Assembly (NCBI RefSeq): GCF_001194135.2
Contig: NC_068998.1
Coordinates: 39,235,609 to 39,299,608, forward strand
DNA: 64,000 nucleotides
Direction of reading: 5' to 3'
Source: Octopus bimaculoides
Lineage: Eukaryota
The position numbers were made by a program, and so were the translations under genes. The notes beneath the pieces are model-generated. The model saw only the letters and a list, made by a program, of their open reading frames with translations, had not been told where the DNA came from and did no database searches. Within the stretch, counting starts at the first letter, position 1; every line of letters begins with the position of its first letter. Positions 1-64,000 of the stretch are shown here, in pieces.

Positions 1-2211
1 ACTGTGAGGTGATAATAGTTATTTGTTTCCCTAATTAACAAACGTGAAAAGATATAACAGGAAGTTATCAAACAATCTCTACAATGCTTTCAAGATGTTC
101 AGTGACCGAGGAAAGCCTTCAGTGGGAATTTTTCCCCAAAGCAAGTGATGAGTCATTCGAGTAAGTTTAAGCCTATTAGGCTTATAAATCTGCGGTTTCT
201 AAAACTTCAACTTGACCCAACTCAGGCAGGCAGGTAGGCACACACACACACACACACACACACACATTCTGATCCAATTATCCACTCATACATACAAACA
301 TGGCTACAACAACATTGCAACAAGCAGTATCTTTTATGAAATTTAAACACATTACTATAACAAAAATGCTGTATTTCGTATTCTAGTATGACAACAAGCT
401 TGAATTACTTGAAAAATATATCCTAACAGCTGGCCAAATGGGAAATGTTTATAACAGTTATCCATGTAATATATCTATAATAAATTTACATCAGTATGTT
501 GTCAAGCTGCAAAGAAAAGAGTATAGAGACAGAAAGTGCATGCAGTTATGTCTTTCAGTGGGCAACTTAGAGGAAAATAAAGAGAATAAATGAAGAGAGA
601 AATAGAGAGAGTGGGAAAGAGAACAGATAGCATTCCACATACAAATACAGACCTATATCCATGTTAACAGCTTACACCATATACAAACACTCACTTATTC
701 AGTATTATGTACATCTGTCTGCTGCTCACACCCACCCATGAACACAGACCAGTATGCATGTCATGTCAACAAATAACCTACACACACACACACACACACA
801 CGTCGCCTGAAAGATTACCCGCAACACACAGAAATTCAAGCTTAGACACATATTAAGGTCACCAATGGCACCCCTATTTTCCATGGGAGCCTTATTTATA
901 TTTGGATTGTTTTCTTTGATCTTACAAACTAGTTACTTTCCTTAAGGCTGTCCGTCACACACTTTTCTTTCCTTATTCTACTCCTTTATTTTAGAGAAAG
1001 AGTCAACAGGCAGAAAATGAAAGAGGAAGTTAGTGGGGAAAATTGAAAGAAAAACAAGAAAAGAAAAGAGAGGTGTCATGAACATTTTTCTGACGTTTTC
1101 AATTCAAATGACATCCACATACATAACATAAATATAGTTGTCTGCACTTATTACATTTTCCTCTTTAAATTGACAAAGTATTTCAACTTGTCAGAAAGTG
1201 ACCCAAAATATATTCGTGCAGGTTACACATTAGATTACTTTCAGTATTTTGCTTGCAGACAACAAAGCCTTATAACTGTTGATATTGGAAACATACAGTT
1301 ATTGTTTCATTGTTTACTGATAATTTCGAAGGCTTTTATTACAAAAAGTATTAAGAACCCCAAATAAGTGTGCAGCAACCTCAGCATTGTGAGCTACAGG
1401 GTGACGTTGGAAGTGCCAGCACACACTGTAAAGTGGCCGTCACTAGGAAGGACATGTAGCCATAAACACCATGCCAAAGAAGACATTGGAGCATGATGAA
1501 GTCTTTGGACTCATTGGATCTTTGTCAAACTGTCCAACCCCACGACAGCATGGAACATAGACATTAAATGGTGATGATGGTAATGATGATGAAAATAACA
1601 TGGTATAAAATTGTTGTAAAATACAATAGAACCGTTCTTTGTAATTAACACTTGCCACAAATTAGTTTAATCATTTCAGACCAGGAGTTGCTTTTCCAAT
1701 AGTTTGGTAAGAGGGATGATAGCTATGTAGCTTGAAGACATTGCTTGAACAATGTGATGTGATAGAAGTATTTAGGTATGCATGACTTCATCATCATAGT
1801 TTTAACATCTACTTTTTCATGCTTGCATTGGGTTGTGTAAGGATATGTTGAGGTAATTTTCTATAGCTGATGCACTTCCTGTCACCAACCACCTCCAGCC
1901 CCAATTAAGGTAATAATCTCCCAAAACATTCCCGAAATATTTAAATGGAGAACTGGAAACATCCAACACCATATGAATGAGTGTTTTGTTAACTAAGACC
2001 ACACAATGAGGTAAGAAGCCTAAACATGCGTCTGTGATAGACGACAAGGAAACGATCAGTGAAATAATTGTTTACTCTCTGTGAACATATGGAAAAACAA
2101 ACTCATTCGCAGAAACACATGCACATACATTTATATATAAAGGGGTGGAATAAAGGTATTATTATGGATTGCTGAGCTCCTAGAAACATTTATATATATA
2201 TACATTTGTAA

Positions 2212-2250
<39 letters not shown>

Positions 2251-4070
2251 CACACATATACACTTGGCTGGGAACCAGTATCGCAGTGATGACGACATCA
2301 TATCTGCTATTGATGACTTTTTTGACTAACATGATGAAAACTTCTTCATTAATGGGATCCAAGCACTGCAACACAGAGGAAGTGTATGGACCACAAGGAG
2401 GACTATGTTGAAAAGTAAATCTCATTTGGTCACATTCCATCACTATGAATGTTTCAATGGTTGTAGATTTCTTTAAAAGGGTTCTAGACCATTTATTCCA
2501 TACTTAGCCATACATCTATAACTTTTCCATCCACTCAGCCCTTAGAATGGCATTGAATAACTCTAGAGGAGGAACTTCTTTAATAAAAAAACATTGAGTT
2601 CCATCAATCAGACAACACAAAACTGCAGTAAAATGTTTTTCTTTCATGTCCTGTTTCTAACATGGTTTCATTTCCTATTTTATCCAGGTTCCATACCTCA
2701 AATGTCAAAAAAACATGGATGTCTCATTCAGGATTCTAATTCAATTTAGTACAAAATCATACAACGGCTATAGTTTCATTATAAAGCAATGAAACTGCAC
2801 AATCGTATCATCCTAATCAGAAGAGAATCAGTGATAATCTAGTTTTCTGATATAGGGCTAAAATGTGCTTTTTAAACAATCTCTGATAGCATGCATTTAA
2901 AACATGTTGCAAGACTGAACAAACTGTATGTGTTATCTTATGATATTTCCTTTGCTTGTGATTTTACATGTAATGTTCTTATAAAATATCCAAAATATTC
3001 CTATCTCTTGTCTTACACCAAGTTAGTCAACTCTTTTAGTTCCAAATAGTCTGCTTTCTCTTTAGACATTGTTTACTGCTTGACATTTTCTGCCTAATAT
3101 TTCTCTAAGCAATTCTAGATTTCCTGGACGGATTGCAGTTGTTTGCAGCAAAACCTATGACATTAAATTAAATTTTTGTACAGTAAACCATAAATCTCTT
3201 TTTCACATTCACCCCTTATAATGTGTGAAGAATGAAGAATTTTTTAAAAACTACAAGTATATGGCAATAATATCACTTTCATGTTCTCTGCCATAAACTT
3301 TTAAACTAAATAATCACTCTTTAATGATAAAAAATACGACAACCAGCATGCTAATTGAATTAACTGCCATCAGATACAAATCTCTATACTATATGCATAT
3401 GGTGGTCCATAATTACAAGCAATGAGATATATACATTAGTTGTAAATATATCAGGGCAACACCCTAACCATTAGGCCATGTACCTTCACACACACAAACA
3501 CCATAACAGGTAAAATATAATACCTATTTAACACTAATATATGATTTTAGTAGAAGTCAAAAATTGTGATCTTTTTTCAGTTGATTTTACAGATTGTTGT
3601 CATACTTTGGAATAAATAATCTACATTAAAAGGCCATTCCAACACCTGTGAGTGTTTGCTTTAGCTGTCTTGCGTTTTCTCATAAAATTCCTTTTGAATC
3701 ACACAAGATATTCCATAGGTGTTATGGAAAAAGATATTAAATAAACATCCTATATTGTATCAGTAAGTAGAACACTATACATATATTTGTTCAATTTACA
3801 CTCACAGCTGAAGTAAAACAATTTATGTAGCAGTGGAGGAGATATATATATATATATTTTTTGAGGTTCTATACTTTAAGAAGGAAAACTTGAGGAGAAT
3901 GATAAATAGGATGAGGAGAAGAGGAAGAGAGAAGCAATATAAAAAAGGAGAGGAGAGGATCTAAAGTCAAGAGGGGGAAGTAATGAAAAGACATGCAGTA
4001 AGTTTACCAGGTTATTAAATGATAATACACATACATGAAAACATGTATGTATAAAAACAATGTAAATTAA

Positions 4071-4240
4071 AGAAGTCATTTTAAATTCTCAAACGCAGGA
4101 TAAAGCTAATAATATAGCCTGAACAGGATAAACTACCCCTATTTTACCGAAAAAAGTGTAGCCGCAAAATAGGGGTAGCTTATCCTGTTCAGGCTATATT
4201 ATTAGCTTTATCCTGCGATTGAGAACTTAAAATCACTTCT
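4071..4240. mobile_element. Foldback MITE, Kolobok-type ends
   Basis: 75-bp arms (4071-4145 / 4166-4240), 71/75 complementary, 20-nt spacer, flanked by TTAA on both sides, termini AG...CT. Confidence 0.8.
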
Positions 4241-4648
4241 TTAACTTTCTAAGACATCTCAACGCTTCTAAAAGCAAACTTCATTTGTTTGTTTACGTTC
4301 ATCGTAATTTGAATGTAAATTAAATATTCTTTTACTTGTTTCAGTCATTTGACTGCAGCCATGCTGGAGCACTGCCTTCAAGTGTTTTAGTTGAACAAAT
4401 CGACCGTCATACATAGATATATGACAGGCTTCTTTCAGTCTCTGTTTACCATATCCACTCACAAGACTTTGGTTGGTCTAAGGCTATAGTAGAAAATACT
4501 TGCTCAAGGTGCCACACAGTGGGACTGAACCCGGAACCATGTGGTTGGGAAGCAAGCTTCTACCCACACAGCCATGCCTGTGAATATTCAGTCAAGACAT
4601 TTCATGAAAAATTGTTTACAAGTAATTCTTTCCTGTAGGACAAGTTTA

Positions 4649-4721
<73 letters not shown>

Positions 4722-6361
4722 GCATACACATAGACACATGTACACAGAATACTCAAGTGACCATAAAGGAATTTTATCACAGTACTTCAATGTCTTCAGT
4801 AGCTTTCATTTCTCTTATTGTTTAGTTAACATGTGTTCTGTCTCAGACAGTAATAATATAACAATAATAATGAATAAAAAATAAAACAAACAATGCATTA
4901 TTGTTAGATGCAATGCAGATATGAGATCAGACTTGTTATGTCTGGGGGGGAAAAAACTCTACTTAATACAGAAGGTATCTTGTGATGTTTAATTGCAAGA
5001 CAGACAAAATACAGAATTCATGATTTTCCTATTATTTTTTCCTATCACTTATGGATGAATGATTGATTGTATAACAATGATTTGTGACAGGAGTACAAGG
5101 CTTAAACTGAGGTGAGAGACACCATCAATCACTTGACCCAATACTGCATTTTATCAACTCCAAAAAGGATGTGGGGCAAGTTTAACCCATTAATATTTTT
5201 TTCTGGTGCAAATGAATAATAATTGTTTTGTAAATTTGTTACAAGGTCAGATATTTGGGGAGAAAGGAAGACAATTGCATCAAACTCCATACTTGACAGA
5301 AACACTATTACATCAATCCTCAAATGATGGAAGGCAAAGCTGACCTAAGCAGATTTCGGGTTAATGCTTTGTATAGACGCAGGCACGTCTGTGTGGTAAT
5401 AAGCTTGCTTCCCAACCGCATGGTTCTGGGTTCAGTCCCACTGCGTGGCACCTAGGGCAAGTGTCTTCCACTACCGCCTCAGGTTAAACAAAGCCTTGTG
5501 AGTGGATTTGGCACACAGAAACTGAAAAAAGCCCATTGTGTGTGTGTGTGCGTCTCTCTATCTCTCTTTATGCCTATGTTTGACCCCTTCTACCATTTGA
5601 CAACTGGTATTGGTTAACGTCTCCATCACTTAGCAGTTCAATATAATAAGTATCAGGCTTAAAAAGAAAATAAGAACTGGGGTTGAGGCATTCAACTAAA
5701 AATTCCTCAAGGCTGCAGTCTAATGACTAAAACAAGTAAAAGATAAAAGATAGGCACAAAGCTTGAATTTTTTTTTTTGAGGAGGTGGGGATGAGGTTGG
5801 GGGGGGGGTTAGATTTAGCCAATTCCAATACTTGACTGAAGATTTATTTTATTGACCCTATAAAGATGAAAAGCAAAGATGACAGGCAAGTTGACCAGAA
5901 ATAATTATAAAAGTAAGAAAAACAACAACAGTTTCTGACATTGTCACCACCACCACCACCACTTGACAACTGGTATTGGTTTGTTTATGCCTCTATAACC
6001 TAGCAGTTTGGCAAAAGAAACTGACAGAATAAGTACCAGACTTAATAAATAATGGGGGTTGATTTATTTGACAAAACCCTCTAAGACTGTGCCCTAGCAT
6101 AGCTGCAGTCCAATGATTGAAACAAGTAAGATATACAAGATAAAATATCATATTTATTATAGAATTTTAACCTTAGGCAATATACACATAAGCTGAAGTA
6201 TTCATAAGAAACAAAATGTTATGAATCTAAAATGCCATATGATTTTTTTTTCTCCAGATCAAAGTGTAATTTCTGATATCACCAAAGCAAAGTATAAAAT
6301 CTTATGAATGGTTGTTTCGTTCTAATAAAACAAAAGTAAGTTTAAAAACATGCTAACTTAC

Positions 6362-6404
6362 CAATCTATCTGCATAGAATATAAAATCACTTCTGGCTGT
6401 CGTC
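6362..6404 (-). CDS. UPRT: UPRT coding exon 2 (43 nt)
   Basis: ccctctatctAG|G ACG ACA GCC AGA AGT GAT TTT ATA TTC TAT GCA GAT AGA TTG|GTAAG = (K)TTARSDFIFYADRL, the conserved T.SRGDF.F.ADRL motif. Phase matches exon 1. The next exon (IRLVVEEGLN...) was not found in 1-6361 and is presumed left of the window. Confidence 0.93.
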
Positions 6405-7859
6405 CTAGATAGAGGGAAAGATTATTATTAATTATGATTCTTATATCATTCATCATCATCATTTAGTATCCACTTTTCCATGTTTGTATGGATTGGACAC
6501 AATTTATTTCAGGTACATTTTCTATGGACAGATACCCTTCCTGTCACCAACCCTCATCTATTTCCAAGGAAGATAATATTTCCCCATGACCAGACATATT
6601 CATGCAGAATATTGGAAATTAATATCAGTCATATACTGCTTATATGATTGTGACACTCATTTACAACTTTCATATGATGTCGAAACAAAGAGACACACAC
6701 ACACACACACACACACACATGCGATGGTCTTCTTTCAGTTTCCATCTACCAAATCCACTAACGAGGCTTTGGTCAGGCTACAGCTGTGATGCTTGTCCAA
6801 GAGACTATGCAGTAGGACTAAACATGAAACTCATTTACAACTTTCACATGATGTCAAGACAATGGAACACACACACACACACATGATGGTCTTCTTTCAA
6901 TTTCTGTCAACCAAATCTTCTAACAAGGCTTTTGTCAGGCTAGAGCTGTGACACTTACCCAAGGTGCCACATAATGAGACTGAACACTAAACCATGTGAT
7001 TGGGAACCAAATTTCTCAACCACACAATCACCAATTAGGTGAATTAACCCTCAGAAAATTTACAGAATTAAAAAACATTTTTTATTGCAACCTGAAGTGG
7101 GTTGGATGGTGAACAATTCACGCTGTCAGGATCGGAACTGAGAAAAGATAAAGGAATCTATCAAAAACACAGTAAAGTGTTTCATGAAGTGCTCTGCTAA
7201 TGATTTCACTATCATAATAATAAAATACCTAAGTACTAGCAAATTTGGTAGGGGAGAATAGTCACAATTCTGCTATAATTCTTGACTAGTATCAACCCTG
7301 CAGGGAAAGGTAAGCTCAGTGGGATTCAAACACAAATTTCAAAATTACCACACGGTAATTTGTTTAGTACTCTACTGATTCTACTAATGACTGCTCTGAA
7401 AATGACCATTTTAATTTAGACAAAGGGGGGAAAAGTATTTTACCCAACATTATCATTTCTGCCTTCTGTCAAGTGTCAGTGCCTTTTAACATAGGCAGAA
7501 AGATCACATTTTATTCTTAGGCCAGCACCCATGAACTCCCAGATTTGTGAGGGAAAAGTTAGAAAGGAAACCTCTGGGGTTATCTTCAATGCTGCATACC
7601 TTAATTCTGATTACTTAATCTAAATATCTAGAGATTGTAAAAAGGATATAGACTGGTTTCAACATGACAGATCAATTACAAGATCAGTAATAGATAAAAC
7701 TCATTGCCAATCACTTGAGATATAGGTCTAATACTTGAGATATAGGAATCCATAAAATCAGTAATGACGGGTATGAAGTGTGTATGGTTAACAGATCCCT
7801 TCCTGGTCCAAATCCACACAGTAGAAATTTTTACAAATGTTTTTCCTCTACCATAACCT

Positions 7860-8670
7860 GTTTGACAAGAGCTATGTGAATGAAATTAGAGTAGACAGAG
7901 AGAAATCTGTGAGGGGCCATGGTTGTAGTTGGGTGGTTGACTGATTCTATTACACAGTATAACACCACCAGCATCTGACCCTTGGGCCGCCTTTTTAGAG
8001 TCTTAGGCTTTGTTGATAAAGGGTTTCTCCCTCTGAGTAAAAGGTAGATTGTATGATGCCTGTATGTGGACAGCCATGTTACACAGCAGCAAAACATGGG
8101 CTGTGACTGCAGATGACAAGTGAAGGCTTGAAAGAAAGGAAGCTAGTATGCTTTACTGGATGTGCAATGTCAGTGTGCATGTATAGTAGAGTGTAAGCAT
8201 GTTGAGAGAAAAATTGGGCATAAGAGGCATCAGATGTGGTGTGCAAGAGAGAAGGCTGTGCTGGTATGGTCATAAGATGTGTATGAATGAGGACAGCTGC
8301 ATAAGGAAATGCCAATCATTAACTGTGGACAGAACCTGTGGAAGAGATAGACCCAGGAAGACATGGGGACGAGGTGGTGAAGCATGATCTTTAGATGTTA
8401 AGTCGCATGGAGACGATGACAAATGATCGAGACCTTTGGTAGTTTGCTTTTTCTTGTCAGGCCAAGTGAAAGCATAGTCATGGACAGTGCTGGTGATACG
8501 TAAAAGGCACCCACTACACTGTTGGAGTGGTTAGTGACAGGAAGGGCATCCAGCCATAGAAGCCAAACCAAAATCAGACTGGAGCTTGGTACAGCTCCCT
8601 GGCTTACTAGTTCCAATCAAACTGTTTTATCCATGCTAGCATGGTAAACAAAAAACTAAATGATGATGAT
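7860..8670 (+). mobile_element. Decayed RTE-clade LINE 3' fragment
   Basis: VKGRLYDAC...LHSSKTWA...MLREKLGIRGIRCGVQERRLCWYGH...GRDRPRKTW (RTE C-terminus), with stops, followed by a 3' UTR ending in (TGA)n. Confidence 0.85.
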
Positions 8671-9139
8671 GATTGTGTGCATGCATATGTGTAAATCTGT
8701 ATTTGTCACCCACCACCACCTGACAACCAGTGTTGATGTGTTTATGTCCCTTAGCAGTATGGCAAAAGAGACTGATAGAATAGGTACCGCACATAAAAAA
8801 GTTAGGGGGGGGGGGAGTACTGGGGTTGATTAGTTCAACTAAAATTCTTCAAAGCAGTGCCCCAGCATGGTCACAATTTAATGACTGAAACAAGTAAAAG
8901 ATAAAAGATACCCAGGAATAACTACCTAGGAATGATCTGAGATCAAACAAATCAAAATAGAGTGGATATATTAAAGTTTAAAATGTTTCNNNNNNNNNNA
9001 AAAAAAAAAAAAAAAAAACGAATTGACTTTCATGTGTTCAATCCCAGGTTCAAAACTCAAACACAGTTTATAGAAATGTGCAAGAGTAGGATTACCTGAA
9101 GACACTTTGTTTATTAGACTGAATGAAATGTAGTATTAA

Positions 9140-9291
9140 CCTTTTAGCATTCAGATTACTCTGTCAACAGGAATGCTTTTTTATTCACATTGTTTTGAAT
9201 TAATCATGTAGCTTTCAGATTTCAATGATGTGATACATAAAAGAGGTAGAGACTATTTGGAGCGATATGGCCAGGTTTAAATGCTAAAGGG
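9140..9291 (+). mobile_element. piggyBac-type MITE, internally deleted copy
   Basis: TTAA|CCTTTTAGCATTCAGATTACTCTG...AATGCTAAAGGG|TTAA. Confidence 0.75.
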
Positions 9292-10489
9292 TTAAACATA
9301 CAGAAATGAAATATGTTACAGTCCACTAAACAAGCAACTCAATACGGAAACTAGGATAGGATATAATGGAAAGTTATGAAAAGTAAAGACAGATTGAGAT
9401 TGAGAGAGAGAGAGTTGAGGAAAAAGAGAGTGAGAATTAAGTAAAGACGAAACAATGTTAAACCGATAAGCAGCAAAGTGTTGATTAAGACAATGACATT
9501 TTATCTAATATATGACAGAAATAAAGCTGAGTAAACTTTGTCAATTTATTTTTTTTCATGGTCACAGATGTGTAGCGAACAACCACTTACAAACAAAATA
9601 ATAGTTTATATTTAGTTTGGGCCTACATAACAACCAAGAAAAATAGCAAAATGGACAACTATCAGTGTAGGTTTGACAAAACAAATCAGTTGAAAAAAAA
9701 AAAAACCAATAGGTTACAATTAGCATATTTAATGTAGTGAGCATTAAATATTTAATTAGAACTAAATGATGATCAGCATTTTACAATTGCTTCCCATACT
9801 GATGTGGTTTGGATGGATTTTCACAGTCCAAGTCAGTTCTTATTTGGCGTTACTGCTCTCTTTGAGGTTTCATTTATGACACTAGATTAAGATGTCATAA
9901 ATAAATCTGTCGGATATCTGTAAGCAGTATTGCTATTGTTTACTAATTGCAATGTAAAATCATCGTCATCATCATTTAATATCCACTTTCCATGCTGGCA
10001 TGGGTTGGACGGTTTGACCAGAGCTGGCAAACTGGAGAGCTGCACTATGTTCCAGACTGATTCGGCTTGGTTTCTATGGCTGGATGGTACCATCACTTGT
10101 GCCAGTGGCATGAAAGAAAGCACTCAGTACATGCTGTAAATTGGTTAGAATTAGGAAGTGCATCCAGTCACGGAAACCATACCAAAGCAGACACTGGAAT
10201 GTGATACAGTCCTGAGATACACTAGATCTTATCAAACTGTCAAACCCATGCCAGCATGGAACAGAGACATTAAATTATGATGATAATAAACTGCTTCGCT
10301 CAACCTGATCTTTAAAAAGAAGTCAAGAGCAGATAGATAAGATAAGGTAGAAAAAGCAGATAAAACCATCAGTTTTCAATGCAAAAGGTCATGAAGAACT
10401 AAGCTTTAATAGGAAATACTGATAAGAGAACACAAAAGCTTCATTCATTTTATGCAAAATCTAACCCACCTCCACCTCTCTCTAGCATA

Positions 10490-10980
10490 ATTTCTGGTTC
10501 TTGGCGAATCATGTTCTGAAAGTATTGTTGCTAGAATAAGAACAGGATGGAGGAAGTTCAGAGAGCTATCACCTCTGTTGGCAACAAAAAGACTCTCACG
10601 CAGAGTGAAAGGCAGATTGTATGATGCTTGTGTATGAATGGCTACGCTCCATGGTAGTGAGACATAGGCCCTGAATATGAAGCTAGTATGCTCTGATGGA
10701 TATGCAACAGCAGTGTGCATGTACAACAAAGGTGCAAATTTGTTGAACATAAGAGGAATCAAATAAAGCATGCAAGAGAGAAGACTACATTGGTTTAGAT
10801 ATGTGATGCATATAAAGATGGCTGTATAAAGAAGTGCTGACCACTTAAAAAGGATGTGAAAGTGCGAGACCCAGGAAGACATGGGATGTAGTGAGACTGA
10901 TCTCAGGATGTTGGGCCTCATGGAGAAGATGACAATGGATCAAGATGTCTGGCAATGTGAGATTCTTGAGAAGATCTACC
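10490..10980 (+). mobile_element. Second decayed RTE LINE fragment
   Basis: SCSESIVARIRTGWRKFRELSPLLATKRLSRRVKGRLYDACV*..LHGSET; same family as 7860-8670. Confidence 0.85.
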
Positions 10981-13900
10981 CATATGTAACAAGAAAATTT
11001 TTCCACACACCTTACCCCAATCAACCAAACTACATCTCTTCTCATTTCCTCTTTTTCATGCACTATACTTATCTCTCCCTCCCCACTGTATCATTGCTAT
11101 TTTGTTGCCCCCCCCCCACCTCTTCTATATATCCAGGTTTTACCAGTCACTGCATTCCCCACTCCCTCTTTGCATTCATGTAAACTCCCTGCTCCCTACT
11201 CATGCACCTAGAGTAACGTAGAAAGCTCCCAGGTCGCTCTGTAAAGTGGCTGGCATTTGGAAGGGCATCCAGCCATAAAACCCATCCCAAAACAGACAGT
11301 AAAGCCTGGTGTAGTCCTCTGGCTTGCTAGCTCCTGTCAAACCATCTGACACATGCCAGCACAGAAAATGGACGTTAAATGATAATGTATTTAGAGATAA
11401 GTCTATGGGTGATTTTGTCCCTCTTGCATCATTTATTGTTTTACACTTACATCTGTTTTTTTATTAGCACCATCTTGGAGGGGAGGAATAAGATGTAGAC
11501 AGTCAAAATAGGGTTCTAAAAGAAGGTAAGTCATGTTGGAGAAGGTTTCTAATCGCTTGTGATTTTTCATCTCAAGGGTTACAACCCCAAAAGTAACAGA
11601 CATTTAGCAGATGATCAGTGTTTTCTTAACATTTATTTGACCACCTCGTTATATTTTCAGTTCAAAAGTGACACAGTATACAGAAATTTAGCTATACCAT
11701 CACAGGTGGAGCAATCTAATGAACCAGCTGTTTTAATGCATAACTGACCTTGTTTACTCTGTAATCAATAGTATTTGACCAGTGTCACGCATACAAGAAT
11801 TAAGTTTGATATAGCAATCACAGATGTAGAAGTTTACAAGAAACAGTACTCTCATTATTATACAGTCACCATGTCAGACGAAATAAGATTATAGGTGGTT
11901 GTGTCTCATATCACTTATATAAGAGCTATAATGAAATGGTTTATGCTAGTAAATCTTTTGACAATGTTTTGTACAAAAATATCTTAGGTAAACTCCATCT
12001 CACCCAAGTCCAACACATGTTCGTCTCATTTAACTCTTTTGATACCAACCTTCCTGAGACCTTGTCTAATTTTACAATGTAAACTGCATGATTTAAACTC
12101 ATCAAAATCAGTGGTTCTTAGTTGGGGGTCCATATAAGATTTTGTTGTTAGAATTTATGTACAATAAATTGATTATACTTATACAATACAATACAATAAA
12201 AGCACAGGCACGGCTGCATGGTAAGAAGCTTGCTTCCCAACCACATAGTCCTAGGTTCAGTCCCACTGCATGGCACTTTGGGCAAGTGTCTTTTACTATA
12301 GCCTCGAGGGGATAGTTGATTACATGAATCCCAGTATTCAGCTGGTACTTATTTTATTGATCCCGAAAGGATGAAGGGCAAAGTCAACCTTGGTGGAATT
12401 TGAACTCAGAACATAAAGCCATGAAATACCACTAAGCATTTCACCCAGCATACTAATGATTCTGCCAGCTTGCCACCACTAATAGTAATAATAATCATAA
12501 CAAAGCTCTATATTCTTAACAGCCAGTTTTCACAAAGAACTCCAATTGTAGAATTCTGCCGTTACATCTAAAGTGATATTCATTATTAATCACAAAAAGA
12601 ATTCCTACCATATCCAAAAGAAAGCCTTTTACCAACAGTTATGTCCATAAACATACTGTCTCCTCACTTTGCCTTTTCCAAAGCTATTACAAGAGTCTCT
12701 GCTCATCAGAGCTAGCTACTAGCATGCCATCTCTACTTAGGCCTCACTTTTCATCCCCAAAACATTGACTGTTTGAATTCCCTCTACATATGCACCAAGT
12801 TACAGCTGTTTAAATTGAATATCTATTTCAAGGGCCTGCAAAGAACAATGACAGTCCTTTCCTCCCATTGCAACTAGAACCACTTCTATTAAATGCACCA
12901 GCTGCTCTGTAACACTAAAAACACTTCACTACTTAATATTATCATATTCACCAACCATTTTAACACCTTTTCTTTCCTTCTTTAATTTTTACTTTCCAGT
13001 TCTGAAAAAAGCAGCAGTGCTTAAAGCCCTTCAAGACTAGTAAGACTGATGCTGCTAATGCTTCTGCAGGAAGAGAGTTCTAGAGTGCTGATGTTCTGGG
13101 GAAAAAAAGGAATGGGTATTGTGGTCAGACATATTGGTGACAAGATGAAGAGAGACAAGTAAATCAAGAGTGTTTGAGAGAAGGTGGTAGCTAGCCAACA
13201 AGAATTGCATATGTTTGCAGTCTTTTGAACCACAAGCATCTTATCTGTGATACAGAACATTTTTCACTACAGACCAAACTACCTCTTTTAAAGTCTGTCA
13301 GTCTGCCTTTGTTGTGAGTACCTCCAGTAACATCTCATTACATCTTCATATTACAAACACAATCATCTCTCCTTTCTGCTTGTTGGATATGTATCAAATT
13401 TTGAAACATCATCTCTTCATCCACAACATGGCACTCACCCAAGAGCTTCCACCAAACAATATGAAGGTAATTCTTTTTTGCTAGAACTTTCTCTCTAGTC
13501 ATTTATTCCAATCAAATACCTATCATCTTCAAAATCAATAACAACCACCTCTCAGACTGTAGGAGATCATTTATCATTCAGTTCAAAGTGTTGGCTTGTT
13601 GGGAAACACTGTGAGAGAGATAGGAGGGTGGTCTTCTAGAGCAATGTTAGCTCAAAAGAAGCGTTAAATGCAGATTTAGGGTCCCAAATTCTATAAAAAT
13701 CAACTGTGATTAGTTCCTGATCATTGTTGATTTAGTTCAGTGGAACCACAATCATCTGTCACAAACCAAAAGCTGATCCACCAAGAATTTATAAGACCAC
13801 AAATCTGTTGCTGCCCTTCAGACAACAATACATATTCTCTCTCTCTTTTTTATTGTATCCATATTCAGTTCAGAAAATGTACCAAAATTAATTTGATATC

Positions 13901-16900
13901 TCAAACACTTCAGTGTCATTGCCAGATGTAGTCACGATTTATATATTTGGCACTGATAAACAAGTAAACATCATCGGCTATGTTGATGATCTGGTGACAA
14001 GCATTTGTCAGTGTTAGAAATTTTGGGAACTACTTTTGTTTATCTTTCCAAACAAAAGGGTTATTTTATGAAGCCAGCTATGTCACAAGAGCAGAAAATA
14101 CAAGGGAAGATGGAATAAAAGGATAGAGGCAGTTGGGAGCAGAATAACAACGATGTAAGGAAGCAGTGGAGGTAGAAGGGTAAAGAGCTGGAAGAAGCTA
14201 TTGTAAACCTAATAGGTCAGTAGTTTTACAGCTTTTGTTCAAATTATACACATTGTCTCTTAATTTCCTGTATGACTTAGTCCTCTCTGTAAGGTGGCTG
14301 GTGTTAGGAAGGACATCCAGCCAAAACAGGTGCAGTCTTCTACCTAGCCAGCCTGTCAAACCAACCCATGCCAGCATGGAAAACGGATGTTAAATGATGA
14401 TAGTACCACATAAGACTGCATTAGTCATCCAGTCCTGAAGCATGCAACATGACATAAATTGTACTAACCTTGTTGACATTCATTTAGAAGGAAGTGAGGA
14501 AGTCCTTACTTCTTAAGTGAAGTAGGTTGGTTATTTGACTTTCCATGGCTGATAAGTTTGTCAAAAGATGATCATCTCTAACTTCTGGATAATATCAAAA
14601 ATCAAACTTTTCTTCTGGTCACAAGCATGACATATTGAACTTAGCACTGCAACCTAATATAAGTGCAACTCAAAGAGGGAGCCTCTATGCAGTTGCTTGA
14701 CCTGCTAGAAATAGCAGCCAACCAAATCTCTCTAAAATCACAATCCACTGTTGTAGAAAAGGACACGTGGGAAATACAGTCTGAGATACATTATGGCTGA
14801 ATAAAGATGTGATGATCATGACCGGAATGCTCAATCATAGGTCTACTCCTCATTCTGACCTTGGATAAACAATTTGTGCCGGTGACAGCATTTGAGCCAG
14901 TGAGATCTTGGCTGACTTTCCTGTATCACAATGATTCAGCTATACGAAGTTCTTGTATATAACAAAGTATGAAACATGTTTGGAAAGGTTGAAATCTTTT
15001 TGTTGCGACAGTCATACATAAAAGCAGCAAGCTGGCAGAATTGTTGCTCTGATGGGCAAAATGCTCATTGGCATTTTGTCCATTTTTACATTGAGTCCAA
15101 CTTGACCTTTCGTCTTTTTAGGGTCAATAAAATAAGTACTAGTTGACCACTGCGGCTGATTTAATCAATTTACCAGGTGCCTCGAAATTGCTGGCCTTGT
15201 GCCAACATTTAAAACCAATATCTTGGAGTAGAATGTCCTATTATACATCAATTTCATAAACTTCAGGTTTTTTGACACTGTACCCCAGAAAGACATTCTT
15301 TTACTTGTTTCAGCCATCTGACTGTGGCTATGCTGGAGCATAGCAAATGGAACCGAGTAAAATTATGATTATTGATAAACCAGTGTAGTATCGAAACAAC
15401 TGCCATAGGAGGATACTTAAGAAAAGAATGACTATCAGAGTTCGTAAGAGAGACCACCTGTTAATACGAAGCGAGCGGCATTTGATAGTGATCGGCAGAA
15501 TAAACAAAGATCAAACAAGTCAGTTTTAATGATAAGAATTATTATTAGTAAAAAGCTTTCTACAAAAAGTTTAAAGTTTATGACTTTCATTCATTTATTT
15601 TTGTCAATGTTATCATTAGCTAAAACATTATAAGGTATTAAAAACTGTAATTTCATCTCAGCCACCAAATTGAAGGTAAAATAATGTTTTTGTTCAGGCA
15701 AAAAAATAATTAAAAAAGCAGAAGTAACACACGGAAGACAAAATATAACCTAAATATGCATACACTACATTCCGACAAAGACGAATAATTCTTTAATAAT
15801 TTTAATGTCGGCAATAAGACATGTCAGAGAATATGAAGTGATCCACAAAACAGCACCATATGCATTTGGTTCCAGGTCAATCCAAACGTCCAGTACTATC
15901 TAGTCATTATTTTAGGACTATATCATCCTTTTTTTTTACGATGGTAGGGCGTGGATATTTGGCTGCTATTTCTACCAGGTCGATCAGCCACGTGTACTGT
16001 ACAATTGTGTAATATACATTTCTATGTACAGAGCATCGAACATTGCCAATCAAAAAGTAAACAGTTTATAATTACGCTTCAAAAGCAGTTTATATAATTT
16101 AAGAACAGTATTTTCCTCTTGGATCAAAGTTACGATGTTAAGTGGGAGAAATATTGTAGCATATATCAAATGAAAATTTTTAAAAATCGAAGAAACGAAC
16201 GTTAGCTGAGGAAGTCTTAATTAAATTGCAAAATGAACAATGAATGAAGACACAAGATAACAGCACACATTTCGTGGCAAAAGTAAAGAATACGTACACC
16301 CGGTGTCTAGGGTCAGGATTGTTACGCCGAAAACGGGTGGTGTACGTATTCTTTACCTCCGCCCATTTCGTTCTTTAACAAAGGCTAGTAAGTTGCCTTC
16401 AACAAAGGAAACAGTTTTATGAAAACGGTATGAAACGAGGAGGGCGATGGAAAATGGAGAAAATAGAGTTAAAGCCAAACATAATGAGGTGGAGGAGGGG
16501 AATTAAATTGGTTACGCATTTTAGAGACCCCCCCCCCCCCCTGGTATTAATGACTCCATCTAAAACTACCAATCATAAACTGATAGCATAACGACTTGTC
16601 TCAGACAGGCAATATAAAAGACTGGCTGTCCAACGTGGTCGCTAACAAGTAGCCAAATCTCCCTCTAATCACACCTACTTATTGTTTTAATTGAAGAATA
16701 AACATATTGTCTCTTATACACACAAAAAAGCAAAAAGAAAAAGGACTGTTCGATCACGATTGTCCAGGGGCTAAAAAAAAGAAAAGAACAAACAAAACTA
16801 ACAGAATTGAGATTTCTGACTGAACAGGAGACACCGACAATTGTTTCACCATCAGCTTATATTTTGATGTTCTAGTCTACTGGATTCACACGAAACGAAC

Positions 16901-18246
16901 TTCCTTCTTATCAAATCGCAAAAGAAAATATAAACAATCCGGCTTAAACTACTAAAGCGGATAAAATTACTCACACACACACACACACGTTGGTGTATGC
17001 GTTGAAGATGAACTTTACAGTTTTATAAACGTAAAACACAAACAACAAAATGTTTCAAAAACAATAGGTACTTTTTTTTATTTAGATATTCTTTTAATAG
17101 CTTAATCATCAAAACAAGAAATATATCTTCCTCGTTATATTTTCAGAGTTCACACACAGATAAGTAACTCTCAAAATATCACAAGGACACGATTTCTATT
17201 GTTGTGATTAAGCTATCAAAGAAATGTCTGATACACACACATGGGTCTGTCGATCTTCTAGAAATAAATCACATTTCATTCAAATCACATCGTAATTACC
17301 TTTAAAAATGAAGGCTACATTATATAATTCAGTTCTGGTAAGCAACACGGTTTGGCAATACGACGTGACGGTCATAGCTGGAAGTATTTATCGAAGAGTG
17401 TGTGTGTGGGTACAATTTTTCTTTTTTACCTTGAATTATAATTCCGTAATTTCACCTTTACGACATTATGTCACAGCATGAAATAAAATTCAAAAATTTA
17501 CGACCCCACCCGCAACAAAAACAGTTATTGCAGTCAGATAAATGGAGGTGGAAATATACAAAGACCAGCTTCTGGATGATACGAAATAAAAAGGTTGAAT
17601 GGCGCTAAAATTTAAGCATAAAGAGATCTAACATTATAATTAAAATATTCGTAGTTGTATATACCATCTTAGTTAATCTAAAGATACAAGCTTAATCTTT
17701 CGACCCCCATCAAGCTTAGAACCAATAAATACTTCAACACATGCGTGAATTTTGAAGAATTCTAAAGTTTTTGTTTTACACATGTAAATAAAAAGAGGGG
17801 CAGATTAAATGCTGAAACTAGGGAAATCATTTTCACGGGTTCGTCATTCTAAACCCGCTTGATCGGGTTTTCACCCATTGGAAGACCGTTCATATTTTAT
17901 ATATATATATATATGTATATCACATCGCTTCGATTCGATTCGATTCAACTGGTTATTTCGGGAACCTTGCAAGAAATCGACTTAGTTATCGACTCCAAAA
18001 GGAATTATTTTGAAATTAATTTTAAACAAAGAAAAATAGTACGGCGCAGAGTTAAATGTTTTAACATTTACAATTTCGATCCTCGTGGTTCTGAGTTCAA
18101 ATCCAATTCGAGACAGTTAATATTATCATCGATTCTCTACAGATTAAAAATAAAAAAAACTGGCCTTGAGATTTTACAATAGAATTCGCTACTTCCCGTA
18201 TAATTACAAAGATAGAAGGTTAAAAAAAGAAAAAAGAGAATCTTAC

Positions 18247-18368
18247 TTATCGCGTAAAAACGTCTGCAGTTCTTTGATATTGTTAGTATTTTTCAAAACT
18301 TTTAGTTGCGGTCCGTATTCTTCATCTTTTACAATACAGGGGGCAGTTTGAATAAGGTCTGGCTCCAT
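18247..18368 (-). CDS. UPRT: Uracil phosphoribosyltransferase homolog, coding exon 1
   Basis: ATG at 18368 (ctactATGG) reads MEPDLIQTAPCIVKDEEYGPQLKVLKNTNNIKELQTFLRD+AA, then donor GTAAG (phase 2). Matches the animal UPRT motif G(A/P)QLKLL..NDQIRELQTIIRDK. Lies in a CpG-rich region. Confidence 0.92.
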
Positions 18369-18411
18369 AGTAGCACCCTTGCCATAAAGACGCTGACGCT
18401 GTCTTGACAAA

Positions 18412-18429
18412 TTTCCCGTCGACGGGAAA
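18412..18429. promoter_or_regulatory. Perfect 18-bp palindrome upstream of UPRT start
   Basis: TTTCCCGTCGACGGGAAA is its own reverse complement, 44-61 nt upstream of the UPRT ATG. Function unproven. Confidence 0.4.
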
Positions 18430-21400
18430 GGGAAGACAGTGACGGAGATTGTACTCTAGTGGCAAGACGGGGGTGCGCGCGATATGTGAATAGACTACTG
18501 CTGCTGGTGCTTATGATGATGATACCTATCACTCTCTTACTCCCTCTTACACTGTTTCATTCATACATTCTCTCAGCGTCGCCCCCGCCATCTCACTCCA
18601 CTTAGTCTCGTCTACGTACTCAGTTACTTTCCATGTAATTTAAATAGCCACGTATCCTAAACAACCGGTTTTGCGTACAACGAATTATTCTGTACGTGCA
18701 CGAAAGTGAATATAGCACATGTATTTTAAATGGTTATCACGAGTTTTCCTCAATTTAATTGTTATATAACATCTGTAACAAAAAATACATTATATACATA
18801 AATATACGATATATACGCACGTACAAAAGTCAAATAAAAACACTCTTTTCCATAAACCCATCCTTAATTACTTTTAAAAAAGCAAAACAAAAAAAAACGA
18901 AAGCTGGAAGAACCCTGGATATTCACAAATTCTCGATATATCATCTTCACTTTTAATCGATCATTTAAAACATTGTTATTTCACACACAATAAAAAAGTT
19001 TCCGAGTAGAGAGAAACGGCTGTTGTGAGGTTCTGTTAATTATTAAATACACACTGGTGACACCGGCTATCCTTTCAAACCTTGTGAGACTGGTTAATTT
19101 AAACCATTACCGTTCCTCGTGTAAAGTGGTTGTATATTGTTGTTAAATAACTTCCACGAGTATCAATCCTAATCGACCAGATTTACGACCAAAGGTATTC
19201 CAGCCAAAGCCATTCTATCTAATTTTAATACGAAGTATATCTAGGACATCATCCACTGTGTCTATTTTAATATTTTTTTTAATGATGAAATGTGACTTGT
19301 TTGCTTTACACAGCAATATGTGAATGGTCAAATAATAGTGTCGTAGTCGCATTTCTAACACTGAGAGCGATACCCTTTTATTTCTCGGTGACTTTTATAT
19401 CTTATGCCGATATATATGAGTGCTCAAAAACGAATTCTATTTTAAAGTTATAAAAAGAAAAAATTTAGTGGAGATTTTCAGCAACAAAGAAGAAGGGAGA
19501 TAATTCTTTAAGACATTAAAAAACAATTTCTCCAGTTAATTTCCTTTCAGAGAGAATTCTGTACGTTTTTTTAATTTAATTTTTTATTTGCAAGCCAGTG
19601 ACAACTATAGACATGTTTTGGTAGTGTAAGCTTACAGATCTGTAGATAGATTTTTACTTAAAGAAGTTGTTACAAATTGAGAATAAATAGTTGAAGATAA
19701 AGAAACCTCCCCCTTTCCTTCCAAGAAGAATATGCGAATATCATCCAGGAAACTCTGCATAATACATTCCATTGAGGAAATGGAAAGTGTTAACAAGCAT
19801 ATGTGGTGGAAAACCTTATTTTATGAAAATTACTGGGGGCATCCAACTGTAAATTGTCAAAGGTTATTAAGTGTAATCTTGCTATTATATATTAACTGCA
19901 TTTGAAGTACTACATGATTAGGTAAATGGAACTGGAGTACTGCTGTTTTCAAAGGATTTCATGGTACTGGAAACAAAACAGTGGGTAGATTTAAAACCTG
20001 AAAGTTCACCCACCTCAAATCAAAGATCTGGAACATTTCAAAACTAACCTATTAAAAAATATCATCTCCTACAATTCCTTTCAAAACACTTTGGATAATG
20101 TTAGAAAATCCTTGAAGTAATCCCTGTGTTAATACATTTACAGAAAAAAAGCCAAGGTCCTGACAATATCACACAAAAAAAAACACCCTGAAAAACCCAG
20201 TCTTTCTGTATACAGTCCAATAAACACAAGATGAATTAATCTTCATGCATCTCACCACACTTTTGCACTAGTTTTAGGGACTACATGCACACACTATTCC
20301 CCAAATACCAAATGTAGATTAATTCACCCCTCCAACTGCAAACTACCAATGGTTATCAAGTGTAATCTTGCTATTATCTATTAACTCCATTAGTACTTCA
20401 TGATTAGGTCAATGGAACTGAAGCACTGCTGTTATCAAAGGATTTCATAGCATTGAAAACAAGGCAGTGTGTTGGTTTACCTAGTTAAACAATCTATATC
20501 CACCCTATAACTTGGATGTTATTCTGAACATGGCCAGGAATTTCCTAACCATAGTAAGATGACACTTCTTAACACATGAATATTATAAGTTTTTTCAGTG
20601 CAAACAATGTTTAAGTTTAGGGATTCTTGTTTTGACAATATCACTTCCCAGATCCTTTTACAATCATAAACATATATCCATACATCCAACAACCAACTTG
20701 TAACAGTTGAAATTCATCTAATTATTCACTCAATATTTCCAGAGGAACTGTATACTGAATGTCCATAACTCTCATCATCGTTTTAGTGTCCACTTTTCCC
20801 TACTTGCATGGGTCACTGTATGGTGAAGAAAATAATTATATGGAGCTTGCCGAGAACACTTAGTCATTACCATCAGCACATTTATTCTTCCATTATTTAG
20901 ATCAACATACTTAGGAATTCTGTTTCTCTGTCCCAATAAATTTACAAATGCTGAGATCAAAGACTTAAATGTTCTTCCAAAGCATAGAACATTGTTGATA
21001 GAGTTAATTTTCATCTCAATGGTTCTCAAAATAGTGGCTTTAACTACATGCAAAGTTCCAGATATTGAAGTAAAATCATTTTGACGTTTATTTTTCCATA
21101 TTGGATTGAATAATTTGTTGGGCCAGATTTTCTACTGCCAGATGCCCTTCCTGTTTCAAAGTAAGGTAATAATTCCCCATGACCAGACATGCCTTGGACA
21201 ATGGAAAGCGAAAGACACCACTTGCATGACTGACTCTCACAAATACTAAAAAATGTCAAGACAAGTAAACAATAACACAATTTCTTTTATTGGCGACGCA
21301 GGGCCCAACACGGGGGACATTACAAGGATAGATAAGCGAACATACACAGTGTGATTACAATGAAAATGACAAGGTAGACAATAACATGCACACATTCATA

Positions 21401-21826
21401 TATGACAGGCTTCTTTCCATTTTCATCCACCAAAATCCATTCACAAGACTTTGGTTGGCATGGAACTATAGTAAAAGACACTTACCCAAGGTGCCACACT
21501 GTGGGACTGAATCCAAAACCGTGTGGTAGGGAAGCAAACTTGCCGTGTAACCATATGATGTCACAAGATAATTTTGTGAAGAGAAAAACTGATTTAAAGG
21601 AACCCCAGTACATGACTGGTATTTGTCCTGTCACACCCGACAGGCAGGATTTGAACTTATAACTATCTTGTTTGCCCTTCTACTATTCACCAAGGTAATT
21701 AATTACATGAAAATAATGTGAAACAACTGACTAAAAAACTGAAGTTGTAGTTTATTTATTCTAAGAAAGGTATTGGATTGCCAGGAATGGTTCTGAGACC
21801 CCCTTCAGTCATGGCTGATCATGGGA

Positions 21827-22127
21827 TTGCACCTAGAAAGTTACCCTTCCAGGCACAATTGCGGCAAGGTTGTTTATGGAAGACCAGCAGTCGCCCATGC
21901 ATACCGACCTCCCCTCTTCATGCCACCAGTGTTATCCAAGGGAAAGGCAAAGGCCGATACAGCTTGACACCTACGACGTTGCAACTCATTTCTACAGCTG
22001 AGTGAACTGGAGCAACGTGAAATAAAGTGTCTTGCTCAAGAACACAACACACAGCCCAGTCCGGGATTCGAACTCACAACCTCACGATTGTAAGCTCGAC
22101 GCTCTAACCACTGAACCATGTGCATTC
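21827..22127 (-). mobile_element. tRNA-derived SINE family D
   Basis: Head rc GCACATGGTTCAGTGGTTAGAGCGTCGAG...GAGTTCGAATCCCGG, core GTGTTCTTGAGCAAGACACTTTATTTCACGTTGCTCCAGTTCACTCAGCTG. Near-identical copy at 41484-41790(-), degraded copies at ~22260-22515(-) and ~33127-33445(+). Confidence 0.85.
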
Positions 22128-25100
22128 AGGAATGGTTAGAGTCACTAAATAATTACTTTGAAGTAGTTTAGGCATATCCACCTGCTTGAGTGTTGTATTT
22201 TATCAAGATTGACTCTTTTATACCTTTGTAGATCGTAAAAGAAAAATATATGTTATATACTAAAGGTAAAAGGCAAAGTTATCTTCTTAAGTCATACTGA
22301 CTCATAAGAGCCATTTTCATGGCACATATATCCCCCACCTGGATAGGGCACTGGTCTGTCGCAGGATTACTCATTTTTACAAGCTGAGTGGATTGGAGCA
22401 ATGTGAAATGTAGTGTTTTGCTCAAGAACACAATGCGTTGCCCGGTCCAGAAATTGAAACCACAATCTTACAAACATGAGTTGAACACCTTAAACACTAA
22501 GCCACACGCCTCCACATAAATTACATACTAGGTCCAATACAATTGCTAAACCAAAGATTCTTAAATGGTAACAAGGAGTATCTAAGTGTTCTGTAGATTA
22601 TTAAAAACTGATTTTTTAAGGCTTTAGAAAGTCAATATTAATACTTAATTATCTTGAAAAATGGTTTATTCATACATGAGCATGATTGATAAAACAAAGC
22701 AATAGTTTTTTCTTTCTTTTTTTTTTGTTTCAGTCATTTGACTGCACCCATGCTGGGGCACCACCTCGATGGGCTTTAGTTGAACAAAACCCCAGGACTA
22801 AATTTTGTAAGCCTATTACGTATTTTATTAGTCTCTTTTGCCAAACCACTATGTTACAGGGATATAAATACACCAACATAGGTTGTCAAACAGTGGCAGA
22901 GGTACAAACACACACACACACACATATACATGACAGGCTTCTTTCAGTTTCTGTCTACCAAATCCACTCACAAGGCTTTGGTTGGCCCGAGGCTATAGTA
23001 GAAATGAGACTGAACCTGGAACCATGTAATTGGGAAGCAAGCTTCTTACTACACAGCCGTGCCTCTTTTTTTTTTTTTTTTCCATGTAATGTATGCCAAA
23101 AATTCTTTCATTGATCTCCAGTGTACATTGAATTTAAAGTGACTTGAAACCATTTGATTTGACCCTTTTGTGGCAAATTTGTGGCTTGGTACCATTATTT
23201 ACTCTGAAAAGAAGTGACAGTGTCTATAACCTTGACTTGGCATTGAGGATAACTGGATGAAGCAACAATAGTTAACTTCTCAATTTACACTGTAGCAAGT
23301 TAAGGATTAAAAGAAGATAAGGAAGAATATGGATAGGGATAGGAATTGTAGAAAAATAATGTTCAGCAGAAGTAAGATAGGGTGAGTGAGACAACAGAAA
23401 TGGATTCTGCTACTGTAATAGTGTGTCTTTGTCAAAATTACAAATTTCATAATGTCTCACTAACTTGTACACTTTTACTTTTTCCAATAAGGTTTTTATT
23501 TCCCTGATCAAACTGAAGGAATTTTTCCATCACTGAAACTTGTAAGAATAAATAAGGATTCTTATGTGATTCTATATCCACATTTTACAGGTTACTGTAA
23601 ATGTGGGGGTTTGGAAATGGAGTGTAGTAAAAATGAAACAAAACCAAAATACTTCCTTCTGATAAGCAGATAAAAAATTATCTGTCCTGGATAGGAAATA
23701 TACTTCCCAGATAATGTAATACCTATTCTGCTACATTTAAGAACTCTGAGGTATACAGAAAGAAATGTCTGGCTAAAAGACACAACAATATGCCCACCAG
23801 TAGATTTGAACTTAAGATCTCTGAGCTGGTAGTCCAATATTATATCCATTTCACTTCTCATGTGAATTATGGGTGAAAGTATTGCTAGAATATCCAGTGA
23901 TCCGCTTAAATTATAGTATGCACAACTGCAATCTCTCAGCACTTAGTAATGTTCCACAAATTGATCATACTTGGTTCCCATTCGGTTTTGGCATTTGAGA
24001 TGTTGAGTGACCTATTTGAAGAATTAGTTTCTTAGTGTCTGTTTTCCATGCTGGCATGGGTTAGACGGTTTGATTGGAGATGGTAAGCTGGAGAGCTGTA
24101 CTTTGGCTTGGTTTCTATGGCTGGATGCCCTTCGTAATACCAACCACTACTGAGTGTACTGGGTGCCTTTTATATGTCATTAGTATGGGTGCCATTCACA
24201 TGTCACCAACACTAGGCCACAACCATGATTTCATTTAGCTTGGCATGTAAGCCCAGGATAAATTCCTTTACCCCGTGTTATTGGTGTTAAGTAATTCCAG
24301 TTATTTCTATTGTAGAAGAGGTAACTTGGAATATATGTTCCCGTGATCCAGAGAGATCCATTACCATAATAGTTTTTTTTTCGGGGGGGGGGGGGTATTC
24401 TGTGGTCCTGACTAAAAACAAAACAAAGCAAAAACAATTGTCTTTGTAGTTTTTCCTCTGTTAAGGGCGAACGTTCTCCAAGATATAATTACAATGGTGA
24501 GGCCTATCATCGCCCAGTTTTCATTATTTAATCTTGGGTCAATGCTGATCCAACAAACCTATGATTGGAGTTATTCCAGTCATAACTATTCAACATACCT
24601 ACAAAAGTGTGCTGCCACCACAACTTTGTTTCTTCATAACTTTCAGAAAAATAGATCTTATTTTTTTAATTAAATTTTCTACATATATTTTTCAAGTGGT
24701 GTAGATTACAATTATATGTAAAAAGAATATAAAATTTTTTTTAAAATCAAAACAGAAAAGTAAATTGTGGGTACGAACATACACATACTGACACGCAATC
24801 ACATAATTTCTTTTCCTAAATTTCAAGATATAGGCGCAGGCGTAGTTGTGTGTTAATATTGTGGGTTAATATCTAGATCCACCTCTTTCATATACGGTGC
24901 ACTTCAATTTTTCCACCAGGTGTGGATCTAGATATTAACCAGATTGTGTGCGCGCCCACCATTCTTTTTTTACATTATATTCCGATATAATCTTAATCAC
25001 TTTCTTTTTTAAATTATGAAGAAAATTTTAAAAAATTTTCCGAAACGGGCCTCTGAAAACTTTTTCACAAGAAATTCCGATACAGTGTGTAAGGTATTTG

Positions 25101-26512
25101 TACCAAATTTCATGAAAGAAAATAACCATTTTTCTGAAAGTTATGTGGAAACAAAATTGGTATGGAAGGCACATTTATATAGTTATGCCTTTACTAGTTG
25201 GTAGAGTGCGACTTTGAATAAATATCAATTTTTTTTCTTTCTAAAATGACTCGCAATCAGTTGGTCGTACCCTAACCATAAGGAAGAATGCTGTTTGTTG
25301 TGATTACAATGAGAAAGGGCTGAGTGGAGAAGATAGTGAACGGTTACACTGAAGGATAGCGTCCACTGTCCTCAAGCCCTATTGATTTACTTTAATTCGC
25401 TTCCTGGTTGTGAGGTTTTTGACCGTAAGCTATGCTGATCATAGACTGGTCTGATACTATAAACAACAATATACGACAAGGTGCTGGATTTTCTTTATGA
25501 TTTTATCGCAAAACTTTCCTGAAAAAGAAAAAGAAAGAAAAAGCGGACGATCCTTTTGCTAAGGTTCAATGAAGAGCGACTGCGCTGTGGTTCTTTTGGT
25601 TCGAGCTCTCTTTTGTTAACAAGTTGGGTCCTATAAGACTCAAAGGGGTTAGTAAAAGGATATTGTTAACCCTGGTAAATTTACGCAATCAGTATGTATT
25701 GTCCTTCCACAAACAAGAATGTTGTCTCATGTCCTTTCGCAAGCATCTGAGCAACAAAATAGACTTAATCAAGTTTTCTCGAATAGTTAAGCAATATTAA
25801 TAAAATAAAATTCGGATATAGAGATTGGGTTAGGGAACAAAAAAAAAAAAAGACAAAAAACTCACGATGGAGATGTTTTTAAACAAATAAAATATTACAA
25901 TATGCTTATGTTGAATTGGCCAGGGTCGGATGGAATAATCCAACTGTTAATTCATACTGGCTATTGATCAGGTGTTGCTTCGTAATGACAATAACCCTCT
26001 CCTCAGTCGATAGATTGTGTGGTGTGATTTCTTTAAAAGTGCCTCGCCTTGTCAGCAGTGTTGTAATGTGAAATAAACATTTATCCAAACATTTCTGAAA
26101 TCATTTACTCCTGTATTTAATCATTCACCTAAATGAGCTTTATCCTTTCTTAGAAAGATTAATTAAAATGCAAAAAAGTCAACTTATTTCGTAACTGAGC
26201 CGCCAACAAAAACACCAACTCGTAATAGTTTCACTTTGAAATTTATCTTCAAGGAAGTGCATTACGTCATTGAAAATAAACTTTAACACAAATCTTTAAA
26301 ATTTTCGTAATTTTTTAAACTATAATATTATATCTTTTTAGCTATTTATATATATATATATATATATGTTTAAGCAATTGTATCCGGATAAATTTCTTTA
26401 TTTTTATAAAACTACAATAGCATTTTGAGAGCAATGTTTTTTATGACTATAAGCGACCCTCGTTAGTGTGTGAGAAGTGAAGGGAGGTAACAAACGGTGT
26501 CGCACCACAGAG

Positions 26513-26668
26513 ATGGCCACTGCATTATTTCGCACAGCACACATCGACTGGAGTATTTCTTCTGAACTTATTTATTCTCTAAATCAATCGAAATCAGCTT
26601 TCCAAACTACCAGATTATTGCGATCTTGTCGACACAAACCATACCAGACAATATGGTTCAAACCTATG
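26513..26668 (+). CDS. ABCB7: ABCB7 exon 1 (mitochondrial presequence-like)
   Basis: gagATGG start; MATALFRTAHIDWSISSELIYSLNQSKSAFQTTRLLRSCRHKPYQTIWFKPM|GTGAGA, phase 0. Arg/Ser/Thr-rich with few acidic residues, in CpG-rich sequence, in frame with exon 2. Assigned by position and composition, not sequence conservation. Confidence 0.75.
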
Positions 26669-28452
26669 GTGAGAATTAATTTTTTTTAAAAATTTTTCCT
26701 TGTGCTGCGGAGAAGTCTCATCAAACCGATCCCTTAATTCGGTTTCGTTTGCCTATCGTAACCTCTACGCTAACGTCTCCAGTGCTCTTGAGAAAGAGAT
26801 GAATGCCAGAATGTCCCAAAATCTGTAAATCTAAGTCTTCGTCTCTCTTGCGGGACGTTGCCCTTTATAATAAACAACTTTCTCTACTAAACTATACGAT
26901 GAAGTATTTAAAAACGAGAGGTCGAGATTGTGTCACGTTAATCATTCTTCAACTTAAGTAGCTCTGATTGTTTACATTTTTATTTTGATGAAGGATGTAA
27001 CACTTTGATGAGCAATCGAGAACAACTTCACTTTAGGCTTATAGCTCGATTATTCAGAGTATGCACTTTAAATGATAAAAGCTGTTATCTATTTTCTCTC
27101 ACTTTCTTTGAAGGTGAAGAACTTTGTTATTTACCCGGCTTCGTTATTGTTCATTTTCATATGAATTATTTATATGTATTGATCTGTTAGTTTACTCTCT
27201 GCAGATTCATCCCCCCCAGAAATGGTTGAATACCTAGCTTGAAGTAATTTAATGAATCGTAAAACTGTTAGCGGGGGAAGCTTTGAGTGTTGTTTACTTG
27301 GGGCGACGAAAAAGCTTCATCGTGGTCGCAGAGCTTGTTAAAACATCCAAATCTACTTCAAATTACATTCTGCCTCTTTATAAAAGGGCACGTTGGATAA
27401 TGTGATCGGTATAGATTGTTTGGCAACCAGAGAAGAATTTGTTTTTGGTAAAATAGATACATTATTACGAAAATTTTCGCCAAATGTAACTCAAACACTC
27501 TAGTTTAAAAACAAAATCCAACACCATGATAGATTTTCTATAAAGTAAATCTTTAGGATCAAAAAAGTAAATGTCTTGATATTTCAAAATTTGAAGAACT
27601 AAAAAATTCGTTAACAAATCAATAGAACCCATATTAGACACCTGCACCACAATAATATTTAAAGAATGCGATTTTTGGAGGTAAAATAAGACAAATTATT
27701 CGATATATTTCAAAAGAAAGGAACTGGTGATAAACTTTTACACAATTAAGATTGTGAATCCGGTTGAATCTTAGCACCGACTATCGATTTTTTCGCAATT
27801 ATTTTAGATAAAATATGATAATAATATTCATGTCTGTTACTTAACTGTCAACAACCAAGGTAACATTTTTTTTCCTTCTGTACAATCCTTGCATCTTCTG
27901 ATCTTGTGCAGTTAGCGAGTAACGAAGGTAAAGGTTCCTTGCGGCCAAAACTTTCAGGTTTGTAGGTAAAGATCAATAGTGTGTTCAGACTCGAACCTTT
28001 ACGTTAACTTTCCTCATAGTTAGTCTCCAAGTATTCTGCGAGGTTTATCTCGAGCAAATGCTAATGTGGGAGTAACAATGACGGAAAAGTTTAAGACGGT
28101 AATTTCAGCCCATCTTTGAAACTTTTCTTAGAATTCCAACCAATCGTTTGTGAATTTCTTTCACTTTAAAATTAGAAGTTTTCCTTTAGAATGTTTCATT
28201 GAGTTAAATGGAATTTTTTTCTTGTGGAATTATTCGCTAGATAAAACGAAAAAATTTCTCTTAATTTTACTTGATAAAAATATAAAGTACTCTCAATCTA
28301 ATTTTATCATTAATATTCTGTTTTTAAATAATGCAAAACTTCATATATGATGAGCATCTTATTTTCGCCAAAATCACTCCTAATATTTGTATAATTGATG
28401 GGATTCGATTGCAAATTTTACCACTCTCACCGTTATGAAGAAAACCCTCCAA

Positions 28453-30226
28453 NNNNNNNNNNNNNNNNNNNNNNNNNNNNNNNNNNNNNNNNNNNNNNNN
28501 NNNNNNNNNNNNNNNNNNNNNNNNNNNNNNNNNNNNNNNNNNNNNNNNNNNNNNNNNNNNNNNNNNNNNNNNNNNNNNNNNNNNNNNNNNNNNNNNNNNN
28601 NNNNNNNNNNNNNNNNNNNNNNNNNNNNNNNNNNNNNNNNNNNNNNNNNNNNNNNNNNNNNNNNNNNNNNNNNNNNNNNNNNNNNNNNNNNNNNNNNNNN
28701 NNNNNNNNNNNNNNATATATATGGCACAAGGCCAGCAGGTTTGGGGAGAGGCCAAGTCGATTAAATCGATCCTCAGTGTTTAACTAGTACTTATTTTATT
28801 GACCCGAAAGGATGAAAGTTAGTCAACTCCGGCAGAATTTGAACTCAGAACGTAAACACAGGCGAAATGCCGCTAAACCCGGCGTGCTAAAGATTCTGTA
28901 GCTCGCCGCTTTAACCCATAAAACGTTGGGATTTGCACTTACATAGCATGGACTGCTGAGCACATTTTATGAAAATGAGACTACCATGCACACATAAAAA
29001 ACAAAAAATAGTTAAAATATCTTCTAAGTATATAATGTGACAAGTTTTACATCATCTTAAAAGACAATAGTTGAACTATCTCTTGATAGACATTTCAACA
29101 AACGCCCATAAATAAATGCATCTACCTGGGCCACGCTCGTGGCCTGTCGACCTGTGCCTGACGGCCACGGTTGTGGCCTATCGCGCTTTATGTGTTAATA
29201 AAATGAAATATTAAAAAATGAAACTATATCAGAATATACGGTAGATTATCTACTGTTGTAAATACTGAAATAGGAAGGCACTCGTTTCTTGATCATGTAC
29301 CCTTTAAGTTCCAACGTTAACAAAAACAGTTTTGACTAAAAACAAAATCCAACATTGGCAAAGGGCAACCGGTTCTACTTAAATACAGAAGTACCTACGC
29401 ATCTACGTAACCCTAAAACTAACCTTAACCGGGGCTAATGCAGTTTCGCACCTTTCCATGAAAAAAGCAATTTTTTGAAAATATTTTTCGGATTCCTGCT
29501 TTTTCATCCATTTATTTATTTGTCTGTCTATTTATCCCTACCCGTTTATTCATATCTATCTATCTATACATACATACACACATAACAAAATGCTTATTGA
29601 ATATAAAATTTTGAAAACGTGGTTGGATCTTTCTGATTTGGCGGGCACCATTTTTTATGTATGTTTTATTTAGTGTGTTTTCTACCGAAACACTTTAAAA
29701 CTTCGTATACTTGTATATTTTGTCATATAGAACAGAGAAAAAATTTTATATTCGAAGTTATTTCATGTTAAAAGTTGTATTNNNNNNNNNNNNNNNNNNN
29801 NNNNNNNNNNNNNNNNNNNNNNNNNNNNNNNNNNNNNNNNNNNNNNNNNNNNNNNNNNNNNNNNNNNNNNNNNNNNNNNNNNNNNNNNNNNNNNNNNNNN
29901 NNNNNNNNNNNNNNNNNNNNNNNNNNNNNNNNNNNNNNNNNNNNNNNNNNNNNNNNNNNNNNNNNNNNNNNNNNNNNNNNNNNNNNNNNNNNNNNNNNNN
30001 NNNNNNNNNNNNNNNNNNNNNNNNNNNNNNNNNNNNNNNNNNNNNNNNNNNNNNNNNNNNNNNNNNNNNNNNNNNNNNNNNNNNNNNNNNNNNNNNNNNN
30101 NNNNNNNNNNNNNNNNNNNNNNNNNNNNNNNNNNNNNNNNNNNNNNNNNNNNNNNNNNNNNNNNNNNNNNNNNNNNNNNNNNNNNNNNNNNNNNNNNNNN
30201 NNNNNNNNNNNNNNNNNNNNNNNNNN
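28453..30226. other. Assembly gaps
   Basis: N runs at 28453-28714 and 29782-30226; others at 8990-8999, 30755-30764, 37435-37646 and 57879-57888. Confidence 1.
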
Positions 30227-32559
30227 TCTTTGAAAGAAACTTGGCTACTATTTTTAGCAGGTCAAGCAATCATGCAGAACAGGAGTGGAGAAACCCTTTA
30301 CTGCTGGTAAAATTTTCCTCATATTCAACTTCTCTGAAAAATGTTTGAAGCATTAATTAAATATAAAATAGCGACTGAGACCTTTGGAGATATGCTGTGC
30401 TTGAGAAGACCTGGCAAGCCAAGTGAGATCGTAGCTGTGGCCAGCGTCACATAACCAGCTCATTTAAGAGTACCCTTCAATTGTCAAGCAATATGCTGTG
30501 CTTGAGAAGACCTGCTAAGTCAAGTGAGATCGTTGTTGTGGCCAATGCCAGTACCACCTGACTGGCACCCATGCTGGTGGCACGTAAAAAGCACCGTTTC
30601 AGCATGGTTGATGCCAGTGCCGCTGAACTGGCTCCTGTGCCAGTGGCACATAAAAAACACCAACTACTCTCGGAGTGGCTGGCATTAGGAAGGGCATCCA
30701 GCTGTAGAAACTCTGCCAGATCAGATTGGAGCCTGGTGCAGCCTCTTGGCTAACNNNNNNNNNNATTGGAGCCTGGTGCAGCCTCTTGGCTAACCAGTCC
30801 TCAGTCAAACCATCCAACCCATGCCAGCATGGAAAGTGGACGTTAAACAATGATCATGATGATGAAATGGCTCTCAATACTTAAAACGATATTTAAGTCA
30901 TTTTAATTATCTGGATCATTAATGCATTATAACATTTTAATTAATAATGTTAAGTGAAATTACAGGTTCCATAATTTTCTTGGTACTAACCTACTCCACT
31001 CATAAGTTCTTATGCACTTGGTACTAAAAAATTCCCCACCTTGGTGGAGAGCTTGTCTGCTGTTTATTGCAGTTGAGTACCTTTGCAGCAAAAGCAGTAT
31101 TGTTGCCTTTTACAACAGCAGAGTATTCAAATGTGTCTGGCACAAGAACCTCCTAGTCAAGTTGCCTGCCATTGGTGTCTGCCCTTTTCTCATCAGAAAT
31201 TTTTTGTCACACCACTCCAACACAATGTGTCAGTAAGTCTCTCACTGTTAAACATTCTACCAACAATAACATGCTCAGAGTTCAGTTATATCTCCTAGAT
31301 TCCTTAAGAAGAAACCTTGCAAACATCCTTTAATAGGTACACATCAATCTAATCTTCTTCAACAGTACTAAGATACTGTCGCCACATGTATTCAACCAAC
31401 ATTATATTCTCTCTACTCATAAGCAACATGAAGCTAAGTTCTTTTCGATCATTAGTCCTCAATGTATTTGATGAGTGTTTAAAGATGACATGACCAAAAC
31501 AAATTGAGTAAGACCAGAAGTTGAAGCACCTTAACCACAAGTATGTTAAGGCCAGTACCATGGATCATAAAGGTGGTGAACTGGCAGAATCATTAGCACA
31601 CTGAGCAAAATGCTTAGTGGTATTTCGTCTACTGTTACGTTCGACTTTGCCTTTCATTCTTTCAGGGTTGATGGGCTTCTTTCAGTTTCCATCTACTAAA
31701 TCCACTCACAAGGTTTTGGTCAGCCTAAGGCTATAGTAGAAGACACTTACCCAAGGTGGCATGCAGTGGGACTGAACCCAAAACCATGTGGCTGAGAAGC
31801 AAGTTTCTTATCACATAACCATGCCTGCACCTGTGGGGATAGTTTTAATAAATCAAAAATTTATGTTATATGGTGTTTGATATACCTGTACTTATCCATG
31901 TTGTTCGAAAACTGGTCTCTTTCAATTATTTCTCTGCGCTCATTTTCATTTAAACTATAACACTGAATTTACGTAATGGTTACAAAAAGTACTCAGCCAT
32001 ATATGTTATTATATGGTAAGTAGGTAATTCAACTTATTGAAATTATCAATTTACTATACAAGTTGTTCTCTAATGAGGGTTACACTTGCGTCTTGAAGAG
32101 GGTAGATAATTGTTCAGTTTTACATTCTGGCTCCAGAGAGGAAAACTGGTTCTGGAAATGTAATTTACTTTTGTTATTAATGTCTGAAAGAATGTTTAAA
32201 TTATAGCAATTAGTAAACTATTAAAAATGCAAAACAAATTATGAATACATAACTTCGGTGTGACATGACATGGTTTGGTTATGGCTGATTTCACACAGCA
32301 CTGGGCCCGAGAGAAATTAGCTTTAACTATTATTGTTAGGTCAACTAATTATTATTAATTGCTGTACCAAGTCTGAATCAAAGTTAGGTTTCATTTTTTG
32401 AAAGAAGTTTTTGATTAACAATGCCCTGAGATAAGAATATATACATTACAACTACATATTTTTCTATTCGTCCAACAATTAATAGGATTAATAACTTATT
32501 GATATAATCAATTATGGAATGTCTGGAGAGAAAGATTTATGCTTGACACAATTAATTGG

Positions 32560-32760
32560 CACTTAAGCAATAAAACATACTAATGATCAGAGATGTTCCA
32601 ATAATGATCATTCTTGTCCCTTTTTTTTTTTTTCAGACATTGTAAATCTAGGACTACATTATTCAATGTCTTCTTCCTTTTCTTGAGCTGGTAGGTTGTA
32701 ATTTATGAGAAAATTTGGCTGCTGTTTCTAGCTGTCCAAGCAACCACATTGTCTTCCTCA
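32560..32760 (+). repeat. Interspersed repeat family F (ATTTGGCTGCTATTTCTAGC core)
   Basis: Related segments at ~14660-14870, 15870-15990, 16620-16760, 19170-19290, 32930-33110, 42880-42960, 44570-44790, 55960-56080, 61620-61760 and 63420-63590. Class not determined. Confidence 0.55.
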
Positions 32761-33817
32761 TTGATTTGCAGTTGAGGCTCATTCATTACTTCTGTGTTTA
32801 ATTTCCTGTGCATTTATAAATGCAGTGTTTCAAATCAGATGGCAAGTTGGGCAAAAATGAGATAAGCCTGTTGCTTTACTATTTTAACACTCCTAGATGG
32901 GGGAAGATGCTAAACAAACATGTGGCCATCCTTGTTGTTTAGCCACGGGTTAACACTGACAGAGTTACCTATGGTCAAAGATGCTGCAGTCCTGACAATC
33001 CCTTTCCTCTTGTGCATCACCTGTCTCAGACTACATTACCCAGTGTATCCATTTATCCCATTCAAAACTGTGTAATATATATTGAAAGTAATTTGGCTTC
33101 TATTTCTAGCAGTTCTAGTGACCATGAAGGCACATGGCTTAGTGGTTGAGGTAATCTACTCACAGTCGTATGGTCATGAGTTCAACTCCTGGCTGTGCAT
33201 TGTGTCCTTGAGTAAGACAGTTTATTTCACATTGCTCCAGTCCACTCAGCTGGCAAAAACAAAGTGTACCTGTAATTCAGAAGGCTGGCCATGTCACATT
33301 GTGTCATGCTGAATCTCCCTGTGAACTACATGAAGGGTTTATGTGTCTGTGGAGTGCTCAACCACTTGCACGTTAATTTCAAGAGCAGGCTGTTCCATTA
33401 ATCAGATCAACTGGAACCCATGTCATCGTAACTGACAGCGTGTCAGTGACCATACGGAGGCTCTCTCATTCATTAGCTCATGCATAGACACTATATTATC
33501 AGATAGCTGCTTCAAGAGCATTCGAAGTTCAAATCCCAGATTAGGAGAGCAGCTTGTAAGTAAATTAGAAAGGTATCATGATTGACAATCCAGCAGTGAA
33601 AATGGCACTTGATCATTCTCTGATACTGATATGAAGGTTGCATTCTCTTAGACATGAAGGCATTTGATGGCCTTAGGTGTCAGAAAATGTGACATGATAA
33701 CAAAATGGCCTATGATGGATATGTGTTGTTCAATTCTTAGCAGATGTGTGTTCTTTTCCAGCAGTAGTTATCTTAACAGTTTGGCAGTAATAGTGGACTA
33801 GTAATGATGGACTTTAA

Positions 33818-34039
33818 CCCTTCAGCATTCAGATTACTTTGTCAAAAGCAAAACTTATTTATTCACGTTGTTTTGCATTAATCAGGTAATATCTTGTAGC
33901 TACAAAACTTTGATGATGTGATTATTTAGTTTTAGAATGATATTATAGAGCAAGGTATGAGAAGCCAAATATGACCAGCTTGAACCAAAAAACAGGTAGA
34001 ATAATTTACCCAGATATGCTTAGTTTAAATGCTAATGGG
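33818..34039 (+). mobile_element. piggyBac-type MITE (~220 bp family)
   Basis: TTAA|CCCTTCAGCATT...AATGCTAATGGG|TTAA; family consensus TIR CCCTTTAGCATT. Confidence 0.8.
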
Positions 34040-35478
34040 TTAATGCTTCTTTCAGTGGCTTGCTGAAAAAGTTGAGATAGGGTTGGTTATGAGTTTTGGG
34101 TGAGGAACAAATCTTTACTTTTCATTTTTTTGAAGTTGATAAAATAAGTACCAGTTAAGAACTGGGAACCAATGTAATTGTCTTACCCTTCCCCTAAAAA
34201 TTGCCTGCCGTGTGCCAAAATTTGAAACCATGGCAGCAAGCTGGCAGAAACAGCACACAGGACAAAATGCTTCTCAGCATTTCTTATGACTTTACATTTC
34301 TGAGTTCAGGTTCCACCAAGATCACCTTTGCTTTTCCATCCTTTCAGGATTAATATAATCAACTATCCTCCACCTTCAAGATTTCAGGCCTTGTGCCTAT
34401 CATAGAAAGAATTATTATCATCAAAAGCAGGTTGAATGCAAGATAACTGCATTCCAAAAATTCTTTTGTGTGTTCAACAAGTGGAGAGATTCCCTGGTAA
34501 AGGAAGACCCTCCTTAGGTATATGGAGAAGTTGAAACAATCACTATAAACCCTACAGTTTAATTTAACATTTTGGGAAAGTTATTGCTTAGATTGATCTG
34601 CATGGCATAAAATGTGTCATAATGCATTTAAACAATTTGAGTTGAAGAAACAGAACAATGAAAGAATTATATCCTGCAATCAACAGACACATTAGTCCGA
34701 TCCCAGGCAAAATCAAAATCATCATTGTCCTCATTGTGACTTCATAGCAAAATCCATACCCAGACTCAAATTACATTCATGCATCCATTGTGAATAAATG
34801 CAGCTTCTTTTGTTTTTTGATCTTTTTTTTTAAAATCCTTTCCTTCAAACACTTATCATTATTATTATTATTAAGGTGACAAGCTGGTAGAATGATTACT
34901 GTGCCAGGCAAAATGCTTAGCGGCATTTCATTCATCTTTATGTTCTGAGTTCAAATTCTTCCAAGGTCAACTTTGCTTTCCATCTTTTCATGGTTGATAA
35001 GATAAGTACCAGTTGAGCACTGTGGGTCAATGTAATCGACATACTCCCCATATCCTGAACTTGCTGGCCTTGTGCCAAAATTTGAAACCATTATCATCAT
35101 CATTATCATCATTATTATTATTATTATTATTTGCAGGTCAGAGGTTCCACTGGAAAGGTGAAAAGCCCTAAGACTTTGAAGTTTTCATTGTTTACACAGT
35201 TCAGTAAACTTTTCAAAAGGGTTTGTATAAAAATCTTTGACTTGGTTGTCTTAAATATTAGCTTGGGTTGGAGCAAGTGATAGAATAACGATGAGACAAA
35301 GGATAATATATTTGATGGTAGCGGTGTTGTTGTTGCTGGGATTATTCAGATTTGTTATTTATTTACGTTTCTGCGTTCATAAATCAAATCTCACTGCAGG
35401 TGACTTTATATTTCAGTTGTCCCCCTTGAATTGATAAACGTTATGCTAGCCTATAAGTAGGTTATCTCCCTTGGCTAG

Positions 35479-35779
35479 GCGGCGCTCCATGTAGACAATT
35501 AAACTTCCGCAGACTATCCACGCTATTGTTATTGTTTCGATGATTCAGCTATCGAAGTACTTACTGTGCCTAAGTTAAAGAAATATTTAAGATTATATGG
35601 ACAGTATGTTACTGGAAGAAAGGCGGACTTGACTGAAAGGTATAAAAATTCTGTCGATGAAGAATGTCAACAAAGTAAATTCATCGGACGATACTTCAGA
35701 CAGGAATAAGCAGAAGCTTATATCTGCTCTCGGTGAAGCTAGGCTTACTCGAAATTCCCACATTCATTCAGAACATTAA
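35479..35779 (+). pseudogene. Disrupted SAP-domain ORF
   Basis: AALHVDN*TSADYPRYCYCFDDSAIEVLTVPKLKKYLRLYGQYVTGRKADLTER; 35560-35640 fits the SAP consensus LTV.ELK..LR..GL..SG.KA.LIERL. No ATG, in-frame TAA at 35500-35502, and a frameshift before IKILSMKNVNKVNSSDDTSDRNKQKLISALGE. Confidence 0.7.
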
Positions 35780-35965
35780 CAACAATTTCAATGTATTTAT
35801 TATTTGAATGCAAAATTGTTTATTAAAAATACCTGTACATCAACACAACAATTATTAGATTAAACATTCGAATTTGTTTCCCTCTTGAATTTTAACATGT
35901 TCTAATCTGTTAATGAGGAGATAAATCAAAGAGACATTTCACTCATCTACTAACTGCGTATATGA

Positions 35966-36244
35966 TCATGCACTTACTGATATTTTAAATACTTTGTTTG
36001 GAAAAACGGATGGCAAGGGGTGATCTTTCGATAGTCCATTAAAATCGACGAAATGCTGGGAACACATTTGGCTGTATGTAGTGTAAACAAAGTCTTTCCT
36101 CACAAGTCTCGATCTCTGAAGCCAAATACGACGAATAGCTACGTTTGCAGGATATCTATGTAGTGAAATAACTTTGCCGAACCAGTCAGTACAGTATGTG
36201 AGTCGTCTGCGGAAGTTAAAGCAAGTCACTGAGCATGCGTACAT
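35966..36244 (-). CDS. THAP (C2CH zinc finger) domain ORF nested antisense in ABCB7 intron 1
   Basis: MYACSVTC-x52-CSQHF...HPLPSVF with THAP landmarks C4, C8, H-x-Y-P32, W41, C61, H64, F65 and an AVPTIF-like box. Donor TCA|GTAAGT at 35977 and pyrimidine-rich acceptor at 35907 define a 71-nt intron; spliced product is 89 aa + IRTC*. Confidence 0.8.
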   Translation of the reverse strand: MYACSVTCFNFRRRLTYCTDWFGKVISLHRYPANVAIRRIWLQRSRLVRKDFVYTTYSQMCSQHFVDFNGLSKDHPLPSVFPNKVFKISVSA

Positions 36245-36435
36245 GTCATACGGGAGAGTTCCAATCAGGGGTGGATAACAACCTTATAGGAACCCCCTAT
36301 ACAAGTTGTCTATTCTATCAACTATACATCTCTTCCTTAAAAAAAAGTTAGTCCTTTATAAATTACCAATGTAAAGAATCCTAATTATGAATGGTTATGA
36401 CCAACCAAAAAATTTATTTCTATTTTACTATACAG

Positions 36436-36639
36436 CAATTTCCAGTTACCCTTGGAAAGAGAGGCTGTTTTCATCCTGGTGCATCAATTGGTTCAACAAA
36501 CTCTATCAGTTTAAAAAATGCAAAAGAAGTGACTGGCATCGATATCATCAAAGCAATCAGTAAGCATGTGTGGCCGAAAGGCAAGTGGAACATCAAAGTG
36601 AGGGTTTCAGTTGCCATCCTGTTACTTATCAGTTCCAAG
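36436..36639 (+). CDS. ABCB7: ABCB7 exon 2
   Basis: tatacAG|QFPVTLGKRGCFHPG...IIKAISKHVWPKGKWNIKVRVSVAILLLISSK|GTAAG; resembles ABCB7/Atm1 IIKAML.YVWPK...ARV. 204 nt, phase 0/0. Confidence 0.9.
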
Positions 36640-37227
36640 GTAAGATTTATCATAAGCTCTTTTTTTTTTTTTTTTTTTGAGAGAAGGAAGGATATTATCC
36701 AAAGCTGTTACTTGTCCTCCTTATGGGATGCTTGGGTTAACTGGATTTGGCTAATGAAAGGGAAAACTTAGGTAATGGGAAAGTTCCGCAGTTGGGGGTC
36801 TTGGAAGGAAGAGTTTGGCAACAGGCTGAGTGTTCTGGACAGGTACATTTATATATGTTTGGAAAGTAAATTTATTAACCACACAGACATGCCTGTGCAT
36901 CTATGCACACACATACACACACACATATACACACAAACACGCATACATTGCAGTTTATATATCCTAATTAACATGGATGTTTTATTAGAATGCTGTATTT
37001 GCCTTGAGAGATCCTCACATATACACAACTAAAAGTATTTTTATGTTAAACTGTATGAACAAAACACTGCTATCATTAGTACCACTATTTAAAATTTGTA
37101 TGCATGATTGAATACACACTTAGAACATTATAATATTTTTTATGTTTCTGTTATATATATATATATATATATAACAGAAACATAAAAAATATTATAATGT
37201 TCTAAGTGTGTATTGTATATATACAAT

Positions 37228-37391
37228 AGGCACGGGAGTGGTTGTGTGGTAAGTAGCTTGCTTACCAACCACATGGTTCCGGGTTCAGTCCCGCTGCGTG
37301 GCACCTTGGGCAAGTGTCTTCTACTATAGCCTCGGGCCGACCAAAGCCTTGTGAGTGGATTTGGTAGACGGAAACTGAAAGAAGCCCGTCG

Positions 37392-37434
<43 letters not shown>
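37228..37434 (+). mobile_element. tRNA-derived SINE family A (head GGC.CAGG.GTGG.TGTGTGGTAAG)
   Basis: A/B-box-like head (GTGTGGTAAG...GGTTCAGTCCC), body GGCACCTTGGGCAAGTGTCTTCTACTATAGCC, microsatellite linker. Other copies (approximate): 4331-4581(-), 5378-5752(+), 6600-7030(-), 12206-12305(+), 21390-21545(-), 22733-23063(-), 31675-31830(-), 42463-42835(-), 43451-43855(-), 46296-46510(-), 52434-52885(+). Confidence 0.85.
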
Positions 37435-38225
37435 NNNNNNNNNNNNNNNNNNNNNNNNNNNNNNNNNNNNNNNNNNNNNNNNNNNNNNNNNNNNNNNNNN
37501 NNNNNNNNNNNNNNNNNNNNNNNNNNNNNNNNNNNNNNNNNNNNNNNNNNNNNNNNNNNNNNNNNNNNNNNNNNNNNNNNNNNNNNNNNNNNNNNNNNNN
37601 NNNNNNNNNNNNNNNNNNNNNNNNNNNNNNNNNNNNNNNNNNNNNNGAATACACACTTAGAACATTATAATATTTTTTATGTTTCTGTTATATATATATA
37701 TATATATATAATGTTTATCATCACTTAAACATGGCTGTTCCATAGGAACCAGTGTTACTGCTTTTTTAACCCCAATAGGCTACCTCCTCCAGCTGGTTAT
37801 TCAATACGGTCTGTATCTGATATGTATTGCAAGCAGGGAAGTCTCATTAATACATAAATGCATGAATTTTTTATTTAATTAATTCATGATGTTTACAAGA
37901 TTTTCAAATATTTGTGATGCTGTTGTATATGTCTGTTTAGTGTGGCAAGCTAACAGAACCGATAACATGCTAGGCAAAATGCTTAGCAATATTTCCTCCA
38001 TCTTAACATCCTGAGTTCAAATTTTACCAAGGTTGACTTAGTCTTTCGTTCTTTATGGGGTTGATAAAATAGGTACCAGTTGAGTATTGGGGTCAATGTA
38101 ATCGACTTACCCACTGCCCTGAACATGCTGGCTCTGTGCCAAAACTTGAAATCATTATATATGTCTGTTACTTTATGTCCTCTCTATATCAGTCTATAAT
38201 CCTCCCTCTGTCTTTCTTCCTGCAG

Positions 38226-38355
38226 CTATTGTTGGTCCAAGTACCGTTTCTTTTCAAATACATCATTGACCATTTGAATGGCTCAGAGGAATATCTCAGC
38301 CTCATTGATGCCCCTTCAACCATTATCACTGTGTCCACATCATTAATTATTGCCT
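38226..38355 (+). CDS. ABCB7: ABCB7 exon 3
   Basis: ctttcttcctgcAG|LLLVQVPFLFKYIIDHLNGSEEYLSLIDAPSTIITVSTSLIIA+T|GTAAG; conserved VPF.FKY..D.L motif. Confidence 0.93.
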
Positions 38356-39613
38356 GTAAGTATGTCAGTTGTCTTCTTGATGTTTCAGCTTCAAATATCT
38401 CACTTTCATTTTAGTTTTATATTTTTCTCAATGTACTATGGAATGGTATCGTGCAATGGTTGTGAACACTTCAGTGTAGTGGTAGTATAGCTCCTTATTT
38501 TATGTGGTAGTGGTAGGATTTTTCCTTTGGTGTTGGTGGGCTCTTCTTCGTGATAGTAGTGTTAGTAGTAGTAATAAGCTTCTTTACAGTGATGTTGGTC
38601 ATGGTGATGGTATTAGTTGGCGGTGTGTGCTGATGCCATGTAAAATGCACTGGTGCTGGTGCCACATAAAAGGCATTTGTGATGCTGCCATATAAAAAGC
38701 ACTGGTGCTGGTGCCACTTAAAAGCACCTAGTACACTTTGTAAAGTAGTTAGCATTAGGAAAGACATCCAGCTGTAGAAACCAAACCAAAACAGACTATA
38801 GAACCTGGTGTGGCTCCTGGCCTTGCCAGTTTTGTCAAGCCATCCGGTCCATGCCAGTATGGAAAACAGATGTCAAATGATGATGATGAAGATGATGATG
38901 ACGCCATTAATCTGACCTGTCAGAAAGAGAGACTTGAAGTCCATATGTTCTGGTTTCCCTTCTTTGTAAACTTATTTATAGAATCATGTTATAGTGTCTC
39001 TAGAGAGGAAACACTGGAGTGATTTCTTGTTGGTTTTCTTCACACAGGTATGAAGTTTAATATATTTAAGAGAAATAATTCAGCTTTGCCTTTCATCCTG
39101 CCAGGGTCAATAAAATTTAATGCAAGAAGGTACTAGATATAATTTAATGAACTGATGCATGTCTCCTAGACTTCTTGAAGCAAGAGACTACAGCCATGAA
39201 TCCTTCTTGGTGTTGCTTTTGGTGTTGAGTCTCATGGAGGCGATAACAAGTGACCTGAGATTTTTGACAATTTGCTATGCTTGAAAAGACACATCAAGCT
39301 AAGTGAAATCATAGTCGTGGCCTGTGCCAGTGACAAATGAAAGGCGCCTGTGCCAGTGACATGTAAATGGCACCAGGTACACTCTGTGGAGCGGTTGGTG
39401 TCAGGAAGAGCATCCAGCCGTAGAAACCGAGCCAAAACAGGCTGGAGTCTGGTGTAACTCTCTGGCTTACCAGTTCCAGTCAAATCATCTACCCATGCCA
39501 GCATGGAAAACAGATGCTAAATGATGATGATTTACTATAGGATTACTGTATTTCTTCTGTTATGAGGTGAACTTTCTCAAGGTACTCTGTGGCATTATTT
39601 TACCCATATATAA

Positions 39614-39785
39614 GGTGGCAAGCTGGCAGAATCGTTAGCATGCCGAATGAAATGCTTAGCATTATTTCGTCTGCCGTTATGTTCTGAGTTCAAATTCTGC
39701 CAAGGTCGACTTTGCCTTTCATCCTTTCAGGGTTGATGAATTAGGTACCAACGAAACATTGGGGTCAATATAATCGACTTGTCCC
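39614..39785 (+). mobile_element. SINE family B (head GGC.AGCTGGCAGAATCGTTAGC)
   Basis: Recurrent GTTCTGAGTTCAAATTC.GCC.AGGTCGACTTTGCCTTTCATCC core. Other copies (approximate): 12310-12480(-), 15010-15230(+), 28735-28912(-), 31570-31670(+), 34230-34400(+), 34875-35090(+), 37945-38155(+), 41810-42025(-), 43020-43230(+), 50845-51010(+), 57415-57615(+). Confidence 0.8.
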
Positions 39786-39915
39786 TTTGATGATATATAA
39801 GTTATATAATTTTATTTATTTCATCCCGTTATCTGCTAGGCAGCTGTTTCTATTAACTGTTTTTTATTGATTTGTTTCACTTTCAGTCTTTTATAATTGC
39901 TTGCTTTCATCATAG

Positions 39916-40102
39916 ATGGTATAGCTCGGGCTGGTGCCAGTGGCTTTAATGAACTCCGCAACGCTGTCTTTGCCAAAGTATCACACAATTCCATACGAGA
40001 AGTTGCTCGCAATGTATTTCTTCATTTACACAATTTGGATCTGAACTTCCATCTCAGTCGCCAGACTGGTGCCTTATCTAAAGCCATCGACAGAGGAACC
40101 AG
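39916..40102 (+). CDS. ABCB7: ABCB7 exon 4
   Basis: catAG|(Y)[61 protein letters not shown]+AG|GTAAG; hallmark Atm1/ABCB7 transmembrane-domain sequence. Confidence 0.97.
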
Positions 40103-40689
40103 GTAAGTGGTAGCTTTCTTTTCCTTAAGAAATAATTTTCTTCATGAATGTATTTAGTTGTACATCTTCAGCTTAATTCAAGTAAATTAAGACATAATAT
40201 ATCCTATAAATTATGGTTAGACAGATTATTGTTTAACTCCAATTAGCCCTGATATAGATTAAGGTTTACCTCTTGTAAACTCCATGGGTTTGATTACAGA
40301 ATAACCCCAGTCAGCAAAAGAGGAGTGAGAGTGCTGTAAGTTAGTCCCATAAATCCATTTTGGTCATAGTCTTATGGTGGGGATGGGGGAATACACGCTG
40401 GAGTTGTTCCCCATTATCTTCTCCATGCCAACAGATGGCCTTGAATTCAACACTGTTGACATACAAAACACTTGTTTATTTTGCAGTGTTTTCATTGTTT
40501 AAAGCAAGTTGTTGCTTCTGGTAAATAGTTAATGTATAAGTGGAATGGGAGATATGAGTGTTTTAGTTACAGACACAATTTGAGTACAAGAGACTAGACA
40601 TGAATCACTACTCCTTTGGGTGGTTGTCTGCTATTCTGTTGAGCTAGCCACCCCTTTTCCTTTTATTGCCACTGCTATATATATATATA

Positions 40690-41050
40690 ATATAATGAAT
40701 TTATTGTATACAGTGCTCAGGTGCACCACATCTCATCAGAAAATGTTTCCAAAAATTGCATGAACAGTACATAAAATATGCACAGGAGGTGAACAGTGAA
40801 TAAGTCTTTAAAAAAAAGCCGTTTAGTGGGGATCATCAGGTGTATGTTGGCGAATTTCAGGAAGCACGAAAATTTTGAAGGATGTAGTGACCCGACTGCT
40901 AACAACTGATGTAGGAATTTTATTCCATGCTTCAGCAATTCTGAACGTGAAAAAATGTTTCTGAAGGTCATGGGTGTTGTATTGTTTTTTTGATTTTGTA
41001 AGCATGTTCATGAGTATTAGAAATATGGAATTCAAAAAGGTGCCCAAGGC
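40690..41050 (-). mobile_element. CR1-type LINE 3' end fragment
   Basis: KHFFTFRIAEAWNKIPTSVVSSRVTTSFK matches the CR1 C-terminal FFS.RVV..WN.LP..VV.A.S...FK motif. Confidence 0.75.
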
Positions 41051-42205
41051 TGGAGTTGGGAAAATGGTGGATTAGGCATACCACTAACTTAGTACTATTA
41101 TATCCGTATGCTTCACTTTGTTTAATAATTAAATGTTTGCCATTCAAGTCTCATTTAAGTGGCAATGATGTCATCATTTAATGTCCATGTTCCATGCTGG
41201 CATTGGTTGGATAGTTTGTCAGGGTCCACTGGGTCCAAGTTCTGCATTGTTCTCCAGTGCCAGCTTTTGTATGGTTTGTAAGGTTGGATGCTCATCCTGT
41301 TGTATCTTAATTTGTTCATACAATAAATAAGATAACCAGACAATAGTAAAAACAATGTAATGAACTAACAAAGTGGAGGTGCAATGGCCCAGTGGTTAGG
41401 GCAGCAGACACGTAGTCGGAGGATCGTGGTTTTGATTTCCAGACCAGGCGTTGTGTGTGTTTATTGAGCGAAAACACCTAAGAGATTGCACCTAGAAAGT
41501 TACCCTCCCAGGCACAAGTCCAGACAAGGTTGTTTATGGAAGACCGGTAGTTGCCCATGCATACCGGCCTCCCCTCTCCACACCACCAGTGTTAACCAAG
41601 AGAAAGGCAAAGGCCGATACAGCTTGGCACCTGTGATGTTGCAACTCATTACTACAGCTGAGTGAACTGGAGCAACGTGAAATGAAGTGTCTTGCTCAAG
41701 AACACAACACACAGACCGGTTCGAGATTCGCACTTACAACCTCATGATTGTAAGCTCGACGCTCTAACCACTGAGCCATGTGCCTTCAATACCTCAATGA
41801 TAATAATAATAATCCTTTCTACTATAGGCAGAAGGCTTGAAATTTGGGGGAAGAGGATAGTCAATGACATTGACCCAATATTCAACTGGCACTTATTTTA
41901 TCCACCCCAAAAGAACAAAAGGCAAAGTTGACCTCGGCAGAATTTGAACTCAGAGGGTAAAGATGGATGAAATACCTCTAAGCATTTAGCCCAGCATGCT
42001 AACAATTCTACCAGCACACTGCCTTAGAAAACAGTGCACATATTGAACCGTAAAAACAATTGATCTAACAAAACCATCCTACCCATATTAACTTAAACAA
42101 ATTGATTTAAACAGAAAAAACACAGAAATCTGGTGGGTCTTTTCCCACAGAAACATCAGCTGTTGTAATTCTATTCTTGTTTTTTTCTTCTTTTTTTTAT
42201 TATAG

Positions 42206-42287
42206 AGGCATCAATTTCACATTAACTGCTTTAGTCTTCAATGTGGTACCCACAACCTTTGAAGTTGCTTTAGTCAGCAGTATTTTG
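42206..42287 (+). CDS. ABCB7: ABCB7 exon 5
   Basis: tattatAG|(R)GINFTLTALVFNVVPTTFEVALVSSIL|GTAAG. Confidence 0.95.
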
Positions 42288-43278
42288 GTAAGTGGCATGT
42301 TCTTAAGTTTTCATAAGTTTGGTTTTTAACAACCTTAATTCCATTGGACAACACTTTGGTCAGGTTTCTTCTGCAATAGCCTTGCATTGAAGAATTCTTT
42401 GGAAATGAAATTTGGTTGACAGCTACTGTGTGGAAGCCTGTTTTGTGTGTGTGTATGTAGCTTTTATCTTTTACTTGTTTCAGTCGTTAGACTATGGCGA
42501 TGCTGAGGACCCCTTGGAGAATTTTTAGTCAAATGAATCGACTCCAGTACCTTTTTTTTTCAAAGCCTAGTACTTATTCTGTTGGATTTTTTACCAAACC
42601 ACATATGTTACAGGGGCATAAACACTCCGACACTGGCTGTCAAGCAGTAGCAAGTGGACAAATGCAGACACACTTTCACACACACACACACACACACAAA
42701 CAATGGGCTTCTTTCAGTTTCCATCAAACAAATCCACTTGCAAGGCTTTGGTTGGCTCAAGGCTTTAGCAGAAGACACTTGCCCAAGGTGTCACGCAGTC
42801 ATACTGAACCTGGAACCATGTGGTTGGGAAGCAGTTAAGGGGTGTGCTTCACAAACATATGTTTCTGGATAAAATTCTACTGAATGGTATGTAAGTTGAG
42901 GGAGATTTGACTGCTATTTCTAGCAAACCAAGTAACAACCGAGAGGCTCCCTTATTGGCTTGTAACAGCAACACCTGATGTATTAACTAATTAAAGATAG
43001 CAATAGTGAATGTAAATAAGGCAGTGAGCTGGCAGAATCATTTGCATGCTGGGCAAAATGCTTATCAACATTGTCTGTCTTTATATTCTGAGTTCAAATT
43101 CAACCTGGTACTACTTTGCTTTTCATCCTTTCAGGGTTGATAATATAAGTACCAGTTAAGCATTAGGGCTGATGTAATTGACTTACCCCCACCCCACCCA
43201 AATTGCTGGCCTTGTGGCAAAATTTGAAACCAAAATTCAATGTAAATATTGAACATGTTTTTTTCTTCGTTTTTACAG

Positions 43279-43367
43279 AATTACAAATGTGGGGGACAGT
43301 TCACTTTAGTCACCTTGGGTTGTATTGGCTCATATGCAGTTTTTACATTTCTGATAACCCAATGGAG
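43279..43367 (+). CDS. ABCB7: ABCB7 exon 6
   Basis: ttttacAG|[29 protein letters not shown]+AG|GTAAG. Confidence 0.95.
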
Positions 43368-44379
43368 GTAAGTTTCACTATCAATCTCTCCATCTTCTGT
43401 TTAGTGTTACTTCTAAATGACTTTGTCATTTGGTGATTTCACACCTGATATCTTTTACTTGATTCAGTCATAAGACTACAGCCATGCTGGAGTACTGTCT
43501 TGAAGAACTTTTTGTCAAATAAATCGACTCTAGTATTTATTTATTTTTTGTTAAGCCTGGTACTTATTCTGTCAGTCTCTTTTTTGCGAAACCACTAAGG
43601 TACAGGAACATAAAAACACCAACACTGGTTGTCAAGCATTGGTCAGGGACAAACACACGCACACACACACACACACATACACACACATATATTCGATGGG
43701 CTTCTTTCGGTTTCTGTCTACCAAATCCACTCACAAGGCTCTCTTTGGTTGGCCTGAGCCTATAGTAGAAGACACTTGCCCAAGTTGTCACACAGTGGGA
43801 CTGAACCCAGAACCATGTGGTTAGAGACCAAGCTTCTTATCACACCACCATGCCTAATATATGTTGTTTCTCACAATTAAGATGATTGTTAAGATGTTGA
43901 CTAGACTTATTTTTTCAGTAAAAAAGACAGATTCAATGTTGGCTTACTGGAGAAAATTTGTTTTGTTCAGATGTAAAATCTGTTCATATAATTCTAGTCT
44001 AATATGATTGGATTTCTGCACCAGGTTCTAGTCTAATATGATTGGATTTCTACATCTCGATGCCCTTTCTAACGCCAACCACTTTACATTGTATGCTGGG
44101 TGCTTTTAATGCGGCATGAGCACTTTTACATGGTACCAGCATATTTTATAGTATTTTTATGCACACTTTGACATTTAAGCATTAGAAGGAGCATTTTATT
44201 AAATTTTAAAAGCAAACTTTCTTTTGGCTTTGAGTTTAAATGCTTTTCACATTACACATTATTACAGCTTGTAAAATATAATTTAGTATATAAAATAAAT
44301 AATTTTACTGATTGTTTCTAAAGTAAATGTTTATGTATTCTCATAATGGTTTTATGATTTGTTTCTCTGTTATTTACAG

Positions 44380-44467
44380 AACAAAATTCCGGGTTTTAAT
44401 GAACAAAGCTGATCAAGAAGCTGGTACAAAAGCTATTGATTCTTTGATTAATTATGAAACTGTCAAG
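44380..44467 (+). CDS. ABCB7: ABCB7 exon 7
   Basis: tatttacAG|(R)[29 protein letters not shown]|GTAAG; conserved DSL.NYETVK. Confidence 0.97.
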
Positions 44468-45143
44468 GTAAGAAAACATTTCTCAATGGAGTGATTTGGA
44501 GCCTGCAATGACTGAAAAAACAATATTTTAACTATATCAGAGATGTGATGCTATGTGATAGTCACTTTGCTATGTAGTTTAGCTTAAGGCCAGTTGTGAT
44601 AAAACAGTCAAATGAACAAAGGCATTCTTGCTAGGCCCATCCTGTCTTTTTATGGGTGTCTAGGAATACATTAGCTAAAATGTCCTTTGCTTTTACAAAG
44701 CATCAGCATGTGATCTGAAAGAAATTTGACTGTTTTTTTTTTGTGTCTGGTTGAATGATCACAGAAAAGCTCTCTCATTGGCTTGTATGATGTATGTGTT
44801 TTCATATGGTGTGATTTCATAAGTTAGAGAAATAGCCTTACTCTCTCATATTATTTTTATATATAGTGTATCTAAGGTTCCATGTCAAATGTGTTCCCTT
44901 TTGAGACTGTTAGACTTTGAGAGATATTTGACTGTTATTTCATGCAAATCAAGTGACTAAGTAAAGAACCCCTTGTCGATAAGTCACAAAGAGAGTAGAT
45001 GACTAACACTTTATGATGTATGTCTCAGAAGTTTAATCTGCTATAGTAATGGGTTAGAGGGGAAAAAAATAGCTGAGAATTTACGTTGACTGGAGTGACT
45101 ATAACATGTCAGATGTATGAAACTGTATTGAAGTGAAAATTAA

Positions 45144-45362
45144 CCTTTATTATTTAAACTGGCCATATCTGGCCTAAATATTCTACCTGTTTTGTGTTCA
45201 AACTGGCCATAACTGGTTTCTCACACCTACCCTAAAATGTCATTCTTGAAATAAACAACCACATCATTGAAATCTTGAAGCTCTGAGATAATGCAAGATT
45301 AATTCAAAGCAATTCTGAATAAATAAGCATTACATTGATAGGGTAATCTGAATGCTAAAGGG
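45144..45362 (-). mobile_element. piggyBac-type MITE copy
   Basis: Reverse copy of the family, TTAA at 45140-45143 and 45363-45366. Confidence 0.75.
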
Positions 45363-45445
45363 TTAAGGATCCACTTACTGAATGGAATGTATGAGGGCTG
45401 TGTCTATAATGTATGTTAATTAATGTAAATGACTCAGTGTAAGGT

Positions 45446-45477
<32 letters not shown>

Positions 45478-45711
45478 ATTAAGCATGTTTTTTTCATGTG
45501 ATCCTGCATTGCAGTATAGGTAGTGAAACAAGGAATCTAAAGTGATATGAAAGGTGCTTATTATAATTTGCCAATTTTATGGTGTATCACAGTAAAATTA
45601 GAGGGCATATAGTGATTTAATAGTTGTGCATGTGTATCTGTCTATCAGTGTTATGCATTTATTTATTTGTATGCATGTTACAACTTTTTAAATACCATTT
45701 CTTTATTGCAG

Positions 45712-45886
45712 TATTTCAACAATGAGTGGTACGAAGCTAAGAAGTATGATATTCTGTTGGGCAACTATGAAAAGGCCTCCTTGAAAACAACAACGAGTTT
45801 GGCTGCTCTGAACTGGGGACAAAATGCCATCTTCAGTGTAGGCTTGACAGCCATTATGTACTTGGCTAGCAAAAATGTTTTGAATG
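45712..45886 (+). CDS. ABCB7: ABCB7 exon 8
   Basis: ctttattgcAG|[58 protein letters not shown]+G|GTAAG. Confidence 0.97.
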
Positions 45887-47283
45887 GTAAGATTCTTTAA
45901 CTTACACAAGATGAACATTCACAGATCCCTTAACAAATTTATTGTTACTGACTTTCCCTACTACTATTTCCTTGTCTGATTCCACTGTCTTTACAAACTT
46001 GAACTATTGCCATTACTTATCTATTTCATATTGTTGCATTTTGTGAACAATAGTTTACCAATGACTAGTCACAAGTTCAATACATTTTTGCGATGAAAGT
46101 GACAGAGGGTTGTCTCTAACTGGGGAGAAACAAATATCATAAGGGATTTTTCTACAAAAGCTCTGATTTATTGGTTTTATTGATTTATTGGGCAATATAC
46201 AACATCAAAAGATATAAACATCTATATGCCAGATTTTTTCTGTGATACTCATTTGCCCTTATTTTACTCTTAATTTTTATTCTTATTTCTATCTTTTATC
46301 TTTTACTTGTTTCAGTCATTAGAGAGAGAGAGACACACACACACACACACACGCAGAGCTTCTTTCAGTTTCCATCTACCAAATTCACTTACAAGGCTTT
46401 GGTCAGCCTGGAGCTATAATAAAAGACACTTGCCCAAGGTGCCACATAGTGGGACTGGAACCTGAAACCATATAGTTGGGAAGCAAGCTTCTCATCATAC
46501 AGCCAAATCTGTGCCAATGAGTATACATGATTTACAGTACTGAGTTTTTAATTTTTATTCAACCCACCTCAGTGTTTATATATTTTGCCTTTATAGTTAA
46601 TCACTTTTATCCAACAGAATCCCGTTATTTTGAAAATTAATTTCCCATAGAATAAACATTTAAAGATGATTAGCTTTAAATGTTTATTCTATGAGTTAGT
46701 AACCATAAATACTTATAAATACTTATAAATACTTATAAAGTACTGCATTGTTCTGAATACTCACGATTGTCTGATGATTGGTTCATGAAACTTTGAGTAA
46801 CAGTCATGAAGTCTTTTCAGCTTCAATGAAATTTTATTTTTCTCAATCTTTGGTATTCAAGTGTGATTTTTTTTCCACATTGGTTTGCTCGTGTGTGTGT
46901 GTGTCATGGTGTGTCATAGTTTCTTATTCCTCCAGTCTGTGTTCTACTTAGTTGAAGGATCTTATCTTGTAGGTGCTTGACAACCTTAAAAGTGCTGGTG
47001 CCACAGAAAAAGCACCTAGTACTCTCTGTTAAGTGGTTGGCATTAGGAATGGCATCCAGCTGTAGAAACCATGCCAAAGGAAACAGAATCTAGCAGAAGC
47101 TTCTGGTTCATCTGTTCTTGTCAAACTGCTCAACACATACCAGTATGGGAAAAAAAGGACATTAAACGATGATGATGATGACGATGACAACATATATATA
47201 TAATTTAGATAAAGGGATAGATAAATATACACATACATTTATTCACTTTTCCTAAAAGCACCAATTATTTCCCCATTTTCTAG

Positions 47284-47441
47284 GCACAATGACTGTCGGA
47301 GATATCGTAATGGTAAATGGATTGCTTTTCCAGCTATCCTTACCACTTAACTTTCTGGGATCAGTCTATAGAGAGATCCGGCAGGCTCTCATTGATATGC
47401 AAACTATGTTTAGCCTGCTTAATTTGGAATCTGCTGTAAAG
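47284..47441 (+). CDS. ABCB7: ABCB7 exon 9
   Basis: attttctAG|(G)[52 protein letters not shown]|GTAAAC. Confidence 0.97.
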
Positions 47442-47597
47442 GTAAACATTTCCATATTTTCCGAATGAAACTTTTCTCTCTCTCTCTCTTTCTCTATCCT
47501 CTACTCCTTTTTTTCCTTCTCTGTCCTCTACTCTTCTCATTCGTTCTCTATCCTCTATTCTTTCTCTCTCTCTCATCTACTCCTTTCTTTCTCTATC

Positions 47598-47628
<31 letters not shown>

Positions 47629-48741
47629 TTGGTGGTTATAGTTTGTTGAATGTGTGATATTGGATGAACTTGGAAAAACTGGATTGAGGCTGATGGAGCT
47701 TAGATGTTAGAAACAAATATTGACCAATGTCTTTTCCTATTTTGTTTTATTTTTCGAAATTGCTTAGTAAAGAGGGTAAGGCAGTACTCCTGACACCCTA
47801 ATTACAGGTCCTGCAAGACTAACAAGAGGAAAGAAGGTATCTCCAAATTTGAGACCTGTCCCAAATGCTTGCAACAGAGTGGATGCCACTATAGGCACCT
47901 AAGGACCAGGTGATACCACTCAAGTATTATTTGAACTCAGAGCACAAAGGGCTGGAACAAATGCCACAGAGCATCTTGTTTGAGAATTCAACAAGTCCTA
48001 GACTATCCTAGACTGATACTTAATTATTACCAATACAAGGATAGAAGTTGATCTTGGCAGGATTTGAAGCCAGAATGCAAGAAGCTGAGCTGTCGTTTCA
48101 TCCAATATTTTAATAGTTCTGCCTGTTTGTCACTTTTGATAGAGATGACAGTGTTGATGATGTGGTTTGTTGGCGTGACGATGTTCTGATGTGAATATAT
48201 GAGAAGGAGCTTAGATGATACATGTGGAATGAAATAAGTTAAGTGGCTGACGGAAGACAGGATAATAATGTTGATAATGATGTAGATGGTGTTCATCATC
48301 ATCATTTAATACTTGTTTTCCATGCTGGCATGGATTGGATGGTTTGACAGGGGCTGGCTTGGCAGAAGACTGCACCAGGCTTCACTGTCTGTTTTGGGAT
48401 GGGTTTTACAGCTGGATGACCTTCCTAACACCAACCACCTTACAAAGTGGACAGTGCTTGTAAGGTGGCACCAACACATAAAAAGAACTAATGATAACAT
48501 AGATGTTGTTGGTGTTGCTGGTGAAGTTATAGCTTATGGATTAGTAGTAGTGGTGCTAATAGCAGCAGAAGTAGCAGTAGTAGTAGTGGTGGTGGTGGTA
48601 GTAGTAGTAGTGGTGGTGGTGGTAGTGGTAGTAGTAGTAGTGGTAGTGTTGGTGATGATGATAGTGTTATAGGTGATTGTTATTTTGATAATGGTAGTAG
48701 TGACAGTATGGTGATGCTTCTTGGAATTAATTTCTTTGTAG

Positions 48742-48905
48742 AATGCAGAAACAGCTCCTACCCTTGATGTTTCTTCGGAAAATTCATCCATAACATTTCA
48801 AGATGTCTACTTTGAGTATGTCCCCGGACGTGCTATATTTAACAATTTGACTTTCACTGTACCCGCTGGCAAGAAAATTGCTATCGTTGGTGGTAGTGGC
48901 AGTGG
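48742..48905 (+). CDS. ABCB7: ABCB7 exon 10 (Walker A start)
   Basis: ttctttgtAG|[54 protein letters not shown]+GG|GTAAG. Confidence 0.97.
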
Positions 48906-49027
48906 GTAAGTTTTCTCATAATACATCAATATTGAAATACAAGGACTGAGGTGTTTGTTTTAATGTTTTACAAAATAGTTAGAGGATGAGAATGGACAAT
49001 GCCTTTCACCTTTGTTTTATGTATCAC

Positions 49028-49279
49028 ATAACATCATCGTTTGCAGGTCTCTGCTAACCCAGTCACTTCTTCCTTTTTGTTGCAATGACGAGGTTGACAA
49101 GGGAGTATGTATGCAACTTGGACAGAACAATTACCACATGATATTTGTGTTTGATAACATCATTGTTTGCAGGCCTCTAATAACCCAGTCACTTCTTCAT
49201 TGTTGTTACAATGACAAGATTGACAAGGAAGTATGTATGCGACTTGGACAGAACAATTACCACATGATATTTGTGTTTG
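49028..49279 (+). repeat. 126-bp tandem duplication (2 units)
   Basis: ATAACATCAT.GTTTGCAGG...CACATGATATTTGTGTTTG starts at 49028 and again at 49154. Confidence 0.9.
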
Positions 49280-49414
49280 AGAGTAATGAATTTGAACTCA
49301 GAGCATAAAAATAGACAAAATGCTTCTACGCATTTTGCCTTGCTTGTTAACGATTCTGCTAACTTGCCACCTTATCTACATCAGAAATTATTATAAGTTA
49401 GTAATACTGCAGTT

Positions 49415-49487
49415 GCCTTTGTGGCCCAATGGATAAGGCACTGGCCTCTTAAACCGCAGATAGCAGGTTTCATTCCTGTCAAAAGTA
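49415..49487 (+). pseudogene. tRNA-Arg(CCT)-like pseudogene
   Basis: 73 nt GCCTTTGTGGCCCAATGGATAAGGCACTGGCCTCTTAAACCGCAGATAGCAGGTTTCATTCCTGTCAAAAGTA; 5' half nearly identical to metazoan tRNA-Arg-CCT. Anticodon stem mispaired, T-loop/B-box degraded (TTTCATT), anticodon position reads CTT. Confidence 0.75.
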
Positions 49488-49870
49488 AGGTTATGTATTT
49501 GTAAAGGTGGTGCAACAGAATTGCAGCAGCATCAGAGAAATGTTCTCACCAGTGTTTACATCTTTTGCTGACATATATCAGCAAAAGACACACACATGCA
49601 TGCATGCATGCTCACATTGGGCTTCTGGAAAATTTCTGTCCACCAAATTCCATTTATAAGGCATTGTCAACTTGTGGCTATAATAGAAGACACTTGTTAA
49701 AAGTATTGTCGCCATTGAACCTGAGACCATGTGATTGTGAAGTGTACTTCTTTACTAATCTATGCCTAGGAAGTCTTCGAAGACTGGTGAAATTGATATG
49801 GTTCATCTTAATTATTAAACTGTATAATCAAGAGTTCAAATCTTTGCTATAGCCATTCTCTTCAGTTTAA

Positions 49871-50088
49871 CCCTTTAGCATTCAGATTACTTATTCAGTT
49901 AAATGTAATACTTGCTAAGTCACATTGCTTTGAAACAATCATGTATTATCTCATAGCTTCAGGATTTTGATGATGTGGTTGTTTACTTTTAGAATAACAT
50001 TGTAGGGTAGAAGTAAGAGGCTTGATCTGGCTAGTTTCAACATAAAGCAAGTAGAATATAATATATAGCTGGTTTGAATGTTAAAGGG
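49871..50088 (+). mobile_element. piggyBac-type MITE copy
   Basis: TTAA|CCCTTTAGCATT...AATGTTAAAGGG|TTAA. Partial or degraded copies also at ~51155-51278, ~52893-53075 and ~60855-61051. Confidence 0.8.
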
Positions 50089-51522
50089 TTAATAACAGTT
50101 TTAGTTTGGTTCAACTTGAATAAAAAGTCATTGAAAGTTTATGATAATAATAACTATCATTTCTGGTGGTGTGGGAACACTGGTATTGATGAATAAGTGT
50201 TTCTTACATTGGTACAAGATCAGAAATGTGTAGGGAGAAATGTGCGATCGATTGAATCGGCCCCAACATATAAATGCTACATATTTCATTGTTTTTGAAA
50301 AAAGGGGTGAAAGGTAAGGTTGACCTTTGGCAGTAATTATCATAATAATGATGCTTATTTCTAATATTTGCCCAAGGGTTGAAATTTGTGAAAAAAAATG
50401 TGGTGAGAGTTGATTTAATCAATCCCTGTACATGCTTAGCCCTTATTCCATTAACCATGGAAGGCTGAATAGCAAAATCAACTCTAATAGGATTTGAACA
50501 TGAAATGTAGCTGAAAGAAAGTAGATACTATAAGATTTTTAATCTAGCAGTATGCCATTTCTGCTGATAATGGTATTAATAATGATTTCTCACCTAATTG
50601 TGAGGCCAGAAATTTGTTGGTTAGAAATAGTGAATTATATTGAACCTAGTACTTGAATGATACATTGCCTTATCAATGCTGGAAGGATGGAAGAAAAAAT
50701 CAACCTCAGCTGGATTTGAACTCAAAATGTAAAGCTCTGTTATTAACTGCTGCAAAGCATTTTGTCTGAAACTCTAATGATTCTGCCAATTCACTACCCT
50801 TTTATTATTATCATTGTTGTTGTTGTTGTTATTATTATTATTGTGGTGAGCTGGCAGGATTGTTAGCACACCAGGCAAAATGCTTAGCTGCATTTTGTCC
50901 ATCTTTACATTCTGAGTTCAAATTCTGCCGAGGTCAACTTTACCTTTCATTTCTTTCGAGGTCGATAAAACAGGTACCAGATGAGTACTGGGGTTGATGT
51001 AATTGACCCCAGTACAGATAGCTCTGATGTAATTTGAAAAATGGTTTATCTTGTGGCATACTTCAGATATAACAGTAACATGAATGGTTAAAAAAGTTGT
51101 ATACAGAAATCTGAAGCTGTTAAAAAGTTAAGTGATAAAAAAAAAATAACAAGATTGAGATTTTGATGTGATTGTTTATTTTTAGAATGACATTGTATGG
51201 TAAGTGTAAGAGGCTGGATCTGATCAGTTTGAACATAAAACAGGTTGAATATTTGTGGCCAGTTTAAGTACTAAAGGGTTAAAATACATTAAAGAGTAGA
51301 ATAAAAAAATTATGAAATTGTAATGTTCAGATATTTCCCAAAGTCATTATGGGGTGTAAGTGAATAATGAAAATCCTATAAACAGGTACTCAAAATCCTG
51401 TGTATGAAAGTAAAAAACATTAAATGTTACCTGTGGGTATTTGATAATTTCTGTATTTGTTTAATATACATTGGTAATTAATGGAAAATAAACATGAACA
51501 TTTGTTTTTTTATTTTGTCTAG

Positions 51523-51652
51523 AAAGTCTACGATTGTCCGGCTGTTGTACCGTTTCTTTGACCCCCAGAAAGGTTCCATCTCTATAAACAGTCAAGACAT
51601 AAAGACCATCACGTTGGACAGTTTGAGAAAAGCTATCGGTGTTGTTCCACAG
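51523..51652 (+). CDS. ABCB7: ABCB7 exon 11 (Walker A end, Q-loop)
   Basis: ttttgtctAG|(G)[43 protein letters not shown]|GTAAG. Confidence 0.97.
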
Positions 51653-52208
51653 GTAAGTATATGAACTGCTTGTTAGTGGTTATTTTTGTGATAGTGATTG
51701 TGGTGGTGGTGGTGGCAGCAAAGAAGAAGAAATTGGTTGAATTTGTAGCGGTAATGATGATGGCTGAGGTTGTTAGTAGTCACGACAGTAGTAGTGGTGG
51801 TTGTGGTGCTGATAGTTGTAGTAGTGAGAATGGTAGTAATTGTAGTGTTGGTGGTGAGAGTTTTAGTAGTAATAGTAGTGACACTGATGGCGATGATGAT
51901 GAGGAGGAGGAGGAGGATGATAGCCATGGTAGTGATGATGATGGTGGTATGGTGACAGTGCTGGTAGCAATAATAATGAAGATGAAGCAATCTTGTAACT
52001 AGAAGCCTTCTAGCCATCACTAATGTTACATTTCAGACCACTTGGTACTACAAGGTGAATAAAAGTGAGGAATGGAGGGGGGGGGGGCATTTGCCATAGT
52101 TGATGTAGTCAGTATTAGATGTCATAAGAGATGAGGTTGATGACGATGACAATAGTAGTGGTGTTGTTGATATAATAATAATACTGACAAGTATGTTTTC
52201 CTTTGCAG

Positions 52209-52383
52209 GATTGTGTGTTGTTCCATGACACCATATACCAAAATATCCAGTATGGTAAATTGGATGCCACAAAAGAAGAAGTCTTTGAAGCATCTCGCAT
52301 GGTTGAATTACATCAAACCATTGAAGATATGTTTCCTCAGAAATATGAAACACAGGTTGGAGAGAGAGGCTTGAAGCTTTCAG
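52209..52383 (+). CDS. ABCB7: ABCB7 exon 12 (ABC signature start)
   Basis: cctttgcAG|DCVLFHDTIYQNIQYGKLDATKEEVFEASRMVELHQTIEDMFPQKYETQVGERGLKLS+G|GTATG. Confidence 0.97.
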
Positions 52384-53939
52384 GTATGGAATAGTTTTTT
52401 GCTGCACCTTTTAACTCTTTAGAATTTATAGATGCAGACATGGCTGTGTAGTAAGAAGTTTGTTTCCCAACCACATGTTTTTGGGTTCATTCCTGCTGTG
52501 TCTTGAGCAAGTGTCTTTCTTCTACTATAGCCTTGGACTGACCAAAGTGTTTTTCAGTAGATTTGGTAGACAGAAACTGAAAAAGGCGGCGAGCTGGCAG
52601 AAACGTTAGCATGCCGGGCGAAATGCTTAACGGTATTTCATCTGCCGCTACATTCTGAGTTCAAATGTGTGTCTTTGGGTTTGTCTCCCACCACTGCTTG
52701 ACAACTGGTGTTGATGTGTTTACATTCCTGTAACTTAGCTGTTCAGCAAAAGAAGGCCGATAGAATAAGTACCAGGCTCAAAAAAAATATTCTGGGGTTG
52801 ATTCATTCTACTAAAATTCTTCAGGGCAGTGCCCCAGCATGGCCACAGTCTAATAAATGAAACAAGTAAAAGATATAAGATAAAAGAAACTGGCCATAAG
52901 CAGCCCAAGTATTCTACCACATGTAGCCTCTCACACCCATCCTACAGTGTAATCCTAAAGATAAGCAGTGACATCATCGAAATCATGAAGCTACAAGATG
53001 ACACATGATTAATTTTTTTTTAAATGTGAATAAATATACATTACATTTGACAGAGTAATCTTAATGATAAATGGTTAAACTATTTTTGGTAAAAACATGG
53101 TTGACATTTATCAGTGATTGAATTGGTAAATTACATTTACTGACTTAGAGTTCATCGGTTCAGACTTCACCATATGCAATGCATTATTGGTTTTAAGCAA
53201 TAAAGAACACTCAGCCCATTCCAGTTAAGCTGCCAGCTTAGAATAGGAACTAGTAACACTTTACTGTTCAGTATTTTGTATGCTCCTGACTACTGCATTA
53301 CAAGTAATGTAATTAAATATGGACTAAATACTATGTCATTTGAGTTGTTTGGTAAACTAGTTTGTAATTGTTAATATCCAATTGTTACTTTATTTGGGCT
53401 AAAACAGTTGATGGAGAGGAATAATTTCTTATATAGAATTAATTATGTTTTTGATATTTAATATATTAACAATTGTTATGTTCATGTTAACATATTTAAT
53501 ATGGAAAGCATTAAAGAATTAATTAGAAATACTTATGCAGTGAAGGAAGAAAATACTAGTCTTATATTTTGATTCTTTTGGCATGTATGGGTTGCAACTA
53601 AGGGCGTGTTTTGGTCTTATATCTTTTCAGTAAAGCAAAGACTTCACCACATTTGTTGAAGTAGGGATAAGAAAATGTAGTCATAAGTAAATGTACAAAA
53701 AGTAATGATAAATAAATGTACAAAACTATATGCACACAGGTGTCAGAAAAGAGACACAATCAGATTTGGCAACTATGGTGAAGTATATGCTGTACTGTGG
53801 AATTCTAATAAAACTGAAATGTGTTCAGATTTGTGTCCTGTCCATTTCTGAAATAAATAAATAAAAGTTCATGGAGTGAAATATTAAAAAAAATCTGTTG
53901 TGATCTTCATTTACTAATCTTCATAATTTATATTTATAG

Positions 53940-54043
53940 GAGGAGAGAAACAACGTGTTGCTATTGCTCGGACAATTTTGAAAGACCCTATCATAATTGC
54001 TTATGATGAGGCAACATCGTCACTAGATAGCATTACAGAGCAG
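53940..54043 (+). CDS. ABCB7: ABCB7 exon 13 (signature end, Walker B, D-loop)
   Basis: atttatAG|(G)[34 protein letters not shown]|GTAAG. Exons 1-13 total 1842 nt = 614 codons with no stop. The H-loop exon (AHRLST) was not found before 64000. Confidence 0.97.
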
Positions 54044-54429
54044 GTAAGATACATTGTTTAATACATTATTACAAGATTAGTGTAAGATATAGGGTTATAG
54101 CCCAATTAATTAAGAACAGAATTAGACTAAATGAAATGTAGTTTGGCTTTGTTCCAGGGAGAAACACTACTGATGCTATTTTTATAATCAGATAACTGCA
54201 AGAGAAGTTTTTGGATTTAGTTTGCAAGATTTTTTATGTGATTTCGTGTGTTGAAGCATATTCTGTTGTGTCTGGGGAGAGTCATTTTCTTATTGTGCCT
54301 TAAAATTTAACACACTCACTGTTAAAATTTCCACTTATTACTTATTTTTATTTTCCTAAAATTTTCCTTGCGTCTTGCAACCTTTTCAATAGTCTTGACT
54401 CTGTCCGTTATTTACGCTGCGTTCTGTTT

Positions 54430-54885
54430 TTGCTTTTGTTTGTTTTTGTGTATGTATGTATGTCTGTGTGTGTGTGTGTGCATATATATATGTATGTATG
54501 TGTGTGTATGTATATATGTATGTATGTGTGTGTTTGCATGTATGTATGTATTCTGCATATTCCTGTGTTTGTGTGTTTTTTTTATGTATGTGTGTGCATG
54601 TGTGTATATGTATGTATGTACCTCTGTCTCCTTGTGTGTGCACGTCTGAGTGTGTGTGTGTGTTTTGCTGCTATGTACCATGTTTGTATGTATGGGTGCA
54701 CATCTTCATATGTGTGGACAAGTGTGTGTGTATATGCGGTCATGTGTTTCAGTCTCTATTTGCGTATGTGGTTGTCTGTTCATATACCCTATGTACCTAC
54801 CCATCTGTATGTAGACCTGTTGGTTTACATATACATACATGTGCATGCACACACACACACATACACCCACACTCACAGACATACA
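54430..54885 (+). repeat. Degenerate (TG)/(TA)/(TGTA) low-complexity tract
   Basis: Direct reading; similar tracts at 63780-64000, 61855-61920, 4655-4720 and 2200-2260. Confidence 0.9.
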
Positions 54886-55593
54886 TACATCTCAGGGTGT
54901 AGAAGTCTTAGCACCTGTAGAATATAAAGCAAGACATGACAGCGTCAGCCAGTATTTACACTGGACAATATGTTGGCATTATAAAATCAAAACTGCTGAC
55001 AAATGATATAAACACCATTCTGAAGCTGTGACTGAGGGAGAAAATGTGTCGATTCTCTGGGACTTCCCCGTATATACTGACAAAACTATAAAAGCTAATA
55101 AACCGGATATCATTATAAAAGATCAGACAAAAAAGGTGTGTTTATTAATTGACATGAGTATTCCTTGCGATCACAATATAGCGGCGGAAGAATTTGACAA
55201 GAGCAGTAAATATAAAGATTTGCTAATAGAAAATGAAAAAATGTGGTATCTCAAGGTGACTACCATACCAGTGATTGTAGGATCCCTAGGAATGAAAAAA
55301 AAAAAAGTACTGAAACCTATTTGAAAATGATACCAGGCTCACCATCCCTACAGGAAGTGCAAAAAATCGTGTTAACTGGAATGACTCGTGTACTGAAAAG
55401 AGCATTATCGCTGTGAAAACGACATCCATTCATGAATTTATTTATTTATTAATTTTTTTACATACATATTTTACCTGTGAATTTGCGTGTGTAAACTGGG
55501 AATGCATACAATGAGCTTCTCTGCCCTATGTGTACAGAAAACACTCGGTGAGAAATGGAAGAAAATTTGAAGAAAGAAGAAAAAAATAATAAT
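54886..55593 (+). mobile_element. 5'-truncated R4/Dong-like non-LTR retrotransposon (restriction-like endonuclease domain)
   Basis: Frameshifted ISGC..LAPVEYKARHDSVSQYLHW...ILWDFPVYTDKTIKANKPDIIIKDQTKKVCLLIDMSIP...KYKDL...IPVIVGSLG, i.e. RHD and PD..D RLE motifs. Stop at 55414-55416 and short (AAT)n tail near 55585-55593. Confidence 0.85.
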
Positions 55594-56159
55594 TATTATT
55601 ATTATTATAATGCTGATGTTATCAGTGCTGGCCTCACAGATTAAAAGTCAATTGCTTATATCCTACTTATCACCTGTAGTAAGCTGCATCATTGCTAAAG
55701 GCATTTAGTCTTTTCTGGCCTTTTTTGTTCTATATACAGAATCATTGATTACACAGTTTACTGATGTAAGCAACAAGAACACTGTATAACTGACATATAA
55801 TTTGTTAACTTTTAAAGATTCCCATACTACATAGGTAATAGACATTACCAATAGTAGTGTTATTATCCAAGTTATATGAAAATCATACTTTTGTGCTGGT
55901 AACTTGAAATAGGTTATCTCACTCATGGTTAGTTGGTTGGTTGGTTGGTTTGTTGGTGTTTACCCCCAGGTTTCCACTGATCTAGCCAACCTTTGATCAA
56001 AGGTGTTCTAGCCATGGTCATCCTGTCATTTATTTCTGGCATAGTACATCTAGGATTATATTTTCCAATATGTGCGACTATAAGTTTTATAGTTGACTCT
56101 AACCGGTTTCGTGTCAAAAACCCTATCAGCCCGATCCCCTGTGCTCTCTTATAGGAAGA

Positions 56160-56200
56160 CTACGACGACTACTACTACTACTACCACCACCACCACCACC

Positions 56201-56265
<65 letters not shown>

Positions 56266-56278
56266 CACCACCACCACC

Positions 56279-56323
<45 letters not shown>

Positions 56324-56365
56324 TCCACCACCACCACCACCACCACCACTACTACTACTACTACT
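56160..56365 (+). repeat. Compound (ACT)n/(ACC)n microsatellite
   Basis: Direct reading; source of the spurious poly-Thr, poly-Val and Ser/Gly ORFs. Similar GTA/GTG tracts at 48575-48660 and 51690-51960. Confidence 0.95.
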
Positions 56366-56765
56366 ATTGTTGTATGCTCTGCTGTTATAAATTTGATGGG
56401 TTTCAAGCATAGCATATTGCCATTCATCTGTAAAGCCCAACAACTTAATAACATAAGCTCAGCTCCTTTCTCCATGTTTTTCTTGATCATTTTACTGCAT
56501 GAATCTTTCATCTTCAGCACCAGGCACTTTTTCGTCCTACAATGTTCATCAACCTCCACAAGGACACAAAATCCCTGATCTTTGTTTTATTTCATTTTAT
56601 TCATTTTTGTTTTTATGAGAATGTATAAATCAAAAAAATCCAAATACTTCATTTTATTTATTTATCAAAATATAAAAAAAAAACCAGTTATACAAAAATT
56701 TGAAAAAAAATAAGAAAGAAAAAAAGCCATTCAGTCTGGAATGTAGCAGCATCAACCAATGATCT

Positions 56766-57132
56766 TCACTTTTTTGATAAAGTAACTTCTTCAGTTATCA
56801 ATTTGATTCTTGTGTCATCATCACTCCGCATTTTATTCTTAATCATTTCTCTCTCCAATTTGAGAATTTCTAATTTGATCTTATGCCTCTCCTCTTTCAT
56901 GTCCATCAACCTTTTCCTGTCTTCTTTTGACATATTCCCTTTCGAGAAGGAAACATGCCCAAAATTTGACTTCACCCTTCCACCATCAAATTGCCATCTT
57001 TTATCAACATTTACTGGGACCAGAGCTGTAGATGTTGGTTGCGTCACTATGTCTTGAGGACTGCTGGACTCCTGTAAGGTGTCTGGAATGGTATTTATGA
57101 AAGGATCTGGTATGGTAGCTGATTCACTGAAT
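56766..57132 (-). CDS. Terminal coding exon of an unidentified gene nested antisense in ABCB7 intron 13 (C-terminal coiled coil)
   Basis: Acceptor ttctttaatttttgctttttcAG at 57133, then 367 nt open to TGA 56768-56766: FSESATIPDPFINTIPDTLQESSSPQDIVTQPTST...RKRLMDMKEERHKIKLEILKLEREMIKNKMRSDDDTRIKLITEEVTLSKK. AATAAA signals at 56653-56662. Confidence 0.65.
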
Positions 57133-57674
57133 CTGAAAAAGCAAAAATTAAAGAAAATACAACATATTTTATACATTAAGAAACTTCTAGGAATTTAGGT
57201 TTTATGACATGTTTAGAAGCGACATATAGTATGTTCTGTGGAATTACGGTTACAATAGAGGTATGAATCAGAAGCCATCTTAGCGAACTTCTTTTTCAGT
57301 AACTACTGCCTTAAAATAACCACTTTGTCTTATTTCAAATTCTGTTTACACCCTTTCAGTAGAATTACTAATTTTTATTTGTGGATTTTCAAAGGATGAA
57401 TTATAAATTCCATTGTAAGAGATGGCAGAATCATTAGAGCATTGGTAAAATGTCTTGTATGTTTTCTGGCACTATGCACTCTGAGTCCTAATCCCACCCA
57501 AGGTCAACTTATCCCTCCAGGGTCAATAAAATAAAGTACAATCAAGTACTGGGGTTGATGTTATCAATTAGCCTTCTCCCCTCAAAATTGCTGGTCTTGT
57601 GCCTAACTTAGAAACTAGTATAACAGAATTTAACCTTTTGGAAATTGAATTCAGATGCATGAGGTATGTGACTA

Positions 57675-58020
57675 TCATCATCATCATCCTCATCATTTAA
57701 CGTCCGCTTTCCATGCTAGCATGGGTTGGACGATTTGACCGAGGATTGGTGAAACCAGATGGCTACACCAGGCTCCAATCCGATTTGGCAGACTTTCTAC
57801 AGCTGGATGCCCTTCCTAACGCCAACCACTCTGAGAGTGTAGTGGGTGCTTTTACGTGCCACCGGCACGAGGGCCAGTNNNNNNNNNNGTAGTGGGTGCT
57901 TTTACGTGCCACCGGCACGAGGGCCAGTCACGCGGTACTGGCAACGGCCACGCTCAAAAAGGTGTTTTTTACGTGCCACCTGCACGGAAGCCAGTACAGC
58001 GGCACTGGCAACGACGGCCT
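57675..58020 (-). mobile_element. Repeat family C sharing the RTE 3' tail, ending (TGA)n
   Basis: GTTGGC.TTAGGAAGGGCATCCAGCTGTAGAAA...CCATGCCAGCATGGAAA.CGGACGTTAAATGATGATG, the same family as the tail of the RTE at 8430-8670. Other copies (approximate): 1410-1590, 9960-10285, 11220-11385, 14290-14400, 24040-24240, 30370-30865, 38620-38890, 39235-39532, 46980-47190, 48295-48470. Confidence 0.8.
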
Positions 58021-61000
58021 TGTAAAATATCCAGTCCCATATAGTACCTATATATCACATGTTCACCTTACACATTGATAATCTCATTACACTGACCACC
58101 ATTATTGCTACTATCACACTCATTAGTATCATATTAATGTCTATTTTCCAATGAATTTATAATTAGAATATATCTGAACATTATCTGATCCTTTATTGTC
58201 TCATTGAGAGACTCAGTTTTCTTTCTACTTCTTCTCAAATCTTCTTTTTACTAACTCTTCAAATTTTTACTGCTCTGCTATTATTTATTCTTGCCTCCAA
58301 ACAGCATTGGTATTCATAAAGCATTATAATGGAATTAACCTAATTTATCACAGTTTTAATTTTACAAATAGTTTTAGTAAATGGTTAATACTTGGAATAA
58401 AAATGCCTTTTATCTATTTTATTGTATCAAATGACCATTATAAAATATCTTTTGATATAATTTTCTAGTTAACAATACTTCTAAAATACTGTTTACAATG
58501 GATACCTATTTATGTAAGTTGGTAAATCAAATATGCATTCAGTTAAAACAATTGTGACTAATTCTATCTATTATTCTAATGTGTATTTAATGTTTCATTT
58601 AGTTTATTCCACTTAAAATACTTTTGCCTTTGTGTTTTATTTCATTTCATGGGAGGAGAGAGATGTACTCTTTCAGCCTGACATCATTGCATTGGAGCTA
58701 AAAGGATAGAATTTATCAAACCATGACTGCATAGGGGTTTATGGCTTTTGTTATTACAACAGAAGTAAGCTGGTAAAGTTGTCAATGTGGTGTGGGGTGG
58801 AGGAGTTGCAGTTAAGTTGTTGTTAGGATTAGGGTTGTTCTATAGCCCTGATCAAACTTTCCTATGGCAAAAGACAAGGACATACCCATCTTCTCAGTTA
58901 AACAATCTTTTCACCTAACTGAGGACTGTACACTATACCTTACATTTGATATGCAGTGCTGTAGATATTTAGATATGGGTGTATTTTTATAAACAACTGG
59001 ATATATGAGTTAGTGTGTGTGTATGTCTCAGAAAAAGGTATAACTAGATTGATAATCATATTTAATTATATGTAAGCATACTGTGTGTGTGTGTGTGTGT
59101 GTGTGTTAGTGGAGCAATATTCATTTAAAACTGTGAGTGAAGAATTCCAATTTAAATTTCTGGAAATTTTCCTTTAAGCAAAGTATACTTGGCAGTATCT
59201 GTTTGAAATATGAGAAAAACAGAATTGAGTATGTTCTGTTGAGTGTAACACTATTTAGGAAGATGCCTGGTTGTATGGGAATTAAGAATGCGACTGGGCC
59301 TTAATGGTATTCAGTGATGTTTTTGTGATGTATAATGTGAATAGATGATAAAATGCTTGGTAAAAATGTGGAGTCAAGCACCTTTGGTAGCAATTGATCA
59401 AAGATGTCATAGCAATGTTGTTTGAGTTTTACTAATGAGCTTACTAATCAGAAAATATCTAGGGATGATGTCTGCCTTATGTCAGGATAGTGATATGAGG
59501 AAGACAATACAGAAAACTCTGAGTAGAATGTCACTAAAGGGAAATAGATGAGTTTAGGTGATGGAGTAATGGAGTAATATATTCAGTTCATTCTAAGGTG
59601 CTGAAACTGTTGTAGTCAAATTTGAAGAGAATTCAAGTAGTACATAGTCAGGCTAGAGACCTTTTTTTTCTTACTTTTGTTTTTGGTGCAGTTCTCCAAT
59701 GTTTAGGTTGAGGGTGGATGTACTACCACAAATCTATATATATGTTGAATCTTCATAAGAGTGAAAGCTAACTATAATTAGCTCCTAGATAGATTTATTG
59801 TTTGGTATTCAACAAATTATATGCTGCTTGTTAATCCATGTTTTTTTAAATTAATATTGTACCAAATTGCTGACTCAGCTTAAAATATGATTGTTTAATC
59901 TTGGTTTATCTTGGATTATCTATGAAAACAAAAGCTTAACGCCATCTGTTCTATAAATAAATAGCCTTGTCAAGGTTCATAAAAAGTATTATTTTAGACA
60001 TTGCCAAGGAAATACTAAACATTCAGTTGCTACAGCTACTACTGCAGTCATTATTGTTGCAGGGTCTATTTATTGCCTGGAGGAGACATAACTGTTGTTA
60101 GCGAACAGAAATTCCTTTCAAATTAAGTAGGTACTGTAGTCTCAGTTCCCAATTGAAGCTATTTCACTCTTACGTCAACTACTTCTCTTAGATAAAGCAC
60201 AAATTTCATAATAGCCCATTTCTGTTGCCCCTAAAATTTAGAAAACAAAAAAATATTAAAAAGGCACCCACTGAGATGCACACAGACACACACAAACACA
60301 CATGTACACAAGCGCCCTCACACATTTTGAATTGTCATGTGAAGATGTCTGTCAAAAAATTCTAATAGTTAGTTACATTCCTTCAAGATTGTAGGGTTTA
60401 GACAAAATTTGACAGCTGTCAGCCACAACAATGCAATGAACAGATAACTAACCTTTGTATGTAACCAACTTCTACATTCAGTTTATTATTAGTTACTTTC
60501 CATCTTATTGTTAAATAAAGGGAAACATAAGCTTTGTAGTTAGGTAGTTAGGTTCTGTGTATCAATGTTAGGGAAGGATGTTTTGAAAGCCTTTTTGAGG
60601 AAAAAATGAAGAAATAATAATTGGTTCCAGACACTGATTACACACAACAGTAGAATTCCAAGTTTTCATATGAATAGGCTCTCTCTCACACACACATACT
60701 AATTCCTGTTACATCTCATGGTAGTTAATTCTACCTCACATAACATTCCAGATTCACTACACTACATCTGCAGGCAACATACTCTGACTTCCACACTAAC
60801 CAGATGGGTGTGCAGTTTGGGCTCAGTTAAAACAGAAACATAATGGTGTATTAACCATTTAGCATTTAGACCAACCATATCCAGCCCAAATATACCTCTT
60901 GTTTTCAGTTCAAACTGGCCAAGTCTAGCCTCTCACATCTACCCTAATTTGTCATTCTAAAAATGGACAATAACATCATTGAAATCTCAAATTCAAAACA

Positions 61001-61868
61001 AAATGAATAAACAAGCTTTACATTTGACAGATTAATTTGAATGTTAAAGAATCAAGCCATTTAAAGGTAATAGCAAATAGCAAAGGTGTTGCCCAGAAAT
61101 TAGCAGCTTCTTTTTGTAGTGGTTCATTTTTAATTTTTATTGTTAAATTTGCTCATAGCCCTTGTGTATATTATATTATATCTCACTAACCCAAGAAATG
61201 TTGGCTATGTCCAGGTCAACTGTTTAAAATTTTATCTAATGATGGTGGATTGCATATTATGATGTAATCTTTTACAACTACATAAAATAAAATTCTTCCA
61301 AAACAGTTGTCATAAATTATAAATGCCATTCATGTTAACTACTTTATACCTACACCATACCAAAGAGTCAGATCAGTGGTTACAAATTGGATTTGGTACT
61401 TGCATATCTATGGTATCTTGCTGGCACTTGAAGTCTACAGTATTTTATTTCACTGTGAGCTTTGTGTTTGTACCTTGCCATTTTCTAGCATCTTACATGT
61501 TGATGTACCTTGATTCTTAAGGAATCCTTATCATGAATTTATCTTATATATAATAAAATCCCTGCATATTCTTCCATTTCCATCAATGCTTAAACTCAGT
61601 TTAATATGATACTGTTTTTATTGTGTGATTAGTGTACCTGCTAGAAAGAGCAGCCAAATTTCCCTAATATCTCACCATACTGTTTTGAAAAGAGGAAGCA
61701 TACATTGAACTAAGTAGTTTTTGATATACAGCTGGATGGAATGGTTAGGAAAGGAATGCAAGATAGATTGTCATTAAAGTTATTAAAAATTACTCACAAA
61801 CAGAAAAAGTTTGTGATGATTACACACACACAAACACACACTCAAACTGATATATATATATGTATATA

Positions 61869-61919
<51 letters not shown>

Positions 61920-62216
61920 CACAGAGAGAGATATGGACAGACATAGATATATACATATAATATAAATAAGTACCTACATTTTGAAATTTTTTAAATGAAA
62001 TAAAAAATTAAAAATAGAGTTTGCCACATAATGAAGAGACTGATACCCTCTCATCTCTCATCATCTTACAAAGTGACACTGGTGAGTTAATTCATTTCCC
62101 TGTGATGCTAGAACACACTATTCTAGGCTTGTTTCATAAAAGTTACCTAAAGACAGGATTTCTACCAAACCATAAACAATAAATTTTTTTTTTGAAATTT
62201 GTGGCCATCCCTTTAA

Positions 62217-62436
62217 CCCTGTTGCATTTAAACTTGCCGTATCCAGCCGAAATATTCCATCTGTTTTATATTTGAAAAGACCAGATCTAGGCTCTCACAC
62301 CCACCCTAAAATATCATTCTACAAATAAACAATCACTTCATCAAAATCTCACAGCTATGAGATAATGCAGGATTAATTTAAAGCATTGTGAATAAATAAG
62401 CATTAAATTTGACAGAGGAATCTGAATGCTAGAGGG
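62217..62436 (-). mobile_element. piggyBac-type MITE copy
   Basis: TTAA|CCCTGTTGCATT...GAATGCTAGAGGG|TTAA. Confidence 0.75.
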
Positions 62437-62573
62437 TTAAGATGTTCATCACAGCCATAATATAACTAACAGTTTGGGTACTTGTGCCACTAGTACCTAC
62501 CATGAGTAAGCCTCCAAATCCTTTATTTCTTGTTGAATACCCAATAAGTTCTGAAATAATCTAGTTTACTTAC

Positions 62574-62683
62574 ATCATGCAGTTCCACCAGCAGGAACAG
62601 AGATCACAGAGAGACATTAATTTAGTAGATGCTGGTGGACAGTCCATCATTTTCTTGCTGCCATTATTTGCCTGTCCCGGCAT
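62574..62683 (-). CDS. Candidate first coding exon of the nested antisense gene
   Basis: caaacATG MPGQANNGSKKMMDCPPASTKLMSLCDLCSCWWNCM+AT|GTAAG. Only fully open frame; phase 2 matches the 57132 exon. No recognised homology. Confidence 0.35.
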
Positions 62684-63863
62684 GTTTGGTATATAAGTTT
62701 ATAATTTTATATAAACAAGTATTTGGTTTATGTATATGTTTTTTGTCTTCTTTCTCTTGTTCTTTATAATGTACTGTAGTCTTGTGAATGTAGTAGATTG
62801 AGATGCTTATGGTCTGTAGTACTTTGTAGCTGATCTTGATGGTGATGCTTACATATGATGAGAAGGTTTATAGGATAGTTAGCTTTGGGTTAGAGTGTGT
62901 TGTGGTGATTAGTGACACTTTCGTAAATTCCTCCTTGTCTTTTTGTTGTTCTTTACAACCAGGAAATAACCAAACACATATACAGTATGCAGTAATAAAG
63001 ATGAGACAGCCTCGAAGTACAATCGTCAGGTAGTGTCTGATTCACACAGAGCAGTTAATTGTGGGGAGTGGTGATGATGACTGGTGGAAGAAGTTATGTG
63101 TGGTGGTGGTGGTGGTGGTGGAATTTGATGTAGCAGGTGATGAGGATCAACTGAGAGGCTAATAGTTTCAGGATGCCCTGGGGTGTGTTGGGAGTTTCTA
63201 ATCCTACTAGAAGAGAGGAGTGCATACATGTGTATGTATGTGTGTGTGTGTGTGTGTAATTAACATTGTTAACACAGGCTTCTACAGTCATGTGACGTTT
63301 TTGTTTCTATTGTTTAAAGGGCCTACCCAGTATCTTGTATGTGACTAGTTTGGTTGTGGATGGGAGAATTGTTGTTGTTGTTGTGGTGGTGGTGGTCTGT
63401 TGATGCTGTTATTATTCTTGTTGTTTAACCCCAGGCAGTCCTAACCATACCATCTATCCAATCATTGTGTATGTATGGCTACATTTTCAAATTTGTCCTT
63501 TTATAAGATGACGTGGTGTGGTTGGAGGACAACTTTGGCTGTTATTTCTAGCAGATTGAGCAACGGCATGGAAGCCTCTCTCTTTGGCTTGTAGCAGTGT
63601 ATGGTGGTGATGATGGACTAATTGTACACTCTAACAAATGCTTTGCTTCTTAATCTCTACTGTGTTGTTGATGGTGTTAGGAGAGGTTTAGTGGGTGACT
63701 GGTGGTGGTTGGAATAATTGTCTGCGTTTCTATTATCTGGGCTTTTAAATATATTTAACACTTGCAACAATATAAACATACTGTGTGTGTGTATATGTGG
63801 GTGTGTGTGTGCATATGCATGTGTATATATGTGTATATGTATGTATGTCTGTGTGCATGTATG

Positions 63864-63908
<45 letters not shown>

Positions 63909-63939
63909 GTATGTATATATATATATGCATGTATGTATG

Positions 63940-63997
<58 letters not shown>

Positions 63998-64000
63998 TAT

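Follow-up and report, generated by a model that had tools for sequence, protein, structure and literature searches.

A probable internally deleted ISL2EU-type transposon copy in an ABCB7 intron of Octopus bimaculoides

Results

Our analysis indicates that positions 35445-36298 of the window (the whole 64-kb stretch of O. bimaculoides DNA that we examined, to which all coordinates refer) are very probably a copy of an ISL2EU-type DNA transposon (PHIS superfamily) that has suffered an internal deletion and is non-autonomous. PHIS (PIF/Harbinger-ISL2EU-Spy) elements are cut-and-paste DNA transposons, and the placement of the octopus element in ISL2EU rests on domain architecture and on the second ORF of its relatives. 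The coding sequence retained in the window comprises ~75 codons of a SAP gene and the first exon of a THAP gene. As the preliminary description of this locus had claimed, the block holds no catalytic domain: we detected neither a DDE nor a YqaJ remnant, and tblastn found none elsewhere in the 64-kb window. Self-BLAST and tblastn revealed no further copy of the element within the window. The preliminary description had placed the cassette at 35450-36290 (841 bp); the cassette itself stands, but homology to full-length relatives sets its ends at 35445-36298 and its length at 854 bp. Its features, with the nearest host exon, are as follows.

35443-35444, no strand: candidate left target-site duplication AT, adjoining the SAP-side end
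35445-35466, plus strand: SAP-side (left) terminus, alignable to L001, L003 and L002 at their SAP-side ends
35502-35514, plus strand: subterminal 13-mer AACTTCCGCAGAC, upstream of the SAP remnant, with an exact inverted partner at 36205-36217
35536-35740, plus strand: remnant of ORF2 (the SAP + SWIM + YqaJ gene), approximately its first 75 codons (Pfam SAP, tblastn)
35741-35971, no strand: AT-rich interior with the deletion junction, GC 0.28
35972-35977, minus strand: GTAAGT splice donor at the end of transposase exon 1 (direct sequence reading)
35978-36244, minus strand: THAP-domain remnant of the first transposase exon (Pfam THAP, tblastn with P0018)
36205-36217, minus strand: subterminal 13-mer AACTTCCGCAGAC, exact inverted partner of 35502-35514
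36274-36298, minus strand: THAP-side (right) terminus, reading inward AGGGGGTTCCTATAAGGTTGTTATC
36299-36300, no strand: candidate right target-site duplication AT, adjoining the THAP-side end
36446-36639, plus strand: exon of an ABCB7-type host gene, bounded by AG at 36444-36445 and GT at 36640-36641

A full-length relative in a bivalve

The block had been interpreted as derived, by internal deletion, from a two-gene element of ISL2EU type, with a full-length parent encoding DDE and YqaJ/SWIM domains still to be sought. We found this architecture in the mussel Sinanodonta woodiana, at a locus (L003) that appears to be the closest full-length relative among the matches listed.

L003, Sinanodonta woodiana: 4.6-kb unit with two convergent genes and 41-nt inverted repeats of 76% identity
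P0018 (L003, gene ACJMK2_008524): 507-aa transposase with THAP (30.5 bits), HTH_Tnp_4 (52.7 bits) and DDE_Tnp_4 (148.8 bits)
P0017 (L003, gene ACJMK2_008525): 565-aa protein with SAP (25.0 bits), SWIM (17.5 bits) and YqaJ (67.0 bits)

The homologue of the window's THAP domain is the N-terminus of P0018 and that of its SAP domain is the N-terminus of P0017, so that SAP and THAP homologues co-occur in one inverted-repeat unit. L003 and the octopus copy share a THAP identity of 69-72%, convergent gene order, termini that align side by side, and a transposase exon 1 whose end falls at an identical position in the protein. They differ in that L003 resides in a bivalve and is intact at 4.6 kb, whereas the octopus copy, at 854 bp, lacks the whole interior.

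L001, a degraded second S. woodiana copy, has the same layout as L003, and in both the second gene, inside the same element, encodes a YqaJ-exonuclease protein. Seven proteins (P0018, P0023, P0039, P0045, P0046, P0093 and P0095) combine THAP with DDE_Tnp_4, nearly all with HTH_Tnp_4 between the two. We also considered a reading of L002 in which THAP and SAP lie on the same strand, and rejected it when alignment of the termini pointed to a second copy nested in the opposite orientation at ~2298.

Termini and flanking sequence

Both window termini align with the ends of L003, each to its own side, which bears out the internal-deletion reading. The same-side alignment extends to L001 and L002 and includes non-coding sequence. 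The right terminus aligns with TATAGGGCATTCCAATAAGGTTGTTGTC of L003 and L001 (blastn against L001, 74% over 73 nt) and exceeds its SAP-side counterpart on the left by 3 nt in length. The imperfect inverted repeats reported earlier were confirmed: the arms at 35450-35466 and 36274-36290 are complementary at 14 of 17 positions, where chance would supply 0.16 matches with three or fewer mismatches per window. The ends begin with GC and AG in the window and with AGGG or TGGG in the mussel; neither opens with GG.

Inside each terminus lies one copy of the 13-mer. L003 and L002 have related ACTTCCG(C/G)(A/G)G motifs at the equivalent place in their SAP-side ends, and the 13-mer may be a promoter or 5'UTR element or a transposase site.

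The window reads CGTTAT up to the left end and ATACAA from the right end. The AT on each side (35443-35444 and 36299-36300) is a candidate target duplication. AT, within TAT, directly precedes the homologous terminus in all eight ends aligned, those of L001, L003 and L002 included; since TAT is constant at every end, the AT may instead be part of the repeat. Beyond the SAP-side end, the two S. woodiana copies are ~67% alike for ~25 nt. We also considered a duplication of 3 bp in the mussel copies; this fits L001 (TTG/TTG), but L003 would require an extra base, and the model was dropped as unproven.

Two gene fragments and a probable deletion junction

On the left, the frame at 35536-35709 (plus strand) matches Pfam SAP with 24.1 bits against a cut-off of 23.9. 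The SAP domain described earlier is present, but its frame lacks the ATG of the SAP gene, and a frameshift near 35633-35646 confines the domain to 35536-35646 and puts the remainder, to 35740, in another frame. In tblastn searches, residues 6-42 and 41-76 of P0006 and residues 4-40 and 40-75 of P0017 each match the window in two frames. Other copies (P0195) read LRLIMDIKQL where the window holds 2 nt.

On the right, an ORF at 35966-36244 (minus strand) matches Pfam THAP with 27.2 bits (cut-off 23.9), and residues 2-113 of P0018 match the window with E = 6e-32 (tblastn). Read mechanically, this ORF continues past the splice donor to a stop at 35966; in P0018 a second exon takes up the protein after ...KVFQTS, and at the same point L001, which has a GTAAGT donor at the end of exon 1 as the octopus copy does, reads TS-VSG. 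The THAP domain of the preliminary description holds up, but some of its zinc ligands are missing: the authentic CxxC, the first Cys pair, is gone through a net 7-codon deletion (KYCCICS.YRGKNVDGK to LTYCTDWFGK in the alignment). The window and the O. bimaculoides protein P0001, whose THAP is 92% identical, have this lesion in common. With these lesions, both ORFs of the octopus copy are dead.

A junction had been predicted after KLISALGE (~35740), and homology indeed stops there, at 35740 for P0006-P0008 and at 35737 for P0017. We place the left breakpoint at ~35738-35741, as set by the end of homology to ORF2 relatives. Against the interior (35741-35971), neither P0017 and P0018 nor other parents gave a significant tblastn match, and the 5' portion of intron 1 of the transposase gene probably lies within it. 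A relaxed tblastn of 35741-35965 with parent proteins, which otherwise returned noise, gave a weak in-frame continuation (P0018 residues 90-113 at 35882-35960) that we judged unreliable.

Insertion in a CpG-poor intron

The intron setting of the block was confirmed, with an ABCB7 orthologue on the plus strand as the host gene. The nearest ABCB7 exon starts 147 bp downstream of the element and itself matches ABCB7/Atm1 weakly; an exon within 39897-40103 matches ABCB7 with E = 4e-28. We located no host-gene exon upstream of the element in the window, and saw nothing to suggest an effect of the insertion on the ABCB7 gene.

CpG statistics, computed over N-free sequence, agree with the earlier report of a CpG-rich block in a CpG-depleted intron: the observed/expected ratio is 0.90 inside, the two 5-kb flanks give 0.21 and 0.32, and the window median is 0.23. 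Because ~9% of N-free 854-bp windows are as CpG-rich as the element, the contrast is local and not unique. Apparent CpG islands at ~28.4-30.2 kb were discarded as artefacts of N runs. CpG content near expectation within a CpG-poor intron is as expected for an insertion younger than its surroundings.

Related fragments in the octopus

Protein searches returned short proteins resembling the window's remnants, five THAP and 11 SAP at 58-92% identity, nearly all from O. bimaculoides. With so many short annotated SAP or THAP proteins in this species, the family is evidently multicopy in the octopus. In one of them, P0137, the SWIM part of ORF2 is fused directly to THAP-side terminal sequence, with 21 of 22 residues matching window 36217-36285; SAP-side and THAP-side ends therefore belong to one element family within octopus. 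Among the matches listed (in one search the best 120 of 245), no octopus protein carried the DDE or YqaJ part of the family. P0001 has an upstream exon that is absent from the window and appears to lie at another locus, and the THAP lesion that it shares with the window is therefore older than the window copy. Exact-protein look-up of the window THAP ORF, P0012 and P0002 found no contig.

Discussion

We propose that the window copy descends from a full-length element of ~4.3-4.6 kb. Each end of that element would have comprised a terminal inverted repeat followed by a promoter and 5'UTR and then by exon 1 of a gene that faces inward. All catalytic sequence would have been lost in a deletion running between these two exons, and both ends would have survived, along with ~75 SAP-gene codons, THAP exon 1 and the splice donor behind it. 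Internal deletions of this sort usually arise from abortive gap repair following excision, which may have acted here. The short copy could then have moved only in trans, the transposase of an autonomous copy recognising the retained ends and pasting them in at AT. We consider it reasonably probable that the copy was already short and already THAP-defective when it entered the ABCB7 intron. Further decay, namely loss of the SAP ATG and the frameshift, would have followed its arrival and made it the inert relic of today.

A different history, to which we give perhaps a quarter of our credence, is that a full-length two-gene ISL2EU element inserted here and lost its middle in situ by ordinary deletion, so that the short form never transposed. 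This would fit the 35740 junction, across which no database protein reads, and the different junctions of the other octopus derivatives (the tails of P0006-P0008, and P0137); the window copy also bears several more small deletions. Against it, the lesion in common with P0001 indicates a lineage that was defective before the window copy arose, and a CpG content still near expectation argues against long residence with heavy decay.

That the block is no transposon relic at all, and represents either two short ORFs paired by chance or a pair of small domesticated DNA-binding host genes in an intron, is highly improbable. Both domain scores barely exceed their Pfam cut-offs and the octopus has numerous short annotated SAP or THAP proteins, but the termini, which are non-coding, have homologues in the transposon ends of other molluscs, the SAP frame is frameshifted and has no ATG, the THAP is missing its first Cys pair, and homology is restricted exactly to the 5' parts of two transposon genes. 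THAP domains also head the transposases of P elements and Kolobok, both named as possible parents in the preliminary description, but we exclude these as virtually negligible since every full-length protein examined with a window-like THAP continues into DDE_Tnp_4, the second gene encodes SAP + SWIM + YqaJ, and neither TTAA nor a 7-8-bp duplication is seen in the flanks.

The 854-bp copy is an ordinary transposon relic. A bolder reading of the family, which we hold to be very doubtful, is that the octopus THAP-only and SAP-only peptides could restrain ISL2EU transposition as dominant repressors of the KP type, and that the family may have been horizontally transferred from bivalves. Octopus derivatives do encode intact examples of such peptides (P0004 for THAP, P0006-P0008 for SAP), the octopus THAP is nearer to the THAP of a unionid mussel than the latter is to scallop THAP, and non-coding ends can still be aligned between octopus and bivalve. 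Were this reading true, the window copy would be only a dead by-product.

The significance of the locus lies mostly in genome annotation: short O. bimaculoides proteins labelled "SAP domain-containing" or "THAP-type domain-containing" would be explained as transposon fragments and not host genes. Our results would also add a cephalopod lineage to the known ISL2EU host range, provide side-specific terminal sequences conserved between octopus and bivalve copies, and point to SAP + SWIM + YqaJ as the second gene of the octopus/mussel lineage. The family had been suggested to be undescribed in cephalopods, and this agrees with the searchable literature, in which we found no report of ISL2EU in octopus or other cephalopods. 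For YqaJ, THAP and SWIM, the literature yielded nothing further than the PHIS papers (PMC4482050, PMC4122938, PMC9179366).

Comparison with known transposon systems

Known ISL2EU elements are ~4.8 kb long and encode a transposase with DDE, HTH and THAP domains and a YqaJ second ORF; their target duplication is AT (PMC4482050, PMC4122938, PMC9179366 for the architecture as a whole; PMC4482050 and PMC4122938 for the AT duplication). Molluscan examples include ISL2EU-2, -3 and -4_CGig of Crassostrea gigas (PMC4482050), and short non-autonomous families span 746-1483 bp, among them ISL2EU-2_PXyl at 746 bp and ISL2EU-CTel at 1287 bp (PMC4482050 Table S2). The relatives described here agree in their THAP + HTH_Tnp_4 + DDE_Tnp_4 transposase, YqaJ second gene and length of ~4.3-4.6 kb. 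The octopus copy has terminal inverted repeats, AT on both flanks as a candidate target duplication, and a mollusc host, and short derivatives without coding capacity are already known in ISL2EU. Terminal inverted repeats of ISL2EU measure 6-259 bp and usually start with GG, unlike the octopus ends. The octopus host group is absent from the 2015 survey, and the second gene here adds SAP and SWIM, which go unmentioned in the PHIS papers found.

In Drosophila, KP and further P elements with internal deletions offer a parallel, in that a THAP-headed transposon has kept its ends and the THAP-coding 5' part. They belong to another superfamily, and KP has a working THAP repressor whereas in the octopus THAP the first Cys pair is missing. 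PIF/Harbinger elements with Tourist-type derivatives (Ping/mPing) resemble the present case in having a DDE_Tnp_4-type transposase, a two-gene autonomous element and short deletion derivatives mobilised in trans. Their second gene is of the Myb/SANT type and their target duplication is TWA, in contrast to the SAP + SWIM + YqaJ gene and AT flanks seen here. With no TWA in the window flanks and with SAP + SWIM + YqaJ as the second ORF, PIF/Harbinger sensu stricto was ruled out as the source of the octopus copy.

Coding remnants and a full-length parent

The preliminary description had reported SAP and THAP frames, inverted repeats and CpG richness in the block, and no catalytic domain; Pfam, repeat and CpG measurements confirm each of these. 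Its coding features are:

35536-35709, plus strand: SAP frame (Pfam SAP, 24.1 bits against a cut-off of 23.9)
35966-36244, minus strand: THAP ORF (Pfam THAP, 27.2 bits against a cut-off of 23.9)
exon ending at 35978, minus strand: end of THAP exon 1 with a consensus GTAAGT donor, from sequence reading

No DDE or YqaJ remnant was detected in the block, and its 225-bp AT-rich interior yielded no match.

We identified a degraded two-gene copy around the Sinanodonta woodiana THAP gene (locus L001), where HTH_Tnp_4 and DDE_Tnp_4 pieces lie on the same strand as THAP, and a SAP-like exon, SWIM-like exons and a YqaJ domain converge on them from the opposite strand. Using its conceptual products as queries, we found an intact gene pair in the same genome (locus L003), encoding P0018 (507 aa; THAP, HTH_Tnp_4 and DDE_Tnp_4 [148.8 bits]) and P0017 (565 aa; SAP, SWIM and YqaJ [67 bits]). 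The two genes are convergent neighbors flanked by 41-nt imperfect inverted repeats starting TATAGGGCATTCCAATAAG, and match the predicted parent in having one THAP-DDE gene and one YqaJ/SWIM gene. The two mussel loci are 90-93% identical across a 4.3-4.6-kb unit, beyond which their THAP-side flanks are unrelated. Outside the end, their SAP-side flanks (L001 14217-14245, L003 9447-9475) are ~67% alike over ~25 nt, which would fit either a terminus placed further out or insertion of both copies into one kind of target repeat. A 4011-bp JGI metagenome contig (L002) carries an ISL2EU copy at ~452-2297 and a nested second copy in opposite orientation at 2298-4011, which breaks the transposase gene in the HTH region and whose SAP-side end starts at ~2298.

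In tblastn comparisons, P0018 residues 2-113 align to the THAP side of the block (E = 6e-32), and P0017 residues 4-40 and 40-75 align to the SAP side in two separate frames. The splice point of the mussel protein falls at the same position as the end of THAP exon 1 in the window. On the SAP side, homology to the octopus ORF2 relatives P0006-P0008 shifts to another frame around 35633-35646 and ends at 35740, after ...KLISALGE, where the deletion junction had been placed. Other copies read IVIV-LRLIMDIKQL-DDSAIEVL; since just 2 bases separate IVIV from DDSA in the window, the ATG of the SAP gene has been deleted.

Ends of the element

The inverted arms at 35450-35466 and 36274-36290 are complementary at 14/17 positions, a match quality expected by chance 0.16 times per 64 kb. 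We aligned both window ends with those of L001, L003 and the metagenome contig L002, and found that conservation is side-specific: THAP-side ends share ...TTCC.ATAAGGTTGTT.TC..CCC...GAACTCT...GCGCATGC, and SAP-side ends share ...CC.ATAAGT...TCCCTT.G...GGCGCT...AAACTTCCG. Judged by this homology, the element is 35445-36298 (854 bp). The bounds first drawn fall 5 and 8 bp short of these homologous termini. AT occurs at 35443-35444 and 36299-36300, and may be a target duplication or part of a constant TAT that belongs to the repeat. The 13-mer AACTTCCGCAGAC occurs as an exact inverted pair (35502-35514 and 36205-36217), upstream of the SAP and THAP remnants alike. Its core, CTTCCG, presumably resembles an ETS-type promoter element; the 13-mer could equally be a transposase site.

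At each end, the full-length element carries a repeat and a promoter/5'UTR region, and then the first exon of a gene that faces inward; a deletion between the two first exons would leave exactly the block's content. Such a short copy would retain the sequences required by the transposase and could be moved in trans; its ORF remnants would have no role in that movement and are decaying. The matches to P0018 and P0017 and the side-specific ends bear out the original reading of an internally deleted two-gene ISL2EU-type element.

Relatives in octopus and other mollusks

The THAP peptide matched five proteins: three short O. bimaculoides "THAP-type domain-containing" proteins (the top one 92% identical), one from S. 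woodiana and one from the JGI contig. The SAP peptide matched eleven short O. bimaculoides "SAP domain-containing" proteins (63-133 aa), the longer of which extend into a SWIM-like Cys/His region. These short proteins indicate that the family is multicopy in octopus, where its annotations are fragments only; the 64-kb window holds no other copy. The transposase search returned more than 100 THAP/HTH/DDE_Tnp_4 relatives (best 120 of 245 matches); those named are from bivalves and gastropods, with no cephalopod among the matches listed. Neither these 120 nor the SAP and THAP peptide matches included an octopus protein with the DDE or YqaJ part of the family. In the searchable literature we found no cephalopod description of the family, consistent with the preliminary suggestion that it may be undescribed there.

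KYCCICS.YRGKNVDGK of intact THAP relatives is replaced by LTYCTDWFGK both in the window and in P0001, an octopus THAP relative; this net seven-codon loss removes the first Cys pair. Because P0001 shares this lesion and has an upstream exon that is not encoded in the window, the lesion appears older than the window copy. This favors, but does not prove, that the element was short and defective before it arrived by trans-mobilization.

P0137, an octopus ORF2 relative from an exhaustive representative protein search, runs from the SWIM part straight into SKSLSMRTCHTGEFQSGVDNTL, which is identical at 21/22 residues to the plus-frame translation of 36217-36285, the THAP-side terminal sequence. By this comparison P0137 represents a second deletion type, in which the SAP gene is united with the THAP-side end in one octopus unit. 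A chimeric model, P0138, has a SAP + SWIM start followed by a Cys-rich segment, judged SLCO/Kazal-like by eye alone, and an acidic tail, and is either an exonized transposon fragment or an annotation artefact.

Octopus THAP sequences (P0002/P0004) are 69-72% identical to unionid mussel THAP, which is itself 54-57% identical to scallop and 46-52% to gastropod sequences (P0018, P0023, P0039, P0093 and P0095 compared). The non-coding ends can also be aligned between octopus and bivalve copies, across the two host classes. Such closeness may stem from ancient lineage sorting or from horizontal transfer.

Genomic setting

The host gene, on the plus strand, encodes an ABCB7/Atm1-type mitochondrial ABC transporter:

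36446-36639, plus strand: exon, weakly matching the N-terminal region of ABCB7
38073-38411, plus strand: segment of the ABCB7/Atm1-type gene
within 39897-40103, plus strand: exon, human ABCB7 match (E = 4e-28)

Further plus-strand segments extend to ~54 kb. A gap of 147 bp separates the end of the element from exon 36446-36639 downstream of it, and no host-gene exon was located upstream of the element. More than 40 short interspersed repeat fragments (~100-400 bp, up to 12 copies each; for example 4408-4582, 21384-21541, 31670-31827, 37225-37406, 43015-43232 and 46333-46511) are spread across the 64 kb and have a SINE-like appearance, with no overlap with the element.

CpG observed/expected is 0.90 in the block; the 5-kb flanks have 0.21 and 0.32, and the window median is 0.23. 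Since ~9% of N-free windows of this size reach the same CpG richness, the block's CpG content is only a local contrast. Two other regions, 15351-19600 and 24601-29750, have near-expected CpG (0.95-1.1) in CpG-poor surroundings, with a single ORF of at least 90 aa (107 aa, 17859-18182); they could be an unmethylated host-gene promoter region or other young insertions. Runs of N (8990-8999, 28453-28714, 29782-30226, 30755-30764, 37435-37646 and 57879-57888; assembly gaps or masking) skew composition profiles, giving an apparent GC of 0.08 at ~37.4 kb and false CpG peaks at 28-30 kb.

Classification as ISL2EU

In the literature, ISL2EU elements are defined by a transposase with DDE, HTH and THAP domains, a second ORF for YqaJ, duplication of an AT target and a length of ~4.8 kb, and include non-autonomous families down to 746 bp (PMC4482050 text and Table S2, PMC4122938, PMC9179366). 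It was the relatives' domain architecture that we tested against this definition, so the ISL2EU assignment rests on architecture. The catalytic domain, the second gene and the flanks rule out a P element, a Kolobok element and a classical Harbinger. The block is very probably an ordinary, dead, non-autonomous ISL2EU copy. It resembles known ISL2EU elements in its parent's DDE + HTH + THAP transposase and YqaJ second gene; its ends, beside which AT lies as a candidate target duplication, do not begin with the usual GG.
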